Positions 1 to 64,000 of a DNA stretch of 64,000 bases are shown in pieces. The stretch covers positions 69,759-133,758 of the forward strand of contig JAIETW010000002.1 in assembly GCA_019744845.1 (NCBI GenBank), written 5' to 3'. This stretch comes from Patescibacteria group bacterium (lineage in GTDB: Bacteria > Patescibacteriota > Minisyncoccia > Phycocordibacterales > Phycocordibacteraceae). Position 1 is the stretch's first letter. The number at the start of each line of letters is the position of its first letter. The notes beneath the pieces are model-generated. The model had not been told where the DNA came from, did not search any database, and saw only the letters and a list, made by a program, of their open reading frames with translations. The translations under genes were made by a program, and so were the position numbers.

Positions 1-384
1 CGCACCAGTATCTCGCACTTCTCTTTTTCAAAGAAAAGCAGTGTGTCTCACACGATTCTGCGTTTAACGTTGATGAGGCGATCAGCGAGGCAGCACATCG
101 CATACAATCCCAGATTGGTCCGTGGGGTGACATATATCCAGAACAGGTCTCCTTTCTTCTTTATGGGGGATTCCAAGACCTTGTGTCGCAGGCACACATA
201 GACACCATACTTGCGCATCAAGAAGAAGACGGGGGATGGCGTCACGCACCGGAGGATCCAGGACCAAACCCCCACACGACCATATTGTCGGTGTGGGCAC
301 TCGCACAATGGGCAGACTTCTGTCCGTTTACGAACCAGCGCTAAGACTTTTGCGCGCGACTTCTAAAGCAGCTAAAATAGCCTG

Positions 385-1593
385 GTGACTCGCTCGTTCC
401 TCGCCTCTCTCCGTCGTTTTGGACCGCTTCTTCTTATTGTCCTCCTCATTGCCGTTGTGTGGGCAGTGATGGAATGGAAATCGTACTCATCGGATCCTAC
501 GTCGTATCCTGAAGTTCAGGAGATTGGTGTGCGATCCGATTGGCAGTTCCAAGAGTTGTCTACGTATTTTCAACGTCTTGCGGATGAGAAGGGGGCACTC
601 TACGCATATGAGGTATTGCGGTACGCCCCCTTCCCAGAAGGGGTAGATATCCATCTGCTTGGGCATGTGGTCGGAGACATGCTCTATGAGCAACAGGGAA
701 TTCAAGGGATTCACTCATGCACGCAAGAATTTAGAAATGCGTGCTCGCACTCGGTCGTGATCGGCATGCTTACCGAGTATGGGGAGGGTTCATTGTCTGA
801 CATTGCAGCAACCTGCATGGAAGCACCGGGAGGAAAGGGTGCATACACCATGTGTTTCCACGGTCTTGGTCACGGCGTGCTTGCATTTAATGGATACGAT
901 TTTGAGAAGGCAGTCGGTATGTGTGAGAGGACAGGAACGCCCGCCTACAACAACCGTGAAGCACATGAGTGCATTGGCGGCATGATGATGGAGATGATTG
1001 CAGGCGTACATGATAGGGAGGTATGGCAAACGCAAGTTGCACAATACTTCAAGAAGAATGACCCACTCTATCCATGTAATGCAGACTTCGTACCTGATGA
1101 GGCGCGATACACGTGTTACTCCTATCTCACTCCGTATTTATTTGGTCAGGCAAGTATAGATTTGGATGCACCTGATCCGGCACTTTATTCAACTGCGTTT
1201 TCATACTGCGAACCACTCTCTGGTTCCTCGCGAGAAGCATGCTATGGCGGGTTTGGGAAGGAATTCATCGTCCTCGCAAATGATCGCGATATTCGTACCG
1301 TTGGTGCACTTAGCACCGAACAACTTCAGAAGGTGCATGAGTGGTGTGAGTCTGCAGGTGTAGCTGACGGCGAGGTGTTTTGTAAGTCATCGGCACTTGC
1401 GTCTCTCTTTTGGGGAGGAGAAAGCGACCCGGAGGTTTCATTCGCATTTTGTGCACTTTCAGAACAGTCTACCCAAGAATCCTGCTATCGCGAGTTAGGG
1501 TCCGCCATTCGGTACTATCTTGGGAATACTGTTCGTGGAGACGCACTCTGTAGAAAGATGCCTGACCAGTATCGTAATTTCTGCAGTATATGA
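385..1593 (+). CDS. Exported/membrane-anchored Cys/His-rich protein, paralog 1 of six-member tandem family (C-x-H-G-x-G-H-G core)
   Basis: Long ORF with a GTG start and an N-terminal hydrophobic anchor (FGPLLLIVLLIAVVWAV). Contains CFHGLGHGVLAF and an upstream HLLGHVVG motif shared with the five downstream paralogs, and many conserved Cys. Confidence 0.6.
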   Translation: MTRSFLASLRRFGPLLLIVLLIAVVWAVMEWKSYSSDPTSYPEVQEIGVRSDWQFQELSTYFQRLADEKGALYAYEVLRYAPFPEGVDIHLLGHVVGDMLYEQQGIQGIHSCTQEFRNACSHSVVIGMLTEYGEGSLSDIAATCMEAPGGKGAYTMCFHGLGHGVLAFNGYDFEKAVGMCERTGTPAYNNREAHECIGGMMMEMIAGVHDREVWQTQVAQYFKKNDPLYPCNADFVPDEARYTCYSYLTPYLFGQASIDLDAPDPALYSTAFSYCEPLSGSSREACYGGFGKEFIVLANDRDIRTVGALSTEQLQKVHEWCESAGVADGEVFCKSSALASLFWGGESDPEVSFAFCALSEQSTQESCYRELGSAIRYYLGNTVRGDALCRKMPDQYRNFCSI

Positions 1594-2582
1594 ACCGTCT
1601 GTCGTATCTGATTCTTTTTGCTTTTCTTGTCGGCGTAGGAGTTTTTCTCTTCAGAGAAGTTCCGACGACTCGCTTTGGGGAGATTACTCCCATCACCGCG
1701 CAAGAAGTGCGGGCAGCAATAATTGCGTACACTGACGCACATGGTGCGAACAAGATGATGGAGGTGTTTCGGGAGTCATACAGCGCATCACATCCGAACA
1801 TACAACACAATGCGTCGCATCTTCTTGGAGAAGCGCTGTATCTTGCACTGGGGAGTAATGGTGTGTCTGAGTGTACGAGTGAGTATAACTTCGGGTGTTA
1901 TCATGGCCTCTTTGCAAAGGCGATTGCCACAGAAGGACTTGAAGTGGTGAAGGCTTTTGACGTCGCGTGCGCGAACTCTGATCGTGTGAGCGCATGTCAG
2001 CATGGACTTGGTCACGGGATTCTTGAGTACATGAGTGCAAAGAAGTTGGTGGACGCACTCAATGTATGCAGAGATCTCACGACGCCATCGGGTCCACTCG
2101 GAGGATGTGCCTCTGGAGTGTTTATGGAATATAACCACCCTCTTGTGTCAGAAGATGGGAATCAGCGTATTGAGGTGCGTCCGCTTGAGGACGAAGAGTT
2201 TCTTTACACGCCTTGTGAAGACGTGCCGTCAGAATTCAAAGCGGCTTGTTATCATTCGCTTCCACAGTGGTGGCGGCAGGTGGTGACTGCAAACGATTAT
2301 GCGCGTATGGCCGAACTCTGTGCGGTAATCCCGAATCAGTCGCACCAGCACGCGTGTATTGCAGGGCTTGGGTCAGTGATCCCTCCATCTCTTGATTACG
2401 ATGTGTCGTCTTCAATTGCGGCGTGCGACACTGTACCTTCCGAGCTGCTTCGTATTCAGTGCCTTGAAAGTGCATCTGGGGTGTTCTGGGGAAACATTAA
2501 TGATGTAGAAGGGGCGCAAGAGATATGTGAGGCGATGCCAGACGCAGATCGTACACGATGTCTGAATCTCATATATGAATGA
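1590..2582 (+). CDS. Exported Cys/His-rich protein, paralog 2 (GCYHGLF ... CQHGLGHGILEY ... GCASGVFMEYN)
   Basis: ATG overlaps the upstream stop (ATGA). Has an N-terminal TM/signal anchor. Motif order matches paralog 3 almost position by position. Confidence 0.65.
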   Translation: MNRLSYLILFAFLVGVGVFLFREVPTTRFGEITPITAQEVRAAIIAYTDAHGANKMMEVFRESYSASHPNIQHNASHLLGEALYLALGSNGVSECTSEYNFGCYHGLFAKAIATEGLEVVKAFDVACANSDRVSACQHGLGHGILEYMSAKKLVDALNVCRDLTTPSGPLGGCASGVFMEYNHPLVSEDGNQRIEVRPLEDEEFLYTPCEDVPSEFKAACYHSLPQWWRQVVTANDYARMAELCAVIPNQSHQHACIAGLGSVIPPSLDYDVSSSIAACDTVPSELLRIQCLESASGVFWGNINDVEGAQEICEAMPDADRTRCLNLIYE

Positions 2583-3585
2583 TGTTTCTTTGAAGCAGTA
2601 TGTGATTCTGACTATCGCGATACTTGTCATTGGCGGAATACTATTTGGCTCTCGCTTTTTCGGTCCTCAGTATGATCCACAAGACGAAGCGTATAACGCT
2701 TCGTACTGGTCGTACTCTATTCAGCGCTCTGGCGCGCCGAGCGCCTACCAAGAGTTCCTTGTTAGAAATTCAAGCACCGATTCTACGCGTCAGCATCTTG
2801 CCGCACACGTCTTTGGCGAAGTGCTATTCAAAATAGAAGGAGAGGAGGGCATTTCAGTGTGCGACGCCCAGTTTGGATTCGGGTGTTACCACGGCTTCTT
2901 TGGTCGTGCGATTTCGGAAGGGGGAGTGGAGTCAATCGCACGCCTTGATGCAGCATGTGTAAAGACGCACGGTACTCTTGGCACTGGATGTCAGCATGGA
3001 GTTGGGCACGGGATTCTTGAATACGTGGGCTATGACGCACTAGATGAGGCACTAGCCCTTTGTGCAGAAACCACACAGCTCACCTCGCGACTTGGCTGCA
3101 CCTCAGGCGTGTTCATGGAATACAATTCACCGCTTGCGGGTATTTCAGATGGACTTGTCCCGACGACACGTGCGCTTGATCCTTTGAACCTCTATGAGCC
3201 TTGTAATGAGGTGGAGGAGAAATATAAAGAGTCTTGTTTCCATGAACTTGGCGCATGGGTACTCTCTCATCATGCAGATGCTGCACGTGCAGGGTTCTGT
3301 GAAGGAATTGAAGGGAGAGGGCGTGAGTCATGTTTTGTGGGGATGGGTTCTGCCATTGCACACAAGGTTGGCCCATATCCAACACAGGGAATAGAGATGT
3401 GTGCGATGTTTGGGGAAAACGATATGCGTTCCTGCCGCGCAGGGCTTTCGTGGGGCTTTTTTACGGTCCCGGAGACCCGACTCCACGCACTGGAGGCGTG
3501 CGGGTATACTGAGGAGACACAGAAGAATGCATGCCTGCGCCTCGGCGATCTCACTGAAGGCCTGGATCCCACCTTTCCCTCATGA
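2575..3585 (+). CDS. Exported Cys/His-rich protein, paralog 3 (GCYHGFF ... CQHGVGHGILEY ... GCTSGVFMEYN)
   Basis: N-terminal hydrophobic anchor. Clear paralog of 1590-2582, sharing YxPCxxV and CxHxLxxWW/AW blocks. Confidence 0.65.
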   Translation: MNDVSLKQYVILTIAILVIGGILFGSRFFGPQYDPQDEAYNASYWSYSIQRSGAPSAYQEFLVRNSSTDSTRQHLAAHVFGEVLFKIEGEEGISVCDAQFGFGCYHGFFGRAISEGGVESIARLDAACVKTHGTLGTGCQHGVGHGILEYVGYDALDEALALCAETTQLTSRLGCTSGVFMEYNSPLAGISDGLVPTTRALDPLNLYEPCNEVEEKYKESCFHELGAWVLSHHADAARAGFCEGIEGRGRESCFVGMGSAIAHKVGPYPTQGIEMCAMFGENDMRSCRAGLSWGFFTVPETRLHALEACGYTEETQKNACLRLGDLTEGLDPTFPS

Positions 3586-4811
3586 CACCTGAACTTAGAA
3601 ATCTTGGCATAGGAATTCTCTTGCTCGTTGCCATTTTTGGCGGGTCCTACGCGTACGAGACTGCATTGTTTGGTCTTCTTCCACGCTCTCTTGAGCAACA
3701 TGCAACGGCGGTTATTTCTACCTGTGCATCAGAGTCATACCCGCCAAGTTGCTACGATCTGGAAATACCAAAACTCATGGATCAAGGTCTTTCAATGGAA
3801 GAAACTTTTGAGGTGACGAGATTGATACAGAACCAAGTTGATAACTACTTCTATTGTCACGTGCTTGGTCATAACGTGTCGGCAAAAGAGACCGCCAAGG
3901 ACCCACTCGCATGGACGGACGTGGTGGCCCGATGTCCGACTGGCATGTGTAGCAATGGATGCCTTCACGGTGCCGCACAGGAACGCTTTCGCGACGATGC
4001 ACTCACCGATGCGGAGATTCAGGAATTGATTCCTGAATTGAGTCAGATTTGTGAGCCAGGCAGTGGTCGTGATTTTACTGGTCTTGAACAGGCGAGTTGC
4101 TATCACTCACTTGGTCATCTCACCATGTACATAGGTGGAGGAAATATCACCACAGCGGTCGGCGTGTGTGATCAGATCGCAGTGAAAGATACGCATGACT
4201 ATACGCAGACCTGTTACGAGGGTGCATACATGCAGATCTTCCAACCACTTGAGCCGGAAGATTTTGCGCTCGTACAAGATGTCCCCGCAACGACGACCGT
4301 AGATGCCAAGGTGTTTTGTGATGGATTCAGCGGAGAACGTCGTGCCGCTTGTCACCGAGAGTCATGGCCTCTCTACCGAGACTCATTCTCTGAACCAGGA
4401 GGTATTGAAACCTTCTGTACGCTCGTTCCTGACCGAGTCTCACAGCAACGTTGTTACAATGCCATCTTCTATGTCCTGACCGCACAGTATTCATTTGACG
4501 AAGAGAAGGTCACGAATATGTGCGAGAGTGTGCCGGAAAAGCGCATGGGGCAGTGTTTTGGAAATGCAGCCTCACGAATGGTGGAGACCGATTATCGGTT
4601 GACGCCCAACGCCGTGCGTATCTGTGAGCGCGCACAAGAGCACGGAGTAGGTGATAGATGCTACGAGGAACTTGTGTTCTACTCCACGTTTAATTTTCAC
4701 GAAGGTTCAGAGGCGTTCCTCACACTTTGCCGCTCGCTTCCTGAGCCATGGCAGACGCAATGTGTAAACGGAGAGGGGAAGACGTTTCAGCCAAGTAAGA
4801 ACGATTATTAA
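3582..4811 (+). CDS. Exported Cys/His-rich protein, paralog 4 (divergent: CHVLGH ... GCLHGAAQERF ... CYHSLGHLTMY)
   Basis: N-terminal anchor (LGIGILLLVAIFGG). Retains the H-x-x-G-H and C-x-H-x-x-G-H modules of the family; 409 aa. Confidence 0.6.
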   Translation: MTPELRNLGIGILLLVAIFGGSYAYETALFGLLPRSLEQHATAVISTCASESYPPSCYDLEIPKLMDQGLSMEETFEVTRLIQNQVDNYFYCHVLGHNVSAKETAKDPLAWTDVVARCPTGMCSNGCLHGAAQERFRDDALTDAEIQELIPELSQICEPGSGRDFTGLEQASCYHSLGHLTMYIGGGNITTAVGVCDQIAVKDTHDYTQTCYEGAYMQIFQPLEPEDFALVQDVPATTTVDAKVFCDGFSGERRAACHRESWPLYRDSFSEPGGIETFCTLVPDRVSQQRCYNAIFYVLTAQYSFDEEKVTNMCESVPEKRMGQCFGNAASRMVETDYRLTPNAVRICERAQEHGVGDRCYEELVFYSTFNFHEGSEAFLTLCRSLPEPWQTQCVNGEGKTFQPSKNDY

Positions 4812-4814
4812 TAT

Positions 4815-6278
4815 ATGAAAGAGTTTCTTACTCGTCGGAACATACTCATCGCGTTAGTTATCATCGCGGGGGGAGTGGCATACTACCTTTCACAAGTCCC
4901 ACCACCAAATACAATTATCTTGAGGGAAGATGGATGGCATCCGGAGTCACTTGTGGTAGAGCCAGACACGACGGTGATCTTCGTGAATAAGACATCTCAC
5001 TCATTCTGGCCCGCATCAAATAGCCACCCACAGCACGAACGGTATCCTGAGTTTGATGCAGGTCGCCCGATGGCACCCGGAGAGTCGTGGTCGTTCACAT
5101 TTACGCGACCCGGGAAGTGGGTATTCCATGATCACCTTCGTTCTTCGTATGTGGGGAGTATTGCGGTTGGGCAAGAGTACGCAGATTACGATTGTTTGAC
5201 TGATATTGCCGATGCATCTGTCTCAGAGAAGCGTGTGTGTTGGGGTGAGAAGTTGTATGAAGAGCTGCGAGAGAATGGCGCAGCCGCCGCTTTTCGCTTA
5301 TTCGCGAATTTCTATGAGTCAGACCCAGATTTCACGAAAGTAGGGTGCCATGTAATTGCACACCAGCTTGGTGACAATGCGTATGGAGAGTATCTGCGAC
5401 AGGGGAAGAAACTTTCGGTGCTTGAGTTTCCACCAGAGTCAGTGTATTGCGGGTATGGGTATTACCACGGTATTTTTGAACACCTCATTCGCGACAATCC
5501 AGACTTTGAAATGGCAAATGCGTTTTGTCAGGATCTCGTGGCTACGTATGAAGATACGGTGCCACGAATTCGTCTCAATTGTTATCACGCGATAGGGCAC
5601 GGGTTTGTGCCGGAGCCGAGCGATGTGGAGCAATGGGGGGATGTACAAAAGATGACTGAACCCGCGATTGCCGCCTGCGCACGACTCCCTGTGTATGATG
5701 AGCGATCTGAGTGTTTCCAAGGAACATTCAATGTGATTGGAGATTGGATGTGGAACAATCAGTTTGGCTTACGGTTTAGTGAAAGTGATCCGCTTTCAGT
5801 CTGTCGCTTGTATGAAGGGGAGATTTCAGAGGCATGTTATTACGAAGTCGCGATGCGTCTTCTTCCGTACGGTGACGATGATCTTTCACGCATCTACAAT
5901 CTCTATGTGGCGCAGATAGAAAATGATCAGATTGCAGGAATGGTAATTAACTCTGCTGCAGCCGGAGTCATTGGAACGAATATTACTGACGACAATTTCA
6001 TCCCATTTCTCCATACCTGCCGTACGTTGCCCGCACGTGTGCAAGAGGACTGTCTCAAAGGGCTTACCGGAGGGTTCGTGGCACATGGAGAGCCGGAAAA
6101 CGAATATATAAAGGCAATTGATTTCTGTAGTGACGAAGAGCTCACTCCCGACGAGAAAGATATTTGTTATTGGAATATTACTCGTACCTTCAAGGACTCA
6201 TACTCAAAAGAAAAGGTGGAGCAGGTATGTACCGGAGTTGAGGTTGAATACCAGCACTATTGCTCCTACGAATCATGA
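4815..6278 (+). CDS. Exported protein: N-terminal Cys-less cupredoxin-like His-rich domain fused to Cys/His-rich family module (paralog 5; CYHAIGHGF)
   Basis: N-terminal anchor. Residues ~35-115 carry FWPASNSHPQHERYPEFD ... WVFHDHL, the same domain as 7694-8080. The C-terminal part has CHVIAHQLG, YYHGIF and CYHAIGHG. Confidence 0.65.
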   Translation: MKEFLTRRNILIALVIIAGGVAYYLSQVPPPNTIILREDGWHPESLVVEPDTTVIFVNKTSHSFWPASNSHPQHERYPEFDAGRPMAPGESWSFTFTRPGKWVFHDHLRSSYVGSIAVGQEYADYDCLTDIADASVSEKRVCWGEKLYEELRENGAAAAFRLFANFYESDPDFTKVGCHVIAHQLGDNAYGEYLRQGKKLSVLEFPPESVYCGYGYYHGIFEHLIRDNPDFEMANAFCQDLVATYEDTVPRIRLNCYHAIGHGFVPEPSDVEQWGDVQKMTEPAIAACARLPVYDERSECFQGTFNVIGDWMWNNQFGLRFSESDPLSVCRLYEGEISEACYYEVAMRLLPYGDDDLSRIYNLYVAQIENDQIAGMVINSAAAGVIGTNITDDNFIPFLHTCRTLPARVQEDCLKGLTGGFVAHGEPENEYIKAIDFCSDEELTPDEKDICYWNITRTFKDSYSKEKVEQVCTGVEVEYQHYCSYES

Positions 6279-7681
6279 AGCGAGTCGCTATTGTAGCCGG
6301 GCTTCTTGTACTGATCGCGCTGCTCGCATTCATCCCTCCTCAAAACACCATCGTCCTTAAGGACGATGGTTTTCACCCTCGCGTTCTCACCGTATCGGTG
6401 GGGGACACGGTTACGTTCACGAATGCACGTGACAAGTACTTCTGGCCTGCATCAGACTTTCATCCCACACATGCGCTGTACCCTGAGTTTGATGCGAAGG
6501 AGCCGCTTGCGCCTGGTCAGTCCTATGCCATTACCTTTACCGAGCCAGGCACCTATCCTTTTCATGATCATCTTGCTGCGTTCTATTTTGGCATCGTACA
6601 AGTACAAGACGCAGATGGCCGTGTTGTAGATGACTGTATGGAGAAAGGAGGGCAGTTCCAGTGTTGGCAGAACAAGCTGTTTCTTACACTTGCCACTGAA
6701 GGTATAGATCGTACATATGAAGAAGTCGCCACACTTTACGAAGAAGATCCGGCATTCTCAGGTTCATGCCATTACGCAGCGCACAATATAGGACTCGCAA
6801 GCTACCAGTTTTATCAGAAAGATACGGATTTTATTCTCTCCCCACGAGCCACTGCATGTGCCGCCGGTTTCTATCATGGATTCATGGAGGGATACATAGG
6901 TGCTACCGGAGACATAGAGGGCGCTGCGGAAGTTTGCGATACCATCGGCGCACGCATAGGTGAAGAAGCTCCCGATGCGCGCCTCCAGTGCTATCACGGC
7001 ATTGGACACGGTGCGGTAGAAAGTGCGGTTGCGACTTCAGGTTCGTTTGGGAGTCAGCAAAGCTTTGTGGACGCCGCACTTTCTTCGTGTGAGGAGGTGG
7101 CAGACGGAGAGCAAGAACTCTACCGCTGCGTATCTGGGGTATTCAATGGAATCGCAAATTTCTACATCATCGGTGCCTACGGTCTTTCGGTGAAGGATGA
7201 CCCTCTGTTGCTCTGCGCGAATCAGCCAGAAGTATACAAAGAAGCGTGCTACGGAAACATGAACTCAGTAGTGTATTACGAAGCCAGGGGAGAGTTTACC
7301 CCTGCAGTGGAAGAAGTATTTTCTATTCCTGACGTCACCGAACGTCCGAAAGCACTTGAGTACCTTCTTCTTCTGTTCGCGCTTAATCACATTCAGGATG
7401 AGTCGCTCGCACCGCTCATACAAGAGTGTCAGGCGCTGCCGGATTCCTATGTCGCCTCATGTCTTGGTGGGTTGGTACGCGGGCTTCTTGAACACGGTAT
7501 TCCAGGGAAAGAGTATGAAAAAGCCTTGAATCTGTGCCGTGAATCAACTCTCACCGCAGCAGAGCGTGATGCGTGTTATGCCATCGTACTTACGGGCGCG
7601 GATGGATGGTACGGGGCTGAGAAAGTGAAGGAGATTTGTGCCTCCGTACCAGTGCAGGAACAGGCGTATTGCACGCCGTGA
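6275..7681 (+). CDS. Exported protein: N-terminal cupredoxin-like His-rich domain fused to Cys/His-rich family module (paralog 6; CYHGIGHGAVE)
   Basis: Start set at the internal ATG (MKRVAIV...) that overlaps the upstream stop as ATGA; the track ORF begins at 6260. Carries FWPASDFHPTHALYPEFD ... YPFHDHL, then CHYAAHNIG, FYHGFMEGY and CYHGIGHG. Confidence 0.65.
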   Translation: MKRVAIVAGLLVLIALLAFIPPQNTIVLKDDGFHPRVLTVSVGDTVTFTNARDKYFWPASDFHPTHALYPEFDAKEPLAPGQSYAITFTEPGTYPFHDHLAAFYFGIVQVQDADGRVVDDCMEKGGQFQCWQNKLFLTLATEGIDRTYEEVATLYEEDPAFSGSCHYAAHNIGLASYQFYQKDTDFILSPRATACAAGFYHGFMEGYIGATGDIEGAAEVCDTIGARIGEEAPDARLQCYHGIGHGAVESAVATSGSFGSQQSFVDAALSSCEEVADGEQELYRCVSGVFNGIANFYIIGAYGLSVKDDPLLLCANQPEVYKEACYGNMNSVVYYEARGEFTPAVEEVFSIPDVTERPKALEYLLLLFALNHIQDESLAPLIQECQALPDSYVASCLGGLVRGLLEHGIPGKEYEKALNLCRESTLTAAERDACYAIVLTGADGWYGAEKVKEICASVPVQEQAYCTP

Positions 7682-7693
7682 TAGAGTAGTTCC

Positions 7694-8080
7694 ATGAATA
7701 CAAAAGTGGCAATTGTGGTCGGTGTGCTCATACTCGCGGCTGCGGGATGGTACGTGTCACAGGAAAAACCTGTCACACCACAGGTACAGGTAAAAGTGCC
7801 AGAAGGGGCGATAGTAGTAGAGCTGACAAAAGAGGGCTTTTCTCCGTCAGAGCTTACTATCGCGAAAGGAGAGAGCGTGACATTTCGTACCACCGGAACG
7901 GATCTGTACTGGCCTGCATCAAATCTCCACCCGTCTCACGGAATCTATCCAGAGTTTGATCCTTTGAAGCCACTTCAACCGACCGAAGTGTGGAGTTTTA
8001 CCTTTGATCAGGTAGGGGAGTGGAAGTACCACGATCATCTTGCGCCCTATTTTACCGGCGTCATAACAGTGACTGAATAA
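7694..8080 (+). CDS. Membrane-anchored standalone cupredoxin-like His-rich domain protein (128 aa)
   Basis: N-terminal TM (VAIVVGVLILAAAGWYV). YWPASNLHPSHGIYPEFD ... WKYHDHLAPYFTGVITV aligns with the N-terminal domains of the two preceding genes. The beta-sandwich cupredoxin ligand positions are occupied by His/Asp rather than Cys/Met. Confidence 0.6.
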   Translation: MNTKVAIVVGVLILAAAGWYVSQEKPVTPQVQVKVPEGAIVVELTKEGFSPSELTIAKGESVTFRTTGTDLYWPASNLHPSHGIYPEFDPLKPLQPTEVWSFTFDQVGEWKYHDHLAPYFTGVITVTE

Positions 8081-8565
8081 TGCGCTCAATCGTACTTCTT
8101 TTGCTCGTGTTCCCATTGTCGGTCAGCGCACATGCGTTTGGCTTTTCTCACGAGACGACGGTAAACGGATATCAAGTTGATATTGGTTACAGTACCGCGG
8201 CGCCGACACCTAATGAGTCAGTGATCTTTGACTTCAATCTCCCGGCGGTTCATGCAGAGGTGCCATATTCGGATGTATGGGTACGAGTGACCAAAGAAGA
8301 TGGCACAGTGGTACTTGCGACTGGGCTCTACAACGCTCGCTTCGGTGGTCCACGTCTGAGCTACATGTTCCCTGAAGACGGACGCTACACTATAAGTGTG
8401 AGGTACGAGCAGGAATCAGAGGTTCTGCTTGAAACAGAGTTTCCCATCACGGTTGTGCCTGCATCTTCAGGTTCTATTCCGTATACCGAGCACATTCCGG
8501 GCCTTGTCGTAGGCCTCCTCCTCAGTGTGGGGGTACTGACCTGGTGGCAAAGGGGAAAGAAGTAG
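8080..8565 (+). CDS. Small secreted protein with C-terminal sorting-signal-like tail (IPYTEH + hydrophobic segment + RGKK)
   Basis: Signal peptide (MRSIVLLLLVFPLSVSAHA). The C-terminus reads SIPYTEHIPGLVVGLLLSVGVLTWWQRGKK-stop. ATG overlaps the upstream stop. Confidence 0.5.
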   Translation: MRSIVLLLLVFPLSVSAHAFGFSHETTVNGYQVDIGYSTAAPTPNESVIFDFNLPAVHAEVPYSDVWVRVTKEDGTVVLATGLYNARFGGPRLSYMFPEDGRYTISVRYEQESEVLLETEFPITVVPASSGSIPYTEHIPGLVVGLLLSVGVLTWWQRGKK

Positions 8566-8588
8566 GAAGAGGATGCTACACTAGCGGC

Positions 8589-9608
8589 ATGAAAAAAATA
8601 CGCGTCGCAATTAATGGATTTGGTCGTATCGGTCGTGCGTTTGTCCGTCAGGTGTGGAATCGTCCGGAAATTGAGTTAGTGGCTATTAATGATCTGGGGT
8701 CTCCAGAAACCGCCGCCTATCTTTTGAAATACGACACCGTGTACGGACGTGCACCATTTTCGGTTGAGCGTCGCGATGGCGTATTGGTGATTAACGGGGC
8801 AGACGTAAAACTTTTTGCAGAAAAGGATCCCATGGCGCTTCCATGGAAGGATCTGGCGATTGATGTGGTGGTTGAAGCGACTGGCGTATTTAACGATTAC
8901 GAAAAGGCGACTGTCCATATTAATGCAGGCGCACGTCGCGTCGTCATTACCGCACCCGCCAAGGGAGATGAAGGGCCAGGGAAGGGAGCAACGGTGCTCA
9001 TGGGAGTAAACGAAGAACTGTTGAAGACCTGTCCAGTGACGAGTAACGCGTCATGTACCACTAACTCAGGCAGTCCGGTAATTGCGATCTTGGATGAGAC
9101 GGTAGGCATTGAGCACGCCATGCTCTCCACCACTCATGCCTATACAGCAACGCAGGCAATTGTAGATGGCGCGTCTAAGAAAGATTTGCGTGAAGGACGT
9201 GCGGCTGCACAAAACATCATTCCATCCTCTACGGGTGCAGCGATTGCGGTGACGAAGGCGTATCCATCACTTGCGGGGAAGTTTGATGGCATCTCACTTC
9301 GTGTGCCAGTACCCGTTGGCTCTATTGCTGATATCACTTTTGTTGCAAAGCGTGATACGAGCGCAGAAGAGATCAATGACATTCTTCGCACAGCTGCAGG
9401 GGAGGCACGTTGGCAGGGTATCTTTGCGGCAACCGATGAGCCGCTTGTTTCAAGTGACATCATTGATGACCGCCATGCGTCTATCGCAGATCTTGCGATG
9501 ACACGCGTCGTTGATAAGCGACTTGTAAAAGTGCTTGCATGGTACGACAACGAAGCAGGATATACGCACACGCTTGTGGAGCATGTGATTAAGGCAGCGA
9601 ATGCGTAG
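8589..9608 (+). CDS. gap: Glyceraldehyde-3-phosphate dehydrogenase
   Basis: MKKIRVAINGFGRIGR Rossmann N-terminus, active-site SNASCTTNS, and the C-terminal WYDNEAGY motif. Start moved to the internal ATG at 8589. Confidence 0.92.
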   Translation: MKKIRVAINGFGRIGRAFVRQVWNRPEIELVAINDLGSPETAAYLLKYDTVYGRAPFSVERRDGVLVINGADVKLFAEKDPMALPWKDLAIDVVVEATGVFNDYEKATVHINAGARRVVITAPAKGDEGPGKGATVLMGVNEELLKTCPVTSNASCTTNSGSPVIAILDETVGIEHAMLSTTHAYTATQAIVDGASKKDLREGRAAAQNIIPSSTGAAIAVTKAYPSLAGKFDGISLRVPVPVGSIADITFVAKRDTSAEEINDILRTAAGEARWQGIFAATDEPLVSSDIIDDRHASIADLAMTRVVDKRLVKVLAWYDNEAGYTHTLVEHVIKAANA

Positions 9609-9613
9609 ACCGT

Positions 9614-10081
9614 ATGAAATTGTTCATCGCCACTGATCACGGGGGATACGAACTCAAGGAAAGCTTGAAGCCGTTTCTTACGGGCTTGGGCCATGAGGTG
9701 GAAGATTGCGGTGCGTTCACGTTTGATAAGGAAGACGATTATCCTGACTTCATTACGCCCTGTGCAGAAAAGGTGGCAGCGACTCCTGGAAGTATGGGCA
9801 TCATCATTGGTGGTTCCGGCCAGGGAGAAGCCATGGCCGCAAACCGGGTGAAGGGTGCTCGTGCAGCCGTGTTTTATGGAGAACCAACTCGGAAACAGAC
9901 GGATAGCGAAGGAAAAGAGATAGATATGATTGCCTCCACTCGGGACCATAACGATGCCAACATCCTTTCTCTAGGAGCTCGGTTTCTGACTGAGGAGGAG
10001 ATACGGGGGAAAATTGAGCAATTCCTTGCCACTCCGTTTTCCAACCATCCTCGCCACCAGCGTCGGATCAATAAGTTCTAA
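9614..10081 (+). CDS. rpiB: Ribose-5-phosphate isomerase B (RpiB/LacAB family)
   Basis: MKLFIATDHGGYELKE N-terminus, an internal GIIIGGSGQGEAMAANR motif, ~155 aa. Confidence 0.85.
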   Translation: MKLFIATDHGGYELKESLKPFLTGLGHEVEDCGAFTFDKEDDYPDFITPCAEKVAATPGSMGIIIGGSGQGEAMAANRVKGARAAVFYGEPTRKQTDSEGKEIDMIASTRDHNDANILSLGARFLTEEEIRGKIEQFLATPFSNHPRHQRRINKF

Positions 10082-10088
10082 GAATATG

Positions 10089-10124
10089 GATACCGTACGA
10101 ATGATGGAGGTACGGTATACTTTT
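10089..10124 (+). terminator. Perfect 9-bp stem hairpin (ATACCGTAC/GTACGGTAT) followed by ACTTTT between rpiB and the first rpe-like gene; possible weak terminator or attenuator
   Basis: Inverted repeat read directly from the sequence, with an 11-nt loop and a short T-run. Confidence 0.3.
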
Positions 10125-10129
10125 AAGCA

Positions 10130-10855
10130 ATGGACGTGAAGGTCGTCCCCGCCGTGCTCCCCACGTCTCGCGACGATCTCGAGCGGCAGCTTAGTGAACT
10201 CTCTGGTGTCACTGACGAAGTGCAGTTGAATATTGTAGATGGAAAGTTCGCCGCTCCGGCGACGTGGCCATACGTGCTTCAAAGTCATGACCTAGAACAT
10301 TTGATTGCACAGCATCGCATGCTGCCAGGGTGGGGGAAGTTTCGCTTTGAAGTAGAGTTGCAGGTGAAGCGTCCTGAAGATGTAGTGGGGACCTGGATTG
10401 CACTTGGCGCGACGCGGCTCACTATTCACGTAGATAGTATTGGTACCCCTGATCGCGTTCTTCGTGATCTTGAGGTGCACTACGGGCACGATAAAGATTT
10501 TGCACCGGATCTTCTCTCCGTAGGATTTGCGCTTGGTGTTGATACTGATTTTAAAGTGGTTGAACCATACATTGATCGTTTGGATTATGTGCAGTTCATG
10601 GGTGTGTCTCGTCTTGGGAAGCATGGGGAACCATTTGAATCAAAAATCATTGATCGCATTAAAGAGTTCCGTAAGAAGCATCCAAGTGTCGCAGTACAGG
10701 TAGATGGGGGAGTATCACGCGCGACGGCCCCTGCGCTTCTTGCCGCAGGGGTCTCTCGTTTGATTGTGGGAAGTGATCTGTGGCGTGCGGAAGATAAGAT
10801 GACTCGGTACAAGGAAATCAAAGTACTTGCTGAGCAGTACGGTATTTATGAGTAG
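10130..10855 (+). CDS. Ribulose-phosphate 3-epimerase family protein (divergent paralog)
   Basis: N-terminal VVPAVLP ... QLNIVDGKFAAP and C-terminal VQVDGGVS follow the Rpe TIM-barrel layout and parallel the next gene. Confidence 0.6.
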   Translation: MDVKVVPAVLPTSRDDLERQLSELSGVTDEVQLNIVDGKFAAPATWPYVLQSHDLEHLIAQHRMLPGWGKFRFEVELQVKRPEDVVGTWIALGATRLTIHVDSIGTPDRVLRDLEVHYGHDKDFAPDLLSVGFALGVDTDFKVVEPYIDRLDYVQFMGVSRLGKHGEPFESKIIDRIKEFRKKHPSVAVQVDGGVSRATAPALLAAGVSRLIVGSDLWRAEDKMTRYKEIKVLAEQYGIYE

Positions 10856-10902
10856 CATGGGGATTTCGGTATTCGTGGTCATGCAGGTAGAATGGCGGCA
10901 AC

Positions 10903-11559
10903 ATGATTGAGATAGTCCCGACGGTCGTCCCGGAGTCTCTACAGGACATCGTTGATACGGTGAATCGGTATAAGTCATTCGCGACTCGTATTCACGTAGA
11001 CGTAGCAGATGGAGTGTTCGCACCGAACACCACCTGGATGCCAGGAGAGGGAGAGATGCTTCCTGAGGGAATGGAGTACGAGATCCACATGATGGTGGCG
11101 GACCCGCATACCATGGGACTTCAGTATGCAAAGGCAGGAGCACATTCTTTGATTGGACACGTAGAAGCGTTTGACGGCGCAGAGAATGCGGCACGTGCAT
11201 ATGACGCCTGGCGCGCGGCAGGTATTTCTGAAGTACAGGCAGCGGCCCTCTTCCAGACCAAGGTAGAGGATCTTGCTGCGTACGTGCCGATCAGTGACCT
11301 GATTCTTCTTATGACTATTGCCTCTATCGGGGTACAGGGCATTCCGTTTGAAGAAGAGGGCATTACCCGTATACAGAAGTTCCATGCACTCTGTCCCGAC
11401 ACCAAGATTGCCGTAGATGGGGGAGTGTCCATGAAAAACATTGATCGCTTGGTAGGAGCCGGCGCACGACACTGCTGTGTGGGCTCTGCGATCTCTCGCA
11501 CCGAGGACCCTGCAAAGTCCTACCAGGACCTCATCGCACTCGGGAACACTGCGCTATAA
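10903..11559 (+). CDS. rpe: Ribulose-phosphate 3-epimerase
   Basis: IHVDVADGVFAPNTT (the H-x-D-x-x-D-G-x-F-x-P-N motif), a C-terminal IAVDGGVS, and ~218 aa. Confidence 0.75.
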   Translation: MIEIVPTVVPESLQDIVDTVNRYKSFATRIHVDVADGVFAPNTTWMPGEGEMLPEGMEYEIHMMVADPHTMGLQYAKAGAHSLIGHVEAFDGAENAARAYDAWRAAGISEVQAAALFQTKVEDLAAYVPISDLILLMTIASIGVQGIPFEEEGITRIQKFHALCPDTKIAVDGGVSMKNIDRLVGAGARHCCVGSAISRTEDPAKSYQDLIALGNTAL

Positions 11560-11569
11560 TCCTTTCTAT

Positions 11570-12409
11570 ATGGCCCTCACCGACGAGACCCTACAGGCAC
11601 TTGAAGACAAGGCGCGAGAGATTCGCATTACTGTCCTCCGGATGTTGAATGCCGCAAAGAGCGGCCACACGTCGGGACCTCTCGGCATGGCTGATATTTT
11701 CACTGCGCTCTATTTTCATAGCGCAAAACATGATCCGAAGAATCCTGACTGGGCAGAGCGTGACCGCATCGTGCTTTCAAACGGACACATCACGCCGATT
11801 CGTTACGCCACTATGGCGCATGCAGGATACTTCCCAGTTGAAGAGTGTTTGACGCTTCGTAAGCTCGGCAGTCGTCTTCAGGGACATCCTGAGCGCGAAA
11901 AGCTTCCTGGTCTTGAAAGCACCTCAGGTCCACTTGGCTCAGGACTTTCGCAGGCATCTGGTATGGCGTACGCGCTTCGCATGGATAAAAATAATGCACG
12001 CGTCTTCTGTTTGACCTCAGACGGAGAACAGCAGGAAGGAAACACCTGGGAGGGTGCAATGTTTGCAGGCAAGTATCGCCTCTACAACCTCATCCAGATC
12101 ATGGACCGTAACAACATTCAGATTGAAGGAAACACAGAGGACATCATGCCGCTTGAACCCCTTGCGGATAAGTATCGTGCATTCAATTGGCACGTGATTG
12201 AAATTGATGGGCACAACATGCGTGACATCATTGATGCGATTGATGAAGCAAAAGCAGTGCGCGAGAAGCCAACACTTATTCTTGCCCGCACCATTCCTGG
12301 TAAGGGAGTGAAAGATATTGAGTACGATTACAAATGGCACGGGAAGCCACCGTCTGATGAAGAGCTTCCGCGCTTCATTGAGCAGGTAGAAGCCACCAAA
12401 ACCGTATGA
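11570..12409 (+). CDS. Transketolase, N-terminal (TPP-binding) subunit of split enzyme
   Basis: GHTSGPLGMADIFTALYF and GSRLQGHPE motifs; GDGEQQEGNTWEGAMFAGKY TPP-binding region. Start moved to the ATG at 11570 just after the upstream stop. Confidence 0.9.
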   Translation: MALTDETLQALEDKAREIRITVLRMLNAAKSGHTSGPLGMADIFTALYFHSAKHDPKNPDWAERDRIVLSNGHITPIRYATMAHAGYFPVEECLTLRKLGSRLQGHPEREKLPGLESTSGPLGSGLSQASGMAYALRMDKNNARVFCLTSDGEQQEGNTWEGAMFAGKYRLYNLIQIMDRNNIQIEGNTEDIMPLEPLADKYRAFNWHVIEIDGHNMRDIIDAIDEAKAVREKPTLILARTIPGKGVKDIEYDYKWHGKPPSDEELPRFIEQVEATKTV

Positions 12410-13392
12410 TTAATCCACTCGCAAAACTTGTTCCAGGACTTCTTGAGGGGAAGCCGGAAAAGAAACCGACCCGTGATGGGTTTGGAAACGGTACGGTAGA
12501 AGCAGGGAAGGAGAATCCAAATGTGGTGGTGCTCTCTGCAGACCTCGGTGACTCTACGCGTGCCGCGTGGTTCCAGAAGGAATTCCCTGACCGCTATGTA
12601 GAAGTAGGGGTCGCAGAACAGAACCTTGCGACGGTGGGTTCTGGCATGGCAAATGAAGGAAAGATTCCTTTCATTGCGTCATACGCTGCTTTTTCTCCCG
12701 GACGTAACTGGGAGCAGATTCGCACCACGATTGCGCTCAATAATATGCCGGTAAAAGTGTGTGGTATGCATGCCGGGATTCAAACGGGTCCCGATGGCGC
12801 AACGCACCAGATGCTTGAAGACATCGCGCTTATGCGTGCGATGCCAAACATGATCGTGATGGTGCCAGGAGATGCAGAGGAAGGAAAGAAATGTGCCGTT
12901 GCGGCTGCGCGCAACAATCGTCCGACCTACATTCGCTATGGACGTGCAAGTGAGCCTGTATTCACGACCCCTGAAACACCGTTTGAGGTAGGGAAGGCAC
13001 TCAACCTTTGGGAGAGTGCGAATCCAAAGGTTGCGATTTTTACGACGGGCTCTATTGCATACCAGGCACTTGTTGCCGCAAAGACGCTCGCTGAACAAGG
13101 GGTGGACGTCATCGTCACCCATTTCCACACAGTGAAGCCGATTGATCGTGAGGCGATTATCACTGCCGCAAAGAACATTGGGAAGATTATTACTCTGGAA
13201 GAGCACCAGACCACCGGAGGATTTGGAAGTGCGGTCGCGGAGGTGGTGACTGAAGAATATCCCGTGCAGGTGATTCGTATGGGAGTACAGGATGAGTTCG
13301 GGCAGTCGGGAGAAGCGGACGAACTTATGGAGCACTACAAACTCACCGCTCCCCACATCGTGGCGAAAGTGAAGAGTGTGACGGGCGTATAA
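12406..13392 (+). CDS. Transketolase, C-terminal (pyrimidine-binding) subunit
   Basis: Pyrimidine-binding and C-terminal domain motifs (GVAEQNLATVGSGMA; IRYGRASEP). ATG overlaps the upstream stop. Confidence 0.9.
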   Translation: MINPLAKLVPGLLEGKPEKKPTRDGFGNGTVEAGKENPNVVVLSADLGDSTRAAWFQKEFPDRYVEVGVAEQNLATVGSGMANEGKIPFIASYAAFSPGRNWEQIRTTIALNNMPVKVCGMHAGIQTGPDGATHQMLEDIALMRAMPNMIVMVPGDAEEGKKCAVAAARNNRPTYIRYGRASEPVFTTPETPFEVGKALNLWESANPKVAIFTTGSIAYQALVAAKTLAEQGVDVIVTHFHTVKPIDREAIITAAKNIGKIITLEEHQTTGGFGSAVAEVVTEEYPVQVIRMGVQDEFGQSGEADELMEHYKLTAPHIVAKVKSVTGV

Positions 13393-13399
13393 TATCGCT

Positions 13400-13570
13400 A
13401 TGGGAAAACAGCGCGTTGATCCACACGTAGAGAAAGGGTTTGCGCTTCTCTTGGTAGTCATGGTTTCTCTTGCGATTGGATATCTTATTTCGCAGGCAAT
13501 GACACACAATAAATTTGAACGCTCGGAGCAGACTGTAGAAGAGAAGATTAAAGAGAGCGATAAGGAATAG
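13400..13570 (+). CDS. Possible small single-TM protein (56 aa) filling the tkt-fbp gap
   Basis: ATG-to-TAG ORF fits exactly between two genes, with a hydrophobic core LLLVVMVSLAIGYLI. It is below the 60-aa track cutoff and has no homology signal. Confidence 0.25.
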   Translation: MGKQRVDPHVEKGFALLLVVMVSLAIGYLISQAMTHNKFERSEQTVEEKIKESDKE

Positions 13571-13571
13571 T

Positions 13572-14495
13572 ATGGCGACCTTGAAAGAGCATCTTATAGA
13601 ACTTGGTATAGACGCAGGACTCACGTCTATTCTTCTTGATCTTGCGAAGGTAGAGGTAGAGATCTACGACTCTATTCGTATGCGCGACATGGTGAAGAGG
13701 GGAGACACGAATGCGACGGGCGACACACAGTCCGCGCTTGATCTTACGTCTGAAGAACTCATTGCAAAAACCCTTGATGCAAATAGCCATGTCTGTTCGC
13801 ACCTCTCTGAAGAGTGTGTGGATCTGAAGACCTGTTCGGCGACTGGTACCTACTTTGTCTCGTATGATCCGTATGACGGCGGGTCGGTCGGAGATGCCGA
13901 TATTACCGTCGGCTCTATCTTTGGTGTCTGGAGCGAGCCACCAATGCTTGGAGACGCCGCAGGGAAGAACATTATCTGTGGTGCATACACGCTCTGGGGA
14001 CCGAACCTCGCGTTTGCGTTTGCGACGCGTGAGTATGGTGCGTTTTGGTATGAGTATGACGGAAGCGAGTATCAGCTCATTGGTCCTCTTAACTTTGACC
14101 AGGAAGGACTCCACAAAGGAATCTTCTGTCCTGGAGATAGTCCTGCGATGCTTACGAGTGCTGCGTATGAAGGATTGTTTAAATACGCAATGGAGCAAAA
14201 GTTCCGTCTTCGCTACACCGGCTGCTGCATGACCGACACACACCATGTCCTTCATAAGAAGGGAATGTTCTGGTATCCACCAGGTAAGAAGGGAGGGCTT
14301 CGTCTTATGTACGAAGCCGTTCCACTTGGATTTATGGTGATTGCCGCAGGGGGCACCGCGATAGATCACACGGGCGCGAATCTCTTAGAGGTACCGTTGA
14401 ACGAATGGCACCAGCGCTCCTCACTTATGTTTGTGTCTCCTGGATACGAAAAGGAAGCGACCGAGCGCTTCCTTGAAGTAGGGAAAGGAAATTAA
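13572..14495 (+). CDS. fbp: Fructose-1,6-bisphosphatase class 1
   Basis: SYDPYDGGSVGDADITVGSIFGVW matches the FBPase class I metal-binding/active-site block (DPLDGSSN ... GTIF), ~307 aa. Confidence 0.85.
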   Translation: MATLKEHLIELGIDAGLTSILLDLAKVEVEIYDSIRMRDMVKRGDTNATGDTQSALDLTSEELIAKTLDANSHVCSHLSEECVDLKTCSATGTYFVSYDPYDGGSVGDADITVGSIFGVWSEPPMLGDAAGKNIICGAYTLWGPNLAFAFATREYGAFWYEYDGSEYQLIGPLNFDQEGLHKGIFCPGDSPAMLTSAAYEGLFKYAMEQKFRLRYTGCCMTDTHHVLHKKGMFWYPPGKKGGLRLMYEAVPLGFMVIAAGGTAIDHTGANLLEVPLNEWHQRSSLMFVSPGYEKEATERFLEVGKGN

Positions 14496-15481
14496 ATTTC
14501 CTTAATTGCGTACTCCGTCGGTGCTTTGGCGAGATATTCTTCCAATGCTTTTCTCGGAAGGAGTCCGCGCTGTGCACCGATGTCCTGCACGACGGACATA
14601 GAGTTCACTGGGCCCCAGAGAAGTGCTTCCTGAAGTGTCTTACCGAGGGTGAGTGCTGCAGCCACAGTGGAAGCGAATGCGTCTCCTGCACCGGTGCGTT
14701 CTTTGGGAGCGCGAACATCTGGATACATAGGAACAAAGAATGTCTTGGTGCCATCATACGCGTACGCACCATTACGTCCGTCGGTGATAAGTGCAATTTT
14801 TGGACCAAGCGCGCGCATCTTCTCTAGAAGTTCTTTGATGTCTTGAGGGCCGGAGAGACCGAGAATGCGCTCCGCTTCTTCTTTATTGACGACGACAAAG
14901 TCTGCGCGCTTGTAGATACGCGCAAGCTTTTCAATACCAAGTTTCATCTGGAAGGTGCCAGGTTGAAACGCAAAGAATACTTCAGGATGCGCTTCTGCGT
15001 ATGCAGCAACCTGGTCGTGATATTCCTCTGTGCCTTCTCCAAGAGAAGAGAGATAAATGGTCTTTGGCTTGGGAAGCTTGGGAAGCGCGTAGGGGTAGTG
15101 CTCGTGCTTCACGAGGATGGTGCGCTCACTTTCAAAGGAGAGCACATAGTGATGATTCGTCGGGATACCCGCGTGCAGCTTCACGAACTTCGTATCAATC
15201 TTTTCTTTTTTGAATACGTTCAAGATCTCTTTCCCGTAGGCATCCTTTCCGGTGTTTGTGACAAAGGCCGTCTTAAGGCCAAGGCGAGCCGCAGACACCG
15301 CGGCATTTGCGGCATTACCCACGCCGGCGACCATGACTGCGGATTTAAAGGGGATCTTATCGCCCCATCGCATAGAAATCTCACACTCTTCATCATCAAT
15401 CTTGCAGTGTACGCGTGCGTCCTGCAGCTCAATAAACTCATCAACAACCGTATCACCAATGGAAATAAATTCTGTAGTCAT
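14492..15481 (-). CDS. PfkB-family carbohydrate kinase (ribokinase-like)
   Basis: C-terminal TGAGDAFASTVAAAL PfkB signature 2 and a GVGNAANAAV-type N-terminal region, ~329 aa. It is the only minus-strand gene in the sugar-phosphate cluster. Confidence 0.8.
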   Translation of the reverse strand: MTTEFISIGDTVVDEFIELQDARVHCKIDDEECEISMRWGDKIPFKSAVMVAGVGNAANAAVSAARLGLKTAFVTNTGKDAYGKEILNVFKKEKIDTKFVKLHAGIPTNHHYVLSFESERTILVKHEHYPYALPKLPKPKTIYLSSLGEGTEEYHDQVAAYAEAHPEVFFAFQPGTFQMKLGIEKLARIYKRADFVVVNKEEAERILGLSGPQDIKELLEKMRALGPKIALITDGRNGAYAYDGTKTFFVPMYPDVRAPKERTGAGDAFASTVAAALTLGKTLQEALLWGPVNSMSVVQDIGAQRGLLPRKALEEYLAKAPTEYAIKEI

Positions 15482-15513
15482 AGGGAAAAGTGTAGCATGC
15501 TATCCTTTTAGTA

Positions 15514-16494
15514 ATGATTGATCTTGAAGCCTGCGCACGGTCTCTCGTCGCCGAAGGGAAGGGACTTCTTGCGCTTGATGAAAGCGATGAGGCACTTGAT
15601 GCGCGATTTTCCGCGGTGGGGATCACACCATCTGCACCACTTAGAAAGAAATACCATGATCTGCTTCTTCAGACGCCTGGTATAGAAGAGTGTATTTCAG
15701 GTGTCCTGCTCTCTAAAGGAGGTGTAACAACCTATGCAAAGACTCTTCACGACCGGAACATCGTTCCTGGAATTCGTGCAGATGAAGGAGCAGAGCCAAT
15801 GGGCGAGAGTGAGCACGAGTGTCTCACCAAAGGGCTTATTAGCCTTCCAGAGCTACTTACCGAGTCTCGGAAAATGCATCACACAGGCTTTGCGAAGTGG
15901 CGTGCACTTATTCGTATTAACGGGGATCATCTGCCGACCGCGAATGCAGTCGTGGAGAACGCAAAACGACTTGCGATGTATGCACGCCAGGTACAGGAAC
16001 ACGGAATGGTGCCTATCGTAGAGATGGAAGTAAGCAGCGAAGGATCGCATAGTCGTCTTCGTGCAAAAGCAGTGACTGAGGAAGCGCTGTCTGCCCTCGT
16101 GCACGCGCTTGAAGATCAGGCGATTGATCTTTCCGGCGTGCTTGTAGAGACGTCTATGGTGCGTTCGGGAAAAGAGAGTGGACGAATAGACTCACCAGAA
16201 GAAGTGGCTGCAGATACCCTTGAGGTACTTCAAAAGGTCGTTCCTCGTCATGTACTTGGGATCGTCTTTCTTTCCGGAGGACAGACACCAGACCAGGCCA
16301 CTGACAATCTGCGTGCGATCGTACAGGCCGGAAAGAAGGGAAATGCGCCCTGGCCGCTCACGTTTTGCTATGCTCGTGCCCTTCAGGAAGAGGCACTCGC
16401 CATATGGGGAGGAAAGGAGGAGCATGCGGGTGCCGCCGAGGAAGCCTTCCTCACACGCCTACGGAAAGTAGGGGCCGCTGCCCGTGGGGAGTAG
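15514..16494 (+). CDS. fba: Fructose-bisphosphate aldolase class I
   Basis: GKGLLALDESDEALDARFSAVGI ... LLLQTPGIEECISGVLL parallels the class I FBA N-terminal block (GKGILAADES ... RQLL ... GVIL); 326 aa. Confidence 0.8.
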   Translation: MIDLEACARSLVAEGKGLLALDESDEALDARFSAVGITPSAPLRKKYHDLLLQTPGIEECISGVLLSKGGVTTYAKTLHDRNIVPGIRADEGAEPMGESEHECLTKGLISLPELLTESRKMHHTGFAKWRALIRINGDHLPTANAVVENAKRLAMYARQVQEHGMVPIVEMEVSSEGSHSRLRAKAVTEEALSALVHALEDQAIDLSGVLVETSMVRSGKESGRIDSPEEVAADTLEVLQKVVPRHVLGIVFLSGGQTPDQATDNLRAIVQAGKKGNAPWPLTFCYARALQEEALAIWGGKEEHAGAAEEAFLTRLRKVGAAARGE

Positions 16495-16540
16495 GGAGCG
16501 CTTGATTTTATGGGGTTGGTAGGGCATACTCGCCCCTATC

Positions 16541-17185
16541 ATGCTTACGCTTACAGTTACGAAACGAGAGGAGACCGGCAAGCGCTCAAAGCGCCTTTTG
16601 AATGACGGATTCATGCCGGCAGTGGTTTATGGACCAAAGCAGGAGGCCACGGCAATCACCGTGCCACTTTCTGACTTTGTGAAGATGCTTAAGAAGGCAG
16701 GAGAGTCCTCAGTGATTGAGCTCTCAGGTCTCGGCGCATCAATGCAGGTGCTTGTGCACGAGGTAGACCGCGATCCAATTACGGACGCACCTCGCCACGC
16801 AGACTTCTATGCAATTGAGAAGGGTGCCAAGGTTGAAGTTGCGGTACCACTTACCTACGTTGGTGAGTCTCCAGCGGTGAAGGCAGGCGCAAACCTTGTG
16901 AAGGTGCTTCACGAGCTTGAGATTAAGGCGGATGCTGCAAACCTTCCTCATGACATTGAGGTAGACATCTCTGGTCTTGCTGCGATTGGTGATCAGGTTC
17001 TTGTATCTGACCTTACGATTCCTGCAGGTGTTGGAGTTGAGGTAGAGGCAGATCAGGTGGTTGCGGTCATCCAGGAGCTCACCGTTGAAGAGGAGGCACC
17101 AGTTGCCGGTCCTGACATGGCATCTATTGAAGTAGAGAAGAAAGGAAAGACTGAAGAGGAAGGAGGAGACGCCCCGAAGGAATAA
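16541..17185 (+). CDS. rplY: 50S ribosomal protein L25 (general stress protein Ctc form)
   Basis: TVTKREETGKRSKRLLNDGFMPAVVYG N-terminus and an acidic C-terminal extension. Confidence 0.85.
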   Translation: MLTLTVTKREETGKRSKRLLNDGFMPAVVYGPKQEATAITVPLSDFVKMLKKAGESSVIELSGLGASMQVLVHEVDRDPITDAPRHADFYAIEKGAKVEVAVPLTYVGESPAVKAGANLVKVLHELEIKADAANLPHDIEVDISGLAAIGDQVLVSDLTIPAGVGVEVEADQVVAVIQELTVEEEAPVAGPDMASIEVEKKGKTEEEGGDAPKE

Positions 17186-17197
17186 TCTTCATGAACA

Positions 17198-17220
17198 CGC
17201 CGGTCACACCGGCGTTTTTT
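17198..17220 (+). terminator. Rho-independent terminator after rplY
   Basis: CGCCGG-TCACA-CCGGCG stem-loop followed by TTTTTT. Confidence 0.6.
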
Positions 17221-17265
17221 GTAATCCAGACGACAAAAGGTCGTCTGTTATACTGAAAGACATAT

Positions 17266-18612
17266 ATGGCGTTTCGCGCTCTTTTCGGTGGCTTCCTCAT
17301 CGTTCTTGTCTTCGTGACGAGTGGCATATTTGTCGCACCCACAAGCGCCCAGGAACTTTCGGAGAGTGAGCGCGAAGAACTTGAAGAGGAGTATGACAAG
17401 CTTCAAGAAGAAATTGCACAATGGGAAAAGATACTTGCCGAGACTCGTGCGCAAAAAGGCACACTCCAGGGAGACGTGACGGCACTCAATGCGCAGATTC
17501 GCGAGGCGGAGGCCCAGATCAAAGCAAAGAACAATGCCATTTCACGTTTGGGTGGAGAAATTAAGCAGCGCAATACTCGGATTGGGGAACTGGAAACGAA
17601 GATTGGATCGGGGCAACAATCGCTTGCGGCGATGCTTCGTCGTCAGAATCAAGTAGATGATCTTACGCTGTTTGAGATTGCGCTTGCGACCGAGAATGCA
17701 TTCTCCCTTTTTGAAGACGTAGACAACATGATTTCCGTACAGATTGGACTCCATGAGGAGTTTGCCGAGCTTCGTGGTGTGAAAGCAGAAACGGAAGCAG
17801 AGCGAGAAGCACTTGCGGCACGACAGGATGCAGAGCTTGATGCACGCTACGTGGTGGAAACAAAGAAAGCCCAAGTTGCCAAAGATGAAGCAGAGAAGCA
17901 GCGACTTCTTGCAATTAAGGCAAACGAAGAGGCTGCATACAACCAAGTACTGGTGGAGCGTCAGGCACAGGCCGCGGCAATCCGTGCACGTTTGTTCCCA
18001 CTGCGCGATACGGAAGGAATTGAATTCGGGGACGCCGTTGCGTATGCACAGCAGGCGTCGGCAAAGACCGGAGTGCGTCCGGCACTTATTCTTGCCATCC
18101 TTTCGCAGGAGTCTGCGCTCGGCACAAATGTGGGTAACTGTTATGTCACCGATCTCACCACTGGAGACGGAAAGGGGAAGAATACTGGCACGCCATTTCT
18201 TGGGGTGATGAAAGTGCCGCGCGACACCGTACCGTTTGAGCGGATTACGACCGCGCTTGGAAAAGATTGGTCAACGACTCCCGTGTCATGTCCGCAGCCT
18301 GGTGGATACGGGGGAGCGATGGGTCCAACCCAGTTCATTCCTTCTACCTGGGAAATGTTTGAAGGACGCTTGAAGACTGCACTTGGAGTGTCAGCCACCA
18401 ACCCATGGAATGCAGGGCACGCCATTATGGCCACCGGTATTTATCTTGCAGATGTCGGTGCAAGTGCAGGAGGATACAGCGCCGAACATCGCGCTGCAGC
18501 GACCTACTATGCAGGATCAGGATGGGCCACACGCGGCCAGACCTACGCAAACTCGGTGATGGCAAAGGCAACCAAGTTCCAGGAAGATATTGATTTCCTC
18601 GCGGACAACTAA
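17266..18612 (+). CDS. Secreted coiled-coil protein with C-terminal lytic transglycosylase-like (SLT-type) domain
   Basis: Signal peptide, then ~230 aa of heptad-rich Glu/Lys/Ala sequence. The C-terminal region has ILSQESALG ... GAMGPTQFIPSTW, like SLT E-S ... GLMQ blocks. Confidence 0.6.
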   Translation: MAFRALFGGFLIVLVFVTSGIFVAPTSAQELSESEREELEEEYDKLQEEIAQWEKILAETRAQKGTLQGDVTALNAQIREAEAQIKAKNNAISRLGGEIKQRNTRIGELETKIGSGQQSLAAMLRRQNQVDDLTLFEIALATENAFSLFEDVDNMISVQIGLHEEFAELRGVKAETEAEREALAARQDAELDARYVVETKKAQVAKDEAEKQRLLAIKANEEAAYNQVLVERQAQAAAIRARLFPLRDTEGIEFGDAVAYAQQASAKTGVRPALILAILSQESALGTNVGNCYVTDLTTGDGKGKNTGTPFLGVMKVPRDTVPFERITTALGKDWSTTPVSCPQPGGYGGAMGPTQFIPSTWEMFEGRLKTALGVSATNPWNAGHAIMATGIYLADVGASAGGYSAEHRAAATYYAGSGWATRGQTYANSVMAKATKFQEDIDFLADN

Positions 18613-18669
18613 GAGTTATCCCCGTTATATACAAAATCGTAGAAAAATCCTGCGTACAATAGAAGGTAC

Positions 18670-19635
18670 ATGGAAAGTACCAAGCCGAATTCGTTGGTAG
18701 TGGCTGCGGGCGTGATTATTCTAATTGTGCTTCTCGTTCTTGCCGTTGCCTATCTGCCGTTTTTGAGTGGAGTGAAAAGTTGGTGGGATGTGGTGACTGC
18801 GCCTGCTGCAGTAAAAGAAGTGGGATACCTTGGACTTGAAGACGGGAAGGGAGTGGTCTACACCGTCGGCATGTTCGGCATTCACACACGTTCATTTGAA
18901 GGAATGTCCGTCATAGACTATGTGGCGAAGGGGTCATCTCAAGTGGCAGTACTTAAATCAGGAGATGTTTACGATGTGTACGACGTCTCATCTTCTGAGC
19001 CGGTGAAGCTTACGACTGATGGACGCCAGAAAGACTCACTAGATATTTCATCTGATGGATTGAAGGTGGTGTATGGCGTGAAAGTACGCGCAACCACATT
19101 TGCGGGAGCGGGCGAGAATGATCAGATATACAATCTTCCTGATTGGGAAGTGCATGAGATAGATATGCTCTCTCGCACGTCTCGTGTTGTTGGGCCAGGC
19201 AATCACCCTCGCTTTTATGCAGACGGGATTCTTTACCCAGCCCCTGCAGGATTCGTGTACCGTGTAGCGGGTGACAATGGCATCTTTGATGCGCTTGATA
19301 CCTGGAGCATCTATCCCGATGTGATGGCGTATCGTGTCCTTCGTCTTCCGGTACTGACGGACGCAGGGCTCATGGCATTCCCAAGTGTCGCCACCTCTGC
19401 CTATGATGCAGTATCGGTAACTTCAGTGGCACCACTCGCATTTGCAGCAGCACCCGACGCACCGATTGACGTACCGCCAGGCACCTACGACCTTATGATT
19501 CGTGGAGATCATGAGTATGTCCTTCTTCAAGGTGCGAGGGGAGCCGTAGTCGCGAAACTTACTGACGGAGCTATGAGGCAGGTCTTCACCTTCCCTGCGT
19601 CCTATGCCCCGCAGCGGTTCGCTCACATTCGTTAG
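18670..19635 (+). CDS. Membrane-anchored hypothetical protein (possible beta-propeller-like ectodomain)
   Basis: N-terminal TM (LVVAAGVIILIVLLVLAVAYL). DISSDGLKVVY-type segments. Sits directly upstream of a giant secreted protein. Confidence 0.5.
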   Translation: MESTKPNSLVVAAGVIILIVLLVLAVAYLPFLSGVKSWWDVVTAPAAVKEVGYLGLEDGKGVVYTVGMFGIHTRSFEGMSVIDYVAKGSSQVAVLKSGDVYDVYDVSSSEPVKLTTDGRQKDSLDISSDGLKVVYGVKVRATTFAGAGENDQIYNLPDWEVHEIDMLSRTSRVVGPGNHPRFYADGILYPAPAGFVYRVAGDNGIFDALDTWSIYPDVMAYRVLRLPVLTDAGLMAFPSVATSAYDAVSVTSVAPLAFAAAPDAPIDVPPGTYDLMIRGDHEYVLLQGARGAVVAKLTDGAMRQVFTFPASYAPQRFAHIR

Positions 19636-19637
19636 TT

Positions 19638-21470
19638 ATGAACTTATCTATGAAAACTTCACACCTCTCAGTTGCTGGGCTCGTGTTTCTCGCCGTTGTG
19701 GCGATCGTGCAGTTCTCTCCGACACAGCTCGCGATGGCGCAGTGTGGCGGGGCGGGGAGCTTCAGTGGATTTAGTGGGCCAAGCTACATCGTGATAGATG
19801 GGATTATGGGTGATGTGTATTACTCGGGGAATATGGGTGGAGGGGTGGAGTGGGATCCAGTATTCCATGCCATGTTTGGAGATACTGTTAATCAACTTCC
19901 TTCAAAAGACTTCTTCAGCTTTCTCTTCCCAGAGAATATCTTTGCGCAGTGTGGGAACATCAACCCTCCTCCCTCATCTCCATCCGTATCGTTGACCGCA
20001 ACCCCCGGATCAATTAATTCTGGAGGAAACTCAGTACTCACCTGGAGCGGACAAAATGTGGTGTCTTGTACGGGGACTGGTTTCTCCACGGGAGGTAATA
20101 CCTCTGGTTCCGTGAACGTATCCCCTGATGACACCACGACCTACAGCATTACGTGTTCCACCACCGGCGGCGGATCAGGGAACTGGGAACTCAGTGACTC
20201 ATACACGACTGATTACTCGTGTCCTTTGTCGAGCGACAGAGTGGATCGTCCACACCGCCATGTCCCAGACTGTCCGACAGGCTCACCTGAAGGAAATGCG
20301 TGTAGCCCAGGTGGCACCAGTTGTAAGGTGAACTATGCGTCGGGGTGTAACGTAATTTCCGATATTTATTCATGTGAGGCAGATGGTGGTGTAGGTCAAA
20401 CAGTCAGTGATACCGCAACCGTTACCGTGAGTGCGTGTACGCCTTCGTACAACTCCTCACGGTGGTACACCGGTGGTACAGAAGTCGCAGTCTCCTCTCT
20501 TGAGATGGGAAATAGCGCAGCTGACTGTCGCACAATAACTCCAGGCAATATTGAGTACACATCCTGGAATCGTCAGGTGCAGTACCAAGACGGAGGTGTT
20601 GCTACGTATGATCCAGTGCGGACCATGTGTTGGTACTACAATGGTGCCACAGGCACGGAAAGCAAGCCAGGACAGAGTCAGGGTGATTGGTACTTCCACT
20701 ACGACTCAGGAAGTACGTGTACAGTTCCGGCAGTACCGCAGTGTTCAAACGGCGCGGACGATGATGGCGACGGGTACGTTGACTATACGGAGGACGGAGG
20801 ATGTGAGGACGGACTTGATGACGATGAAATTGGCGATACGCTGCCGCAGTGTAGCGATGGACAAGATAACAACAGCGCAGGCGGATCAGATTATCCAAAC
20901 GATCCATCATGTACCAGTGCAGATGATGATAGCGAAGATGGAGTGACTGCAGGCGTATCTTGTTCTGTAGATTCTTCATCAGTTAGCGTGGGCGGTACGA
21001 CCACCTATCGTGCAACGGCAAATAATGGCGCAAGCGCACCATTTACTTGGACCCCTTCGGGTCAGACACTTTGTACCGGAGGTGCAAACAACACCTGTAC
21101 CTTCCCAGGCACTGGTCCGTACACCATGTCAGTACGCGCGCAGGGTGCCACGAGCCCTGCCTCGTGTCCGATTGTGACTGCAGGATGTGCAGGCCCAACC
21201 GAAGTCTCTATCACTGCAAATGGAGAAGGGGATGATGTGCGTGTGAAAGATGGGGCTGCGGCGCTCATTGAATGGGAGGTTACGACGGCAGCAGCAAGCT
21301 GTACCGTGACGGAGAACGGTGCACTTCTCACGACGCTTACACCAAACGCATGTAATGCGACTGGACAGATGAGTCGCACGATTAGTACGCAGACTACCTA
21401 CCTTCTCACCTGTGGAAGTGAGACGGACCTAGTGATCGTGAACGTAGATACGAGCCTGCTTGAGTTCTAG
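19638..21470 (+). CDS. Large secreted Cys-rich protein with MopE-like C-x-D-G-x-D-N-D repeats and conserved C-terminal module (paralog A)
   Basis: Signal peptide. CSNGADDDGDGYVDY ... CSDGQDNNSAGGSDYPNDPSC repeats. The C-terminal ~180 aa are highly similar to the C-terminus of 23563-25755. Confidence 0.6.
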   Translation: MNLSMKTSHLSVAGLVFLAVVAIVQFSPTQLAMAQCGGAGSFSGFSGPSYIVIDGIMGDVYYSGNMGGGVEWDPVFHAMFGDTVNQLPSKDFFSFLFPENIFAQCGNINPPPSSPSVSLTATPGSINSGGNSVLTWSGQNVVSCTGTGFSTGGNTSGSVNVSPDDTTTYSITCSTTGGGSGNWELSDSYTTDYSCPLSSDRVDRPHRHVPDCPTGSPEGNACSPGGTSCKVNYASGCNVISDIYSCEADGGVGQTVSDTATVTVSACTPSYNSSRWYTGGTEVAVSSLEMGNSAADCRTITPGNIEYTSWNRQVQYQDGGVATYDPVRTMCWYYNGATGTESKPGQSQGDWYFHYDSGSTCTVPAVPQCSNGADDDGDGYVDYTEDGGCEDGLDDDEIGDTLPQCSDGQDNNSAGGSDYPNDPSCTSADDDSEDGVTAGVSCSVDSSSVSVGGTTTYRATANNGASAPFTWTPSGQTLCTGGANNTCTFPGTGPYTMSVRAQGATSPASCPIVTAGCAGPTEVSITANGEGDDVRVKDGAAALIEWEVTTAAASCTVTENGALLTTLTPNACNATGQMSRTISTQTTYLLTCGSETDLVIVNVDTSLLEF

Positions 21471-22510
21471 CGTTCGTACTGAGAGAGTCCCGTACGCAAG
21501 AGTGCGTGCGGGATTTTCTCGTTCTCAAACAGCCATCTGTTCACCGTCTCAACTGCGTCAGCAGGGAGATGCGTCTCAAGAAGAGTAAAGAACATCTGCT
21601 CTGGCTGGTTGTGAAGCGTGGCAAAAAGATCGGCCACCGTTACATCCGCGCCATAGATCTCGAGCAATCCTTCAATCGCGACCATCACGAGTGGTCCAAG
21701 GATGTAATGGTCGTACTCTACTTCTCTGTAGGGAGGCATTGGTTCAGGGTACGCATGGTGGAGCTCATAGAGTGTGGAGAAGCGTGCGTGTCTCCGCTCG
21801 TTTGAAGGGAGTAGGGCAAGTTCAAGCCAACTTGCCTCAAGCTCTTGTATATCGGTACTGGAGAGAGGTGGTTGTTCGGGAAGCGGATAACTAAAGCGAT
21901 TATAGAGATGTCCCACCGCGTGGATGAAGAGCTCTTCTCCTCGTGGATTTTCAGGAGGAAGAATCAAATAACTCACGCGCTCATTGGGGTCTGGATAGAT
22001 ACTTCCTTCCTCAGTGTGAATGAATCCGAGCGCTGCTGTGACTACGACCGTGTGTGCGATTGCTTCTTCATGATCATAGAAGGCACCAATGCGTTCAAAG
22101 GCATGCCGCACCATCGCTTCATAGGCACCAGGATTTTCAATTTCCGTTGGGATAAGAAGAGAGACGGTGTAGGCACTGTCGGAGAAAGTGAGTGTGGTGG
22201 ATGCAAATGCGTCAGTTCGGATCATGACTGCGGTTTGTCCGGGAAGAAACTCAGCCCAGTCCGCGCCCTCCGCTTGAGCGCCTACCGCCATCCAACCCGA
22301 AGGGACGCACACCCGTTCTCCGGCCGTAATTGAGCTCATAAGTACGGTGCTATACCAGGTGCGATAGCCATGAGCACCAGTCTCAGGGCGCGCAGAGGGG
22401 AACGGTTCACAGGAGGAAGGGGATGCGACGACCGTGAAAACGACTCCGAGAAAAAGAACTGCAGGGATCAAAAATACACGCATGGCCTTTAGTATACGCC
22501 CGCTATACAC
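21467..22510 (-). CDS. Secreted hypothetical protein
   Basis: Signal peptide (MRVFLIPAVLFLGVVFTVVASP), 347 aa. Convergent with, and overlapping the stop of, the upstream large gene. Confidence 0.5.
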   Translation of the reverse strand: MYSGRILKAMRVFLIPAVLFLGVVFTVVASPSSCEPFPSARPETGAHGYRTWYSTVLMSSITAGERVCVPSGWMAVGAQAEGADWAEFLPGQTAVMIRTDAFASTTLTFSDSAYTVSLLIPTEIENPGAYEAMVRHAFERIGAFYDHEEAIAHTVVVTAALGFIHTEEGSIYPDPNERVSYLILPPENPRGEELFIHAVGHLYNRFSYPLPEQPPLSSTDIQELEASWLELALLPSNERRHARFSTLYELHHAYPEPMPPYREVEYDHYILGPLVMVAIEGLLEIYGADVTVADLFATLHNQPEQMFFTLLETHLPADAVETVNRWLFENEKIPHALLRTGLSQYER

Positions 22511-22555
22511 ATAGCTTGGCCCTCAGAGAGGGAACAGGCACTACAATAGATACAT

Positions 22556-23551
22556 ATGACGCGAACCCGTATCATCGTGCTCACGGTACTCATTATTATA
22601 ATTCTCGGCGTGCTTGGGTACCTCGGCCTCATGTTCTTTGGTTACCAGCGTGCGGAGAATGCGCTCCCAGAGCAGGGAAGTGAGATATTGTTTGTGGATC
22701 GTGGAGTGGGCGAGCGCTATGTCATGGAAGGCAAGGCACTGGTTCTCGCCATGCCTGAACCACTCCCTGACGGCATTGTCGTTCATGAGAGTGTGCCATC
22801 TCCACTGGTTGCGGGTGAGTCAGTCATTCTTGCGACTGCACCGGGCGTGCCAGGGATGATTGCGGGTATCGCACACACCGATGGTGATGTCACTCTTCTT
22901 GCTGCAGGAGGTACCAGCAAGTCTAATCTCCTTGTGCGTGAGGACGGCCGTGCAATTTTTGTCACGAATCCTTCGGTTGTAATTGAAGAGGCGTCTGCGG
23001 GTGAAGAGGGGGCTGAGGATACGGTGGAAGAGACCGGGTCTGCATCAGAGCCATCCTCTCCCGCACTTGCGGCACAGGCTCCCGCATCTACTCCTTCGCA
23101 GCTCATCTCTGTGCACATTGGCACGGGTACCATCACCGCGCTCGGTGTAGGCCATGGACCGCGCCTACTTGCGGACGGATCAATACTCGCGCTTTCTAAG
23201 CAGGGTGTGGTGAAAATAAATCCAGTGACGGGTGATCGCTCCCTCATCCTTCCGTACGAAAGTACGGATACTCCTGCGGGCGGCATCTCACCATCAGGAA
23301 CAGTGGTGGCGCTTTCAGGTGCTGACGTGGGACAGCTTGAGTTCTATCGCATTAATCCAAGTGGCGCTGCCGCACCAGTGCATCTTGGATTCGTAGAGTT
23401 TGAAGGCGATATTACTCGCGTTGCCTTTACTGATGACGAACATCTCTTCTTGCGCACCAATGTACAAGTCGCACGACTGTACCAGATACCAACCGAATCG
23501 TTGCCAGTTGCGACACCACTGGCGATTCTCTTAGTCGCACAACCTGAATAA
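22556..23551 (+). CDS. Membrane-anchored hypothetical protein
   Basis: N-terminal TM (IIVLTVLIIIILGVLGYLGLMFF) and an acidic Ala/Ser-rich linker. Same position relative to a giant secreted protein as 18670-19635. Confidence 0.5.
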   Translation: MTRTRIIVLTVLIIIILGVLGYLGLMFFGYQRAENALPEQGSEILFVDRGVGERYVMEGKALVLAMPEPLPDGIVVHESVPSPLVAGESVILATAPGVPGMIAGIAHTDGDVTLLAAGGTSKSNLLVREDGRAIFVTNPSVVIEEASAGEEGAEDTVEETGSASEPSSPALAAQAPASTPSQLISVHIGTGTITALGVGHGPRLLADGSILALSKQGVVKINPVTGDRSLILPYESTDTPAGGISPSGTVVALSGADVGQLEFYRINPSGAAAPVHLGFVEFEGDITRVAFTDDEHLFLRTNVQVARLYQIPTESLPVATPLAILLVAQPE

Positions 23552-23562
23552 CATTCTCGCGT

Positions 23563-25755
23563 ATGACACATACATCTCTCATGCAGACAGTTCTAGGGAA
23601 GGCACTAATGGCGAGTGTGCTCTTCGCGGTCCTGCTCACCTTTATTGCTCCAATGACAGCACACGCTATTTTCCGTGAATCCGATCAGGAAGGCGGAGGA
23701 GGGGATTGGGGTGGCGGAGGAGGAGGTGGGGGTGGCGGTACGACCGCTGAGTGTGCCGACGGCGTTGATAACGACGGCAACGGAGTGACCGACTATCCAA
23801 GCGATCTCGGATGTACCAGTTACTCTGACACGACCGAGTCTGGGTATACGGTTGCCACACAATGTGCCGACGGCGTCGATAACGACAGGAACGGACTTAT
23901 AGATACGAACGATCCTGGCTGTTCTTCGGGGTCAGATAGTTCTGAGTCTGGATACACTACGCAATGTTCAGATGGTTCTGACAACGACGGGAACGGATAC
24001 AGAGATATTGGCGACCCAGGATGTTCCTCACTCTCAGACACGTCTGAGTCAGGATACGTTCGCCCACCTGCACCTCCTCCAGGTGTTGAAGTATATAAAA
24101 CACAGAGTAAACGTGACTACTACGTGAAAGTACAGCCAGACCAGCTTGCCAATGGTGGATTAGATGAGACGTCTGCGCACGGCTACCCTACGTATTCAAC
24201 TGGGCAAGCATCGCCAACAGGTAATCGTATTTGTTATCTCTACGATCCAACCGCCTTTATTACCGAGTGGTCGCTCGGAGGATTTAGTTCCCCAGGAAAC
24301 AACAGCATGGCTGCGTGGAATCCCTCAACGGGGAAATGGTACCGGGGGTCTGCAGGCAGCTTCGGCAACCTGCGCTATAACTATTTGACATGTAAGACGA
24401 ACGCAACCCCCGACACGTCACTCACTGCAACTGCAAACGGTACGACAGGGTCAAGCCTCTCCGTTACTTCAGGTACACCGGTTACCCTTACCTGGCTCTC
24501 ACAATGGGGGCAGACTCGTAAAGGAAGCTTCACAGCACAAAACTACAGCCTCACCACAACGACTGCGGGGTATTGGCAAACGGTAACTAATTATATCTGT
24601 GGCTATGATGGTGGAGGCGGTGGAGGAGACTCTGACTTCTTTTACGACTACGTGGCTTCTGGTCCTCAAAACACCCTAACGGCACAAGCGGGTGGTTCTT
24701 GTTGGGAAACCAGCACCGTGTGGGTAGCAGGATCAACAACGTATCGTCCATACGGTGGTACGACGGTCGTCACGCCGACCCAAACGACGACGTATACCTA
24801 CACAGGTACAAATGCGAACGGTTCTTCAAGTGCAAGCGTTACGGTGACCGTAACTGGAGAAGGTACGCTCTCCTCCAGTACATGTTCAGTAGATCCTATT
24901 GTTGCTGGAACAGGAGATAGTGTTACCTGGACGGCAGCGCCAGTTGGTGGCACTGGCACGTATAGCTACGTGTGGTCAGGAACCGACAGTTTGAGTGGTA
25001 CCACACAATCTGTGGTGAAGTCGTATAGCTCAGAAGGCGCGAAGACTGGAAGCGTACAGATCACCTCAGGTACTGAAGTTGCAAATATCAGTTGTACAAC
25101 CAGCCTCACCATCTCTAATGCTCCTGCATGTAATAACGGCGTGGATGATGATGGGGCAGGAGGAGCAGACTATCCTGCCGATCCATCCTGCAACAGTCTC
25201 ACCGATGATTCGGAAGACGGAAACGTAGTAGGCGCATCAGTGTCCTGTACGGTTGACTCTGCAGTCGTGACCGCTGGTACACAGACGACCTATCGGGTAA
25301 CCCCGGCAGGAGGAGCAACTGCACCGTACACATGGACCCCATCAAGTCAGACTGGTTGTACGGGAGGAGCAAATAACACGTGTACCTTTACCAACCCAGG
25401 TCCGTACACAATGTCAGTCCAGGCATCTAATAGTGCACCGGTGTCCTGTCCGGTCGTGACGGTGGGTTGTGTGGGTACTCCTGAAGTGTCCCTTACCGCG
25501 AATGGAGAAGCAGAAGACACTCGTGTAAACGTCGGAGAGGCAGCAACGATTGCATGGGAAGCAGAGGGAATCTCCGCTACCTCTTGTACGCTCTATGAGA
25601 ACGAGGTGGCGATCCAGACGCTGACGCCAAATGCCTGTAACGTGACTGGTTCTGTGGCACGCACGATTGATACCCAGATGGTCTATACCCTCAACTGTGA
25701 TGGGGAGACCTCAACGGTGATCGTGAACATAGACGCGGGTCCTGAGGAGTTCTAG
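23563..25755 (+). CDS. Large secreted protein with poly-Gly tract, three tandem MopE-like putative metal-binding repeats and conserved C-terminal module (paralog B)
   Basis: Signal peptide. GGGGDWGGGGGGGGGG. Repeats CADGVDNDGNGVTDYPSDLGCTS, CADGVDNDRNGLIDTNDPGCSS and CSDGSDNDGNGYRDIGDPGCSS. The C-terminus is shared with 19638-21470. Confidence 0.65.
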   Translation: MTHTSLMQTVLGKALMASVLFAVLLTFIAPMTAHAIFRESDQEGGGGDWGGGGGGGGGGTTAECADGVDNDGNGVTDYPSDLGCTSYSDTTESGYTVATQCADGVDNDRNGLIDTNDPGCSSGSDSSESGYTTQCSDGSDNDGNGYRDIGDPGCSSLSDTSESGYVRPPAPPPGVEVYKTQSKRDYYVKVQPDQLANGGLDETSAHGYPTYSTGQASPTGNRICYLYDPTAFITEWSLGGFSSPGNNSMAAWNPSTGKWYRGSAGSFGNLRYNYLTCKTNATPDTSLTATANGTTGSSLSVTSGTPVTLTWLSQWGQTRKGSFTAQNYSLTTTTAGYWQTVTNYICGYDGGGGGGDSDFFYDYVASGPQNTLTAQAGGSCWETSTVWVAGSTTYRPYGGTTVVTPTQTTTYTYTGTNANGSSSASVTVTVTGEGTLSSSTCSVDPIVAGTGDSVTWTAAPVGGTGTYSYVWSGTDSLSGTTQSVVKSYSSEGAKTGSVQITSGTEVANISCTTSLTISNAPACNNGVDDDGAGGADYPADPSCNSLTDDSEDGNVVGASVSCTVDSAVVTAGTQTTYRVTPAGGATAPYTWTPSSQTGCTGGANNTCTFTNPGPYTMSVQASNSAPVSCPVVTVGCVGTPEVSLTANGEAEDTRVNVGEAATIAWEAEGISATSCTLYENEVAIQTLTPNACNVTGSVARTIDTQMVYTLNCDGETSTVIVNIDAGPEEF

Positions 25756-25797
25756 GCAATTGCATAGCCCTCTGGTGCGTGGTAAAGTGCCCGGATT

Positions 25798-26046
25798 ATG
25801 AAGGCAGACATTCATCCAGCAGACTACCGTACCGTCCTTTTTGAGGATATCTCCTCTGGTGCTCAGTTCCTTATCGGGTCTACGATCCGCACTGATGAGA
25901 CTGGTACCTACGAAGGGAAGGAGTACCCAAAGGTATTGATTGAAATCTCCTCAAAGTCCCATCCGTTCTACACTGGTGAGGATCGCACCCTTGATAAGAC
26001 CGGTCGCGTGGAGAAGTTCAAGCAGCGCGCACTCAAGAAGAAATAA
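25798..26046 (+). CDS. rpmE2: 50S ribosomal protein L31 type B (Cys-less)
   Basis: MKADIHPADYRTVLF ... SSKSHPFYTG ... GRVEKFKQR with no CxxC zinc ribbon. Confidence 0.85.
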   Translation: MKADIHPADYRTVLFEDISSGAQFLIGSTIRTDETGTYEGKEYPKVLIEISSKSHPFYTGEDRTLDKTGRVEKFKQRALKKK

Positions 26047-26060
26047 CGACGTTCATGAAA

Positions 26061-26083
26061 AGCCCCGCTCCGCGGGGTTTTTC
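26061..26083 (+). terminator. Rho-independent terminator after rpmE2
   Basis: CCCCGC-loop-GCGGGG stem followed by TTTTT. Confidence 0.65.
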
Positions 26084-26099
26084 GCGTTATCATTGATCC

Positions 26100-27050
26100 A
26101 TGGAATATTCGTCCGAATTTAAAAAGAACTTTGCCACCGCCTATCTTGCGGAGGAGTATGAACGCCTTGAAGAAGAGCGCCTGTCTTCCGTTGAGGCTGC
26201 AGGCACCGATCCTGATCTCATTGCCATGGCCGCAGAGGATGAGACTCGCATACGCCTACGTCAGGAAGAAATACTTGGTGACATAGAGCGCATTTTGAGT
26301 AAAGAGAAGGAGGAAGAAGCGAAACCGAAGGCAGTGGTACTTGAGTTTCGTGCCGCCGCAGGAGGGGACGAAGCGACGCTCTTTGCAAGCGAGCTTAAGG
26401 ATATGTACCTCAAGTATGCAGAGGGCAAAGGATGGAAGGTGCGCCTTATAGACGAGCTCACGATTGAGATTGCGGGGGAGCAGGCATATGATGCGCTCCG
26501 CTACGAGACTGGGGTGCACCGCGTTCAGCGCGTCCCTCTTACCGAAAAGTCAGGTCGTATTCACACCTCCACTGCATCGGTGGCCGTACTCCCGATACGC
26601 ACCAAGCCGAAGTTTGAGATCAATCCTGCAGATATTGAAATGGAGTTCTCTCGTTCAGGTGGGGCAGGAGGTCAGAACGTGAACAAGGTGGAATCTGCGG
26701 TTCGTCTCATTCATAAGCCGACGGGTATTGATGTGCGGTCTACCAGCGAACGAAGTCAGATTGCCAACCGCGAAAAGGCGATGCAGATCCTCTCTGCGAA
26801 GTTGGATAGCCTATACGAAGAAGAAGAGGCAAAGAAACACGCCGCAGAGCGTAAGGATCAGATTGGGACAGGGAGTCGGTCTGAAAAAATACGCACCTAC
26901 AACTATCTTCAGGACCGTATTACCGATCACCGCATCAAGGAATCCTGGCATAACCTTCCTAAGATCCTGCTTGGGGGTCTGGACCCTATTGTGGAGACCC
27001 TACAGGAGCGGGCAGCGGCAGGAGGGATAGGAGCGGCCGAGGAGGATTGA
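26100..27050 (+). CDS. prfA: Peptide chain release factor 1
   Basis: GGQ motif ([18 protein letters not shown]) and [18 protein letters not shown], which aligns to the RF1 P-x-T region rather than RF2 SPF. C-terminal RTYNY ... DHRI. Confidence 0.88.
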
Positions 27051-27091
27051 ACCCCAGAACAAGGCATGGTAGACTCCTCCCTAATTGGCAT

Positions 27092-27793
27092 ATGACAGCA
27101 ACTGACCTCAAAGGCCCAGGTGTGGACCGTCTGTTTTCTACAGGCGCTCATTTTGCGCAGCTTAAGAGCCGCCGCCATCCATCTATGAAGAAGTTCATCG
27201 TGGGTATGAAGTCTCGTGTAGAGATCTTTGACCTCGCAAAGACTGATGAGCAGCTTGCAGCTGCAAAGGAGGCAATTGCCGCGATGGCCCGCGATGGAAA
27301 GGTGGTTATGTTTGTCGGAGGGAAGCGTGAGGTATCTGAGGCCGTTCGTCGTGTCGGAGAGCGCCTGAACGTTCCGTACGTAGACGGCCGCTGGCTCGGA
27401 GGCACTATCTCTAACTTCGTAGAGATCAAGAAGCGTATTGAGCGCCTTGCTGACCTTCTTGGAAAGCGTGAGAGTGGTGAGCTTGCAAAGCTTCACACCA
27501 AGCTTGAGCGTGTGTTTATTGACCGCGAGATCGCACGTCTTGATGAGCGCCTCCACGGCATTGCAGAGCTTCAGAAGCGTCCTGACGCCATGGTTGTTGT
27601 AGACACTCGCCAGGAGGCATACGCAGTGAAGGAGGCCCGTGCCGTTGGCATTCCCGTCATCGGTATCATGAGCTCTGACTGTGATGTGGCTGATGCGACC
27701 TTCCCAATCGTTACTAACGATGCGTCTCGTGCAACAGTAGGCCTTGTGCTTGATGAGCTTGCATCCGCATACGAGGCAGGCAAGAAGGCGTAA
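27092..27793 (+). CDS. rpsB: 30S ribosomal protein S2
   Basis: GAHFAQLKSRRHPSMKKFIVG ... YVDGRWLGGTISNF, classic S2 blocks. Start moved to an internal ATG; the track ORF begins at 27047. Confidence 0.9.
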   Translation: MTATDLKGPGVDRLFSTGAHFAQLKSRRHPSMKKFIVGMKSRVEIFDLAKTDEQLAAAKEAIAAMARDGKVVMFVGGKREVSEAVRRVGERLNVPYVDGRWLGGTISNFVEIKKRIERLADLLGKRESGELAKLHTKLERVFIDREIARLDERLHGIAELQKRPDAMVVVDTRQEAYAVKEARAVGIPVIGIMSSDCDVADATFPIVTNDASRATVGLVLDELASAYEAGKKA

Positions 27794-27831
27794 CTACGCC
27801 TTCGTTCTGTTCGCTTTAACCTTTTCTTTTT

Positions 27832-28413
27832 ATGGATATATCTACTGACGTACTTAAAACTCTCCGTGATAAGACCGGCGTTTCGGTCATGCAGTGCAAG
27901 AAGGCACTTGAAGAGGCAGGCGGTGATGTAGATAAGGCAGAAGTGATTCTTCGTAAGAAGAGCGGTGCCGCTGCAGAGAAGAAGGGAGATCGTGAGCTCG
28001 GTGCTGGCTGGATTGGTTCCTACGTACACGACGGAACCATTGGCGCCATGGTGCTTCTTTCTTCAGAGACTGACTTCGTCGCAAAGAACGAGGAATTTGG
28101 CGCACTCGCACGCGAAATCGCGATGCAGGTTGCGGCAGGAAACCCTACCTATCTTTCTGATAGCGAGATTCCTCAGGATGCAAAGGACGCCGCCAATGCA
28201 GTCTTTATGACTGAGCTTGAAGGGAAGCCAGAGGAAATGAAGGCAAAGATTCTTGAAGGAAAGCTTGCCGCATACTTCCAGAGCCAGGTGCTGTTGAATC
28301 AGCTCTATATCAAGGACGACAGCAAGACCATCAAGGATCTGTTGTCTGAGGCCACACAGAAGTTTGGAGAGCGTATTGAAGTCTCTAAGTTTGCGCGCTT
28401 CTCCGCCCGCTAA
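27832..28413 (+). CDS. tsf: Elongation factor Ts (short form)
   Basis: LRDKTGVSVMQCKKALEEAGGDVDKAEVILRKKSGAAAEKKGDRELGAGWIGSYVH N-terminal UBA-like region plus the core. Confidence 0.88.
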   Translation: MDISTDVLKTLRDKTGVSVMQCKKALEEAGGDVDKAEVILRKKSGAAAEKKGDRELGAGWIGSYVHDGTIGAMVLLSSETDFVAKNEEFGALAREIAMQVAAGNPTYLSDSEIPQDAKDAANAVFMTELEGKPEEMKAKILEGKLAAYFQSQVLLNQLYIKDDSKTIKDLLSEATQKFGERIEVSKFARFSAR

Positions 28414-28417
28414 TTAA

Positions 28418-28834
28418 ATGATCTACCTCGCGATATTCGTCATCGCGCTCGTGCTGTTCTTTGGGTTCCTTTTCTTGACCAGTGTAGAACAGAAGAAGGG
28501 AGCTCGCGTGTTGTCAGGAATACGCAGTGCACTTGATGCGCGCGTTGCTCGGGCGACCGGAGTGGTTGCACACGTAGACTTCAGTGCCTTCATGTGGAAT
28601 CTTTCTAAGGATGTAGCGGGACGTGTGGTACATGATATTGCGCACATCTCACTCATTGCAGTGCGTTCGCTTGAACGTCTGCTCACGCGGCTCGTGCGCT
28701 TTATCCGCAGTCGGGTGCACGCACCACAGACCGTGGAAGGGAAGCGCTCTGCATTCGTAGAAACGATCACCTACTTCAAGAAAACACTCCGTCGCTCCAA
28801 GGAGACGACAGAACAGGAAGAACGTGTAAAATAG
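28418..28834 (+). CDS. Hypothetical membrane protein
   Basis: N-terminal TM helix. Coding periodicity is supported only by ORF length and its tight fit between tsf and the tRNA. Confidence 0.45.
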   Translation: MIYLAIFVIALVLFFGFLFLTSVEQKKGARVLSGIRSALDARVARATGVVAHVDFSAFMWNLSKDVAGRVVHDIAHISLIAVRSLERLLTRLVRFIRSRVHAPQTVEGKRSAFVETITYFKKTLRRSKETTEQEERVK

Positions 28835-28842
28835 GGCACATT

Positions 28843-28918
28843 GCCGAGATAGCTCAGTTGGTAGAGCAACGCACTTGTAATGCGTAGGTCGCGAGTTCGA
28901 ATCTCGCTCTCGGCTCCA
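28843..28918 (+). tRNA. tRNA-Thr (anticodon UGU), CCA encoded
   Basis: Folded by eye as a cloverleaf. Acceptor GCCGAGA/TCTCGGC, D-arm GCTC-AGTTGGTA-GAGC, anticodon stem ACGCA/TGCGT with loop CTTGTAA, T-arm GCGAG-TTCGAAT-CTCGC, then T-CCA; 76 nt. Confidence 0.9.
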
Positions 28919-28923
28919 AAGGA

Positions 28924-29445
28924 TTAGGTGCCACGCATTGAAACGGTCAGCACGAGAAGTGCGAATACAAGGAAGACGAGACTCGTGGTAAGGATGAGAA
29001 ATAGGAGCCGCTTTGGTTGGAGAGACATGGGTTCAATAGTGATGGAAGACGTTAGACGATGTGCGACAAGGCGTCCAAGTAAGGTACCCATCGCTACACC
29101 TGCACCCACAAGTGCAAGGACTCTTGTCCCTATTTCAGAGGCGCCCAGGAAAGGACCGAGGAGTGCGAGGAGCTCAAGCACGACAAGTATAACGACAACG
29201 AGAGGAATGTTGTCTCCAAAGGAGCGGAGCATTCGTGCGCGGGCATAAAGGAAATATCCGAGCGTGGCACAGAAAAGAAAGAGGAGTAGCTCATATTGCG
29301 TACGAGTATTTATTGCAACAATTGCGACTGCAAGTGCAGTAGTGAGGTATGTGTGTGTACCTACGTGAACCAGCACGGATTTCACCTCTTTTATTTGCGA
29401 AGACAAATCACCCATAGATCTAGTATACGTCTCACGTGGACTCAC
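28924..29445 (-). CDS. Hypothetical multi-pass membrane protein
   Basis: About four hydrophobic helices; no recognisable family motif. Confidence 0.45.
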   Translation of the reverse strand: MSPRETYTRSMGDLSSQIKEVKSVLVHVGTHTYLTTALAVAIVAINTRTQYELLLFLFCATLGYFLYARARMLRSFGDNIPLVVVILVVLELLALLGPFLGASEIGTRVLALVGAGVAMGTLLGRLVAHRLTSSITIEPMSLQPKRLLFLILTTSLVFLVFALLVLTVSMRGT

Positions 29446-29462
29446 CTAGTAAACGTTGTTTA

Positions 29463-30149
29463 CTACTCATCAGATGTTGAAGTTGCGGTTGAGCTTGCAG
29501 GAACAAGGAGTCCTTCAGGGAAGGAATCTTCAAGGTCCTCAAGGGTCGTGAAGCCGTATGCGCGGGTGCCCTGGATCACGAATGCAGGAAGTTCTGCGTT
29601 TACCTTCTCTACCGCGATAAGGGTCTTGAGTGCCGCGAGGTCTAGGTTGTAGTCAAAGGAGTACACACGAAGGTCAGGGTACGTCTGACGAAGGTAGGAG
29701 AGGGCGTAGCCGGCACGATCACAGTCCTCACACTGTCCTGGGACGTTGCTGTAGAAGTAGAGAGCAACCACTGGTTCAAGATCACAAGTGCGGGCAAGGC
29801 GCTTGGTGAGAAGGTAGTCGCGAATCTGAAGAAGGGTGTAGCGTTCCTTAAGGCGAAGCACTTCAGGGTCGGTCGCGCCAAGGCGCTCCTCAGCAAAGGC
29901 AAGACGGTCACCAAGACCTCCAAGCTCAGTGGTGAATGCATTGCTGCCTTCAAGGCCTTCACATGGCGCTTCTGCAAGCAGTGCGTACTGCGTTTCAATA
30001 GAAAGGGTGTCGGTGGCAAGCTGGTCTTCAATGGCGCGAAGTTCAGCCACGCGCTGCTCGTTCAAGAAGTTTACTGCGTACAAGACGGTCGCAATGATGG
30101 CGACGGTAATGAGAAGTGCGATGAGTGCATTACGAAGGTAGAAAGGCAT
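29463..30149 (-). CDS. Membrane-anchored thioredoxin-fold-like protein with CxxC (possible DsbA-like thiol-disulfide oxidoreductase)
   Basis: N-terminal TM, then LYFYSNVPGQCEDCDRAG, a beta-strand-then-CxxC arrangement typical of the thioredoxin fold. Tentative. Confidence 0.45.
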   Translation of the reverse strand: MPFYLRNALIALLITVAIIATVLYAVNFLNEQRVAELRAIEDQLATDTLSIETQYALLAEAPCEGLEGSNAFTTELGGLGDRLAFAEERLGATDPEVLRLKERYTLLQIRDYLLTKRLARTCDLEPVVALYFYSNVPGQCEDCDRAGYALSYLRQTYPDLRVYSFDYNLDLAALKTLIAVEKVNAELPAFVIQGTRAYGFTTLEDLEDSFPEGLLVPASSTATSTSDE

Positions 30150-30155
30150 GAAGGA

Positions 30156-31406
30156 TTAGCGCCAGGAACGGCGGGTAGAGGTAGCGACGTCAGCAACAGA
30201 GCGCACGAGCCAGAGTGGTGCGATAAGACCATACACGAACATATAGCCCAAGATTCCGACGCCAAGATTTGCAGGGGTGTGAGAGATCTTGCGACCCACG
30301 AGTACGAAAAGGATGCTGCCCACCACTGCCACGACCGCAAGAAGGGTGAAGAGGGTGAGAGGGAAGTAGAACCACTCAATGGCATTAAGTTTTGGCACGA
30401 TGGTGCTTACGGTGTAATCAAGCGGAACGCCTGACGCAATCAAGAAGGTGTTTACTCCTTCTTTGACGAGCTGATAGATCACAATACCGAACATAAGGAT
30501 ACCGCCGATGATAGCGAAGAATCCAAGAGGAAGGACGATAAGGCCGAGTGCACCATAACGAGGGTTACCCACGAGGCCACGATACTCGTAGAGCATGTTG
30601 CGGAGGAAGCCGGTGGTCCAGCGGGTGCGCTGCTTCACGAGAGAGGGAACGGAGCGTGGAGTAGCAGTCTCTACGCGTGCCTTTGGAGCGCTATCAATCT
30701 TGTAGCCTGCCTGCTGCATACGGAGTGCCATCTCCATGTCTTCGGTGTTGTGTCCGTGGCGGAACCCACCAATCTTTTCAATGATGTCGCGGCGGTAGAG
30801 AGAGAATGGTCCTGGTGTCACGTAGATGCCGTTCACTGCCGCAAGAATGTGACGAAGGGCAATACCCATGATGTATTCGGCATTCTGCATCCGCTCAAGA
30901 ATGTTCTTTGGTTTGTGGACTGACATGGCGGCGGTAGTAGCGCCCACCTCAGGATCATCAAAACAGGAGATCATCTCACGAAGTGCATCTGTATGTACGA
31001 AAGAGTCTGCATCAAGACAGCCCACAATCTCGGCGTCTTTTGCGGCGTCTATACCCGCGTTAAGCGCAACGTGCTTTCCACCATTTTCCTGATGAATGAC
31101 GGTGACCTGTGCGTAGTGCGCAAAGCTGTCCATCACTTTTCCAGTCGCATCAGTAGAGCCATCGTTCACGAGAATGATCTGGAGCTTCTCCTTTGGATAC
31201 TCAAGGGCGAGAAGGGACTCCACAGTGCCGCCGACCGTCTTCTCTTCGTTGAAGCAGGGCACAATCATCGCAACCATGGGGGTCTTCTTTGAGATCGCAC
31301 GATCTCGTGCGTCTTTGGCAGGCTGGGACAGGAAGGTTACGAGCAAAAAGGCCTCAAAGTAGATGGCCGCAAAGAGAAAAGGATACGCGAGTACCGTAAG
31401 ATCCAT
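30156..31406 (-). CDS. Processive family-2 glycosyltransferase (PgaC/NodC/cellulose-synthase-like) with C-terminal TM bundle
   Basis: IVPCFNEE ... ILVNDGSTDAT, a DAD-type motif, the QRTRW (Q-x-x-R-W) motif, and four C-terminal TM helices. Confidence 0.8.
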   Translation of the reverse strand: MDLTVLAYPFLFAAIYFEAFLLVTFLSQPAKDARDRAISKKTPMVAMIVPCFNEEKTVGGTVESLLALEYPKEKLQIILVNDGSTDATGKVMDSFAHYAQVTVIHQENGGKHVALNAGIDAAKDAEIVGCLDADSFVHTDALREMISCFDDPEVGATTAAMSVHKPKNILERMQNAEYIMGIALRHILAAVNGIYVTPGPFSLYRRDIIEKIGGFRHGHNTEDMEMALRMQQAGYKIDSAPKARVETATPRSVPSLVKQRTRWTTGFLRNMLYEYRGLVGNPRYGALGLIVLPLGFFAIIGGILMFGIVIYQLVKEGVNTFLIASGVPLDYTVSTIVPKLNAIEWFYFPLTLFTLLAVVAVVGSILFVLVGRKISHTPANLGVGILGYMFVYGLIAPLWLVRSVADVATSTRRSWR

Positions 31407-31437
31407 ATGCCGTAATTTGTGTTGAAGTATAGCAAAT

Positions 31438-32184
31438 TTGGCCTATTTTCTCTATACTGGGCGGATGAACGAGGGGAAACTCCATCCTATTACGGTCGCG
31501 ACTCGTGACATAGCTGATATCTTCGGTCGCATGGGGTTTTCTGTTGAATACGGTCCCGAACTTGAGGACGACTGGCATAACTTCACTGCGCTTAACATTC
31601 CCGCCGATCACCCTGCGCGCGATATGCAGGATACTTTCTGGACCAAGGAGGAGACTCCCCGTGTACCGCGCACACATACCACGGCGGTGTCTATTCGCTG
31701 TCTCGAGAAGATGGCAAGGGAAGGGCTCACGTCCTATCGTGCCATTTCTCCTGCAAAAGTATTTCGTAACGAGCGAACCGACCTCACGCACGAGGCGCAG
31801 TTCTATCAGCTTGATGGATTTGCCGTCGGTCCTGACATAACCCTTGCACATTTGAAAGGAACCTTTGAAACATTCTTCCGGGAATTTCTTGGTCCGGAAG
31901 CAAAGATTAGATTCCGTCCAAGCTTCTTCGGGTTTACCGAGCCCTCAGTAGAAGTAGATATGTGGTTCCAGCCGGAAGGGAAGGAAGGTCGCTGGCTTGA
32001 GTACTGTGGCGCCGGCATGCTGCATCCGAACGTGATTCGCAATGCAGGCCTCGACCCCGCGAAGGTACAAGGCTTTGCATGGGGTGGGGGGCTTGAGCGC
32101 CTCATTATGATTAAGTCTGGGGTACCGGATGTACGCATGTTCCATAACGGAGACATTCGTTTCGTGCACGGATTTTCAAAATAG
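31438..32184 (+). CDS. pheS: Phenylalanine--tRNA ligase alpha subunit (short form)
   Basis: FTALNIPADHPARDMQDTFW motif 1/2 region, a class II core, and C-terminal GFAWGGGLERL. Confidence 0.9.
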   Translation: MAYFLYTGRMNEGKLHPITVATRDIADIFGRMGFSVEYGPELEDDWHNFTALNIPADHPARDMQDTFWTKEETPRVPRTHTTAVSIRCLEKMAREGLTSYRAISPAKVFRNERTDLTHEAQFYQLDGFAVGPDITLAHLKGTFETFFREFLGPEAKIRFRPSFFGFTEPSVEVDMWFQPEGKEGRWLEYCGAGMLHPNVIRNAGLDPAKVQGFAWGGGLERLIMIKSGVPDVRMFHNGDIRFVHGFSK

Positions 32185-32186
32185 AT

Positions 32187-34052
32187 ATGAAAGTCTCACG
32201 TACCTGGCTGCAGAAATATTTTGATACTGAACTTCCTTCAGCAGAGGAGCTTGGCAATGCGCTTACCTTCCATGCGTTTGAGATAGAGGAGATAGAAGGA
32301 GACATGCTTGATGTAAAAGTGCTTCCTGATCGTGCCTGCTATGCACTCTCACATCGTGGTATTGCAAAAGAGATCTCCGCGATTCTGAGTATTCCAATGA
32401 AGTTAGACCCGCTTCGTGAGGCGGTGCCTGCGGTTGCAACGACTAAGAATCTTGTGGTGACTGCAGATCCTGAGTATGTGCGGCGCCACACGGGAGCATT
32501 GGTGCGCGGTGTAAAGGTGGGCCCTTCACCAGAGTGGCTCCGCACCGCACTTGAAGCAGTGGGGCAGCGCTCCATCAATAACGTGGTAGATATTTCTAAC
32601 TACGTAATGCTTGATATTGGGCAACCATCTGGTGCATTTGATCTTGCGAAACTGAAGCCAGAGAATGACGTCTACAAGATTGATATTCGTCGCGCTACAC
32701 AGGGTGAGAAGTTTCTTGCGCTCACCGGAGAAACCTATGAACTCTCTGACACCATGTTCGTATTCTCTGATGCAGTTGGTGGGTTAGTAATGGATGTGGC
32801 GGGTGTGAAGGGTGGAAAAGAGTCTGGAGTCACAGAAGCAACCACCGACATTTTCCTTTCGGTTGGAAACTATGACGGCACACTGATTCGCCGCACTGCA
32901 CAGAAACTCCACCTCTTCACGGATGCAAGCTCACGGTATCAGAATCGTCCATCACCAGAACTCACCGCGTACGGTATGCGCGATATTCTTGCGCTTCTTG
33001 CTGAGGTGACGGGAGGAACCGTAGAAGGTGTGGTTGATTTCTATCCGTCACCAGTACCTATGCCAACGGTGTCCTTCTCTCCTGAATTTGTTAACAAGAA
33101 ACTTGGTACGTCTTTCAGCGCACCTGACATACTTGGCGCACTGACTCGTCTCGGACTTTCGCATACCAAAGAAGGGGAGTCAGTTATTGTGACGCCACCG
33201 TATGAGCGGGGTGATATTAGTATCCCTGAAGATCTTGTAGAAGAAGTGGGACGCATCATTGGATATGATCAGGTGACACCGGTACCGATGCCAGAGATTC
33301 CGGCACCTCCACAGTTGAAATATCGTGGCATTGAGCGTATACGCGATCTTCTGGTTGCACGTGGCTTTACCGAAATCTCCACGCCTTCGTTTGCAGTGAA
33401 GGGTGACATTCTTCTTTCAAATCCGCTTCAGGAGGATAAACCGTACCTTCGTCCTAATTTTCGCGTGAACATGGAAGAGGCACTTACGCGTGCAGTGAAT
33501 GTGGCGCCACGCGTCCTTGGTCCGGTGTCAGAAGTAAAGCTTTTTGAGCTTGGAACTATCTTCACTAAGGAAGGAGAGAAGATGGCACTTGCGGTTGGAA
33601 GCAAGATCGTGACTGGTAAGAAGCGCCCACTCACGATTGAGAACATAGAAGAATTCTCAGGCATGCTCTCAGGGAGTGCAGACGAAGTGCTTGAGGTTAC
33701 GCTTGATGATGCGGCGCTAGAGACATTTGGCGCGGGATACGAGCCAAAGAAAGAGGGGCTTGGTGCGTTTGGACAGTTCTCGGTATATCCTTTTGCCCTT
33801 CGCGATGTCGCCGTGTGGACTCCTGAGGGAACAAGGGAAGAGACAGTTGCAGGCATAATCCGTGAAGGTTCCGGCTCTCTTCTCGTGCGGCTTGATTGCT
33901 TTGATAGTTTTGCGAAAGAAGGCCGCGTATCGTATGCGTTCCGTTTGGTGCTTGAGGCAGCCGACCACACGCTTACAGATGTGGAGCTTGGAGAGGTCAT
34001 GGGAAAGGTGACAAAGGCACTCCAGGAAACCTTAGGCTACGAGGTGCGGTAG
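32187..34052 (+). CDS. pheT: Phenylalanine--tRNA ligase beta subunit (lacks N-terminal tRNA-binding domain)
   Basis: B3/B4 and B5-like regions and a C-terminal FDAS-like fold. Starts 3 nt after the pheS stop; 621 aa. Confidence 0.88.
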   Translation: MKVSRTWLQKYFDTELPSAEELGNALTFHAFEIEEIEGDMLDVKVLPDRACYALSHRGIAKEISAILSIPMKLDPLREAVPAVATTKNLVVTADPEYVRRHTGALVRGVKVGPSPEWLRTALEAVGQRSINNVVDISNYVMLDIGQPSGAFDLAKLKPENDVYKIDIRRATQGEKFLALTGETYELSDTMFVFSDAVGGLVMDVAGVKGGKESGVTEATTDIFLSVGNYDGTLIRRTAQKLHLFTDASSRYQNRPSPELTAYGMRDILALLAEVTGGTVEGVVDFYPSPVPMPTVSFSPEFVNKKLGTSFSAPDILGALTRLGLSHTKEGESVIVTPPYERGDISIPEDLVEEVGRIIGYDQVTPVPMPEIPAPPQLKYRGIERIRDLLVARGFTEISTPSFAVKGDILLSNPLQEDKPYLRPNFRVNMEEALTRAVNVAPRVLGPVSEVKLFELGTIFTKEGEKMALAVGSKIVTGKKRPLTIENIEEFSGMLSGSADEVLEVTLDDAALETFGAGYEPKKEGLGAFGQFSVYPFALRDVAVWTPEGTREETVAGIIREGSGSLLVRLDCFDSFAKEGRVSYAFRLVLEAADHTLTDVELGEVMGKVTKALQETLGYEVR

Positions 34053-34065
34053 TATAGGGAAGACA

Positions 34066-35088
34066 ATGGAACCTGCTCCCGGACTCCGTATCGCGATCGT
34101 CACTGACGCCTACTTCCCGCACATAAGCGGGGTAGCGACGACGCTCAAGGCTACCTGCGAAGAGCTAGAGAAGCAGGGCAATATCGTAAAGATCATCGCA
34201 CCACGTGATTTCCCGTTGGTAATTCCTGCGCCGACGTACCCAGAGATTAAGCTGACTCTTTTTCCATACAAGCGTCTAGAAAAGATGCTTGATGAATTCA
34301 AGCCTGATTCTATTCACGTCGCTGTTGAAGGGCCTCTTGGTCTTGCCGCGCGTAAGTATGCAAAGAAGCGGAAGATGTGTTACACCACCGCGTACCACAC
34401 ACGCTTCCCAGAATATGTGCACTGTCGTACCGGCATTCCAACCTCATGGGTATATGCCTTTGCCCGCTGGTTCCATAACGGTGGATCAGGAGTGATGGTG
34501 GCAGCACACTCGCTCATAAAAGAGCTTGAGGGGCATGGTTTTAAGAATCTTCGCTATTGGCCGCGTGGCGTAGACAGTGAACTGTTTAATCCTGAGAATC
34601 CAATTGCGCTTACCGGAGAGCGTCCCATCTTTATGTACATGGGTCGCGTGTCGGTAGAGAAGAACCTTGATGCGTTTCTCTCACTAGATCTTCCGGGTAC
34701 TAAATATATTGTCGGAGATGGTCCGGCACGAAAGGCTCTTGAGAAGAAGTATCCAAACGTTATCTTTACCGGCTACAAATTCGGCAAAGAGCTCGCACAG
34801 CATGTAGCCGCTGCGGATGTGTTTGTCTTTCCGTCCCTCACCGATACGCTCGGGCTCGTGATGCTAGAGGCGAACGCGTGCGGAGTACCGGTTGCGGCGC
34901 TTCCATCACAAGCCTCTTCTACCGTCATCAAGGAGGGCGAGAACGGCATCGTGTCTGCCGATCTTAAGGATGCCTGCCTTCGTGCACTCACACTCTCACG
35001 TGAGCGCGCTCGTGCCATTGCAATTGAATCTGGATGGAAGGAGCCCGGCGAACTCTTTTTGAAGAATCTCGTGTGCGCGGTAGAGTAG
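34066..35088 (+). CDS. Glycosyltransferase family 4 (GT-B)
   Basis: RIAIVTDAYFPHISGVATT N-terminus, and a C-terminal E-x7-E-like region with GVPVAALP. Confidence 0.75.
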   Translation: MEPAPGLRIAIVTDAYFPHISGVATTLKATCEELEKQGNIVKIIAPRDFPLVIPAPTYPEIKLTLFPYKRLEKMLDEFKPDSIHVAVEGPLGLAARKYAKKRKMCYTTAYHTRFPEYVHCRTGIPTSWVYAFARWFHNGGSGVMVAAHSLIKELEGHGFKNLRYWPRGVDSELFNPENPIALTGERPIFMYMGRVSVEKNLDAFLSLDLPGTKYIVGDGPARKALEKKYPNVIFTGYKFGKELAQHVAAADVFVFPSLTDTLGLVMLEANACGVPVAALPSQASSTVIKEGENGIVSADLKDACLRALTLSRERARAIAIESGWKEPGELFLKNLVCAVE

Positions 35089-35091
35089 GGT

Positions 35092-35490
35092 ATGGCTGAA
35101 AACGTACAAGAAACAAAGGAGAGTGGTCCGAAGTGGGAGAAGATAACCGCACAACAGTTTCTTCTTGAAGTAGAACGCTGTGCAAACAATGCACGTCAGC
35201 AAAAGCTAGATCCGATGCATGCAGAACAATTCTCCTATGAGTTTGATGAGATACACATCGTCCCTCCTGCTGGTATAGAGCTTTCGTTTACCAATGCGGC
35301 ATACACCATGGATCCTGACCGCAGGTTTGTCATTATAGGGAATCGGGGACACGGTATGAAAGACGCCCGTCAGCAATCACTTGTCGGTGGGGCAATCGTA
35401 CGAGAGATCTCCGTATTCGTCAGTTCTATTGAGGATCCTTCCACCGTGATCAAAGTAAAGCGTGCACCCATAAAGAGGACGGGGTGGTAG
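35092..35490 (+). CDS. Hypothetical protein
   Basis: ORF is translationally coupled to the upstream GT4; no recognisable motif. Confidence 0.45.
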   Translation: MAENVQETKESGPKWEKITAQQFLLEVERCANNARQQKLDPMHAEQFSYEFDEIHIVPPAGIELSFTNAAYTMDPDRRFVIIGNRGHGMKDARQQSLVGGAIVREISVFVSSIEDPSTVIKVKRAPIKRTGW

Positions 35491-35574
35491 ATTTTGGGGC
35501 GTAGCTAAGCCGTAGATTTCCACTTCTGGACGCGCAAAATAGGGCCTCCCGTGCTATACTTTTGGTAACACTAC

Positions 35575-37668
35575 ATGGCAAAGAAGGCAGAGAAAGAGGT
35601 GAAAGCACGCGGCGCCAAGAGCGCCGGTGCTGCTAATAAGGGGTACGACGCCTCTTCCATTACTGTCCTTGAAGGACTTGACCCGGTGCGTAAGCGCCCG
35701 GGTATGTACATTGGTACCACCGGTCCCGATGGTCTCCATCACCTCATTTGGGAGGTGTTTGATAACTCACGCGACGAAGCGATGGGTGGGTTTGCAGACG
35801 ATATTGAAGTGGCGCTTCTTCCAGGGAACCGCATTCGTGTTGTAGACAACGGTCGCGGTATTCCAGTTGATAAGCACCCTGCAACTAAGGTCTCTGCACT
35901 TGAGACCATCATGACCACCCTTCACGCGGGAGGTAAGTTCGGTGGGGAAGCGTCGGGATACAAAGTGTCTGGAGGTTTGCACGGCGTGGGTGTGTCGGTG
36001 GTGAATGCGCTTTCTGTATGGACTCGTGCAGAAGTACATCGTGATGGCGCCTCACACTTTCAGGAGTACAAGATTGGTAAGGCGCAGGCGTCCGTAAAAA
36101 AGATCGGTTCCTCCAACAATCAGGGAACCATCATCACTTTTGAGGCTGATGCAACGATTTTCAATGAAGTGAAATATGACTGGAACCGTATCGTCGCGCA
36201 CCTCCGTCAGCAGGCATACCTCGTAAAGGGAACCCGCATCACGGTCATTGACGCACGTGGTCTTGAGAAGGTGAACGATCAAGAGGCCTTCTATCTCCGT
36301 GAGCTCGGTCTTGAGACTCCTTCCATGTCGTTCTACTTTGAAGGAGGTCTTCGCTCTCTTGTTGCGTTCTATAACCAGCATCAGACTGTAGGACACAAGA
36401 ATATTTTTTACGCAGATGCAGAGAAGGATGGAGTCGCAGTGGAGGTTGCGCTTCAGTACACTGACGACATTACGCCGCGCTTGATGGCGTTTGCAAACAA
36501 CATCTACAACCCAGAGCATGGCACGCATGTGACTGGCTTTAAGACCGCACTCACACGCACGCTTAACTCCTATGGTCGTTCCGCAGGTATTTTGAAAGAC
36601 AGCGAAGAGAACTTTACTGGAGACGATGTGCTTGAGGGTATTACCGCAGTCATTTCAGTGAAGATGCCGGAGATTCAGTTTGAAGGTCAGACGAAAGGAA
36701 AGCTTGGGTCTGTTGAGGCTCGTGGTGCCGTAGAGGCAGTGTTCGGTGAGCAGTTCGCATCCTTCCTTGAAGAAAATCCGGATGATGGACGTGCCATCGT
36801 CAACAAAGTACTTCTCGCACTTAAGGCTCGTAAGGCCGCAAAAGCCGCAAAGGATTCTGTGCTTCGTAAGGGAGCGCTTGAGGGCATGACGCTTCCAGGC
36901 AAGCTTGCCGACTGTCAGACCAAGGATGCCTCAGAATCAGAGCTCTTTATCGTAGAGGGAGATTCTGCAGGCGGTACTGCAAAGACCGGACGCGATCGCC
37001 GCACCCAGGCCATCCTTCCGCTTCGTGGAAAGATTTTGAACATTGAGCGCGCACGTCTTGATAAGATGCTCGCCTCTGAGCAGATTAAGAATCTCGTGAT
37101 TGCACTTGGAACCGCCATTGGCGACGTGTTTGATATTACGAAGCTCCGCTACCACAAGGTCATTATCGCAACCGACGCCGACGTGGACGGCGCACACATT
37201 CGTACGCTTATTTTGACCCTTTTGTATCGCCATTTCCGTCCGGTGATTGATGGAGGATTTATCTACATTGCGCAGCCACCGCTCTACAAGATTAAGCGTG
37301 GGAAGGAAGTTTATTATGCGTACACTGACGAAGAGAAGTTTAAGATAGTGGGTAAGGACGCAGAGATAGAAGAGCCACAGGCAGGCACAGAAGAGGAGCC
37401 TGAAGAAGAAGGAGAAGAGGAAGAGACGAAAGCAAAGAGCAAGAAACCTGCGAAGTTCTCTCTCCAGCGGTACAAAGGTCTCGGAGAGATGAATGCATCT
37501 GAGCTATGGGAAACCACCATGGACCCTGCACGTCGCATCTTGAAGCGTGTCACGGTGGAAGATGCGTCAGAAGCAGATCGTATCTTTGATGTACTCATGG
37601 GTAACGATGTTGCCAGCCGCAAGTCCTTTATTCAGAGCAACGCCAAGCTCGCCAACATTGATGTCTAA
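35575..37668 (+). CDS. gyrB: DNA gyrase subunit B
   Basis: GLDPVRKRPGMYIGTTG, a GHKL ATPase fold, a TOPRIM region EGDSAGG, and PLRGKILN. Has an acidic low-complexity insert EEPEEEGEEEETK near the C-terminus. Confidence 0.95.
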   Translation: MAKKAEKEVKARGAKSAGAANKGYDASSITVLEGLDPVRKRPGMYIGTTGPDGLHHLIWEVFDNSRDEAMGGFADDIEVALLPGNRIRVVDNGRGIPVDKHPATKVSALETIMTTLHAGGKFGGEASGYKVSGGLHGVGVSVVNALSVWTRAEVHRDGASHFQEYKIGKAQASVKKIGSSNNQGTIITFEADATIFNEVKYDWNRIVAHLRQQAYLVKGTRITVIDARGLEKVNDQEAFYLRELGLETPSMSFYFEGGLRSLVAFYNQHQTVGHKNIFYADAEKDGVAVEVALQYTDDITPRLMAFANNIYNPEHGTHVTGFKTALTRTLNSYGRSAGILKDSEENFTGDDVLEGITAVISVKMPEIQFEGQTKGKLGSVEARGAVEAVFGEQFASFLEENPDDGRAIVNKVLLALKARKAAKAAKDSVLRKGALEGMTLPGKLADCQTKDASESELFIVEGDSAGGTAKTGRDRRTQAILPLRGKILNIERARLDKMLASEQIKNLVIALGTAIGDVFDITKLRYHKVIIATDADVDGAHIRTLILTLLYRHFRPVIDGGFIYIAQPPLYKIKRGKEVYYAYTDEEKFKIVGKDAEIEEPQAGTEEEPEEEGEEEETKAKSKKPAKFSLQRYKGLGEMNASELWETTMDPARRILKRVTVEDASEADRIFDVLMGNDVASRKSFIQSNAKLANIDV

Positions 37669-38431
37669 TCGCGACGCGCACCGACCACCACGAATGATCG
37701 GGGGAGGCACTCTTCCTGAAATGCCTGCTGCATACAAGACTGCAATTACCTCCATGTTCCCGTATGGCGTTGAAGATTACGATGGTCGTCGTGGACGGTC
37801 GCTTGAGCGGTATCTTGAACGTACTGGCCTTACTTTGGAAGAGCTATTCACTGCCGATATCATCCTTGATCTTGGATCAGGACCAGAAGCACGTTTTCGT
37901 GATGAACTTATGGAAGCAGCAAAAAAGGCCGGAGTAAGTCCGCTCCCTCACGTTATTTCAGTGAGTCTTGCGTATGCAGATCCAGAGATCCGTAAAAACT
38001 TACTTGATAAATCAGGAAGCGCAGAGGGTGTGGTGGCGGCAGACGTAGAAAAGCTTCCATTTAAGGACGGTACCTTTACGAAAATTGTGGCAGTGCATCT
38101 TTTTACACACCTTGCAGAAGAAAAGCTTGCAGGAGCAGTTGCGGAGGTAGAGCGTATTCTTGCGCCTAATGGAACTCTGGTCATCGTTCCTGTACTTGCT
38201 CCAAAAGAAAAGGGAGACTACGCGTTTGATCTTACCCAGGCTGAGGCGGACAATCTCAAAGGACGTGCAATGGAAGATGCCTGGGTGCGCCGATCAGTAC
38301 ACCTCTCAGGACTTATCAGTCATCAGTTTTTTGGGAAGGGGAAAGTGCGGGTGAGCGATCTTACTCCCGAGATGGGCTCAGAAGTACAGCTGTATAAACT
38401 TCGTCGTATTACGGCTGAGAAAGGAGAATAA
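37661..38431 (+). CDS. Class I SAM-dependent methyltransferase
   Basis: ILDLGSGPEA (motif I) ... VAADVEKLPFKDGTFTKIVAVHLFTHL. Start chosen at the ATG that overlaps the gyrB stop; the track ORF extends further upstream inside gyrB. Confidence 0.7.
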   Translation: MSNRDAHRPPRMIGGGTLPEMPAAYKTAITSMFPYGVEDYDGRRGRSLERYLERTGLTLEELFTADIILDLGSGPEARFRDELMEAAKKAGVSPLPHVISVSLAYADPEIRKNLLDKSGSAEGVVAADVEKLPFKDGTFTKIVAVHLFTHLAEEKLAGAVAEVERILAPNGTLVIVPVLAPKEKGDYAFDLTQAEADNLKGRAMEDAWVRRSVHLSGLISHQFFGKGKVRVSDLTPEMGSEVQLYKLRRITAEKGE

Positions 38432-38434
38432 AAA

Positions 38435-38462
38435 CACCCGCGTCTAGCGGGTGTGTCTTTTA
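38435..38462. terminator. Hairpin terminator between convergent genes, possibly bidirectional
   Basis: CACCCGC-GTCTA-GCGGGTG stem-loop followed by TGTCTTTT. Confidence 0.55.
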
Positions 38463-39245
38463 ACTCTCTACGTCAATTCGTGCGGAGTCGTCGTTGTTGC
38501 GTTCGTTAGACTCAGTGATGGCATCGTTGTAGTCAACCTCAATCTCAATGACTCGGTTACGTCCTTCGTCTGGATCATCAAAGCCGATGGTAAAAATCTT
38601 AGAAGCGCCCGGGACTAGAGAAGACTGCCATGCGGACGTGTAGACATCATCATCGTTATCCTGGGTAGGGAGCTCTGCGCGGAAGCGCCAGAGGCCAGAA
38701 ACGTTAGTGCCGATATTGCGTACGGTAAAGCGGAAGGCACCACGCTCACCCTCAGGCACCTCGTCATCTTCGCGGAAAGAGGAGGCAGAAGAGGTGCGAA
38801 GGTATCCGACCTCAATAATTTCTACGGTGAGGTCAGGAAGACCGTAGTTGGAAGGAGTGCGAGGATAGTTGTAGTAGTACGTTGGGTACTGAACGATATT
38901 GGGCCCGCCCGTTGATGGGGGAAGAGTAGTTGGCGTTGTAGGAGTCGTGGTTGCGACAGGGGTGGTCGTTGCAGGAACTGGAACAAACACGGTTACAGTC
39001 GTGGTTGCAGGGCGGGTACCAGTGGTCGTTGCAGGCTCATTCGTTGGTTCAGACGAAAGATATACCGCAGAGGTGAGGCGAGAGATCGTGTCTGGTACAA
39101 AACGTGCGCCGTAAATGGCGAGCATGATGCCAAGGAAGACGAGTGCAAGAAAACCAACAACGGCAAGACCGTTTACGGCAGCGCGCTTTGCGGCCTGCTT
39201 TGTATCAGTTTCCTCTACGTGTGCGTCGTGATGTGGCGCGTTCAT
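38460..39245 (-). CDS. Membrane-anchored protein with Thr/Pro-rich linker and C-terminal globular domain
   Basis: Start placed at the internal ATG; the track ORF opens with TTG at 39326. TM helix LAVVGFLALVFLGIMLAIY, a TTTPVATTTPTTPTT linker, and a ~150-aa C-terminal domain. Confidence 0.55.
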   Translation of the reverse strand: MNAPHHDAHVEETDTKQAAKRAAVNGLAVVGFLALVFLGIMLAIYGARFVPDTISRLTSAVYLSSEPTNEPATTTGTRPATTTVTVFVPVPATTTPVATTTPTTPTTLPPSTGGPNIVQYPTYYYNYPRTPSNYGLPDLTVEIIEVGYLRTSSASSFREDDEVPEGERGAFRFTVRNIGTNVSGLWRFRAELPTQDNDDDVYTSAWQSSLVPGASKIFTIGFDDPDEGRNRVIEIEVDYNDAITESNERNNDDSARIDVES

Positions 39246-39319
39246 TAAAGAGCAAGTTACCACACGAATTTGATTTGTCAATAGCACCCTCAGACTAGGC
39301 AGGCTATCCCCAGAAGAGC

Positions 39320-39348
39320 TTGACAATGCTATGTTTTATGCGTATAAT
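39320..39348 (+). promoter_or_regulatory. Consensus sigma70-type promoter (TTGACA-17 nt-TATAAT) placed 11 nt upstream of the sortase ATG with no Shine-Dalgarno; implies a leaderless/near-leaderless mRNA
   Basis: Perfect -35 and -10 hexamers with a 17-nt spacer, read directly from the sequence. The -10 ends at 39348 and the ATG is at 39360. Confidence 0.5.
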
Positions 39349-39359
39349 CATTTTTAATT

Positions 39360-40013
39360 ATGGCCACCCTCGCAAAACAGGTGATCAAGGCCGCACGCCG
39401 CGCATACGCAAAGAAGTATGTCTTCCTTGGCGTATACTCATTCGTACTCTTTTTTGCACTCGTGATGCTTCAGGAACTTGGCGTCGCACCGTATCAGCTC
39501 GTGGATGCACGTGGCATGGCACCGATTGTGATTGATCGCAGTGAAGAAATTCGCGTTCCTGCAGATGCGGTAGGACAGAAGCCACTTCGCATTGAGATCC
39601 CAAAGGTAGGCATTGAGGCGTCAGTAAACAATCCTGAGTCTACGGATATCGCGGTCCTTGATGACGCGCTCCTTTCGGGCACCGTTCGTTACCCCACCTC
39701 CGCTACTCTTGGTGAAGAGGGGAATGTGGTGATTTTCGGCCATTCAAGTCACCTCCCTGTGGTACACAATCAGGCATTTAAGGCCTTTAACGACATTGAA
39801 AAGCTCGTAGAAGGGGACACGATTATTGTCTATGGTGAGACCTATCGTTATATCTACGCGGTAGAAACGGTAGAGCAAGCAGACGCCAACTCTGACCTCA
39901 TCCCCCTTGCGGTGGAGGGCTCAAAACTGACCCTTTCTACTTGTGACACCTTCCGGGCGAAGAGTGCTCGGTTCGTAGTTACTGCCACGCTCGTCCTCAC
40001 GGAGGCCGTTTGA
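39360..40013 (+). CDS. Sortase-family transpeptidase
   Basis: N-terminal TM. Conserved His in VVIFGHSSH, a catalytic Cys in LTLSTCDTF (the TLxTC motif), and Arg shortly after (RAKSAR). Confidence 0.75.
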   Translation: MATLAKQVIKAARRAYAKKYVFLGVYSFVLFFALVMLQELGVAPYQLVDARGMAPIVIDRSEEIRVPADAVGQKPLRIEIPKVGIEASVNNPESTDIAVLDDALLSGTVRYPTSATLGEEGNVVIFGHSSHLPVVHNQAFKAFNDIEKLVEGDTIIVYGETYRYIYAVETVEQADANSDLIPLAVEGSKLTLSTCDTFRAKSARFVVTATLVLTEAV

Positions 40014-40984
40014 CGGAGCGGAGGAAGAGGTATACTTATCACACAAGCTTAAAATTTATACTTATGTCATCAGGACACGGAGCAGGAGGAGATCGGGTAC
40101 CACGTGAGTGGTCTACACAGAACATCAATCACAACGAACGTGGTGATGGCAGCTACGACACCAATATCACGTATGAACGTGGAGGAGGTGATGATGGCCA
40201 CGGAGGAGGACATAAAGAAAGTGGTCTTAAGACCGCGCTTGCCTGGGTAGGTGGTGCGGTTGTCGTGGTCGGCCTTCTTGGTGCTGCAGCAGCCGGAGGC
40301 TGGTTCGCACGTCCTGCAGGAACTAATGCGGCGGTAGAGGATGCGCGTGGTGACCGTGGGCAGACCCGTCGTGAAGATCCTGCCGCTGGAGGTGCTGAAG
40401 ACGGAGATGAAGATGCTGAAGAGGTGCCAGAGGTTGAGGTTTCCATGAGTGGAGAGCGTGTCCGCCTCGCACTTGAAGGACTTGATCCAGGAGAGGAGGT
40501 AACTGTAATAGTGGTTTCTGAAGGCTCGGAGAGCGAAGTGTGTCCGCTTGAGGGAGGTTGCGGGCAGCTTGAAGATTTTGCCGGTGATGTCCGCGCACGC
40601 ACTCGCGACGAGGTTATGGCAATGCTTACCCGCCCAAATCGTCAACCTCGTCTTACACGCGAAGAAGCGGAGCGACAGGACGCTTATCTCGCCGTAGAAT
40701 CCATGCGTCTTGGGGGTGCCATCATTACTCTCACCGCAGATAATGAAGGCCAGCTCTCAATTCCTGCCACGATTACAGTAGATCGTGGAGACGAGTCTGA
40801 AGCGGAAATTATTCACGTGAATGATCGCGCTTCTGTTCGTGTCATGGTCCCGCTTGATGTACGTGTGGATGGTAACCAGGAAATCACTACCACCATCCCG
40901 TACAGTGTTATGTTGGGTGGCACCTACCCCCAGGGAGCACTGCTCCGTATCCGTCGGGATGGAACGGTCAACGTTGAGCGCTAA
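40010..40984 (+). CDS. Membrane-anchored acidic protein with His/Gly-rich N-terminus
   Basis: GHGAGG ... DDGHGGGHKESG, then a TM helix (LAWVGGAVVVVGLLGAAAAGGW) and an acidic ectodomain. Start overlaps the sortase stop. Confidence 0.5.
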   Translation: MTERRKRYTYHTSLKFILMSSGHGAGGDRVPREWSTQNINHNERGDGSYDTNITYERGGGDDGHGGGHKESGLKTALAWVGGAVVVVGLLGAAAAGGWFARPAGTNAAVEDARGDRGQTRREDPAAGGAEDGDEDAEEVPEVEVSMSGERVRLALEGLDPGEEVTVIVVSEGSESEVCPLEGGCGQLEDFAGDVRARTRDEVMAMLTRPNRQPRLTREEAERQDAYLAVESMRLGGAIITLTADNEGQLSIPATITVDRGDESEAEIIHVNDRASVRVMVPLDVRVDGNQEITTTIPYSVMLGGTYPQGALLRIRRDGTVNVER

Positions 40985-41045
40985 AACAACAAATTAGGTC
41001 CGAAATGGAGAAAAGCACCCTTGACGGGGTGCTTTTTGCATGTGC

Positions 41046-41074
41046 TTGACAAATATGTTGCTATGTGCTAGGAT
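41046..41074 (+). promoter_or_regulatory. Candidate sigma70-like promoter (TTGACA-17-TAGGAT) upstream of 41144
   Basis: Exact -35 hexamer and a 4/6 -10 hexamer at 17-nt spacing in a 160-nt AT-richer intergenic region. Confidence 0.35.
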
Positions 41075-41143
41075 ACTCTTAACTATGGAGGAACTCCGTA
41101 GGGGGCCAAAAAACCAATTAATTACTTATTTATCAAACATTCT

Positions 41144-42556
41144 ATGACTATCACGAACCGTGTGCTCTCCGTGCTTCTCGTGCCGGTATTTGTGGTTACG
41201 GCGTTTGCATTCGCAACGCCAGTGCTTGCCGATGACGGCTACAGTGCGCCAGGACAGGCGTGGGCAGGAAGCCCAACGACCAGCTCTAAGCCTCGTACGT
41301 CTTCTGTGCCTACGTATTACGGCGGAAGCTCAAGTGGTAAAAAGCCTACCTCTTCCTACTGTTACACCTGTGGTGGCGGTGGATACAGTAACTATGGCTC
41401 CCTCTCTTCTACGCGCTCCCTCTATCTCTCCCTCGACTTCTCTCGCAATGACATTGATCAGAGCGTAGACAACAGCATCACGAACAACGTGAACGTGAAC
41501 GGTAACAACAACAACGTTGGTATCAACAACAGCCAGGAGACTAATCAGAATGCAGGTATTACCACGAGCCGTGGATACTACGAGCACTCTGATCGCAGCT
41601 CCTACTACGACTACTTCCGTCGCTTCAACAGCTCTTCAAGCTACAACAGCAACTCAAGTGGGGACGCAGGTCAGACCAACAACACGCACCAGTCAAACAT
41701 CTTTAACAGCAACAAGAACAATGATGATGATGACGATGATGACAACGATAACGATGATCTATGGTGTGAAATTGATGCCTCTGATACCTCAGTAGACGAA
41801 GGCGATCGTATCACTCTTGAATGGGATACTCGCGGTGCAGAAGATGCTCGTATCAACCAGGGTATTGGTTCAGTAGATGAGGACGGTGGTACCGAACGTG
41901 TTGAGATTGACCGCACCACGACCTTCCGCCTTACGGTTGAAGACGAGGATGGTGATGAAGAGGATTGTTCAGTCACGGTGCGTGTGAACGACGAAAATGA
42001 GTTCTCTAACATCGTGATTGATGAGGAGCCAACCTACGTTCCTCCTCAGTATTACTCCGGTGTGTACCTCTCAGATATTCCGTACACCGGTCTTGATATG
42101 GGTCCTTACGCATGGGCATACTGGGCAGCCCTTGCTGCTCTCGGTGCCGCAGGAACCTACGTGTTCTTCTTCATGGGCCTTCCGTTCGTCCTCCGTCGTG
42201 CAGGTGCACTCAGTGAGGAAGTAGAGGCAGAGCTCTCTGAAGAGAATGCATCACCGGTTCAGCAGTCAACGATGACCATGCCGGTAGCAGCCACTTCAAC
42301 GGGAACCGCCGTCATTGCCTCTCAGTCAGATATTACGAAGTTCGTTGCCGCACTTCTTTCAGCCGACAACGACACTGCCTCTGATATCCTTGAGGACGCA
42401 ACGAAGGATGGTGCAAGTGCCTCAGTGTTCCTTAACCGCGCAAGCGCAATGCTTCGCTCTGAGGTAGCCGCCCCTACGATTGCCGCAGGAATTGATACTT
42501 CAGTTCTTGAAGCCCTTGTAGATTCTCTTGAGGCAGCAGCAAAGGCCCGCGCCTAA
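41144..42556 (+). CDS. Secreted low-complexity (Asn/Ser/Asp-rich) protein with acidic beta-rich module, internal IPYTG-hydrophobic-RR segment and C-terminal helical tail
   Basis: Signal peptide. Asn/Ser-rich low complexity, with one Cys in the Gly-rich YCYTCGGGG stretch. NNDDDDDDDNDNDD. A ~75-aa module like those in 19638 and 23563. DIPYTGLD + 30 hydrophobic aa + RR, then ~130 further aa. Confidence 0.55.
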   Translation: MTITNRVLSVLLVPVFVVTAFAFATPVLADDGYSAPGQAWAGSPTTSSKPRTSSVPTYYGGSSSGKKPTSSYCYTCGGGGYSNYGSLSSTRSLYLSLDFSRNDIDQSVDNSITNNVNVNGNNNNVGINNSQETNQNAGITTSRGYYEHSDRSSYYDYFRRFNSSSSYNSNSSGDAGQTNNTHQSNIFNSNKNNDDDDDDDNDNDDLWCEIDASDTSVDEGDRITLEWDTRGAEDARINQGIGSVDEDGGTERVEIDRTTTFRLTVEDEDGDEEDCSVTVRVNDENEFSNIVIDEEPTYVPPQYYSGVYLSDIPYTGLDMGPYAWAYWAALAALGAAGTYVFFFMGLPFVLRRAGALSEEVEAELSEENASPVQQSTMTMPVAATSTGTAVIASQSDITKFVAALLSADNDTASDILEDATKDGASASVFLNRASAMLRSEVAAPTIAAGIDTSVLEALVDSLEAAAKARA

Positions 42557-42577
42557 GCCAGGCCTCACATAAGAAAA

Positions 42578-42605
42578 CGCCCCCACCCGGGGGCGTTTTC
42601 TTTTT
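42578..42605 (+). terminator. Rho-independent terminator
   Basis: CGCCCCC-ACCC-GGGGGCG stem followed by TTTTCTTTTT. Confidence 0.65.
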
Positions 42606-42632
42606 GCCTATGCCAAGTACAATAGACGCATT

Positions 42633-42908
42633 ATGAGTGCCCTTGTTCTTTATTGGATTCTTCTCCTTGTCTGGGTTGCGGTCGTTGCCTACTTCATTGT
42701 CTTTGACCTCTTTCCGCTTCTCTTTGGGCATGGCCATGGAAAGAAGGAGCATGGAGGAGGGCATGGTCACGGACATGATGACCATGCGCCAGAGGCATCA
42801 AGTGGCTACTCAGTCTATAGCGGCTTCAAATCCTTTGCTGATAAGGATGGGAAACTTACCCCAAACGATATTGTGAAAGGACTTTCTCGGGAAGAGAAGG
42901 ACATATGA
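42633..42908 (+). CDS. Small membrane protein with His/Gly-rich metal-binding-like tract
   Basis: Two TM helices, then GHGHGKKEHGGGHGHGHDDH. Begins 25 nt after the terminator. Confidence 0.5.
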   Translation: MSALVLYWILLLVWVAVVAYFIVFDLFPLLFGHGHGKKEHGGGHGHGHDDHAPEASSGYSVYSGFKSFADKDGKLTPNDIVKGLSREEKDI

Positions 42909-43603
42909 GTTCTAGGGGAACACCAGCTGAAGTGCCGGCACCGGCACGTTCAAAAGGAGAGAGGCTCAGAGAGGCAGAACGGGATCCGCGCCTTGAGCGT
43001 CGGCGATTTGTACTTTCTCGCGTGCCAGAACTTCGTGAGAGAATCTTTCATCTCCAGAAAGTGTTTTCTGATCTCCAGAAAGAACATCCCGAATTGGTTG
43101 GTCTTTCACTCTATGGATCGCATACGAAAGGATATGCAGATTTTCTTTCTGATATTGATGGCGTCGTGTTTGTTGATTTTGACGAAGCGCAGAAGCGAGG
43201 GACAGATAAGCTTGAGCTTCGGCGCCTGGTACAGGAAACAGTACGGAAAGAATTAGGGCTCACTTCTGAACATGTTTCCATAGATGCTGTTAGTATTTCT
43301 CTTCAAAACAATAGTGTTACTACGCTCCGGACTCCGCGCCTCTTCCATCTCGCGATTGGTGACAAGCTGCGTCCATACCGTGACGCAGCTATCCGGTCCT
43401 ACGAAGAGAAAGGCGAAGAAGGAGAGAGGGAATGGGCACGTCTCGTATTTGAACTTGTGCTCCATGAGAATCACACTTTCTCTGACGAGTTTGTAGAGAA
43501 GCGTCTACACCTCTATCCGTGGTCGCTCAAGAAGGCGCGAGCGTATTATGCACCGGAGCGAGGAAGCGACTACACAGAATCTTCCGTAGAGGATTCCGCA
43601 TAA
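42905..43603 (+). CDS. Minimal nucleotidyltransferase (Pol-beta superfamily) domain protein, tandem paralog 1
   Basis: LSLYGSHTKGYADFLSDIDGVVFVD matches the G-S-x(9-13)-D-x-D NTase motif, followed by a helical C-terminal domain. Clear paralog of the next gene. Confidence 0.65.
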   Translation: MSSRGTPAEVPAPARSKGERLREAERDPRLERRRFVLSRVPELRERIFHLQKVFSDLQKEHPELVGLSLYGSHTKGYADFLSDIDGVVFVDFDEAQKRGTDKLELRRLVQETVRKELGLTSEHVSIDAVSISLQNNSVTTLRTPRLFHLAIGDKLRPYRDAAIRSYEEKGEEGEREWARLVFELVLHENHTFSDEFVEKRLHLYPWSLKKARAYYAPERGSDYTESSVEDSA

Positions 43604-43606
43604 AAT

Positions 43607-44248
43607 ATGGCTGACGAGGGGATGCGTAAGTTTGAGCGAATAGACGCGATAGAGAACGATACACGTCTGGTGCATCACCGATTCCTTCTTTCTGAAGACC
43701 CTGCACTCCGGGAGAAGCTCCGTATACTGCAAGATTCGTTCAAGCAACTTCAATCCAAATTTCCTGAGATCATCAGTCTACAAGTATTTGGATCACACAC
43801 GAAAGGGTATGCCTCCCCTGATTCGGATTTTGACTTAGGGCTGGCGCTAGATTCAAATAAACTTGAGGCAGCAAAACGTACTAGCGTTCAAGTGTCTAGC
43901 GAAGTGCGGAATTATTTGCATACAAAGCTTAGCGTGAACAAAAGAGATATCGCTCTTGAGTACTACGAACTCGGTGGACCAGAAAGTTACGCGCGGTATG
44001 AACCCTTTCTATTATCCCTCGGTAACGGGATGCGCCCGTATCGTGAGGCGATTATCCGGAAGCTTGAACAGCAGCCTGACGGTGAACGGGTATGGATGCA
44101 CATCGTCGGACAGCTATGGGAGCGAGAAAATCTCTATTTCAGTGCTGCGCTCTTACGTGAGCGAAAGAAGCTATACCCACAGACGCTCGCTGAGGCGCGT
44201 GCGTACTTTCTTCCCGAACCGAAGCAAGAGACTACGAGCGATTCCTAA
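43607..44248 (+). CDS. Minimal nucleotidyltransferase domain protein, tandem paralog 2
   Basis: LQVFGSHTKGYASPDSDFDLGLALD. Shares RPYRxAxIR ... LYP ... ARAY blocks with paralog 1. Confidence 0.65.
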   Translation: MADEGMRKFERIDAIENDTRLVHHRFLLSEDPALREKLRILQDSFKQLQSKFPEIISLQVFGSHTKGYASPDSDFDLGLALDSNKLEAAKRTSVQVSSEVRNYLHTKLSVNKRDIALEYYELGGPESYARYEPFLLSLGNGMRPYREAIIRKLEQQPDGERVWMHIVGQLWERENLYFSAALLRERKKLYPQTLAEARAYFLPEPKQETTSDS

Positions 44249-45977
44249 TCTCGTCGGTAAGGCGTGCAGCGAATGCCTCTACTGCTTCTGCGGCCTCTGA
44301 CTTTCCGTGGTCACGGCTCTCTACAGAAACCGTTCCATCGGTTACTTCCTTTTCTCCAACCACAAGAAGGTACGGAATCTTCTTCTCCTTGGCAGCACGG
44401 ATCTTCTTTCCGAGAGATTCGTTTGCGGCGTCTACTTCTACGCGAATACCGCCCGTCTTAAGAATCTTCTCCACTTCCGATGCATACTGATTGAACTTCT
44501 CTGACACAGGGAGAATGCGGGCCTGCACCGGGGAGAGCCAGGTAGGGAAGGCGCCTGCGTAGTGTTCCATGAGAATGCCCATGAAGCGGTCGGGGGACCC
44601 CACGAGCGCACGATGAATCATGCTTGGGGTCTTCTTATTTCCATCCTCTGCAATGTAGGAAAGTCCAAAGCGTGCAGGCTGGTTGAAATCAAGCTGAATG
44701 GTAGAGATCTGCCACTCACGCTTTAGCGCGTCCACTGCCATGATATCTATCTTTGGCCCATAGAAGGCTGCTTCGCCTAGTGCTTCTTTGTGTGGAATCT
44801 TCTGTGACACAAGGAGGTTGCGCATAATACCTTCTGCCTTCTCCCAAATTGCGTCCTCGCCGAGATACTTTTCCTTCTTTGCGGGATCGCGAAGGGAGAG
44901 ACGCATCCAGTAATCAATCTTATATACGGCAAGTGCTTTCTGGATTGCCTTCAATACGTTTGAGATCTCTGACTCTATTTGATCCTCACGGCAGAAGATG
45001 TGGCCATCGTCCTGGGAGAATGCGCGAAGGCGAGTGAGGCCAGAGAGTTCTCCTGGACGCTCATCACGGTAGAGCACGGCGAAGTCTGCGTAACGAATAG
45101 GGAGGTCACGGTAACTACGAAGTTCGCTGTCAAAGATCTGCGTGTGCTGCGGACAGTTCATGGGCTTTAGGAACATCTCATCGTCCACGTACTGACTCTT
45201 CGCCTGGAGCATGTCTTCTTTGTACTGATCGTAGTGTCCAGAGATCTTGAAGAGCTCACCTTTGTTGATGTTGGGGGTATGCACCTCACCAAAGCCAAGT
45301 TCGGCATTGAGCTCACGAGAGAACCTAATGATTTCTGAGCGGATGATATTGCCCTTAGGGGTAAATAGGGGCATACCGGAGCCCACAAGATCCGAGAACA
45401 CCAAGAGTCCCTGCTCTCGTGCGATCTTACGGTGGTCACGCTTCTTCGCCTCCTCTCGGTTTGCGATGTACTCGTCTAACTCTTCCTTCGTATCAAAGGC
45501 AAGGCCGTAGATACGAGTGAGCATCGTATTCTTCTCATCGCCACGCCAGTACGCGCCTGCAATGCGATCTAGCTTAAAAGAGTCAGGAGCTATTTCATGC
45601 GCAGGATTTTCACAGTGTCCACCACGACAGAGATCCCAATACTCACCAGACTTGTAGAAGGAGAGAGTGCCACCATCTTTTGAAAACTCATCTATGAGTT
45701 CGTGCTTGTAGGGGTTTTGAGGGTACTCTGCCTTTGCATCCTCTGGAGAAAGTTCGTGACGATCCATAGAGGTCCAGGACGGAAGGATGCGACGCATCTG
45801 CTTTTCAATCTTCTCTAGATCCTTCTCGTTGATTGGAGTAGGGAACTCAAAGTCAAAGTAGAAGCCGTCATCAATGGCCGGACCAATAGTGCGCTTGGCA
45901 TCAGGACGTACGGTAAGTACCGCAGCGGCAAGAAGGTGGGCGAGCGTATGGCGTTTATGTTCTAGGTCCTGGTTCAT
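44232..45977 (-). CDS. thrS: Threonine--tRNA ligase (lacks N-terminal TGS domain)
   Basis: HxxxH/RDHRKI editing-domain remnant, class II motifs, and a C-terminal anticodon-binding domain (PYLLVVGEKE); 581 aa. Confidence 0.93.
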   Translation of the reverse strand: MNQDLEHKRHTLAHLLAAAVLTVRPDAKRTIGPAIDDGFYFDFEFPTPINEKDLEKIEKQMRRILPSWTSMDRHELSPEDAKAEYPQNPYKHELIDEFSKDGGTLSFYKSGEYWDLCRGGHCENPAHEIAPDSFKLDRIAGAYWRGDEKNTMLTRIYGLAFDTKEELDEYIANREEAKKRDHRKIAREQGLLVFSDLVGSGMPLFTPKGNIIRSEIIRFSRELNAELGFGEVHTPNINKGELFKISGHYDQYKEDMLQAKSQYVDDEMFLKPMNCPQHTQIFDSELRSYRDLPIRYADFAVLYRDERPGELSGLTRLRAFSQDDGHIFCREDQIESEISNVLKAIQKALAVYKIDYWMRLSLRDPAKKEKYLGEDAIWEKAEGIMRNLLVSQKIPHKEALGEAAFYGPKIDIMAVDALKREWQISTIQLDFNQPARFGLSYIAEDGNKKTPSMIHRALVGSPDRFMGILMEHYAGAFPTWLSPVQARILPVSEKFNQYASEVEKILKTGGIRVEVDAANESLGKKIRAAKEKKIPYLLVVGEKEVTDGTVSVESRDHGKSEAAEAVEAFAARLTDEIRNRS

Positions 45978-46001
45978 GATGTGTGTAAGTATACCGTTCT
46001 G

Positions 46002-46029
46002 AAATAAAAAACCCCGCAGGTGGCGGGGG
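46002..46029 (-). terminator. Rho-independent terminator downstream of dnaE (minus strand)
   Basis: On the minus strand, CCCCCGCC-ACCT-GCGGGG followed by TTTTTTATTTC. Confidence 0.6.
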
Positions 46030-46131
46030 TAATAGTGTGTGAGGCTAGGACCACCGCCGGAGGCGCTACGAGGTAGTAGTGGTGGTCGTGGTCACGAATA
46101 CCATAGGGAGAAGTATAGGACGCCGTACGAC

Positions 46132-49100
46132 TTATGCAAGTGCCTTCAGGTTATCTACCGCAAGGGTAGTCTCACCGTTTCTAATAGACACCTTCGCCTT
46201 CAGAAGCACACAGGAACCCTCTATAAGTGCGGCACCTTGCTCCTTGTAGAGCTTGGGGAACACAACTCCTTCAATGGAGTCGGTCTTATCTTCAAAGCGC
46301 ACGAAGGACATCTTCTCTCCATTTTTAGTAAGAAGCGTACGCACGCTCGCAACGAGGGCCGGAATAATCACGGGAAGACTTTGCTGCGGCGCTTCCTTGA
46401 TCTTTGCAATAGTCATAGTCGCCTTACTTACGACGGTACTGTGCGAATCAAGAGGATGTCCTGAGACATAGATACCAAGAAGTTCCTTCTCCCATGCGAG
46501 CTTATCGCGAAGCGTGGTCTTGAGGTCGCTTGGGGGGAGATTCAGGCTTGGTGCGGCAGAGGCAAAGAGAGAATCCTGGGTTGCAGGCGCAGTTGCGTCT
46601 CTATGGAAGGTGAGAAGTGTTTCTATATGTTCTAGAAGCTGCGCGCGCTCACCAAAGCGATCAAGTGCACCGCACTTAATGAGTGACTCCAGTGACTTAC
46701 GATTCAAGTTCCTGTTGCCGATTCTACAGAGGAAGTCAGAGAGGGAAGTGAACGGTCCTGCATTTCCACGCTCGGTGATGATCGCTTCTGATATACCTTC
46801 ACCGAAGTTCTTGATGGACGATAGTCCAAAGCGAATCGTGTTCTTGCCTTCACCAGCGACCGTAAACACCGAACCTGATTCGTTTACGTCGGGAGGGAGC
46901 ACGGGAACTTTAAGTCGCTCACACTCAGCGACCATGACCGCGATCTGATCTACGTTTCCGGAGTCGGCGGTGAGCACGGCAGCCATATACTCCACAGGAT
47001 AGTGCGCCTTCATGTAGGCGGTTTGGTATGCGACTTTTCCGTAGGAGGCAGCATGCGCCTTGTTAAATCCGTAGGCAGCAAACGGTTCAATCAATTTCCA
47101 GAGTGCTTCTGCGTTTGGTTTAGAAAGCTTTGCGTGGTCCATGAATCCTGCGATGAGTTTTTCTTTCTGTGCCTCCATCTGTTCAGGAATCTTTTTACCC
47201 ATAGCCTTACGAAGTGCGTCCGCTTCAAGCCATGAATAGCCGCCAAGACGCACTGCGATCAAAAGCACGTCGTCCTGATACGTCACCACGCCGTAGGAAC
47301 GATCGAGAATTTCTTCTAGGCGAGGATCTAGATACTTCACCAGTTTTGGATTTCGCTTACGTTCAATATAGGAAGGAATAGATTCAATCGGGCCTGGACG
47401 ATACAAGGCCACCATAGCGTTGATGTCGTGAATGGTGGTAGGGCGGAGTTCCTTCAAGTATCGGGTCATACCGCTTCCGGCGAGCTGGAAGAGTCCTTCG
47501 GTTTCGCCGCGCGCAAGCATGGCAAAGGTCTCTGCGTCATCTAGAGGAATCTTTTCAATATCAATCCAGGTGTCGCGTGTTTCTTTTACGCGCTCCACCG
47601 AGTCCGCGAGGATCGCGAGGTTTTTAATACCAAGGAAGTCAAACTTCAAAAGTCCCACACCGCCGTATTCATCAGTGATGGAGTACATGTCGTACTGCGT
47701 GATGAGTGCACCGTTCTCGTCTTCACTCTTTGGGTCGTACTGAAGTGGTGCCCATTCCACAAGTGGGGAAGGCGCAATCACGACACCCGCGGCGTGCACA
47801 CCCACATGGCGTACACAGCCTTCAATACGTTTCGCAAGGTCTATCACTTCTCGTACGTCATCATCTTCGTCATAGAGTTTCTTTAGATCCTCTTCAAGGG
47901 TCATGGCGCGTTCTATAGTCATAGGGAATCCTTGAGAGCCAACCGGAATCAGTTTCGCGATGCGGTCACCCGTGCCGTATGAGTGTCCGAGTGCACGTGC
48001 GACGTCACGCACGGCGGCACGTGCGAGCATGGTGCCGAAAGTGCCGATCTGTGCGACACGATCCTCGCCATACTTACGTTTTGCATACGCGATCACCTCA
48101 CCGCGACGATTATCGGCGAAGTCCATATCAATATCTGGTGCTTTCGGACGCTCTGGGTTCAAGAAGCGCTCGAAGGGAAGTTTATAGAAGATGGGATCTA
48201 CGTTTGTGACGCCTGCGAGATAGGAGACGAGCGATCCTCCTGCAGACCCACGAGTGGTGGTGAGGATACCTTCCTTACGCGCAAAGGTAAGGAGGTCAGA
48301 CACGATGAGGAAGTACGGGGCAAAATTTTTGTCTTTAATAATCTGGAGTTCATATTCTATGCGCTCTTCTACCTCTTTCGTCTTCTCCATGCCGCGCATA
48401 GAAAGACCAGCATAGGCACGATCCTTGAGTTCTTCGTCGTGGGTTTTCCCACTTTCTACCTTGAACTCAGGAAACACCCATTCACCAAGAGTGAAGGAAA
48501 GATTGCAACGCTCTGCAATCTCGCCACTGCGATCTACCGCATCTTCCATATCCTTAAACCACTTTCGCATATCTTTCTCGCTGGTGAAGGAGAAGTCCTC
48601 GTCTTCGTTAAATCCTTTTTCACCATGCTGAATACGACGAAGCACTGCGCACGCTTCGCGATCTTCGGGATCAAGGAAATACACATCGTGCTGTGCAACG
48701 AGGGGCACCCCTGAAGATTTGGAGAGCGTAACCAGTGCGTCCATCTTTTTCTGATGCCCCTCTACCTTTGGGTGGTAGGTGATCTCAAGGAACACATTAT
48801 TTTTTCCAAAAATACTTACGTATTCTTCAAGCAGAGCAGATGCGGCCTTCAGATCTCCTGCGGCAACTGCCTGGACTACTTCACCTGAGAATGAAGGGAT
48901 AAGTGCGATGATGCCTTCTTTGTGTTCACGAAGTAACTCCTTATCTATCCGTGGCTTCTCGTTCAATCCTTCGGTGAACGACTTCGTGACCATTGCAAGC
49001 AGGTTTTTGTATCCCTTTTCATTCTCTGCAAGAAGCACGAGACGCGCACGCTTCTCATCGCGATTCTTTTCATGACGTGAACGAGGGGCCAGGTATGCAT

Positions 49101-49305
49101 CTACGCCAAGAATTGGTTTGATACCCGCTTTTGTGGCGGACTTATAGAAATCAATGGCGCCATGGAGGTTCCCAGCGTCGGTGAGTGCGACTGCCGGCAT
49201 ACCTGCCTTCTTTGCTGCCTCCACGAGCTCATCAGCCTTTGGGAGTGCCTGAAGGAAGGAGTAGTGGCTATGGGTATGAAGGTGCACAAACTTGCTCATA
49301 CCCAC
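46132..49305 (-). CDS. dnaE: DNA polymerase III alpha subunit
   Basis: PHP domain N-terminus (FVHLHTHSHYS), a polymerase core, and an OB fold; 1057 aa. Confidence 0.95.
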   Translation of the reverse strand: MGMSKFVHLHTHSHYSFLQALPKADELVEAAKKAGMPAVALTDAGNLHGAIDFYKSATKAGIKPILGVDAYLAPRSRHEKNRDEKRARLVLLAENEKGYKNLLAMVTKSFTEGLNEKPRIDKELLREHKEGIIALIPSFSGEVVQAVAAGDLKAASALLEEYVSIFGKNNVFLEITYHPKVEGHQKKMDALVTLSKSSGVPLVAQHDVYFLDPEDREACAVLRRIQHGEKGFNEDEDFSFTSEKDMRKWFKDMEDAVDRSGEIAERCNLSFTLGEWVFPEFKVESGKTHDEELKDRAYAGLSMRGMEKTKEVEERIEYELQIIKDKNFAPYFLIVSDLLTFARKEGILTTTRGSAGGSLVSYLAGVTNVDPIFYKLPFERFLNPERPKAPDIDMDFADNRRGEVIAYAKRKYGEDRVAQIGTFGTMLARAAVRDVARALGHSYGTGDRIAKLIPVGSQGFPMTIERAMTLEEDLKKLYDEDDDVREVIDLAKRIEGCVRHVGVHAAGVVIAPSPLVEWAPLQYDPKSEDENGALITQYDMYSITDEYGGVGLLKFDFLGIKNLAILADSVERVKETRDTWIDIEKIPLDDAETFAMLARGETEGLFQLAGSGMTRYLKELRPTTIHDINAMVALYRPGPIESIPSYIERKRNPKLVKYLDPRLEEILDRSYGVVTYQDDVLLIAVRLGGYSWLEADALRKAMGKKIPEQMEAQKEKLIAGFMDHAKLSKPNAEALWKLIEPFAAYGFNKAHAASYGKVAYQTAYMKAHYPVEYMAAVLTADSGNVDQIAVMVAECERLKVPVLPPDVNESGSVFTVAGEGKNTIRFGLSSIKNFGEGISEAIITERGNAGPFTSLSDFLCRIGNRNLNRKSLESLIKCGALDRFGERAQLLEHIETLLTFHRDATAPATQDSLFASAAPSLNLPPSDLKTTLRDKLAWEKELLGIYVSGHPLDSHSTVVSKATMTIAKIKEAPQQSLPVIIPALVASVRTLLTKNGEKMSFVRFEDKTDSIEGVVFPKLYKEQGAALIEGSCVLLKAKVSIRNGETTLAVDNLKALA

Positions 49306-49374
49306 AGAATACCAAGCGGAGGAGCCATGCGCCTAATGTTGGTATACTGTCCCTATACTCATATTTTGTAGATT

Positions 49375-49557
49375 ATGTCTGATTCAATGGAAGCGGGTGG
49401 GAAGCCCCTTAAGCTTAACGAAACTCCTGAGGCGGCGTTGAAACGTCTGCAAGGCGCTGAGCGTTTGATGAGACTCAACCCATTTAAAGATCAGAATAAG
49501 TTAGCGGCCCTTCAGGCAGAGATTGCACGCCTCGGTGCGGAGATACGAGGAGAGTAA
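49375..49557 (+). CDS. Small hypothetical protein (60 aa)
   Basis: ORF ends 2 nt before the rnhB start; predicted helical with a coiled-coil-like C-terminus. No recognisable family. Confidence 0.35.
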   Translation: MSDSMEAGGKPLKLNETPEAALKRLQGAERLMRLNPFKDQNKLAALQAEIARLGAEIRGE

Positions 49558-49559
49558 AC

Positions 49560-50147
49560 ATGTCGTGCCTCATTCTCGGCGTTGATGAGGCAGGCCGTGG
49601 ACCGCTCGCAGGTCCCGTTGCGGTGGGTGTCGTATTGGTAGAAGAGGGATTTGATCTTCTTGCGACGTTTCCGTACCTCAATGATTCTAAGAAGCTTTCT
49701 GAGAAAAAGCGCGAAGCAATCTTTGAGCAGCTTTTGGTATGTGAAAAAGAGGGAAGTGTATCGTTTTGTGTGAAGTCGGTAGATGCGGCAACCATTGATA
49801 AAGCAGGGATCAGTCCCTCAGTACGCAGCGCGGTACATGCCGGTATTCGCGCGCTTACGCCAGATCCTACGGGAGTGAAGGTGTATTTAGATGGTCTTCT
49901 TCACGCGCCAAATGAGTATGAACAGGAGACAGTGGTCGGAGGAGATGCGCTCATACCTGCGATCATGCTCGCCTCTATTGCAGCGAAGGTCTCTCGGGAC
50001 CGTTTGATGGTCCGATTGGCAGAGGAATATCCGGAGTATGGGTTTGAGGCCCATAAGGGGTACGGCACGAAGGCGCACCAGGCTGCCATCCGTACCCACG
50101 GTCTTTCACCGCTGCACCGGAGGAGCTTTTGTCGGGCATTTGCCTAG
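49560..50147 (+). CDS. rnhB: Ribonuclease HII
   Basis: ILGVDEAGRGPLAGPV with the DEAGRG catalytic motif, and DDSKKLS. Confidence 0.9.
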   Translation: MSCLILGVDEAGRGPLAGPVAVGVVLVEEGFDLLATFPYLNDSKKLSEKKREAIFEQLLVCEKEGSVSFCVKSVDAATIDKAGISPSVRSAVHAGIRALTPDPTGVKVYLDGLLHAPNEYEQETVVGGDALIPAIMLASIAAKVSRDRLMVRLAEEYPEYGFEAHKGYGTKAHQAAIRTHGLSPLHRRSFCRAFA

Positions 50148-50189
50148 GCCCCGTTGCGGGAAACGGCTATATACGGTAAGGTAGCGCCT

Positions 50190-50534
50190 ATGTCTGTACG
50201 AATGCGCCACACGAGCTCCCACACGAAGAATCGTCGGAGTCATCATGCCCTTAAGAACAAGAAAATAGTGACGGATAAGGAGACCGGAAATCTCCGTCTT
50301 CCGCACCGTCTTGATGAAAAGACCGGTATGTACCGCGGTAAGCTTATCGTCCCTCCAAAGGTAAAGAAGGCAAAGAAGGACTATGCTAAGGCGGATAAGA
50401 TCGGCCCTGCAGAAGGAAAGGTGCACCTAGAAAAGGTAGATGAGCCAAAGATAGAGAAGAAGGAAAAGGGTCTTCTCGGTCGCATGACCAAAGGAAAGGC
50501 AAAGGCACGTTCAGGAATGGGAGGAGGAGTATAA
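50190..50534 (+). CDS. rpmF: 50S ribosomal protein L32 with long Lys-rich C-terminal extension
   Basis: MRHTSSHTKNRRSHHAL ... LPHR parallels the L32 N-terminus (KKSRSRRDMRRSHDAL ... PH). Start moved to an internal ATG. Confidence 0.7.
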   Translation: MSVRMRHTSSHTKNRRSHHALKNKKIVTDKETGNLRLPHRLDEKTGMYRGKLIVPPKVKKAKKDYAKADKIGPAEGKVHLEKVDEPKIEKKEKGLLGRMTKGKAKARSGMGGGV

Positions 50535-50614
50535 ATCCTGTCCCCACTGTACACAGGCCCACGCACGTGCGTGGGCTTTTTTGTCTGGTACTCTCATGAG
50601 AGTTCTTTCTATAT

Positions 50615-51514
50615 ATGGCCAATCGGCATCTCGCGCGTTCTCTTGTCCTTCAGTCCCTCTTTGAGTGGGATACGGCAGGTGTGCCTGTAGCGGAGGTGAA
50701 GAACATCCTTGCGCGTAACACCCGTGAGTTTGGAGGGGATGATACTGAAGGGCCATTTATGGAATCTCTCCTTGAAGGCGTGCTCGCAAAGCACGACGAT
50801 CTAGATTTGATTATTCAGAAGGCGGCACCCGACTGGCCGTTGAATCGCATTGCACCGATTGACCGAAACATTCTTCGGTTGGGACTCTATGAGCTTTTGT
50901 TTGCGGACCGTGACCAGGTACCACCGAAGGTGGCAATCAACGAAGCAATTGAGCTTGCAAAGATCTTTGGCGGGGAATCGTCAGGACGTTTTATTAACGG
51001 CGTGCTCGGTGCCGTGTACAAGGAGATGGGTGAGCCAGGAAAGGAAGATGGCGCTAAGAAGAAGGAGCGGATAGATCCGCGCACGCTTCCGGTGGAAGAA
51101 CTTGCAGGTGCGATCGTGTACGCGCCACACGAGGGTCAGTGCTACGTGGCACTGGTGCATGACGTCTTTGGACGCTGGACTCTGTCTAAGGGGCACATCA
51201 ATGAAGAAGAGACTCCGCAGCAGGGTGTGATTCGTGTGATTCAGGAGGAGCTTGGACTCACCGGTACGGTAGAAGAAGTGGTGGGAGAGAACGAATACAT
51301 CGCCTCACACCCTGAGAAAGGGAAGGTCCGTAAGCACGTGTACTTCTTTTTGGTAAAGACCGAGTTCTCAAAACTCTCTTTGAAGCAGAGTGGAGGCCTT
51401 GATGATGCCCGCTGGTTCCGGCTTGCGGATATTCGGGCCCTTAACTTCTACGACGACATGCTCCCAATCGTCACCTCGGCCGTCCAAAAGCTCCTTGATA
51501 AGGCTTTGAAGTAG
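50615..51514 (+). CDS. nusB: NusB (transcription antitermination) fused to C-terminal NUDIX hydrolase domain
   Basis: The first ~140 aa are NusB-like (LVLQSLFEWD ... LAKIFGGESSGRFINGVLG). The C-terminus has the Nudix box GHINEEETPQQGVIRVIQEELGL (G-x5-E-x7-REUxEExGU). Confidence 0.8.
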   Translation: MANRHLARSLVLQSLFEWDTAGVPVAEVKNILARNTREFGGDDTEGPFMESLLEGVLAKHDDLDLIIQKAAPDWPLNRIAPIDRNILRLGLYELLFADRDQVPPKVAINEAIELAKIFGGESSGRFINGVLGAVYKEMGEPGKEDGAKKKERIDPRTLPVEELAGAIVYAPHEGQCYVALVHDVFGRWTLSKGHINEEETPQQGVIRVIQEELGLTGTVEEVVGENEYIASHPEKGKVRKHVYFFLVKTEFSKLSLKQSGGLDDARWFRLADIRALNFYDDMLPIVTSAVQKLLDKALK

Positions 51515-51535
51515 TTGGGGTATACTCCCTGATAT

Positions 51536-52219
51536 ATGGAGTTTACTGACGCCGCAGAGAAGCTAGGGCTTCCGTTTCGTGATCTCGCGCTTCTAGAGGA
51601 GGCGCTCACGCACCGTTCCTATCTGAATGAGAATAGAAGCTCCAAGGCACACAATGAGCGCCTTGAGTTTCTTGGGGATGCAGTGCTTGAGCTTGCGACG
51701 ACACGCTTTCTTTTTGATAAGTTTCCAAAGAAACCAGAAGGGGAATTGACCGCGTATCGTGCCGCACTCGTGAATACGTATTCCATTGCTGCCGTGGCGC
51801 AGGAGCTTGGGGTAAACGACATGCTCCTTCTTTCAAAGGGAGAGAAACGGGATACGGGACGTGCGCGTCAGATCATTCTTGCGAACGCGTTTGAAGCAAT
51901 TGTGGGTGCGGTCTATCTTGACCAGGGGTATGACGCGGCAGAAGTATTTCTTGCGAAGCATCTCTATCCAAAACTAGAGAGTGTGCTTGAAGAGCGAAGC
52001 TATCAGGATGCAAAGAGTCGTTTCCAAGAACTCGCCCAGGAACATGATGGGGTGACGCCGAAGTACAAGACACTAGAGGAGACGGGACCTGACCACGACC
52101 GTCAGTTCACGGTCGGTGTATTTATAGGAGATGAGGAGATTGCGCAGGGAGAAGGGAAGAGCAAGCAGGAGGCAGAGCAGGATGCAGCCAAGAAGGGGTT
52201 AGAGAAGAAGAAGTGGTAG
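51536..52219 (+). CDS. rnc: Ribonuclease III
   Basis: HRSY ... ERLEFLGDAVLEL signature and a C-terminal dsRBD. Confidence 0.92.
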   Translation: MEFTDAAEKLGLPFRDLALLEEALTHRSYLNENRSSKAHNERLEFLGDAVLELATTRFLFDKFPKKPEGELTAYRAALVNTYSIAAVAQELGVNDMLLLSKGEKRDTGRARQIILANAFEAIVGAVYLDQGYDAAEVFLAKHLYPKLESVLEERSYQDAKSRFQELAQEHDGVTPKYKTLEETGPDHDRQFTVGVFIGDEEIAQGEGKSKQEAEQDAAKKGLEKKKW

Positions 52220-52243
52220 GTTCGAGTCCTGGACAGCCAGCAC
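52219..52243 (+). repeat. Degenerate copy of intergenic repeat (GGTTC ... GGACAGCCAGCACGTG) at rnc end, 16 nt upstream of next ATG
   Basis: Shares the GACAGCCAGCAC core and a downstream -10-like GATAGCAT with the three full copies. Confidence 0.35.
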
Positions 52244-52259
52244 GTGATAGCATTACTTC

Positions 52260-52754
52260 ATGAGTGAGCCGACGTTCCCAACACCCAAGCAGCCCGTGCC
52301 TACCGAAGTACCAGAAGAGGCGACCTCACGCGTTTTGCAAGACGTCTTCACTAGTTACTTATTTGATCTAAACGACGCAGGTGGGTCTAGTTCAACCGCT
52401 ACAAGCGCGATTTTCTATCGCTCAAAACTTCCTAGAGTGCTGGCAAGACAGATGGGAGCGATGTCAGGGTTACGCGCCGCCCTCCATGATCCCAGAGTAT
52501 CCAGGGCGAAAGCAGACTCTCTTCCCCCCGCCTACTTCGACAATCTTGATCAGATTATATTGTTCTTTACGCAAGCAGCCCATGACGAAGGTCTGCAAGA
52601 CAAGCTTTGGGCAAAAATGTGCGCAATTTGTGAACTTCCTCCAGAAACAAAGGAAATCCAGTTTAGTCAGGTTTTTGACACACTTAGAGCCAAGGGCTAC
52701 GGGCAATTAAAGATAGATAAGCGTGATGGCAGCAATTCATCTGAGGAGACATAG
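52260..52754 (+). CDS. Hypothetical protein (164 aa)
   Basis: ORF only; no family motif recognised. Confidence 0.5.
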   Translation: MSEPTFPTPKQPVPTEVPEEATSRVLQDVFTSYLFDLNDAGGSSSTATSAIFYRSKLPRVLARQMGAMSGLRAALHDPRVSRAKADSLPPAYFDNLDQIILFFTQAAHDEGLQDKLWAKMCAICELPPETKEIQFSQVFDTLRAKGYGQLKIDKRDGSNSSEET

Positions 52755-52784
52755 GGTTCCAACATCGTCCAAGACAGCCAGCAC
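52755..52784 (+). repeat. Intergenic ~32-bp repeat copy A (GGTTCCAACATCGTCCAAGACAGCCAGCAC) + TGATATACT, 15 nt upstream of ATG 52800
   Basis: Near-identical to the copies at 53361 and 53713, and followed by an extended -10-like box. Confidence 0.7.
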
Positions 52785-52799
52785 TGATATACTCGTTTT

Positions 52800-53357
52800 A
52801 TGAAAGTAATACTTTTTGACTTCTTTGGAGTGTTCTCCACCCCTGTATATAAAAAAGTAATAGATACATACATCCCTGAGTCAGAACGAGAGACATGGAT
52901 GAAGAAGCTTGATGTGCTTGATACTGGTGAACTTTCGGAAGAAGATTTGCGCAAGCAACTTGCCGAAAGAGCCGGAGTGGAAGAAGGTGAAATACGCGCA
53001 GCCGTTGATGGCGCACCAGTGCGAAATACTGAGCTCTTTAACTATGTTGAAGAGAATCTAAAAGGGAAGTATGTAGTCGGCTTGCTGACCAATATTCCAC
53101 GTTCTCTATTTGAAAGAATAGCCGCAGATAAGGCGTCGCTTTTTGATCCGCTCCTTATTTCATCTGACTTAAAACTTATTAAACCAAGTAGAGAAATATT
53201 TGAAGAAGCAATTCGTAGATGTGGTGTCCTGCCAGAAGAAATACTGTTCATAGACGACGGAGAAAAGAATATTGCTGCTGCCAAAGCGGTTGGACTAAAT
53301 GGCTTTGTCTATACGGACTTTCCCTCGTTTTTAGAAAACATAGCTCCTTATTTGTAG
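52800..53357 (+). CDS. HAD-superfamily hydrolase (subfamily IA-like)
   Basis: Motif I (VILFDFFGV), a cap domain, and motif IV (FIDDGEKNIAAAKAVG). Confidence 0.8.
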   Translation: MKVILFDFFGVFSTPVYKKVIDTYIPESERETWMKKLDVLDTGELSEEDLRKQLAERAGVEEGEIRAAVDGAPVRNTELFNYVEENLKGKYVVGLLTNIPRSLFERIAADKASLFDPLLISSDLKLIKPSREIFEEAIRRCGVLPEEILFIDDGEKNIAAAKAVGLNGFVYTDFPSFLENIAPYL

Positions 53358-53360
53358 GAA

Positions 53361-53391
53361 GGTGGTTCCAACATCGTCCAAGACAGCCAGC
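53361..53391 (+). repeat. Intergenic repeat copy B (GGTGGTTCCAACATCGTCCAAGACAGCCAGC) + AGCTATACT, upstream of ATG 53409
   Basis: 31/31 identity with copy C apart from one indel; -10-like TATACT 9 nt before the ATG. Confidence 0.7.
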
Positions 53392-53408
53392 CAAGCTATA
53401 CTTTTCCC

Positions 53409-53711
53409 ATGCTTGATAGTTTTCTTCTAACTAGACTCAAGAAAACAAATTACCCGCTCTATGTACTATGGCGGGCGATTCTTCATGTCGCTAGCTCCCT
53501 GGTTCTTCTCTTCGTTTCGCACCTTGTGGCGTTAGAGTACGGGTATAATGCGCCCGCGTACGTATTTGCCGCATTGCTTATTTTCATAACCTACCTAGAG
53601 TTTTATCTGCATCCAAAGCTCTATCACCAAAAGCTCTCAAAAGGCATCATAGATTGGCTCTCCTGGATCCTACCGTTCATACTGTATTTTCTCTTTCTTG
53701 GAATCCTGTAA
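53409..53711 (+). CDS. Small multi-pass membrane protein (100 aa)
   Basis: Three hydrophobic helices. Confidence 0.45.
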   Translation: MLDSFLLTRLKKTNYPLYVLWRAILHVASSLVLLFVSHLVALEYGYNAPAYVFAALLIFITYLEFYLHPKLYHQKLSKGIIDWLSWILPFILYFLFLGIL

Positions 53712-53712
53712 A

Positions 53713-53746
53713 GGTGGTTCCAACATCGTCCAGAGACAGCCAGCAC
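53713..53746 (+). repeat. Intergenic repeat copy C (GGTGGTTCCAACATCGTCCAGAGACAGCCAGCAC) lying between convergent gene ends
   Basis: Same element. No plus-strand gene of 60 aa or more follows it; the region encodes the C-terminus of the minus-strand channel gene. Confidence 0.7.
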
Positions 53747-53751
53747 GTATT

Positions 53752-54462
53752 TCAATTCTCTCGCTTTGTGCCAATAAGCACTTTGCGAAGGAGGGGGCTC
53801 ATGAGTCCAACCAGTAAACCAAGCAACAAAAGCCCCACAAAACGTCCCAATATCATAACGGCTTTTCCCGCTTCGGTTGCAGGCTCGGAATACGGCACGT
53901 CTCCAAGAATGATCAGAAGCGACCAGAACATGCCAGACGGTATGTCGTGTGCACTTGATCCAGCACCCTCGAATATATAGAGCAAGGTGCCTAGCAACAA
54001 AAGCGCTATGAGCATAGCGACAAAATAAATTTGAATATTCACGATATAGAGCGAACGTTCTCCGTGATGCTGTTCTATTCTGGCAACCTTTGCGAGCCGT
54101 ATCATCCTTAGGAGGCGAAGAATACGGAGTGCGCGTGTCGTTTTAAGAAACGTAAAGTTCCCAAGCGCAAGGAGTGAAGGAAGAATAGCCAACAAGTCTA
54201 TAATGCCGAAGAAGCTGAAGATGTATCGGAACTTGGCACGTGCGATATAGACACGCGCACCATATTCCGTAAGAAAACATACGACACTTATCCATTCAAT
54301 TGCTTTGAAGATTGCATGATACTCACTCAGTGACGGCACTGTCTCAAGAACAAGGGCAAGAACGGAGGCGATTGTGAGAAACGCCAGAAAGTCGTTAACG
54401 ATGATGAAAAGTCGTGATTGTGGATTTTCAAGTGCGTTGCGAAGTGCGTTCCCAGAGTTCAT
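53752..54462 (-). CDS. Voltage-gated ion channel family protein (single 6-TM-like unit, S4-type voltage sensor)
   Basis: S4-like RALRILRLLRMIRLAKVAR with Arg at every third position, preceded by ~3 TM helices and followed by a pore-like segment and TM (SLLIILGDVPYSE). Confidence 0.7.
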   Translation of the reverse strand: MNSGNALRNALENPQSRLFIIVNDFLAFLTIASVLALVLETVPSLSEYHAIFKAIEWISVVCFLTEYGARVYIARAKFRYIFSFFGIIDLLAILPSLLALGNFTFLKTTRALRILRLLRMIRLAKVARIEQHHGERSLYIVNIQIYFVAMLIALLLLGTLLYIFEGAGSSAHDIPSGMFWSLLIILGDVPYSEPATEAGKAVMILGRFVGLLLLGLLVGLMSPLLRKVLIGTKREN

Positions 54463-54533
54463 ATGGTAGATAAACTATAACACTTGCCGCTATGTGGAGA
54501 GACAGTCTGTAAGTTGGTTGTATACTGTTCTCT

Positions 54534-54851
54534 ATGTCTGAAGATCTAAAACAGTCAGGTGAAGCCCTTCCCAAGGAGCTTCAAAATCTTATTACCACAT
54601 ACGAGGGAGCCTCAGAAGATCGTTGGATTGAATGGTCCAAAGAGTGGGATCTAGAAACCACTCGCCTTATCAGAAATACGGCCGTCGCCGTGCTGCAGCT
54701 TGGGGAAGAGAGCAGAAAAGCAAAACGCAAAGAGGGCATTGACCTTCATAACGATGGATCTCCAGAGTCTGCACTTACCGCTCCTCTGTTCTTTATTTCT
54801 GAAGCCGCATTGAAGCGCATTGAGTCGGGCCTCAACCAAGTCATCACCTAA
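54534..54851 (+). CDS. Hypothetical protein (105 aa)
   Basis: ORF only. Confidence 0.4.
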   Translation: MSEDLKQSGEALPKELQNLITTYEGASEDRWIEWSKEWDLETTRLIRNTAVAVLQLGEESRKAKRKEGIDLHNDGSPESALTAPLFFISEAALKRIESGLNQVIT

Positions 54852-54882
54852 GACTGCGTCGGTAGGGTATAATTTTGAGTAA

Positions 54883-57072
54883 ATGTTGAAGCGACTAGAA
54901 ATCGCCGGATTCAAATCATTCGCGAAGAAAACTTCGCTTGATTTCTCGTCGTCGGTAACCGCAATTGTGGGCCCAAACGGTTCTGGTAAATCAAACGTCG
55001 CTGAAGCCTTTCGTTTTGCACTTGGTGAGCAGTCTATGAAAAGCATGCGTGGAAAGCGCAGTGAGGATCTTATCTGGAGCGGGTCTAACACCTCTCCTCG
55101 TTCTAACCGCGCGTCTGTTGCGGTGGTGTTTGATAACCGAAAGAAGATTTTCCCAAAGATGGAGTTTGATGAGGTGTCTATTGAGCGCGCCGTATTCCGC
55201 GATGGTGCGAGCGAATATTCAGTGAACGGATCTAAAGTACGCCTTCGTGATGTGCAGGAACTCCTTGCAAGCGCCAACATTGGTGACACGGGGCACCACA
55301 TCATTTCGCAAGGAGAAGCAGATCGTATTCTTCTCTCTGCACCTCGCGAACGTCGTGCCATGCTTGAGGATGCACTTGGTCTTCGTGTCTTTGAATTTAA
55401 GAAACAAGAGGCAGAGAAGAAGCTTGAGAAGACGGAAGAGAATGTAAAGCAAGTGGAGGCACTTCGTCGGGAGATTCTTCCGCATATTAAATTCCTTTCA
55501 AAGCAGGTGGAGAAGCTGGAGCGTGCAGAAGAACTCATTAAAGAGCTCACCGCTGCCGCGCGTGAATACTTTGCAATAGAAGAGCTCTACATTCGCTCAG
55601 AGAAAGCGACGTCTACCACGCGTCTTAAAGATGCGACAGAGCGTCTTGCAACTGTGTCTGCAGAACTCGCACCACTCCAAGACCGTGCCGCTATGGATTC
55701 TGAGGGAATGAAGCGTGCAGAAGCCGTACGGAATGCTGAGCGTGAGCTTGATCGTGCACTTGGGGAACACGCCACACTGTCTCGTGAGATTGGACGCATA
55801 GAGGGTGCACTTGAAGGAGCACGTAAGCGCGCAGACGCTGCTGCGCAAGAGCCATACGTGAAGGTATCTCGTGAAGACCTGTCTGCATTGAAGAGTGAAG
55901 TAGAGGCACAGACACGCATTGGAGATGGGAGCCCTGAAGCGATTCGTGCTGCCTTCATGGCCATTAAGTCTGCCCTCACAGCGTTCTTTGACCGCTTTGC
56001 AGGAGGAAGTGAGCGAATGGCGGAAGAAGAGCGTGAAGTGTATGCGCTAGAAGAAGAGAGGAAGAATCTCGTGGCGCGTGAAGAAGAACTTGCTGCTGCG
56101 TCTGAGAAAGCTCGCCACGCGCTCGTTCGTGCACGTGAAGAGTCTGCTGCGCACGAGGAGACCGGACGTGAGAATCAGTATCGTGTGCTTGATATGGCAG
56201 AAGCTAAAGCACGGGAGGAAGCAACGGTCGCTCGAGAAGAGGGTCGCCAGCGTGAACTCGCTATGCTTGCAGAAGAGCTTGAGCGTGACCGTGCGGAAGT
56301 CATGGCGCTTGCAGGCACTGCGGCACTTTCATACGCGCCCCTGTCTTCACTTCCAGAGGAAGAACGTCGTGTGCAGGAAGATCGTAAGCGCAGTATGGAG
56401 CGTCTTAAGATTCGCGTAGAAGAAGCGGGAGGAACCGGAGAGGACGTGCGTGCTGAATACAATGACGCGACTGAACGTGAGCAGTTCCTTACCCGTGAGC
56501 TTGAGGATCTTGCGAAGTCTGCCGAAGGACTCCGTGCTCTTATCAGTGATCTTGATGAGGAGCTTGGAAAGACTTTTGCGGAAGGGCTTGCCAAGGTGAA
56601 CGCATCGTTCACTGAATTCTTTGCAATTATGTTCGGAGGAGGAAGTGCACGTTTGATACTTGAAGAACCAGAGGAACCAGATGAGGAGGATGAAGAAGGA
56701 GTAGTACGCGAAGGGAAGCCAGGCATTGAAATTGCAGTGAATCTTCCAAAGAAGCGGGTGCAGGCACTCATGCAGCTTTCTGGAGGAGAGCGTGCCTTGA
56801 CCAGCATCGCGCTTATCTTTGCGATGAGTCAGGTGAATCCGCCCCCATTCCTTATTCTTGATGAAACGGATGCCGCACTTGATGAGGCGAACTCTCGCCG
56901 CTATGGCGACATGATTGAAGGACTGGCGAAGAAATCACAGCTCGTCGTCATTACCCACAATCGTGAGACCATGAGCCGTGCAGGTATACTCTACGGAGTC
57001 ACCATGGGAAATGATGGAATTAGTAAGTTGTTATCCGTTAAATTTGAAGAAGCGATGATGGTCGCTAAATAG
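54883..57072 (+). CDS. SMC-family chromosome-associated ATPase, unusually short and without an obvious hinge
   Basis: N-terminal AIVGPNGSGKSNVAEAFRFALGEQS (Walker A, SMC N-terminus), a long Ala/Glu/Arg coiled coil, a C-terminal signature LSGGERALTSIALIFAM, and Walker B ILDETDAALD. Confidence 0.8.
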   Translation: MLKRLEIAGFKSFAKKTSLDFSSSVTAIVGPNGSGKSNVAEAFRFALGEQSMKSMRGKRSEDLIWSGSNTSPRSNRASVAVVFDNRKKIFPKMEFDEVSIERAVFRDGASEYSVNGSKVRLRDVQELLASANIGDTGHHIISQGEADRILLSAPRERRAMLEDALGLRVFEFKKQEAEKKLEKTEENVKQVEALRREILPHIKFLSKQVEKLERAEELIKELTAAAREYFAIEELYIRSEKATSTTRLKDATERLATVSAELAPLQDRAAMDSEGMKRAEAVRNAERELDRALGEHATLSREIGRIEGALEGARKRADAAAQEPYVKVSREDLSALKSEVEAQTRIGDGSPEAIRAAFMAIKSALTAFFDRFAGGSERMAEEEREVYALEEERKNLVAREEELAAASEKARHALVRAREESAAHEETGRENQYRVLDMAEAKAREEATVAREEGRQRELAMLAEELERDRAEVMALAGTAALSYAPLSSLPEEERRVQEDRKRSMERLKIRVEEAGGTGEDVRAEYNDATEREQFLTRELEDLAKSAEGLRALISDLDEELGKTFAEGLAKVNASFTEFFAIMFGGGSARLILEEPEEPDEEDEEGVVREGKPGIEIAVNLPKKRVQALMQLSGGERALTSIALIFAMSQVNPPPFLILDETDAALDEANSRRYGDMIEGLAKKSQLVVITHNRETMSRAGILYGVTMGNDGISKLLSVKFEEAMMVAK

Positions 57073-57074
57073 GT

Positions 57075-57422
57075 ATGCCCCTACATACTGGAAGTTGTCA
57101 TTGTCAGAATGTGCGTTATGAGGTGGATATAGATCTGACGCAGCCAGTGATTGAGTGCAATTGCTCATACTGTGAGCCAAAAGGATTTCTTCTTTCATTT
57201 GTACCTGCAGCATCTTTCTCTGCACAAGGAGAGGAGAATCTTACCGAATATCGCTTTAATACTGAGAAGCTCCAGCATCTCTTTTGTAAGACCTGTGGCG
57301 TGCAGCCATTTTGTCGTGGTGAGGGTAAGGCTGGTCCTACGGTCGCGGTGAACGTCCGAACCATTGATGGCATAGAGCTTGGGAATCTGACCCGTCTCCC
57401 GTTTGATGGCAGGAGTGCCTAG
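57075..57422 (+). CDS. GFA-family (CENP-V/glutathione-dependent formaldehyde-activating-like) zinc protein
   Basis: CHCQNVRYEV ... CNCSYCEPKG ... CKTCGVQPF, matching the GFA C-x-C ... C-x-x-C pattern; 115 aa. Confidence 0.7.
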   Translation: MPLHTGSCHCQNVRYEVDIDLTQPVIECNCSYCEPKGFLLSFVPAASFSAQGEENLTEYRFNTEKLQHLFCKTCGVQPFCRGEGKAGPTVAVNVRTIDGIELGNLTRLPFDGRSA

Positions 57423-57470
57423 ATATCCCCAGGTCTAAATGGAATAACAGGCGTATGCTATATCCCAACC

Positions 57471-58697
57471 ATGGGAGCGTTTGATTACTACAAGTACTAC
57501 ACGGGCAAAGCGGCGGATCTTCTTGATCTGTCAGAGGGAGAGCGCATTAAACTTACGACCCCCGATCGTGTACTCAAAGCAGATCTCACCATTCCGCTTG
57601 ATGCCGGCGGGACGGCAACCTTTCCCGCATATCGCGTGCAGTTTAATAATGCGCGTGGTCCATACAAAGGCGGCATTCGTTTTCATACGAGCGCAGACGA
57701 GGATGAGGTGATGGCGCTGTCCGCAATGATGGCCATTAAGTGCGCCGTCGTTGATATTCCGTTTGGCGGAGGAAAGGGAGGAGTGAACGTAGACACGAAG
57801 AAACTTTCACAGAAGGAAATACATGAAGTGGCGCGTGCCTACGTGCGTGCATTCGGAGAACACTTTGGTCCTGATGTAGATGTGCCCGCACCCGACATGT
57901 ACACCAACCCAGAGATCATGGCCGTGATGCTTGATGAGTACGAGACACTTACGGGCACCAAGGCTCCTGCCTTCATCACGGGCAAACCACTAGATAAGGG
58001 AGGAAGCGTGGGACGCGACACCGCAACGGCTGATGGAGCAATCGCGGTATTGAAAGCACTTTTGAATGATCGTCACGTGTCTGCACATACACTTCGTGCT
58101 GCCATACAAGGAGCAGGAAACGCTGGAGCGCAGGCTGCAAAGCTGTTGTGTGACATGGGAACAAAAGTAGTTGCTATGTCTGACTCCAAGGGCACGCTTG
58201 CGGGAGATGAGGTTGATGTTGCAAAAGTATGCGACATCAAGGAAAAGGGAGGTTCAGTATGCGACGACATCAGTTGTGGTGGACAGAACGCACGCATTCT
58301 TTCTCCCGAAGCAGTTATTGAAGAAGAGGCGGAGATTCTCGTTCCTGCAGCGCTTGAAGATCAGATCCGAAAAGACAACGTAGACCGTGTGAAGGCGGGC
58401 ATAGTGCTTGAGATTGCGAACGGACCTACCACTCCAGAAGCGGATGACATTCTTGCGGCTCAGGGAGTTGCGGTGGTGCCTGACGTACTTGCAAACGCAG
58501 GGGGCGTCACCGTCTCATACTTTGAATGGCTTCAGAACAAGAGTGGCGAGACATGGACCAAGGATCAGGTATCTGATCGTCTGTCTGACACTATGCAGGA
58601 GGCATATCGTGATGTGGCTGACTTCGCACTTGATCGGGGCGTTTCTCTTCGTGAGGCAGCCTACGCACTCGCGCTTCTGCGCATTCTTGGGAAGTAG
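57471..58697 (+). CDS. Glu/Leu/Phe/Val dehydrogenase family protein (glutamate dehydrogenase-like)
   Basis: KCAVVDIPFGGGKGGVNVD catalytic-lysine region and a C-terminal Rossmann fold GAGNAG; 408 aa. Confidence 0.85.
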   Translation: MGAFDYYKYYTGKAADLLDLSEGERIKLTTPDRVLKADLTIPLDAGGTATFPAYRVQFNNARGPYKGGIRFHTSADEDEVMALSAMMAIKCAVVDIPFGGGKGGVNVDTKKLSQKEIHEVARAYVRAFGEHFGPDVDVPAPDMYTNPEIMAVMLDEYETLTGTKAPAFITGKPLDKGGSVGRDTATADGAIAVLKALLNDRHVSAHTLRAAIQGAGNAGAQAAKLLCDMGTKVVAMSDSKGTLAGDEVDVAKVCDIKEKGGSVCDDISCGGQNARILSPEAVIEEEAEILVPAALEDQIRKDNVDRVKAGIVLEIANGPTTPEADDILAAQGVAVVPDVLANAGGVTVSYFEWLQNKSGETWTKDQVSDRLSDTMQEAYRDVADFALDRGVSLREAAYALALLRILGK

Positions 58698-58699
58698 CG

Positions 58700-60673
58700 T
58701 TACGGCACTAACTCAAAATCTAGCTCGCGTTCCATCACGCGTGCCGCGATAAGTTTTACTTTAATAGGGTCACCAAGTGCGTACTCTTTCTTCGTGCGTT
58801 CACCGACAAGGCGGTAGCGCTTCTCATCATAGATATAGTAGTCGTTTCCAATCGCAGACACACGGACCATACCGTCGGCACGGGTCTCGTTTAGCTCTAC
58901 ATAGAGACCACGATCGGTGACACCTGAGATCACCCCCTCAAATTCTTCACCAATACGTCCTGCAAGGAATTCTACCTGCTTCATCTTCACGGAATCGCGT
59001 TCTGCTTCTGCGGCAGATACTTCGCGCTCAGATGAATGCACGGCAAGACGCTCAAAATCTTCCATCTCTTTCTTGGACACTGGATCACCCGTAACATAGT
59101 GCTTCAACATGCGGTGCACGAGTACGTCAGGATAGCGACGAATAGGGGAGGTGAAGTGGGTGTAGTGATCAAAGGCAAGACCGAAGTGCCCGACGTTCTT
59201 TGTCGTATAGATCGCCTTAGACATGGAGCGAAGGGTTGCGGTCTTGATCAAGTATTCCTCTGGCTTACCCTTCACTTCACCCATAAGGCGATTCAAGTCC
59301 ACGCCGCGTACGCGACCATCAGGAGTGACGTTAAGGTCGTAGCCAAGCACCTTCAAGAACTGTGCAAGGTTTAGGATGCGCTCTGCATCCGGTGCATCGT
59401 GGATGCGGTAGACGGATGGCTGATTACCATTCTTCTTTCCAAGTGAAGACAATTCTTCAGCCACTGCGACGTTGGCAAGAAGCATAAAGTCTTCAATCAG
59501 AAGATTCGTCTCTTTGCGTTCCTTAAGACGAACGGCGATAGGCTTACCTTCCGCATCAAGCTCAATCTTTACTTCTGGAGTATCAAATTCAATCGCGCCC
59601 TTTGCGACACGGCGAACGCGAATCTTCTTTGCAAGATCACGGATGGTTGCAAGTTCTTCGTAGAGTGTGCCAGAACCGTTATCTAGTACCTCCTGTGCTT
59701 CTTCGTATGCAAAGCGCTTGTCAGAGTGTATGAGGGTTTCGCCAAACCAGCGATCTACCACATTACCCTCGGTATCAAGGGTGAAGACTGCTGCCATCGC
59801 GAGGCGATCTACATCTGGATTCAAAGAACAGAAGTTCGTAGAGAGCACATGGGGAAGCATGGGAATGGTGCGGTCCACGAGATAGACGGACGTGGCACGT
59901 GCGCGGGCCTCAGCATCAATGGTATTGCCTGGCTTTACGAAGAAGGAGACGTCTGCGATGTGTACCCCTACCTCAATCTTTCCATCAGGAAGCGTGCGTA
60001 CTGAAAGGGCATCGTCAAAGTCTTTGGCGTCTGCGGGGTCAATGGTGAAGGTGGTGATGAGACGGAAGTCACGGCGCGCCTGACTCTTCCGGTCCTCATT
60101 CCACGGAATCACGGTCTTCGTCTCTTCCGCAATCATTGCTTCACCAGTCTCTTCAAGCTTCTTGGCATCAGTAACGACACCAGGAGGGAATTCAGAGGAG
60201 AATCCCTGAGAGAGGGCAAGTGCACGCATCTCAGTTTCGTGTACGCCCGCGACCCCAATGTCTTCAATGACTTCACCAGAAGGGAACTCATTTCCTTGGC
60301 GCCAGCCGGTAAACTGGAGCACCACTTTGTGATCTAGGGGAAGAGACGCACCCGATGCTTCAAAGGGCACATACATCTTTTTCCAATCAGGAATAAGAAG
60401 GACGCGGCCACCATCCTGGACCAGTTTTCCTACAAAACGCTCGCGAGTACGAGAGACGACTTCTAGCACTTTTCCTGCGGCGCGCGCTTTGCGGGTGCGA
60501 GGATCAGCATATGCACCGGTGCGTACCACCTTCACAATATCGCCAGGGAAGGCCCCTCCAAGATCCTCTCCAGTGATGAAAAGGTCCTCCTTATCAGGGT
60601 CGTAGGCGAAGAATCCCTTACCCGTTCGGGTGATGGAAATGGGTCCTTCGTACACGGTGTCCTCTCGCTTCAT
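58700..60673 (-). CDS. rnr: Ribonuclease R (RNB family exoribonuclease)
   Basis: RNB domain IDPADAKDFDDALS, cold-shock-like N-terminal domains, and a C-terminal S1 domain. Confidence 0.9.
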   Translation of the reverse strand: MKREDTVYEGPISITRTGKGFFAYDPDKEDLFITGEDLGGAFPGDIVKVVRTGAYADPRTRKARAAGKVLEVVSRTRERFVGKLVQDGGRVLLIPDWKKMYVPFEASGASLPLDHKVVLQFTGWRQGNEFPSGEVIEDIGVAGVHETEMRALALSQGFSSEFPPGVVTDAKKLEETGEAMIAEETKTVIPWNEDRKSQARRDFRLITTFTIDPADAKDFDDALSVRTLPDGKIEVGVHIADVSFFVKPGNTIDAEARARATSVYLVDRTIPMLPHVLSTNFCSLNPDVDRLAMAAVFTLDTEGNVVDRWFGETLIHSDKRFAYEEAQEVLDNGSGTLYEELATIRDLAKKIRVRRVAKGAIEFDTPEVKIELDAEGKPIAVRLKERKETNLLIEDFMLLANVAVAEELSSLGKKNGNQPSVYRIHDAPDAERILNLAQFLKVLGYDLNVTPDGRVRGVDLNRLMGEVKGKPEEYLIKTATLRSMSKAIYTTKNVGHFGLAFDHYTHFTSPIRRYPDVLVHRMLKHYVTGDPVSKKEMEDFERLAVHSSEREVSAAEAERDSVKMKQVEFLAGRIGEEFEGVISGVTDRGLYVELNETRADGMVRVSAIGNDYYIYDEKRYRLVGERTKKEYALGDPIKVKLIAARVMERELDFELVP

Positions 60674-60736
60674 TAGTTAGTGCCACTTTAGCATCCTTTG
60701 ACTCTTAGTGCCTCATTTGCTAGTCTTCGTTAACTT

Positions 60737-61180
60737 ATGTTGATGATCCGCTTTCAGCGCATTGGCCGCAAGAACGACCCGTCGTTCCGTATGGTCGTAC
60801 TTGAGAAGGCTTCAGGCCCAAAGGCCGGGAGCAATGTAGAGGTAGTTGGTACCTATAACCCAAAGACCAAGCAGTTTGCTGCTGAGGGTGAGCGCATCCA
60901 GTACTGGATGAGCAAGGGTGCCCAGGTATCCCCATCTCTTATGAACCTTCTTATTGATAAGAAGATCGTAGAGGGTAAGAAGGTAAATGTTCTTCCAAAG
61001 AAGGCTCCTATCAAGAAGGATGAGCCTGAGGTAGCAGCTGCACCTGCAGCCGCCGCTCCTGCCGCAGAGGCTGCTCCAGAAGCAGAGGCAGTCGTAGAGG
61101 CTGCTATTGCTGAGGCAGAGCCAGCTGCAGAAGAGGTGGTCGCTGAGGCCCCAGCAGAAGAGGCTCCTGCAGCCGCGTAG
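60737..61180 (+). CDS. rpsP: 30S ribosomal protein S16 with Ala/Glu-rich C-terminal extension
   Basis: MLMIRFQRIGRKNDPSFRMVV N-terminus. Confidence 0.9.
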   Translation: MLMIRFQRIGRKNDPSFRMVVLEKASGPKAGSNVEVVGTYNPKTKQFAAEGERIQYWMSKGAQVSPSLMNLLIDKKIVEGKKVNVLPKKAPIKKDEPEVAAAPAAAAPAAEAAPEAEAVVEAAIAEAEPAAEEVVAEAPAEEAPAAA

Positions 61181-61247
61181 GTTCTTCATCACCGCTTCTT
61201 GCGGTGTGTGCTTCTATTAACTGAATATCCCGTAACGCTGACACTCT

Positions 61248-61559
61248 ATGGAACAAGATCACGCATTTCTTGAATACGTTGTTAAGGCTCTCGTTGATAA
61301 TCCTGATCAGGTAGAGATTTCTCGTACCGTTGATGAAATGGGTGTACTTCTTACACTCACCGTTGCTCCAGAAGACATGGGCAAGATTATTGGAAAGGAG
61401 GGAAATATTGCGAAGGCAATCCGCACCCTTCTTCGTGTCGTGGGTATGAAGCACAATGCCCGCGTGAATCTTAAGGTGAATGAACCAGTTGGCGGAAAGC
61501 GCGATGGCCGTCCTGAGGAAATGAAGAGCGTAGATCAGGTGGTTGAGGAGCTTGGGTAA
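61248..61559 (+). CDS. KH-domain RNA-binding protein (YlqC/UPF0109-like)
   Basis: GKIIGKEGNIAKAIRTLL, a GxxG KH motif, in the conserved position after rpsP. Confidence 0.8.
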   Translation: MEQDHAFLEYVVKALVDNPDQVEISRTVDEMGVLLTLTVAPEDMGKIIGKEGNIAKAIRTLLRVVGMKHNARVNLKVNEPVGGKRDGRPEEMKSVDQVVEELG

Positions 61560-62088
61560 GCTCTTCCAGGTATATACTGGTGCTATGAACTATCACAAAG
61601 GATTTGTGGCTGTATCGGCCCTTCTTATCGTGCTCGGCATTATTGTGGTTGGAGCTGTGGGATATGTGGCACTTAACCCAAACGTGATTCAGGCACCGAC
61701 TGAAGAGGCGGTAGAGGAAGAAAAGAAGGCGGAGACTGGATCCACAGTATCAGGAGATGCAGTTATCACATGGAAGTTTGTTGATACAGGAGAGAAAGAT
61801 TACATCCCATACACGCAGGTGTTCGTGACTGTCGGCACCAAGGTGTATGACATGGGGGAGTTCCAGGGATCATGTAGCGAAATCGGTGCGACTGGTGGCG
61901 TAGATGGGAAAGGACTTCTTGCCGGAGAGCTTTCCGCTGCACAGTGCTGGTTTGCCGGAGGAGGGGACGAGATCGGAGTCTTTGCGCACGAAGATGGTGG
62001 CTACGACATTATGGTCGGAACTCTTGAAGAGCCAATAGAAGGAAGTGCAGGATTCCGCGGGAACTTTGAGGTGAAGATCCCTATCTAA
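61543..62088 (+). CDS. Membrane-anchored hypothetical protein occupying the position normally held by rimM
   Basis: N-terminal TM (FVAVSALLIVLGIIVVGAVGYV). No PRC-barrel RimM features. Confidence 0.45.
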   Translation: MRSLGKLFQVYTGAMNYHKGFVAVSALLIVLGIIVVGAVGYVALNPNVIQAPTEEAVEEEKKAETGSTVSGDAVITWKFVDTGEKDYIPYTQVFVTVGTKVYDMGEFQGSCSEIGATGGVDGKGLLAGELSAAQCWFAGGGDEIGVFAHEDGGYDIMVGTLEEPIEGSAGFRGNFEVKIPI

Positions 62089-62093
62089 AAGCA

Positions 62094-62747
62094 ATGCTTT
62101 CGTTTCATCTCATTACGCTTTTCCCAGAGGCATGTGAAGCCTATCTTTCCGCGTCCATTCTCGGACGTGCACGAAAGAACAAGAAGATCGCGGTCGCGTA
62201 TCAGTCACCACGTGATTTTGTAGATAATAAATGGGGGAAGGTAGATGAGCGTCCATATGGTGGAGGTCCTGGCATGGTGATGACGGCGCTTCCGGTTGTG
62301 CGGGCAGTCAAGAAATCCTTGGGGCGCAAAAAGGGGAAGACCGCCATCATCTGGTTCTCTCCATCAGGAAAAGCATTTGATAACAAAGAAGCGGATGTAC
62401 TCACAAAGTTCAATAACGTGGTGCTTGTGTGTGGTCGCTACGAGGGGATTGATGAGAGGGCAAAGAAGATCATTAAGACCACGGGAACTCTTAAGACGTA
62501 CTCCGTCGGCAACGCCGTACTTACCGGAGGGGAAGTGCCTGCGCTCGCGATTGTGGATGCAGTCACGCGTCGTATTCCTGGAGTCTTGGGACGAGACGAG
62601 TCAGTGGAGGAGCGTCGTATTGCATCAAAGGAGGTGTACACCCGCCCAGAGACGATCGTATGGGAGAAGAAGAGCTACAAAGTTCCTTCGGTTCTTAAAA
62701 CCGGGCACCACGCAAAGATTGATGGTTGGAGGGGGAAGAAGCGGTAG
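62094..62747 (+). CDS. trmD: tRNA (guanine37-N1)-methyltransferase
   Basis: LITLFPE ... PYGGGPGMVM ... VCGRYEGIDER SPOUT/TrmD motifs. Confidence 0.9.
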   Translation: MLSFHLITLFPEACEAYLSASILGRARKNKKIAVAYQSPRDFVDNKWGKVDERPYGGGPGMVMTALPVVRAVKKSLGRKKGKTAIIWFSPSGKAFDNKEADVLTKFNNVVLVCGRYEGIDERAKKIIKTTGTLKTYSVGNAVLTGGEVPALAIVDAVTRRIPGVLGRDESVEERRIASKEVYTRPETIVWEKKSYKVPSVLKTGHHAKIDGWRGKKR

Positions 62748-62756
62748 AATATCTGT

Positions 62757-63698
62757 ATGGCGAAAGATGAGCTAGGGCCGAGGGGGAAGATGCGCCGCGC
62801 AATCCTCGCTGCTGGCGCAGGAGGACTCATTGCGGGCGAAATACCGCATGCAGAAACTGAAGAGGCAAGGCGCGTACGTGAATCAACGGGCAGATTTAGT
62901 GAACGAGTGCAAGCTGCGCGTGAACTGTCAGGAGAAGATAGAGGAATTGCAGGCGGGGGCATCACTGCATTTCAGCGACGTGCCTATAAAGGACCAGTGA
63001 GTGAAGCTCTCGCGCAAGGCGTAGACCCGACCTATGGAATCCCAAGGGCAACCCCTGGTGATATTGCGCCAGTACTGAGCGATTCTCTTACTGGAATTGT
63101 GCACGACAACAACACTCCTCGTTTAGAGCAAATTATTCGTGACTATGAGGAAGCAGAAGAAGACGCAATTCCACCGAGGGATAAACGATCAAGGTGGCAT
63201 ACAGTTGCCGAATTTAAGGCAAGTTGGGACGCATGGCGAATGTATCTTGGAGTGCCGCAGCAATTTTCTACATTTGAGATTTCCTCTTATAAACCAGAAA
63301 ACGGGTCTCAGGATATTTATTACTACAAACTTTCCAGGGAAGTGTTGAAAGACATCATGGTGAATATGTACGACGACAACGAAGAAGGCTTCTCGGTAGA
63401 GACTCAAGTCGTACGTCAATTTCTCTGGGACGTAGAAGTAGATTTCAATCTTTTGAGCGATCGCGATGCAGCACGTGATTTAGATAATGACCCGAATCGT
63501 GCATATCAAGAGAATCTAACCTTGGGAATATTTTTAGTGTCTAAGGGGCAAGATGAGCGTGGGCACTACGTCTCGTACTATGACCGATGGGATTTCACTC
63601 CAACCGGTAACCTCCAGGCGATAGGGCAGCCATTTGAGATATACGACCGTATTTACTATGACCCTGAGACTAAGGAAGCCCTTAATCCCCAACCTTGA
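62757..63698 (+). CDS. Hypothetical protein (313 aa), possible Tat-like N-terminus
   Basis: MRRAILAAGAGGLIAG N-terminus; the remainder is acidic and Tyr/Asp-rich; no known motif. Confidence 0.45.
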   Translation: MAKDELGPRGKMRRAILAAGAGGLIAGEIPHAETEEARRVRESTGRFSERVQAARELSGEDRGIAGGGITAFQRRAYKGPVSEALAQGVDPTYGIPRATPGDIAPVLSDSLTGIVHDNNTPRLEQIIRDYEEAEEDAIPPRDKRSRWHTVAEFKASWDAWRMYLGVPQQFSTFEISSYKPENGSQDIYYYKLSREVLKDIMVNMYDDNEEGFSVETQVVRQFLWDVEVDFNLLSDRDAARDLDNDPNRAYQENLTLGIFLVSKGQDERGHYVSYYDRWDFTPTGNLQAIGQPFEIYDRIYYDPETKEALNPQP

Positions 63699-63878
63699 CC
63701 CTTTTTAGCCCCAGGTGTATCTTTTAGGGAACCAGAACAGATTGAGTGACGGGGGCACTCTGGGGGGAAACATTCGGGCGACAATATTTTACAAGCGTCT
63801 CAAGGAACGAGGCGCAGGTCCATGCGCATATGGACCCGTTTTCCGTTCCTGTACGACATACGTTCACGGATACTACAT

Positions 63879-64000
63879 ATGCCGACAAAGAAGAACCTTG
63901 TGCAGAAGACCTTCGCTGCGTTTCGCAAGCCACGCGTGGAGTTCCCGGACTTGGTCGCCCACCAGCGCCAGTCCTTTGAGTGGCTCGTCAAAGACGGGTT
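63879..64000 (+). CDS. rpoB: Probable start of DNA-directed RNA polymerase beta subunit (3' truncated by window end)
   Basis: Translation MPTKKNLVQKTFAAFRKPRVEFPDLVAHQRQSFEWLVKDG resembles RpoB N-termini (R ... F ... LDVPNLIEIQ ... SF). Only 40 codons are visible. Confidence 0.45.
   Translation, partial: MPTKKNLVQKTFAAFRKPRVEFPDLVAHQRQSFEWLVKDG

Follow-up and report, generated by a model that had tools for sequence, protein, structure and literature searches.

A sortase gene and the gene for a secreted protein, p41144, in a genome of the Patescibacteria (Parcubacteria/Paceibacteria) are probably the local version of a conserved, apparently single-copy cassette of Parcubacteria/Paceibacteria that pairs a sortase with a dedicated substrate. 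We put at roughly 65% the probability that the two form such a pair and that the predicted cleavage parts the surface protein from a membrane/cytoplasmic stub. The locus lies in a 64,000-nucleotide stretch of DNA (the window) and comprises a divergent CARDB membrane protein, the sortase, a lineage-specific membrane protein, the secreted p41144 and a small membrane protein, p42633. A first-pass annotation had described a sortase locus here, and all the features that it listed were found in the sequence; conservation of the cassette as a whole across a class of bacteria is a point that it did not contain.

A conserved cassette with an unclassified sortase

Sortases are common in the Candidate Phyla Radiation (CPR)/Patescibacteria (PMC6744442), and our full-text literature searches returned no paper that names a substrate motif of these enzymes or describes an internal sorting signal followed by such a tail. 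The present analysis predicts a recognition motif for them, [IVL]PYTG preceded by VYLS, points to one dedicated substrate of the cassette sortase, and shows that the cassette keeps its place beside housekeeping genes.

Across 50 loci, one each from 50 species, with gene order scored where the contig was long enough, the syntenic order is gyrB, CARDB, sortase, PYTG protein, thrS. In 47 of the 50, a sortase gene precedes the PYTG gene, the remaining three being on short contigs, and a CARDB homolog occupies the matching position and strand in 43 related loci. Each locus compared holds one sortase and one PYTG ORF. Because the cassette sits beside housekeeping genes in genomes of ~1 Mb, its role in the envelope may be a core one; the window also encodes a lytic transglycosylase (SLT), a sign that the organism has a peptidoglycan cell wall. 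Since the entire gyrB-thrS neighbourhood is syntenic, inheritance of gene order, as opposed to a functional tie, could in part account for the adjacency of sortase and PYTG gene.

The sortase, a cysteine transpeptidase, is encoded at 39360..40013 on the plus strand and matches PF04203 over residues 78-212 with 72.2 bits (cut-off 26.6). An N-terminal membrane anchor (residues 20-38) places the catalytic domain outside the cell. The first-pass annotation had recognized a TLxTC cysteine with conserved His and Arg, and this triad is indeed intact, with His128 (39741-39743), Cys195 within TLSTC (39942-39944) and Arg204 (39969-39971), all on the plus strand, aligning with the GH, TLITC and KRYVV segments of PDB 2kw8, which together with 5go5 is the nearest PDB entry. 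In 48 cassette sortases, conservation reaches at least 90% at the TLxTC block and at the Arg position. The homologs retrieved number more than 1000, and all those with a source name are Patescibacteria.

The enzyme resembles the housekeeping and dedicated sortases of Gram-positive LPXTG systems (classes A, D and E) in being a Cys transpeptidase that is anchored in the membrane and has a His/Cys/Arg triad, but it falls under every NCBIfam class cut-off (A-F and GN), so that the class assigned in the first-pass annotation does not hold. Class E comes closest (48.3 against a cut-off of 160), followed by D (32.3 against 165), C (27.4 against 160), F (26.5 against 166) and GN (22.1 against 158). 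The last of these, TIGR03784, which we take to be the class GN “marine” sortase with one adjacent target protein, likewise combines one sortase with one neighbouring substrate conserved as a cassette; the present system differs from it in phylum, motif and long-tail architecture. Nor does any class whose known substrates are encoded elsewhere fit the enzyme, and in four species the gene in the slot of p41144 ends in a canonical LPYTG signal.

Upstream of the sortase gene, a sigma-70-type promoter-like site, TTGACA-17-TATAAT (39320..39348, plus strand), matches the consensus at 12 of 12 positions, just as the first-pass annotation had read it. The site ends 11 nt before the sortase ATG, so that an mRNA initiated from it would be nearly leaderless. 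A second candidate promoter, TTGACA-17-TAGGAT with an extended TG (41046..41074, plus strand; 10 of 12 matches), precedes the p41144 gene.

The PYTG motif of p41144

The predicted substrate, p41144 (41144..42556, plus strand), is a secreted protein of 470 aa that occupies the same syntenic slot in 50 species; 34 homologs were collected, and it matches no Pfam family. A signal peptide (residues 1-29) is followed by an Asn/Asp/Ser/Tyr-rich low-complexity region, in keeping with its earlier description as a secreted Asn/Asp-rich protein, and by an Ig-like domain with two Cys (205-283), after which come the sorting motif, a TM helix and a cytoplasmic tail. The motif, V-Y-L-S-D-I-P-Y-T-G (residues 307-316; 42062..42091, plus strand), is an LPXTG-class IPYTG with a conserved upstream extension, and its predicted scissile bond is Thr315-Gly316.

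All 26 full-length homologs, with identities down to 31%, contain VYLSxxPYTG (alignment A1). A profile search of 1.84 billion proteins yielded 320 matches at E <= 1e-3, and among the best 143 of these 320 the pattern [IVLM]PYTG is present in 127 (IPYTG in 83, VPYTG in 20, LPYTG in 20 and MPYTG in 4). Judged from these sequence comparisons, the IPYTG of p41144 is far beyond a chance match.

A single TM helix (residues ~322-348; 42107..42187, plus strand), delimited by hydropathy and flanking charges, follows the motif, with Arg352-Arg353 behind it on the cytoplasmic side. From the signal peptide, the one TM helix and the Arg pair, the motif is predicted to lie outside the cell, right at the membrane surface, which is where sortase substrates have theirs. 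The resemblance to a sorting signal that had been noted for DIPYTGLD (residues 311-318), the hydrophobic stretch and RR is strengthened by conservation and topology. The first-pass annotation had left a choice between processing at this site and a TM hairpin; processing is the better option, and the hairpin is rejected, given that the span is one stretch of 23 residues in fused homologs, and one continuous helix over residues 321-367 in the AlphaFold2 (AF2) model of p41144.

p41144 shares with LPXTG substrates the signal peptide, an [L/I]PxTG pentapeptide just outside a TM segment that follows it directly, basic residues behind that segment, and a gene adjacent to that of the enzyme. It departs from them in its tail. 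The motif is followed by 154 residues, not the ~130 first estimated (family median 267 aa), which violates the canonical tripartite signal; in most members, the 5-10 residues of a canonical tail are replaced by a conserved module of 130-350 aa that continues from the TM helix into the cytoplasm. Conservation also exceeds the pentapeptide, with a fixed Tyr in [IVL]PYTG, an invariant VYLS upstream, and LDLGP and a patterned TM helix downstream, a pattern not typical of LPXTG signals that may indicate some other role or partner.

Fully canonical signals nevertheless occur in the same slot. Four syntenic orthologs (L049, L050, L052 and L055) have LPYTG, a TM helix and a basic tail, then a stop, and together with four database proteins they terminate 33-35 residues after LPYTG. 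The L055 ortholog (20.0 bits) and the protein P0228 (16.8 bits) pass the LPXTG-anchor model TIGR01167 (cut-off 15.9), the L052 and L049 orthologs fall below it (15.2 and 12.4 bits), and p41144 itself matches neither TIGR01167 nor PF00746.

The tail module and the predicted cleavage

The tail after PYTG is a conserved, structured module that no Pfam or NCBIfam model covers. In most relatives, this long form consists of the TM helix, a variable His/Ala/Pro-rich linker, the segment GFRSFA..DIVKGLSR, a second linker and a helical domain that AF2 predicts with pLDDT 93-97. In p41144, an acidic disordered linker joins the TM helix to a cytoplasmic helical domain (residues ~394-470; 42326..42553, plus strand), modelled by AF2 as four helices (pLDDT ~71-88). 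This domain is homologous to the one that closes the long forms, whose C-terminal ends are matched by the helical-domain part of the profile (positions ~68-150).

Part of the module is encoded apart in the window genome. The TM-linker-GFKSF..DIVKGLSR portion is present as p42633 (42633..42908, plus strand), a single-span membrane protein of 91 aa, N-out/C-in, with its TM helix at residues 4-27, a His-rich linker at 32-51 (42726-42785) and GFKSF...DIVKGLSR at 64-86 (42822-42890). The first-pass annotation had picked it out as a small membrane protein with GHGHGKKEHGGGHGHGHDDH, which does follow the N-terminal TM helix, and had made no mention of its homology to the post-motif tail of related proteins; an HMM of the post-Gly segment of 15 fused proteins matches p42633 with E = 7.6e-18 and 63.8 bits. 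A separate small protein occurs in all split-type and canonical-type loci. The stand-alone copies, p42633 included, begin 3-5 residues from the junction of PYT and G, and one of them starts MLSD-GLEL, retaining the GLDL found after the scissile bond.

Alternatively, p41144 could be an uncleaved type I membrane protein, in which VYLSxIPYTGLDLGP would serve a structural purpose next to the membrane or dock a partner, and the targets of the sortase would be encoded elsewhere. A long, conserved and structured tail is what one would expect of a protein that works in one piece, and the conservation beyond the pentapeptide, the missing match of the window protein to the LPXTG-anchor models and the synteny of the whole surrounding region are also consistent with it. 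Nevertheless, the motif fits LPXTG and is LPYTG itself in 20 relatives, same-slot orthologs end as canonical signals, with two canonical-tail relatives passing TIGR01167, and the tail modules are also encoded by genes of their own, which begin at the predicted cleavage site. No other candidate substrate was found within the 64-kb window. We thus consider the uncleaved protein unlikely.

On the preferred reading, in which sortase and p41144 form a dedicated pair, p41144 would be exported through its signal peptide and kept in the membrane by its one C-terminal TM helix, with the LPXTG-class IPYTG positioned just outside that helix. The neighbouring membrane-anchored sortase, through Cys195, His128 and Arg204, would cut between Thr315 and Gly316 and pass the Ig-like ectodomain to an acceptor in the envelope. 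A peptidoglycan precursor is the likeliest acceptor; a second surface protein, for instance the divergent CARDB protein, is a less likely one. What would be left behind is a conserved stub of TM helix and cytoplasmic helical domain, not a short remnant. Because this stub is a conserved module, partly encoded apart as p42633, cleavage by the sortase would act as a maturation step. It is possible, if doubtful, that cleavage is the obligatory maturation of a two-part precursor, at once freeing a surface Ig-like protein for the wall and leaving in the membrane a protein that starts with a new Gly, bears a cytoplasmic motif and a collar-like oligomerisation domain, and then assembles or signals inside the cell. 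If so, the cassette would tie display at the surface to the cytoplasm by way of the sortase, as a conserved part of the core genome across a large class of CPR bacteria.

The predicted fold of the long-form helical domain gives a hint of what such a stub might do. Foldseek against the PDB returned clamp-loader domain III as the best match (E = 1.8e-3, probability 1.0), and every one of the top 47 PDB fold matches is a clamp-loader subunit (rmsd in most cases 2-4 A, ~113 columns). This domain, the collar of gamma/tau, delta and delta' (PF12169), is an oligomerisation domain. The likeness is one of fold rather than established homology, with identities of 11-18%, a weak PF12169 match in 3 of 14 members (best E 0.014), no match of the domain profile to PDB sequences, and a tail module that lacks the AAA+ module of clamp loaders. 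Taking the models at face value, the collar-like domain of the stub probably oligomerises or docks onto a cytoplasmic partner.

A membrane fragment left by a sortase has a parallel in Streptococcus gordonii, where the membrane remnant of sortase A cleavage is reported to be sensed by the two-component system SGO_1180 (PMC11326707). The two cases share a fragment that has, or may have, a role of its own. In that account, the fragment is a short peptide read by a separate kinase, whereas in the present case it would include a conserved cytoplasmic motif and a folded domain of its own, and is also found as a protein encoded apart.

Should cleavage be confirmed, a sorting signal could also be an internal processing site that joins a displayed protein to a functional membrane/cytoplasmic module. 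The motif supplies a specific peptide with which to probe CPR sortases in vitro, the test peptide being VYLSDIPYTGLD, and a sequence marker by which the major surface protein that depends on a sortase could be found across thousands of genomes of uncultured organisms.

The CARDB protein, p40010 and the His-rich tracts

Divergent from the sortase gene, the CARDB gene (38460..39245, minus strand) encodes a membrane-anchored surface protein. Its longest ORF extends to 39326, and homologs indicate that the start is probably Met28 (ATG at 39245). Numbered from this Met, the protein has a cytoplasmic N-terminus, one TM helix (residues 26-44), a Thr/Pro-rich linker and a CARDB domain that places it in PF07705 (33.2 bits, cut-off 22.7), in agreement with the TP-linker membrane protein seen earlier on the minus strand. 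In some relatives (P0027-P0033), it carries an additional C-terminal copy of the Ig-like domain of p41144.

This shared domain, the Ig-like ectodomains themselves, which range from one to many tandem repeats, and a cassette layout that resembles pilus islands would suit a sortase that acts as class C enzymes do, joining subunits of the p41144 type covalently into a pilus or fibre, with the CARDB or another cassette protein as base or tip. We regard this as improbable, given the distance of the enzyme from the class C model noted above and the presence of one sortase and one PYTG protein per locus. Moreover, the ectodomain contains no invariant or nearly invariant Lys among 23 homologs (alignment A1), and hence no pilin-motif nucleophile.

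The first-pass annotation had also proposed, as a speculation, a metal-handling theme linking the His/Gly-rich tracts to the cupredoxin-like and MopE-like loci of the window, which we consider very improbable. The post-TM linker is indeed His-rich (family median 6.1% against 1.7% overall, with at least 10% in 30 of 113 sequences), and the window copy is its extreme at 20%, but the fraction varies from 0 to 20% across the 113 homologs, 17 of which have no His. A conserved His-rich tract that could serve as a metal-binding feature was not found in this set, the tract lies in a variable linker, predicted to be disordered and cytoplasmic, that is Pro/Ala-rich in orthologs, and no metal-binding family was detected in Pfam or NCBIfam. 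Only three closely related loci, the window included, have p40010. The IPYTE in the protein at the cupredoxin locus (8080..8565) recurs in none of its 20 homologs and is a chance match.

The acidic membrane protein p40010 (40010..40984, plus strand; likely start ATG 40064) is lineage-specific and matches no Pfam or NCBIfam family. Its N-terminal segment is rich in His and Gly, a TM helix spans ~76-100, and the C-terminal domain measures ~220 aa; the sequence ahead of the helix, GHGAGG...DDGHGGGHKESG, is the HG-rich N-terminus reported earlier. Among the loci compared, it is restricted to the window and its two closest relatives (L006 and L007), and it is outside the conserved core of the cassette; in 34 other loci, its slot is filled by an unrelated Cys-rich secreted protein of ~300 aa.

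Gene content and synteny of the sortase locus

The window contains all of the ORFs described for this locus by the first-pass annotation. On the minus strand, 38460..39326 encodes a protein in which a transmembrane (TM) helix and a Thr/Pro-rich linker precede a CARDB domain (PF07705, 33.2 bits); homologs of this protein indicate Met28, with its ATG at 39245, as the probable real start. The plus strand then carries the sortase (39360..40013; PF04203, 72.2 bits), p40010 (40010..40984) and p41144 (41144..42556; 470 aa), the latter two without a Pfam or NCBIfam family, and p42633 (42633..42908), a 91-aa membrane protein, the last three being named by their ORF starts. Database entries of identical sequence describe p41144 (100% identity) as a hypothetical protein from a "Patescibacteria group bacterium" and the sortase as a Patescibacteria sortase, which assigns the window to a CPR genome of Parcubacteria/Paceibacteria type. 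The proposed consensus promoter is present as an exact TTGACA-17-TATAAT at 39320-39348, 11 nt upstream of the sortase ATG, and a Shine-Dalgarno sequence is absent ahead of that ATG (39320..39362); the sortase mRNA would have little or no leader. A bidirectional terminator-like hairpin at 38434..38454 (a stem of 8 pairs, 6 being G-C, and a T-run on each strand) separates a convergent methyltransferase gene from the CARDB gene.

Scanning one genome per GTDB species with the pattern VYLS[DSQ][IL]PYTG turned up 50 loci; the MAGs they come from belong to Parcubacteria, Paceibacteria, Kaiserbacteria or Minisyncoccia, or are unclassified Patescibacteria. Wherever the flanks suffice, gyrB is followed by the CARDB gene (minus), the sortase gene, at least one gene for a variable secreted protein, the PYTG gene and thrS (minus), and three more contigs reached by protein look-ups show the identical gene order. 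Exactly one ORF combining PYTG with a TM helix occurs per 20-kb locus, and ThrRS identity across loci drops to 48%. Because the entire neighbourhood is syntenic, adjacency alone is weaker evidence than it appears; the core members are kept while the genes between and after them change. Among these variable genes, 34 loci carry family X, a secreted protein rich in Cys and about 300 aa long, without a match in a Pfam search, in the slot between the sortase and PYTG genes (7644..8678 in L008, 7173..8129 in L011, 7855..8733 in L052, and 31 other loci), and others carry small lipoproteins. In the window p40010 takes this slot, and it was rejected as a component of the cassette, being found in three loci only and showing no relation to family X by HMM. 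Two nucleotidyltransferase paralogs (42905..43603 and 43607..44248, both plus), restricted to the window lineage, lie between p42633 and thrS, and since other loci pass directly from the small protein to thrS, they look like a lineage-specific insertion. These tandem nucleotidyltransferase-fold ORFs match MntA-like, Pol-beta and NTP_transf_2 models weakly, and the first overlaps the stop codon of p42633; an equal-sized gap at this position in L006, the closest relative, suggests that the paralogs occur there too.

The sortase has an N-terminal membrane anchor preceded by six Lys/Arg, so its catalytic domain is predicted to face outward. Solved sortases align their catalytic residues with His128, Cys195 (TLSTC) and Arg204, the closest PDB entries being weak matches (2kw8, E = 1.4e-6; Streptomyces class E 5go5, E = 1e-4). 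Against the NCBIfam class models it falls under every cut-off, the best being class E with 48.3 bits against 160, and it belongs to no curated sortase class. Its clade is large, with more than 1000 homologs at E <= 1e-5; those listed with a source name are all from Patescibacteria, Paceibacterota or Parcubacteria, with a typical identity of about 50% among the matches listed. A search of the window for a sortase paralog found none.

The PYTG module, its position and its distribution

The first-pass annotation had also pointed to an IPYTG segment in p41144 that resembles a sorting signal, and this segment proved to be conserved, extracellular by prediction, and located where sortase substrates carry LPXTG. 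The protein begins with a cleavable signal peptide and contains one hydrophobic span (residues 322-348), with acidic residues ahead of it and Arg352-Arg353 behind. In the AF2 model the span forms a single unbroken helix, contrary to the TM hairpin that had been offered as an option. Taken together, the signal peptide, the single span, the flanking charges and the modelled helix place IPYTG (residues 312-316) at the external face of the membrane. In an alignment of 23 homologs, down to 31% identity, V307, Y308, L309, S310, P313, Y314, T315 and G316 are invariant, and VYLSxxPYTG is present in 26/26 full-length homologs, in which 127-154 residues come after it.

When a profile spanning motif, TM helix and tail was searched against 1.84 billion representative proteins, it retrieved 320 at E <= 1e-3, of which 119 reach E <= 1e-10. 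Among the best 143 matches, 127 contain [IVLM]PYTG (IPYTG in 83, VPYTG and LPYTG in 20 each, MPYTG in 4), preceded by [VLI][YST]LS[QED] and followed by L[DE]LGPxGTxxYWxxLxxWSxAxAYLxLF, and their tails have a median length of 267 residues (range 34-420). The ectodomains consist of one to many Ig-like repeats, with proteins reaching 1378 aa. Long tails commonly run from the TM helix through a variable His/Ala/Pro-rich linker, the segment GF[RK]SFA..LT[IV]DDIVKGL[SA]R and a second linker to a helical domain of about 105 aa; no Pfam or NCBIfam model covers either this plan or the motif-TM-tail module.

The CARDB protein shows two further likenesses to p41144. In some relatives (P0027-P0033; for example L023, 5234..6202 minus) it has an added C-terminal Ig-like domain with 59-70% identity to that of p41144 (residues 205-283, two Cys). 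Elsewhere the proteins are much less alike, which suggests that the two cassette members have exchanged a domain or interact homotypically. In the window, the stretch ...RLTSAVYLSSEP just outside its TM helix (38980..39010) resembles the VYLSD that precedes IPYTG in p41144, a likeness of doubtful significance; AVYLSS after the TM helix was rejected as a shared recognition strand, being present in only ~12/43 homologs.

Architectures of the PYTG protein and structure of its tail

The PYTG proteins fall into three architectures. In about 32 loci the protein is fused, carrying a long tail that includes the small membrane protein within the same chain. The window type, found in 13/50 scanned loci, consists of PYTG, TM helix, acidic linker and helical domain, with a tail of 103-154 aa, and the small protein is encoded by a separate downstream gene. 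In four loci (L049, L050, L052 and L055), where the small protein is likewise a separate downstream gene, the PYTG protein has the canonical form, ending 33-35 residues past LPYTG with a TM helix and a VKRRQVI-like basic tail. TIGR01167 (cut-off 15.9 bits) recognises the L055 ortholog (20.0) and the database protein P0228 (16.8), the orthologs in L052 (15.2) and L049 (12.4) scoring slightly under.

An HMM of the tail segment beginning at the Gly of PYTG, built from 15 fused proteins and run against 5391 ORFs, matches p42633 (E = 7.6e-18, 63.8 bits) and all other stand-alone small proteins, by which measure the small membrane protein is homologous to the fused tail. Measured against the PYT|G bond, the stand-alone proteins start 3-5 residues away, and the L004 copy begins MLSD-GLELNSLG..., keeping the GLDLGP found after the scissile bond in fused forms; the gene boundary has thus repeatedly fallen at the predicted sortase cut site. 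Of the indirect arguments for cleavage of the fused proteins at this site, and for separate function of the two halves, this pattern is the strongest.

An AF2 model of the long form, based on 14 long-form tails aligned without locus-derived rows, predicts the TM helix with confidence (pLDDT 93-95), leaves the linkers disordered, and gives two short helices across GFRSFA and DIVKGLSR (pLDDT about 65) and a six-helix C-terminal domain (pLDDT 93-97). When this model was compared with the PDB by Foldseek, the top 47 matches were all clamp-loader subunits (gamma/tau, delta, delta', RFC), with a best E of 1.8e-3, probability 1.0 for the best ones, rmsd mostly 2-4 A across ~113 columns and identity of 11-18%. 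The matching part is presumably the C-terminal domain III of these subunits, the oligomerisation collar, an all-helical module of that size; this assignment draws on the known clamp-loader structures and the weak PF12169 matches, as Foldseek did not report target coordinates. PF12169 (gamma/tau domain III) matches 3/14 members weakly (best E 0.014), a profile search of PDB sequences gave no DnaX match, and the short window-type tail finds the same clamp-loader targets, none with E < 1. The helical domain is therefore best described as a modelled fold resemblance to the clamp-loader collar, for which homology is not established, and the collar-like fold suggests a possible role in oligomerisation or docking.

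Proposed cleavage model, rival readings and other candidates

A dedicated sortase-substrate pair is the best-supported model, which upholds the initial reading of the locus and states it more sharply. p41144 would be exported and held by its TM helix, the sortase would cut at Thr315-Gly316, the ectodomain would be passed to an envelope acceptor, and a functional stub would remain in the membrane. Peptidoglycan is a plausible acceptor because the window encodes an SLT lytic transglycosylase (SLT_2/SLT domain; 17266..18612, plus), a protein that indicates peptidoglycan metabolism in this organism. In the main rival reading, p41144 is a type I membrane protein that stays uncleaved and the motif has a structural, juxtamembrane role. 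The long, structured tail and the conservation extending past the pentapeptide favour this reading, and the canonical orthologs and the pattern of gene fission speak against it. Polymerisation of a pilus by the sortase is unlikely, as the ectodomain has no conserved Lys and the enzyme is not class C-like.

The proposed sortase-substrate pair would work like an LPXTG/sortase system, with single-target sortase cassettes as its closest likeness, but its sortase lies outside the curated classes and the window signal lacks the short basic C-terminal tail that is a defining feature of the canonical signal. C-peptide sensing in Streptococcus gordonii, where a separate kinase senses a short peptide remnant (PMC11326707), is the closest functional parallel for a remnant with a role of its own after cleavage. 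Published work describes sortases and "sortase motifs" as frequent in CPR bacteria (PMC6744442, PMC5220378), and the searched literature held nothing on a PYTG motif with a sortase or on the internal-signal architecture, one unrelated paper matching PYTG and sortase. A large class of uncultured bacteria shares the system, and the sortase-substrate reading is directly testable by a peptide assay.

A six-frame scan of the window for [LIVAMF]Px[TSA][GANS] followed by a TM helix yielded p41144 and, apart from it, only a spurious VPASS in the ORF at 8080. This ORF (8080..8565, plus), in the cupredoxin-like locus, encodes a small secreted protein whose C-terminus, ...SGSIPYTEHIPG-TM-WWQRGKK, resembles a canonical sorting signal. 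As a second substrate (...SIPYTEHIPG-TM-QRGKK) it was rejected as a chance match: its 20 homologs keep the TM anchor and basic tail at the C-terminus but not IPYT. The protein also has a conserved N-terminal AHA/AHG past the signal peptide and an FDFNL motif.

The shared metal-handling theme that the first-pass annotation had drawn from repeated His-rich tracts was not supported, given the variable linker, the occurrence of p40010, the other His/Gly-rich protein, in three loci only and the lack of conservation of IPYTE, near the C-terminus of the protein at 8080..8565, in the cupredoxin locus. The His-rich run of p42633 (42726..42785) falls within the first linker of the tail, which homology with the fused proteins and the positive-inside rule would place in the cytoplasm. 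Across 113 homologs this linker has a median His content of 6.1%, about fourfold the 1.7% of whole proteins, with none in 17, at least 10% in 30 and an extreme 20% in the window copy. The His residues are often arranged as HA/HG/HP repeats, sequence and length are not conserved, and close orthologs have Pro/Ala-rich sequence in place of the p42633 run. Outside the locus, 8 of 10 large ORFs scanned, mostly in 385..4811, 4815..7681, 18670..21470 and 23563..25755, were without a Pfam family at E <= 1e-3. Two ORFs, 19638..21470 and 23563..25755, have repeated segments in common, such as APYTWTPSxQTxCTGGANNTCTF, and are probably the loci earlier called "MopE-like".

Follow-up and report, generated by a model that had tools for sequence, protein, structure and literature searches.

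Two adjacent genes in the window, the 64,000-nucleotide stretch of DNA analysed here, encode divergent paralogous nucleotidyltransferases (NTases) of the Pol-beta superfamily, ORF A and ORF B, each with an intact catalytic Asp pair, as the initial annotation had proposed. The pair is not recognisable as a resistance or defence system and represents an uncharacterised enzyme family, confined almost wholly to Patescibacteria/CPR. The family is undescribed and has no described function; a literature search combining nucleotidyltransferase with Patescibacteria found nothing on it. We tentatively favour, with somewhat less than even confidence in the explanation as a whole, a model in which the two genes form a three-gene transcription unit with a small membrane-protein gene upstream, and in which A and B would act as stand-alone O-nucleotidyl (probably adenylyl) transferases on an acceptor other than nucleic acid.

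Both ORFs lie on the + strand with exactly the coordinates and sizes first reported for them, and they were also correctly placed between a sortase cluster and thrS, downstream of a membrane protein. The features of the locus are as follows.

42575..42605, + strand: intrinsic terminator hairpin, 3' of the upstream gene for a 470-aa surface protein and 5' limit of the proposed three-gene unit
42633..42908, + strand: gene for a small single-pass membrane protein of 91 aa, an ORF
42905..43603, + strand: NTase paralogue A (ORF A, P0005), 232 aa, an ORF with homology to B
43115..43159, + strand: catalytic motif of A, residues G71-D85, GSHTKGYADFLSDID, defined from a 71-sequence alignment
43607..44248, + strand: NTase paralogue B (ORF B, P0001), 213 aa, an ORF with Pfam matches
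43790..43834, + strand: catalytic motif of B, residues G62-D76, GSHTKGYASPDSDFD, defined from 70 family members
44232-45977, minus strand: thrS, convergent

Co-transcription of the membrane-protein gene, A and B is supported by the upstream terminator, by the ATGA shared between the membrane-protein stop codon and the ORF A start codon, and by ribosome-binding sites. The terminator consists of a 14-bp GC-rich stem with a 4-nt loop followed by a U-run; its RNA fold has an energy of -25.4 kcal/mol (z = -6.8), and none of 200 shuffled sequences was as stable. At the other end of the locus, the 3' ends of ORF B and thrS overlap by 17 bp.

The 91-aa membrane protein has one N-terminal hydrophobic helix, HGHGKKEHGGGHGHGHDDH, and a conserved C-terminal tail, GF.S...K.GKL...DIVKGLS.E. 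It had been annotated as a His-rich membrane protein; the protein itself is there, but its His/Gly-rich linker is not conserved in orthologues. Orthologues were aligned or detected in loci L001, L004, L005, L017 and L135/L136, the protein being 79-91 aa in size, and the gene has a dN/dS of 0.036. In L135/L136 it stands without any following NTase gene, and conversely most members of the NTase family lack a membrane-protein neighbour.

A and B are 34% identical over 211 aligned positions (BLASTP, E = 1e-35), which puts their paralogy far beyond chance and lies close to the 35-40% that had been estimated by eye. The NTase motif quoted in the initial annotation was found in both ORFs (LSLYGSHTKGYADFLSDID in A and LQVFGSHTKGYASPDSDFD in B), as were the C-terminal strings RPYR[DE]A[AI]IR, LYP and ARAY, and both proteins conform to the superfamily motif h-G-[GS]-x(9-13)-D-h-[DE]-h. 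In A, by the roles assigned to these positions, the G-S pair would bind the triphosphate and the D83/D85 pair the metal; columns G71, S72, G76, S82, D83 and D85 are invariant or near-invariant in the 71-sequence alignment, and A retains all family-invariant residues. The corresponding B columns G62, S63, G67, S73 and D74 are invariant among the 70 family members, with D76 conserved in 97%. ORF B exceeds the Pfam gathering cut-offs for NTP_transf_2 (27.1 versus 21), Polbeta (27.2 versus 26.9) and MTPAP-like_central (29.3 versus 27); ORF A by itself scores below cut-off (18.7 versus 21) and is homologous to B at the E value given above. Neither protein was placed with GlnE, GlnD or the CCA-adding enzymes, the housekeeping assignments that had been named as refuting this classification. 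The strand-3 carboxylate is E118 in B and an aligned Asp in A, but just 11 of the 70 members have D or E in this column. A possible stand-in for the canonical third carboxylate is D82 of B, which closes strand 2 in a column with D or E in 62 of 70 members. The intact motifs predict that A and B are both apparently catalytically competent.

AlphaFold (AF2) modelled both proteins with high pLDDT (A 91.1, B 95.7) and a single topology, in which an MNT-like catalytic core is preceded by a helical segment and followed by a C-terminal region of four helices that is specific to the family, in agreement with the helical C terminus expected at the outset. In the B model, G62-S63 follows strand E55-61 and D74/D76 lie at the start of strand E75-82, so that strand 1 leads through the GS loop into a helix and strand 2 carries the DxD pair, as in the alpha/beta core fold of the superfamily. 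The two proteins had been described as minimal NTases, a label that does not fit: at 213-232 aa, with additional helical parts at both ends, they are roughly double the size of such enzymes. The added parts are conserved across the family, the N-terminal segment with a near-invariant R-F and the C-terminal region with R146, W163, E174 and Y190-P191 invariant or near-invariant (B numbering). Sequence searches of Pfam and PDB recognised the catalytic core alone; a C-terminal profile built from 28 segments found nothing credible in PDB (best E = 0.18, to a septin) or Pfam, and a search of the viral fold collection BFVD gave no match over TM 0.35.

A profile search for the family returned 819, 376 and 49 cluster representatives at E<=1e-3, 1e-10 and 1e-30, respectively, and 62-63 of 70 members carry NTase-clan Pfam matches. 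Named members come from Patescibacteria, Sungbacteria, Levybacteria, Parcubacteria and Paceibacterota. A degenerate-motif scan of contigs proved too promiscuous, yielding 120 loci, mostly unrelated MNT-type NTases, with true family members only at L017, L027, L053, L111 and, weakly, L122. Searches with tblastn of 72,556 plasmids and 50,697 phages gave no match and IMG/VR yielded no confirmed relative; on these searches a mobile resistance gene was rejected. The neighbourhoods contain core genes in several cases, with a Mur ligase-NTase-TGT gene order and NUDIX genes next to the NTase among the arrangements noted, and no partner gene was conserved among about 15 distinct contexts of relatives. 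In rare members the NTase is joined to an HD domain, an arrangement known from GlnD, or to HExxH or DUF5700 peptidase-like regions. The family is mildly acidic (median pI 6.4), which sets it apart from typical RNA- or DNA-binding polymerases.

The initial annotation interpreted the pair as a tandem duplication. Paralogy stands, but a recent local event does not: A-type and B-type sequences form separate clades, and each type also occurs as a single copy in related genomes, arguing for an old duplication with differential loss. The slot between the small membrane-protein gene and thrS is occupied in related genomes by A only, B only, both or neither (2, 1, 1 and 0 copies among them); because the same slot holds anything from no copy to two, the genes are accessory in this lineage. 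A and B are both under purifying selection (dN/dS 0.105 for A, against its L001 orthologue, and 0.077 for B), and their dN is 3-8 times that of neighbouring genes. Divergence between the paralogues is greatest over residues 83-142, where identity is merely 5-17%, making the substrate diversification suggested earlier plausible as a reading of the sequences.

Several other accounts of the pair have to be weighed against this background. The nearest solved relative by both profile and fold is not an ANT but the core of the MNT/MntA antitoxins (type VII HEPN-MNT; 7ae2, 7ae9, 5yep, 6m6u), and on this basis A and B might be MntA-like protein AMPylases that adenylylate Tyr, Ser or Thr of a target encoded elsewhere as a regulatory switch, with each other, the cytoplasmic tail of the membrane protein or the enzyme itself at invariant Y190 as candidate targets. 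We consider this unlikely. In its favour, MntA 5yep (E = 1.8e-5) followed by MNT 7ae2 (8e-5) leads the profile matches to PDB, MNT antitoxins head the Foldseek lists for both models with probability 1.00 (target-normalised TM 0.49-0.51, over the core only), and MntA_antitoxin (NF047752) is the best NCBIfam match. A and B share with MNT the pattern G-S-x(9-10)-S-D-x-D, a conserved acid about six residues past the second Asp, a helix before strand 1 and the alpha/beta core, and both the rare HD and peptidase-like fusions and the overlap of ORF A with the membrane-protein gene are consistent with such a role. However, the NF047752 scores (A 21.2, B 29.0 bits) fall short of the cut-off of 60 and, unlike MNT, A and B are about twice as long, have the conserved extra N-terminal segment and C-terminal four-helix region, and lack both a HEPN partner and the layout of a toxin-antitoxin pair. 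The absence of a HEPN partner, already remarked on in the initial annotation, was borne out, with no HEPN/HepT gene next to A and B, in other reading frames or around the roughly 15 relatives. No Pfam match at E<=1 came from the nine ORFs that overlap or lie in alternative frames within 42477-44300, and when the C-terminal region and the family as a whole were compared by hhalign with DUF86/HEPN alignments from real MNT-HEPN loci, probabilities were <=0.2%; a hidden HEPN partner was rejected on these results. The membrane protein as a target also sits poorly with its occurrence without an NTase in L135/L136 and its absence beside most family members. An RNA substrate, with A and B as 3'-end NTases that tail or repair tRNA or small RNAs as compact bacterial counterparts of the non-canonical poly(A)/poly(U) polymerases, appears a little less likely still. 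In its favour, the top Pfam match of ORF B is PF22600 (MTPAP-like_central, E = 1e-6), the palm domain of non-canonical poly(A) polymerases, which B passes marginally and 50 of 70 members match. GLD-2, Cid1 and TUT4/7, polymerases of this kind, are among the PDB matches by sequence and by fold, and their helix-strand-GS-strand-DxD segment aligns with that of A and B. Genes related to tRNA are frequent neighbours: thrS here, a TGT gene after the NTase in three relatives that are mutually 36-47% identical, and TrpRS/TyrRS beside others, although such adjacency is weak evidence because CPR genomes are dense in translation genes. In contrast to GLD-2, Cid1 and TUT4/7, A and B are far smaller, have an acidic pI, as does the family, and reach a TM of just 0.2-0.3 to the TUTases and GLD-2, and a PAP-associated (central) domain was found in none of 70 members, nor is there another RNA-binding domain.

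The resemblance to ANT(4') and Lin-type enzymes pointed out in the initial annotation raises the prospect that A and B are antibiotic-modifying enzymes of the ANT(4')/ANT(9)/Lnu type conferring resistance to aminoglycosides or lincosamides, each copy directed at different drugs, which we regard as improbable. The resemblance was weakly borne out. In overall plan, an N-terminal Pol-beta NTase with a helical domain after it and a total of about 210-290 aa, A and B resemble AadA/ANT(3'')(9), AAD(9), LinB/Lnu(B) and ANT(4')/KNTase. LinB matches at the core motif only (E = 3.7e-5; YGSFTKG...SDIE in LinB versus FGSHTKG...SDFD here), and Foldseek aligned AadA, AAD(9) and LinB nearly full length to the A model, over 232-261 columns (E = 3e-3 to 9e-3). 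Drug-modifying enzymes would also be in keeping with the acidic pI, with copies that vary in number and evolve fast, and with A/B divergence centred on residues 83-142. Those Foldseek alignments reach a TM of only 0.25-0.32, however, and none of the three enzymes is among the top 50 fold matches of the B model. NCBIfam scores lie more than 300 bits under the ANT cut-offs (ANT_4p_II 13.3 versus 350, ANT_9 11.5 versus 340), Lnu models gave no match at E<=1, and neither Pfam nor PDB offers a detectable sequence relative of the C-terminal region, which corresponds to no known ANT C-terminal domain. Unlike the resistance enzymes, A and B are not on mobile elements, with no relatives found on plasmids, phages or viral contigs, and their family, essentially confined to Patescibacteria, is spread over CPR phyla with core genes in several neighbourhoods. 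An anti-phage signalling or guard module, in which an NTase-made nucleotide or oligonucleotide signal (CBASS CD-NTase- or HalB-like) controls a membrane-protein effector, is very improbable and already largely refuted. The gene order, a membrane-protein gene followed by an NTase gene of about 220 aa, resembles that of Hailong HalA-HalB (PMC13434031), and there were weak PADLOC/NCBIfam matches to PDC-S09 and CBASS cyclase models. But homology to HalB is limited to the superfamily motif, with chains 9dbj and 9dbh matching at E about 0.39-0.4 over G-S...D only, and the candidate effector is a 79-91-aa single-pass protein that most family members lack. Its presence without an NTase in L135/L136 argues against a Hailong-type guard, in which a toxic HalA-type channel depends on the NTase, since an unguarded effector would be lethal there. 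CBASS_cyclase_b scored 13 bits against a cut-off of 200, the PADLOC cyclase match (E = 0.007) involved A only, and the locus carries no effector genes and falls outside the definition of a CBASS CD-NTase system. The surroundings are syntenic core DNA rather than a defence island, and no mobile-element relatives were found. We accordingly rejected both a Hailong-like TM+NTase guard (motif-only HalB match, membrane-protein gene that also occurs NTase-free, core synteny) and CBASS or any other PADLOC-listed system (sub-threshold matches only).

In the explanation that we prefer, that of stand-alone transferases acting on a non-nucleic-acid acceptor, the core would bind an NTP-Mg2+ complex, most likely ATP, with the G-S loop holding the triphosphate, the D-x-D pair the Mg2+ and a further conserved acid ending the same strand (D82 in B). 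The NMP would be passed to a hydroxyl of an acceptor that sits against the C-terminal helical region, with E174 as a candidate for the general base. Most likely this acceptor is something other than nucleic acid, and we slightly favour a small molecule over a protein side chain. Because the duplication is old and the main divergence falls at residues 83-142, A and B probably differ in acceptor or regulation. Several observations pull the other way: MntA/MNT, which match best in both sequence and fold, are AMPylases of proteins rather than small-molecule enzymes; global similarity to ANTs is confined to the low TM values given above, with ANTs outside the top 50 for B; the canonical beta-3 carboxylate is not conserved across the family; and the PF22600 matches together with the TGT and aaRS neighbours would fit an RNA substrate. 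The HD and HExxH peptidase-like fusions hint at a protein or reversible-modification role. The family's wide vertical spread over CPR phyla is easier to reconcile with a conserved physiological function than with a resistance gene of the classic type.

A more far-reaching version, which we hold to be a long shot, would make the family a Patescibacteria-specific class of two-domain NTases with a new acceptor-binding helical domain, A and B forming a heterodimer coupled to the membrane protein that inactivates or senses host- or neighbour-derived compounds at the envelope of an episymbiont. Two-copy A/B fusions, as Rosetta-stone evidence for a heterodimer, were found in none of 26 long family members. 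If this version were true, birth and death of A and B copies would track host chemistry.

At present, A and B are uncharacterised members of a very large, well-known superfamily, and a new mechanism is not indicated. Patescibacteria combine tiny genomes with much lineage-specific gene content to which no function is assigned, and this family, with N- and C-terminal parts that have no counterpart in Pfam or PDB, is a tractable target within it: compact, well folded and confidently modelled, with hundreds of representatives in several CPR phyla. Identification of the acceptor would give the Pol-beta NTase superfamily a new branch, and a CPR-specific modification chemistry, whether in detoxification, regulation or RNA/tRNA processing, could emerge.

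The initial annotation had described two adjacent, paralogous nucleotidyltransferases (NTases), ORF A and ORF B, and that observation proved correct: both lie on the forward strand where it had placed them, both carry the motif G-S-H-T-K-G-Y-A-x3-S-D-[IF]-D together with the C-terminal strings it had quoted, and BLASTP aligned 211 of their positions, 34% of them identical (E = 1e-35). Identity reaches 40–50% in the N-terminal helices, catalytic strands and C-terminal helices and falls to 5% across residues 83–124 and 17% across residues 125–142. No third family member was found elsewhere in the window.

42575–42605: terminator hairpin (fold −25.4 kcal/mol, z = −6.8)
42633–42908: small membrane-protein gene, 91 aa, with a single hydrophobic helix at the N-terminus and a segment rich in His and Gly
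42905–43603, + strand: ORF A, NTase, 232 aa
43607–44248, + strand: ORF B, NTase, 213 aa

The small membrane-protein gene, ORF A and ORF B look like a three-gene operon, because the terminator hairpin parts them from the preceding surface-protein gene, the ORF A start overlaps the stop of the membrane-protein gene (ATGA), TAA and one codon separate ORF A from ORF B, and the 3′ end of ORF B overlaps the convergent thrS by 17 bp. ORF B has a ribosome-binding site of its own (GAGGA). The two NTase genes share one reading frame (window 43601–43609), as they do in the related locus L001 (8679–8699), an arrangement that is probably a relic of tandem duplication. A TACAAT box (window 42618–42635), not called by a consensus promoter scan, ends 9 nt 5′ of the membrane-protein ATG, and no Shine–Dalgarno sequence precedes that gene, which together suggest a leaderless or near-leaderless transcript.

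Upstream, a sortase gene (39360–40013) sits amid envelope-protein genes (window 38460–42556). Further along the window, a single ORF of 299 aa joins a NusB domain (E = 4e-33) to a C-terminal NUDIX domain (E = 4e-13), a fusion also called in L001 and L004, and GC content drops to 0.45–0.46 at 53000–55000, against about 0.51 in the rest of the window.

38460–39326, − strand: CARDB-domain protein with a Thr/Pro-rich linker, neighbour of the sortase gene
40010–40984: envelope protein with a His/Gly run, no Pfam match
41144–42556: Asn/Asp/Ser-rich envelope protein, no Pfam match; it contains a poly-Asp tract and has a hydrophobic segment at the C-terminus
50615–51514: NusB–NUDIX fusion
53752–54462, − strand: Ion_trans-family channel protein, 236 aa, in the low-GC region
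54883–57072: SMC_N/AAA protein, 729 aa, adjoining the Ion_trans-family gene

Across related genomes, the slot flanked by the small membrane-protein gene and thrS holds zero, one or two NTase copies.

Occupancy of the slot in related loci, with thrS identity to the window
L001 (closest relative): 96%; ORF A and ORF B, with the same three genes
L136: 82%; no NTase, the membrane-protein gene being followed directly by thrS
L017: 77%; one NTase, nearer A (51% to A, 41% to B)
L004: 75%; one B-type NTase (62% to B, 36% to A)
L005: one B-like NTase

Where the slot is empty (L135/L136), the membrane-protein gene occupies 4001–4270 and is followed at 4267 by thrS, on the minus strand. Because A-type and B-type proteins fall in separate clades (neighbour-joining tree and identity matrix), the sequences place the duplication before the divergence of these lineages, with copies lost differentially. 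Compared with their L001 orthologues, both genes are under purifying selection (dN/dS of 0.105 for A and 0.077 for B), and their dN (0.12–0.16) is 3–8 times as high as in the genes for thrS, sortase, rnhB and the small membrane protein.

In word-indexed searches, 5.8 billion proteins yielded only four relatives of B and three of A, all from Patescibacteria MAGs and annotated as 'nucleotidyltransferase domain-containing' or 'hypothetical'. Exhaustive searching of 1.84 billion cluster representatives with a profile brought out a true family, with 819 matches at E ≤ 1e-3, of which 376 reach E ≤ 1e-10 and 49 reach E ≤ 1e-30; most are full-length (profile positions about 4–210) in proteins of 210–260 aa. 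Members with a named source come from Patescibacteria, Candidatus Sungbacteria/Sungiibacteriota, Levybacteria/Levyibacteriota, the Parcubacteria group and Paceibacterota, with a weaker member in a Saccharibacteria MAG (L122); no relatives were found on plasmids, phages or viral contigs. One clear member (L111, 193 bits) lies on a 517-kb contig, CAZOQS010000001.1, whose record reads 'uncultured Gammaproteobacteria'; either some members occur outside CPR bacteria or the bin is mislabelled. Rare fusions occur among extended members (P0066, P0051, P0098 and P0128): P0066 joins the NTase to an HD-domain region, and others join it to regions bearing HExxH motifs, of which the one in P0051 matches DUF5700, a putative zinc peptidase. 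No family member contains two NTase domain copies.

Among 70 members, G62 (ORF B numbering here and below), S63, G67, S73, D74, F134 and R146 are invariant, and R25, F26, P53, K66, D76, G159, W163, E174, Y190 and P191 are at least 90% conserved. Since ORF A retains every one of these residues, neither copy appears, from its sequence, to be a pseudo-enzyme. Of the 70, 62 have an acidic residue (D or E) at the position of D82, which ends strand 2; A and B both possess the usual third carboxylate on strand 3, a residue that the family as a whole does not conserve. Against the Pfam gathering thresholds for NTP_transf_2, Polbeta and MTPAP-like_central, ORF B scores high enough and ORF A alone falls just short. 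Pfam sees the catalytic core alone, in 62–63 of the 70 members, and a profile built from the last 85 residues found nothing credible in Pfam or PDB sequences.

AlphaFold2 models built with the family alignment reach a pLDDT of 95.7 (B) and 91.1 (A) and agree in topology, which is predicted to begin with three N-terminal helices and to continue with strand 1, the G-S loop and a strand 2 bearing D-x-D. Two more helices and strand 3 follow, and a short linker leads to four C-terminal helices. The best Foldseek PDB matches of both models are MNT antitoxins of HEPN–MNT systems (7ae2 and 7ae9, E = 2.6e-4 to 4.6e-4); the match covers the core alone, because TM is 0.49–0.51 target-normalized but about 0.35 query-normalized. 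Next for model A come AadA, AAD(9) and LinB (232–261 columns, E = 3e-3 to 9e-3, TM 0.25–0.32), none of which is among the top 50 matches for model B. The interpretation in the initial annotation is supported in part. Its comparison with ANT/Lnu resistance enzymes may have an echo in the fold, given these alignments of model A at low TM and their absence from the top matches of model B; in profile scores A and B fall far short of those enzymes (11–13 bits against cut-offs of 340–350).

A and B belong to the Pol-beta superfamily. They are not MntA/MNT proteins, scoring below cut-off, lacking a HEPN partner and being twice the size, and they qualify neither as CBASS CD-NTases nor as Hailong HalB. 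Similarity to non-canonical poly(A) polymerases is marginal in the palm domain, and A and B lack the PAP-associated domain. By analogy, they would act most like a stand-alone MNT/ANT-type O-nucleotidyltransferase, in no named family.

The initial annotation saw no obvious operon with a HEPN partner, and no HEPN gene was found in any context examined, including the neighbourhoods of distant members, nor is any partner gene common to the family across these contexts. The order Mur ligase, NTase, tRNA-guanine transglycosylase (TGT) recurs among three distant members with 36–47% mutual identity (L128 3701–6941, L133 3561–6006, L140 81–2005). TGT is directly downstream in all three and a Mur ligase directly upstream in two, with MurL further upstream in L128; the arrangement is explained either by deep synteny or by a functional tie to the chemistry of tRNA or the cell wall. 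Three NUDIX hydrolase genes flank the NTase in L111 (1041–3369), and one lies directly 5′ of it in L137 (4257–5687); were a phosphate to serve as acceptor, the enzyme would make an NDP-X compound, a NUDIX substrate. Other neighbours include peptidase_M15 and YkuD genes, a solute-binding protein, ung with a PD-(D/E)xK nuclease, and an integrase/resolvase region.

In each protein a conserved, confidently modelled scaffold of two parts houses an intact Pol-beta NTase active site, and no partner gene is obligatory. NTP–Mg2+ would be held by the G-S loop together with D74 and D76, possibly with a contribution from D82, and NMP would be moved onto an acceptor hydroxyl. N-terminal R25-F26 and C-terminal R146, W163, E174 and Y190-P191 may place the acceptor. 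ANT enzymes have catalytic bases, on whose model E174 is a candidate general base.

We slightly favour a small-molecule acceptor, because the proteins have their own helical domain on an ANT-like plan and a mildly acidic pI (median 6.4), and because the genes behave as accessory, fast-evolving copies, gained and lost, with no conserved partner. A protein acceptor, modified as by AMPylases, is hinted at by the protein AMPylases being the nearest relatives and by the rare fusions to HD-domain and HExxH peptidase-like regions, which would fit protein-directed or reversible chemistry. Similarity to PF22600 and the tRNA-gene neighbours speak for an RNA substrate and keep that reading alive. Nothing in the data on A and B points to a new mechanism. 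The family is new, unnamed and largely restricted to Patescibacteria within a well-known superfamily, and its main worth is as a tractable target for function assignment in CPR bacteria.

Follow-up and report, generated by a model that had tools for sequence, protein, structure and literature searches.

A NusB-Nudix fusion with a degenerate Nudix box and a conserved putative ligand pocket in Patescibacteria

Introduction

NusB is among the most conserved single-domain transcription factors. The canonical proteins of Aquifex aeolicus (3R2C/3R2D), Thermotoga maritima (1TZV) and E. coli consist of one domain of about 140 residues. In the A. aeolicus protein (AaNusB), F122 stacks on U8 of boxA, while E81 reads U8 and contacts NusE; the published boxA consensus is GYTCTTTAANA (PMC5725501). 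In the E. coli rRNA antitermination complex, an enzyme fold is associated with NusB/E-boxA in the form of SuhB, a separate polypeptide with an inositol monophosphatase fold for which catalysis is probably not the main role; SuhB is genetically linked to rnc, and in E. coli there is a functional link between nusB and rnc. RsmB/Sun combines a NusB-like N-terminal domain with an rRNA methyltransferase, such that a NusB-type domain can deliver an attached enzyme to rRNA.

The ApnA hydrolases of the Nudix superfamily (Aquifex aq_158, 3I7U; T. thermophilus Ndx1, 1VC8; Chlamydia CT771; human NUDT2; mycobacterial MutT1/Rv2985) and the related RppH belong to a part of the superfamily that acts on dinucleoside polyphosphates and on RNA 5' ends or caps (PMC7705103). 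The RExxEE motif of the Nudix box binds the metal cofactor, with the RE glutamate being a direct ligand of two metals, and the residue serving as catalytic base differs among Nudix enzymes (PMC5526541). RppH with the E53A substitution is inactive (PMC6061791).

CFIm25/NUDT21, the Nudix-fold subunit of the mRNA 3'-processing factor CF Im, binds both ATP and Ap4A but hydrolyses neither. GDP-mannose mannosyl hydrolase is active with a modified Nudix box. In the NrtR family (3GZ8; AraR, 5BS6), a Nudix domain that senses an effector is joined to one that binds nucleic acid and controls transcription, and in Dcp2 a helical regulatory domain is connected through a hinge to a Nudix domain directed at RNA 5' ends. 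Full-text literature searches found no published description of a natural accessory domain on NusB, or of a NusB-Nudix fusion. Here we describe such a fusion, encoded in a 64-kb stretch of DNA (hereafter, the window), homologues of which are labelled simply "NusB" in public records.

Results

A NusB-Nudix fusion gene occupies the nusB locus

An earlier note on this DNA had claimed that NusB is fused to a NUDIX hydrolase domain. We found that a single 299-aa ORF indeed encodes both domains, joined by a disordered basic linker (Table 1), with Pfam NusB matching residues 7-136 (E 4e-33) and Pfam NUDIX matching residues 165-280 (E 4e-13), both above the gathering score. The peptides that the note quoted are present, except that "GFINGVLG" should read "GRFINGVLG".

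Table 1. Coordinates of the fusion gene, its parts and its neighbours within the window
Feature	Position (nt)	Strand	Description	Basis
rpmF (ribosomal protein L32)	50154..50534	+	Upstream neighbour; long K/E-rich C-terminal tail	Pfam Ribosomal_L32p (residues 18-65), TIGR01031
Terminator-like hairpin and T-run	50555..50578	+	Between rpmF and nusB-Nudix	10-bp stem, 7 GC pairs, then TTTTTGT
boxA-like motif GTTCTTT	50602..50608	+	13 nt before the nusB-Nudix start codon	
nusB-Nudix fusion gene	50615..51514	+	299 aa and stop codon	One uninterrupted ORF
NusB domain	50615..51034	+	Residues 1-140, all-helical	TIGR01951, AF2, Foldseek
Flexible basic linker	51035..51094	+	Residues 141-160 (GEPGK...KKK)	pLDDT <50 at residues 141-151
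Nudix-fold domain, ApnA-hydrolase-like	51095..51511	+	Residues 161-299	Pfam NUDIX (E 4e-13), PDB matches, Foldseek
Degenerate Nudix box	51191..51259	+	Residues 193-215, GHINEEETPQQGVIRVIQEELGL	R-V in place of R-E
Val208 codon (GTG)	51236..51238	+	Where the catalytic "RE" glutamate, a metal ligand, would stand	Alignment
rnc (RNase III)	51536..52219	+	21 nt downstream of nusB-Nudix	Pfam Ribonucleas_3_3 and dsrm

A fused ORF could be produced artificially, by a frameshift that joins two genes or by a chimeric contig, and the earlier note had suggested both that related genomes be compared for fused and separate genes and that a frameshift between two ORFs would undermine its claim. Both domains are present in one protein in all of the 120 closest protein clusters, and in a single ORF at 49 GTDB species loci; among the latter we found no split nusB and Nudix genes and no domain loss. 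Clustering at 50% identity gave about 58 full-length NusB-Nudix fusion clusters, the most distant of which are down to 31% identical. Frameshifted copies of the gene do occur in a few public MAGs (L046, L049). Nonetheless, the continuous ORF with its conserved GEPGK linker recurs across over 120 independent clusters and the genomes of 49 species, which come from many studies. Because the closest clusters and the GTDB loci all have both domains in one ORF, we rule out an assembly or sequencing artefact, to which we assign next to no probability. We conclude that the fusion is genuine, that it sits at the native NusB position, and that it is widespread in one bacterial group.

The surroundings of the gene also agree with the earlier note, which had placed it in a conserved rpmF-rnc neighbourhood: the gene for L32 lies upstream, and the RNase III gene lies immediately downstream. 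rpmF precedes nusB in most related loci, the adjacency of nusB and rnc is kept in nearly all of 80 loci regardless of whether NusB is fused, and the gene order dnaE(-)/rnhB/rpmF/nusB/rnc/smc is identical in fused and NusB-only genomes. In NusB-only Patescibacteria, the position of the fusion gene is occupied by a plain nusB whose product carries just a short K/E-rich tail; nusB runs straight to rnc at these loci, with no separate Nudix gene. Consistent with this synteny, and with the absence of a second NusB from the window, the fusion gene is the orthologue of the single-copy nusB of related genomes. The window also lacks a second Nudix gene and, by Rfam, any rRNA, a single tRNA being the only match. 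We considered adjacent, separate nusB and Nudix genes as a precursor of the fusion, and found none in NusB-only relatives. Likewise, apparent standalone orthologues of the fused Nudix domain were rejected, as the Nudix-only matches are mostly fragments that start inside NusB or at the GEPGK linker.

The hairpin between rpmF and the fusion gene is a probable boundary of the transcription unit. There is no comparable hairpin between nusB-Nudix and rnc, and the two genes are probably co-transcribed; a search around the fusion gene for a sigma-70-type promoter did not find one. The GTTCTTT motif shortly before the start codon matches the first 7 nt of the boxA consensus. It is found upstream of nusB at 19 of 78 loci, as compared to 0/36, 0/70 and 1/46 for control genes, and shuffled upstream regions had a mean of 0.86 matches. 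We regard the motif as a candidate NusB/NusE binding site for autoregulation of nusB.

The N-terminal domain is a full NusB

The first 140 residues of the fusion protein correspond to the whole of canonical NusB, as the earlier note had supposed. They score 129.1 bits against the NCBIfam NusB equivalog TIGR01951 (cut-off 88.35), the AF2 model places helices across residues 4-138, and Foldseek gives a TM of 0.84 to both Aquifex 3r2d_B and Thermotoga 1tzv. Residues of the pocket for boxA U8 are also present: F126 aligns with AaNusB F122 and is 100% conserved in the fusion family, and D83, which is 94% conserved, aligns with AaNusB E81; Thermotoga NusB likewise has an Asp at the position equivalent to D83. 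We rejected RsmB membership, since matches to RsmB models fall far short of the cut-off and the fusion protein has no methyltransferase.

Where canonical NusB ends, the fusion protein continues through the linker, which has a pI of 9.55 and is the least conserved segment of the protein, into a further domain of about 140 residues. The AF2 model of the whole protein (mean pLDDT 82, pTM 0.48) consists of two domains and a disordered linker, with no defined inter-domain geometry.

The C-terminal domain resembles ApnA hydrolases and has a degenerate Nudix box

In the AF2 model, the Nudix half has strands over residues 160-249 and a helix at residues 201-213, in keeping with the alpha/beta/alpha Nudix fold and its loop-helix-loop at the box. 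Its best sequence matches in the PDB are Ndx1 (an Ap6A hydrolase), the Aquifex Ap4A hydrolase and CT771, and Foldseek gives a TM of 0.87 to 3i7u (the Aquifex enzyme) and 0.84 to 1vc8 (Ndx1), with MutT1/Rv2985 and CT771 as further near structural matches and the NrtR Nudix domain among the best. The features that ApnA hydrolases and the fused domain share are a WxxxKGH motif, a downstream stacking Tyr, a second stacking aromatic residue and a phosphate-binding Lys; in the fusion protein, K192 lies in WxxPKGH, Y228 after the box and Y279 near the C-terminal helix, and all three are invariant in 121 sequences. Judged by sequence and modelled fold, the Nudix half is closest to the ApnA hydrolases, within the ApnA-hydrolase/RppH-related part of the superfamily. 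Membership of RppH itself was rejected (NF001936, 23.7 bits versus a cut-off of 118; the equivalent of E53 is Val), as was membership of MutT, for which the NCBIfam equivalog is far below cut-off. The Nudix half is acidic (pI 5.5), which is unlike what would be expected of a domain that grips the body of an RNA and, as such, counts against a binding module.

The earlier note had described a complete Nudix box with the catalytic REx2EE, and had named a box lacking catalytic residues on alignment as evidence against its proposal. Aligned with GX5EX7REUXEEXGU, the box reads G193-HINEE-E199-TPQQGVI-R207-V208-I-Q-E211-E212-L-G214-L215. The motif is hence R-V-I-Q-E-E, with Val208 in place of the metal-ligand glutamate; in the alignment, Val208 faces E58 in human NUDT2 and E53 in RppH from E. 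coli. Among the 121 closest sequences, position 208 is V (108) or I (13) and never E; position 199, the glutamate of GX5E, is E in only two, with P, A, V or T in the other 119. By contrast with the RE..EE box of ApnA hydrolases, the fusion has RV..EE, its GX5E glutamate is unconstrained in the clade, and the domain is attached to NusB. The absence of the RE glutamate on alignment weakens the enzymatic reading. E211, E212, R207, G193 and G214, together with the acidic pair D263/D264, are kept in the window's clade.

The box varies across the fusion family. All four box glutamates are kept in 31 of 98 members, the sister clade included, whereas many lineages have lost three or four of them and retain the Nudix domain. 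In an NJ tree, the canonical box is widespread, also in the sister clade, where the protein of Parcubacteria bacterium C7867-004 (L003) is one example of the RE form; independent replacements of the RE glutamate have led to V, I, K, A and S. The canonical box persists in sister clades, and within the family it has degenerated repeatedly. Where all four glutamates are kept, as in the sister clade, the domain is likely to have an enzymatic role.

We think it doubtful that the domain in the window's lineage has remained active as a pyrophosphohydrolase (of an RppH-like, Ap4A-hydrolase-like or decapping kind) that NusB tethers to boxA-bearing transcripts, where it would act on the pre-rRNA leader, turning its 5'-ppp or Np4N/NAD cap into 5'-p, or would degrade ApnA locally; this is essentially the reading of the earlier note. 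Its nearest matches are active ApnA hydrolases, the superfamily part in question includes RppH and Np4N-decapping activity, and the retention of E211/E212, R207 and D263/D264 in the window's clade, the complete boxes elsewhere in the family and the varying identity of the catalytic base would all be compatible with activity. However, the residue that has been lost ligates two metals, and changing it to Ala inactivates RppH; solved chains of human Ap4A hydrolase (4ick/4ijx/1xsa) carry the corresponding E58A. The first box glutamate has gone as well in 119 of 121 sequences, many lineages keep the domain without three or four of the glutamates, and conservation within the Nudix domain is lowest in the box helix (0.74-0.83), which is the opposite of what selection for catalysis would produce. 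The ApnA/RppH-type placement fits the note's proposal of activity on nucleotide caps or dinucleotide-capped RNAs, but an intact catalytic module is not supported in this protein, with its RE glutamate lost.

The putative ligand pocket is the most conserved part of the Nudix domain

K192, Y228, K235 and Y279 align with K42, Y82, K89 and F128 of NUDT2, which bind phosphate and stack on adenine. All four are invariant in 121/121 sequences, as are W188, H194, E225, E227, D263, D264 and W267, and among the 39 family members that have at most two box glutamates, K192, Y228 and Y279 still hardly vary. Conservation within the Nudix domain is highest in the pocket loops (0.96-0.98). For W188 and W267, conservation may reflect the stability of the fold and not the binding of a ligand. 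Overall, the alignments indicate that the ligand pocket is retained even though the RE catalytic residue has been lost.

These patterns of conservation bear on two other readings. Gene fusions are common in reduced genomes, and a housekeeping Nudix gene might have been fused to nusB by chance in a streamlined genome and then left to decay slowly, with no functional coupling, as the decayed boxes of many lineages could suggest. We consider this very improbable: the two halves are equally conserved (0.866 for Nudix and 0.860 for NusB), with the pocket residues of the Nudix half invariant, and such amino-acid conservation already implies a dN/dS well below 1 in that half; none of 49 species has split the gene or lost the domain; and next to the nusB of NusB-only relatives there is no Nudix gene that a simple read-through could have fused to it. 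Alternatively, the domain could be an enzyme fold put to structural use, a protein-protein adaptor with no small-molecule ligand, bridging NusB/S10-boxA to RNA polymerase, NusA/NusG or RNase III, much as SuhB bridges NusB/E-boxA to RNAP in E. coli. Dispensable catalytic residues, the tight linkage of the fusion to rnc, and the extreme conservation of the C-terminal helix (LNFYDDMLPIVT) and of several surface loops would all fit such an adaptor. Yet the most conserved residues (K192, Y228, K235, Y279) align with the nucleotide pocket of Ap4A hydrolases and not with an arbitrary surface, and no partner has been identified, such that we regard an adaptor role as unlikely.

Discussion

We propose that the Nudix half is a tethered nucleotide- or RNA-5'-end-binding module on a genuine NusB, comparable to CFIm25 or NrtR, and we give this proposal an even chance of being correct. 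The loss of box glutamates, combined with the invariance of the pocket residues, makes binding with at best slow hydrolysis the most likely activity; the domain is more likely to bind or sense a nucleotide or RNA 5' end than to cut it. Some hydrolysis, an altered chemistry or a metal site may nevertheless persist, since E211, E212, R207, G193, G214 and D263/D264 are retained. What the data show is the architecture, the locus and its orthology, the fold, the resemblance to a subfamily, the missing box residues and the kept pocket; that this pocket still binds a nucleotide, which ligand it takes, and whether antitermination or the processing of rRNA is affected, are matters of inference.

The comparison with CFIm25 and NrtR is one of functional analogy rather than membership, there being no specific sequence relationship. 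Like the fusion, CFIm25 lacks two of the four box glutamates, has a hydrophobic residue in place of the same "second" one, and works in an RNA-processing machine. However, CFIm25 misses the second and fourth glutamates, whereas the window's lineage misses the first and second; it is also eukaryotic, forms a dimer that binds UGUA RNA, and is not detectably closer in sequence to the fusion than are other Nudix proteins. NrtR is similar in architecture, but it has a winged-helix DNA-binding domain and acts at initiation, whereas the partner of the Nudix domain here is an RNA-binding elongation factor. SuhB differs in fold and is a separate polypeptide, whereas the Nudix domain is part of the NusB chain. 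Lastly, Foldseek aligned Dcp2 across both domains of the fusion. Because the rmsd of the superposition is about 14 A, we reject kinship across both domains and treat Dcp2 as an analogy of architecture only.

A plausible history begins with nusB already located between rpmF and rnc, as it is in relatives. The fusion would have arisen once, in a sub-lineage of the Paceibacteria (Parcubacteria), by addition of a Nudix module to the end of nusB; the box of this module was probably complete and active. The window's lineage has since lost two of the four glutamates, one of them the metal-ligand "RE" glutamate that is now Val208. The gene product is the NusB orthologue of the organism, the boxA-RNA- and S10-binding member of the rRNA transcription complex, joined by some 20 flexible, basic residues to a Nudix domain presumably descended from an ApnA-hydrolase/RppH-like pyrophosphohydrolase. 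The Nudix domain most likely binds a purine-nucleotide-polyphosphate moiety, hydrolysing it slowly at best. Candidate ligands are the (p)ppN or Np4N-type cap at the 5' terminus of nascent pre-rRNA that bears boxA, and a free nucleotide of the ApnA type; with either, the NusB/S10-boxA complex, which prepares pre-rRNA for RNase III, would gain a second, ligand-dependent contact.

A bolder version of this proposal, which we advance only tentatively and consider rather unlikely, is that NusB in a large branch of the Paceibacteria has become a ligand-gated or 5'-end-sensing elongation factor. A pseudo-enzyme Nudix domain would read the 5' end of pre-rRNA (ppp or Np4N-type cap), or the level of ApnA, and would control assembly or persistence of the NusB/S10-boxA complex; the status of stress nucleotides could in this way be coupled to antitermination, to RNase III processing and, via the boxA-like leader site, to expression of NusB.

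The fusion family constitutes a natural series from a canonical to a fully decayed box, with an invariant pocket throughout. Because of this series, whether the domain is an enzyme or a sensor is directly testable with a few recombinant proteins. Even if the domain were just a slow or inactive hydrolase that regulates nothing, the annotation would have been usefully corrected. The hosts of the fusion are minimal-genome organisms, and the fact that dozens of candidate-phylum lineages have an ApnA-hydrolase/RppH-type module fixed on NusB suggests that the machinery for rRNA transcription and maturation is linked to the chemistry of RNA 5' ends or of dinucleoside polyphosphates.

The NusB-Nudix fusion is old and lineage-wide

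Both halves of the protein encoded by nusB-Nudix match their Pfam families above the gathering score, NusB over residues 7-136 (E = 4e-33) and NUDIX over residues 165-280 (E = 4e-13), and with 129 bits the sequence passes the 88-bit cut-off of the NCBIfam NusB equivalog model TIGR01951. With a single 299-aa ORF, the fusion that an earlier note had described from the sequence therefore holds, as does its rpmF-rnc neighbourhood: the genes for RNase HII and L32 (rpmF) lie 5' of nusB-Nudix, rnc (RNase III) begins 21 nt 3' of it, and a gene for a short SMC-like protein follows. A terminator-like hairpin follows rpmF, which suggests that nusB-Nudix and rnc are transcribed as a separate unit. We found no second NusB or Nudix in the window.

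Every one of the top 120 protein clusters (90% clustering; 72-95% identity; ~300 aa) has both Pfam domains; where named, these clusters are called plain 'NusB' and come from Paceibacterota, Parcubacteria or Patescibacteria MAGs. The architecture is thus already in public databases, labelled NusB only; full-text searches turned up no account of it. Searched exhaustively with HMMER, the 50%-identity representatives gave ~58 full-length fusion clusters, with identity as low as 31%, and among 49 diverse fusion members sampled, Pfam detected NusB in all 49 and NUDIX in 42. The earlier note had proposed checking related genomes for the fusion as against separate genes; scanning GTDB species genomes gave 80 nusB loci (L0xx handles below), with NusB and Nudix within one ORF in 49 and split in none. 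The fusion is real, old and lineage-wide, and the chance that it is an assembly artefact is vanishingly small.

Loci with the fusion carry labels such as Kaiser-, Zambryski-, Nomura-, Ryan-, Niyogi- and Komeilibacteria, and among the relatives with NusB only are Yanofsky-, Moran-, Azam-, Nealson- and Wildermuthbacteria. Both groups have their genes in the order dnaE(-)/rnhB/rpmF/nusB/rnc/smc. In NusB-only genomes rnc directly follows nusB, the protein has only a short K/E-rich tail, and no Nudix gene was found near nusB. Given the common gene order and the lack of an adjacent Nudix gene, the NusB half is the orthologue of ordinary nusB, and the Nudix module is a C-terminal addition made in a sub-lineage. 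We consider the architecture and the orthology practically certain.

In a few public MAGs, nusB-Nudix is frameshifted or cut at contig ends (loci L046, 5001-5449; L049, 4983-5543; and L048); these copies are pseudogenes or assembly errors and leave the conclusion unaffected. Two proteins from the homologue search, P0139 (254 aa) and P0173 (200 aa), have a whole Nudix half, but their NusB half is internally shortened and has lost C-terminal or middle helices. They may have arisen in assembly, or may come from lineages where NusB, not Nudix, decays.

Features of the window around nusB-Nudix, and its tRNA
Feature	Position	Strand	Remarks
tRNA	28843-28915	+	Rfam
ORF	49375-49557	+	no Pfam match
L32 (rpmF) ORF	50154-50534	+	126 aa; ~114 aa from likely ATG
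Terminator-like hairpin	50555-50578		after rpmF
boxA-like GTTCTTT	50602-50608	+	13 nt before nusB-Nudix start codon
nusB-Nudix	50615-51514	+	299 aa; uninterrupted
ORF	52260-52754	+	no Pfam match
ORF	53409-53711	+	no Pfam match
Membrane protein	53752-54462	-	236 aa; Pfam Ion_trans, E 6e-15
ORF	54534-54851	+	no Pfam match
SMC-like protein	54883-57072	+	729 aa; SMC_N head halves over residues 1-714

The L32 domain of the rpmF product spans residues 18-65 (the Pfam model has 56 positions), and after it comes a K/E-rich tail of ~60 residues. Typical bacterial SMC proteins have ~1150-1200 aa, and by comparison the SMC-like protein seems much reduced in its coiled coil or hinge; in relatives its length is similar. 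The Ion_trans match, together with an S4-like segment LRILRLLRMIRLAK, marks the membrane protein as a voltage-gated-type channel homologue in a minimal genome. A 164-aa ORF without a Pfam match sits between rnc and a HAD hydrolase gene; in most relatives rnc is followed by smc, with a gap of variable size between them.

The NusB half looks functional

In the AF2 prediction, residues 4-138 form a helical bundle that superposes on Aquifex and Thermotoga NusB with a TM of 0.84. Aquifex NusB, in its structure with NusE and boxA, stacks F122 on U8 of boxA and uses E81 both to read U8 and to touch NusE H15 (PMC3177189). These residues align with F126 and D83 of the fusion, conserved at 100% and 94% across the family; Thermotoga NusB also has Asp at the D83 position. 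From the alignment and the model, the NusB half looks functional. The linker between the domains is disordered and basic (residues 141-151 with pLDDT <50; pI 9.55), and the prediction fixes no mutual orientation of NusB and Nudix (pTM 0.48).

The GTTCTTT upstream of nusB-Nudix equals bases 1-7 of the published boxA consensus GYTCTTTAANA (PMC5725501); the window has no rRNA genes or riboswitches, its single Rfam match being one tRNA. Functional boxA copies occur ≤50 nt upstream of Nus-factor genes, where they mediate autoregulation (PMC5725501). Of 78 phylogenetically related loci, 19 have the strict motif within 60 nt 5' of nusB (18/51 with the fusion; 1/27 with NusB only), usually 7-16 nt from the ATG. 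Controls fall far below this: 0/36 upstream of rnhB, 0/70 upstream of rnc, 1/46 upstream of smc, 2% for random windows, and on average 0.86 hits (at most 4) when the upstream regions are shuffled. The other loci with GYTCTTT are L003, L004, L008, L012, L013, L015, L021, L025, L028, L029, L031, L034, L036, L037, L039, L040, L050 and L075; the motif is present three times in L050, and 10/11 consensus positions agree in L013 and L029. This pattern suggests that NusB/NusE may autoregulate the nusB-Nudix-rnc unit, a lead rather than a demonstration given the relatedness of the loci and the lack of a leader for comparison.

The Nudix box decays and the ligand pocket is conserved

In sequence, the Nudix half comes nearest, among solved proteins, to T. 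thermophilus Ndx1, which hydrolyses Ap6A, and to Aquifex Ap4A hydrolase, Chlamydia CT771, the Nudix domain of NrtR, and DIPP1. Comparison by fold gives as the closest Aquifex Ap4A hydrolase (TM 0.87), the diadenosine polyphosphatase MutT1/Rv2985, the Nudix domain of NrtR, Ndx1 (0.84), the Ap4A hydrolases of C. elegans and human, CT771 and BdRppH. This part of the superfamily cleaves dinucleoside polyphosphates and includes RppH/NudH, which also strips 5' pyrophosphate and Np4N caps off RNA (PMC7705103).

The earlier note had read a complete Nudix box with REx2EE, but the box is G193-x5-E199-x7-R207-V208-I-Q-E211-E212-L-G214-L as against GX5EX7REUXEEXGU: Val208 stands where Glu should follow Arg207. 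RExxEE binds essential metals, and its 'RE' glutamate ligates two of them in DHNTPase (PMC5526541). V208 aligns opposite E58 of human NUDT2 and E53 of E. coli RppH, a residue whose change to Ala (E53A) leaves RppH catalytically dead (PMC6061791); human Ap4A hydrolase PDB chains 4ick/4ijx/1xsa carry exactly E58A, reading LRATQEE. Among the 121 closest sequences, 108 have Val and 13 have Ile at position 208, and none has Glu; at position 199, that of the GX5E glutamate, all except two have Pro, Ala, Val or Thr. We judge from these replacements that catalysis is probably strongly impaired in the window protein.

Across 98 fusion proteins, all four box glutamates are present in 31, three in 28, and two or fewer in 39. 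In a neighbour-joining tree, many branches have the canonical box, among them the immediate sister clade (L002-L004, L042), and the RE glutamate has been independently replaced by V, I, K, A and S. In the sister clades (L002, L003, L004, L042, L010 and L021), RE..EE is intact and a 5-residue insertion lies between the box Gly and the first Glu, giving G-x10-E, not G-x5-E, another non-canonical geometry inside the family. Relatives with an intact box likely have an active cis-acting enzyme; that the window protein is itself still active in cis, as an RppH-like or decapping enzyme, is doubtful.

Human Ap4A hydrolase holds the P1 phosphate with K42, Y82 and K89 and sandwiches adenine between Y82 and F128 (PMC4734340). 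The aligned fusion residues K192, Y228, K235 and Y279 are invariant (121/121), as are W188, H194, E225, E227, D263, D264 and W267; in the 39 proteins with two or fewer box glutamates, K192 is kept in 38, Y279 in 39 and Y228 in 34, with Phe in four more. In the close clade, conservation of the Nudix domain is lowest over residues 190-219, the box segment (0.74-0.83), and highest in the pocket loops (0.96-0.98). It is an evenly balanced question whether this pocket still binds nucleotide. Taken whole, the Nudix half is conserved as well as the NusB half (0.866 versus 0.860), and we regard a neutral, decaying fusion as very improbable.

Repeated loss of catalysis, an invariant pocket and a domain that is never lost form the pattern expected of a binding domain, so the conserved job of the Nudix domain would be binding, not turnover. 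As the best explanation, we propose that it may be a tethered purine-nucleotide-polyphosphate-binding module, which would bind either the nascent boxA-bearing transcript at its 5' end or cap, or a free nucleotide of the ApnA type; taken whole, this proposal seems to us about equally apt to be right or wrong. Two precedents are documented. CFIm25, an RNA-processing subunit, lacks two box glutamates, including the second one (as here), where it has Leu, and binds ATP and Ap4A without hydrolysing them (PMC2425470). NrtR regulators, whose Nudix domain is among the top matches, use it as a sensor.

The NusB/E-boxA complex of E. coli keeps the rRNA leader tethered to RNAP, giving the 16S leader-trailer stem for RNase III, and rnc mutations suppress nusB defects (PMC4807359). 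The nusB-rnc adjacency kept in Patescibacteria fits this functional link. The same complex is bridged by SuhB, an enzyme fold whose activity is probably not its main role (PMC4807359); a comparable role as a protein adaptor is an unlikely one for the Nudix domain. The fusion varies known kinds of protein: a NusB to which a further domain is attached, and a Nudix fold that drifts away from catalysis towards binding. It is a conserved, unexpected extra on a core transcription factor, the function of which we infer.
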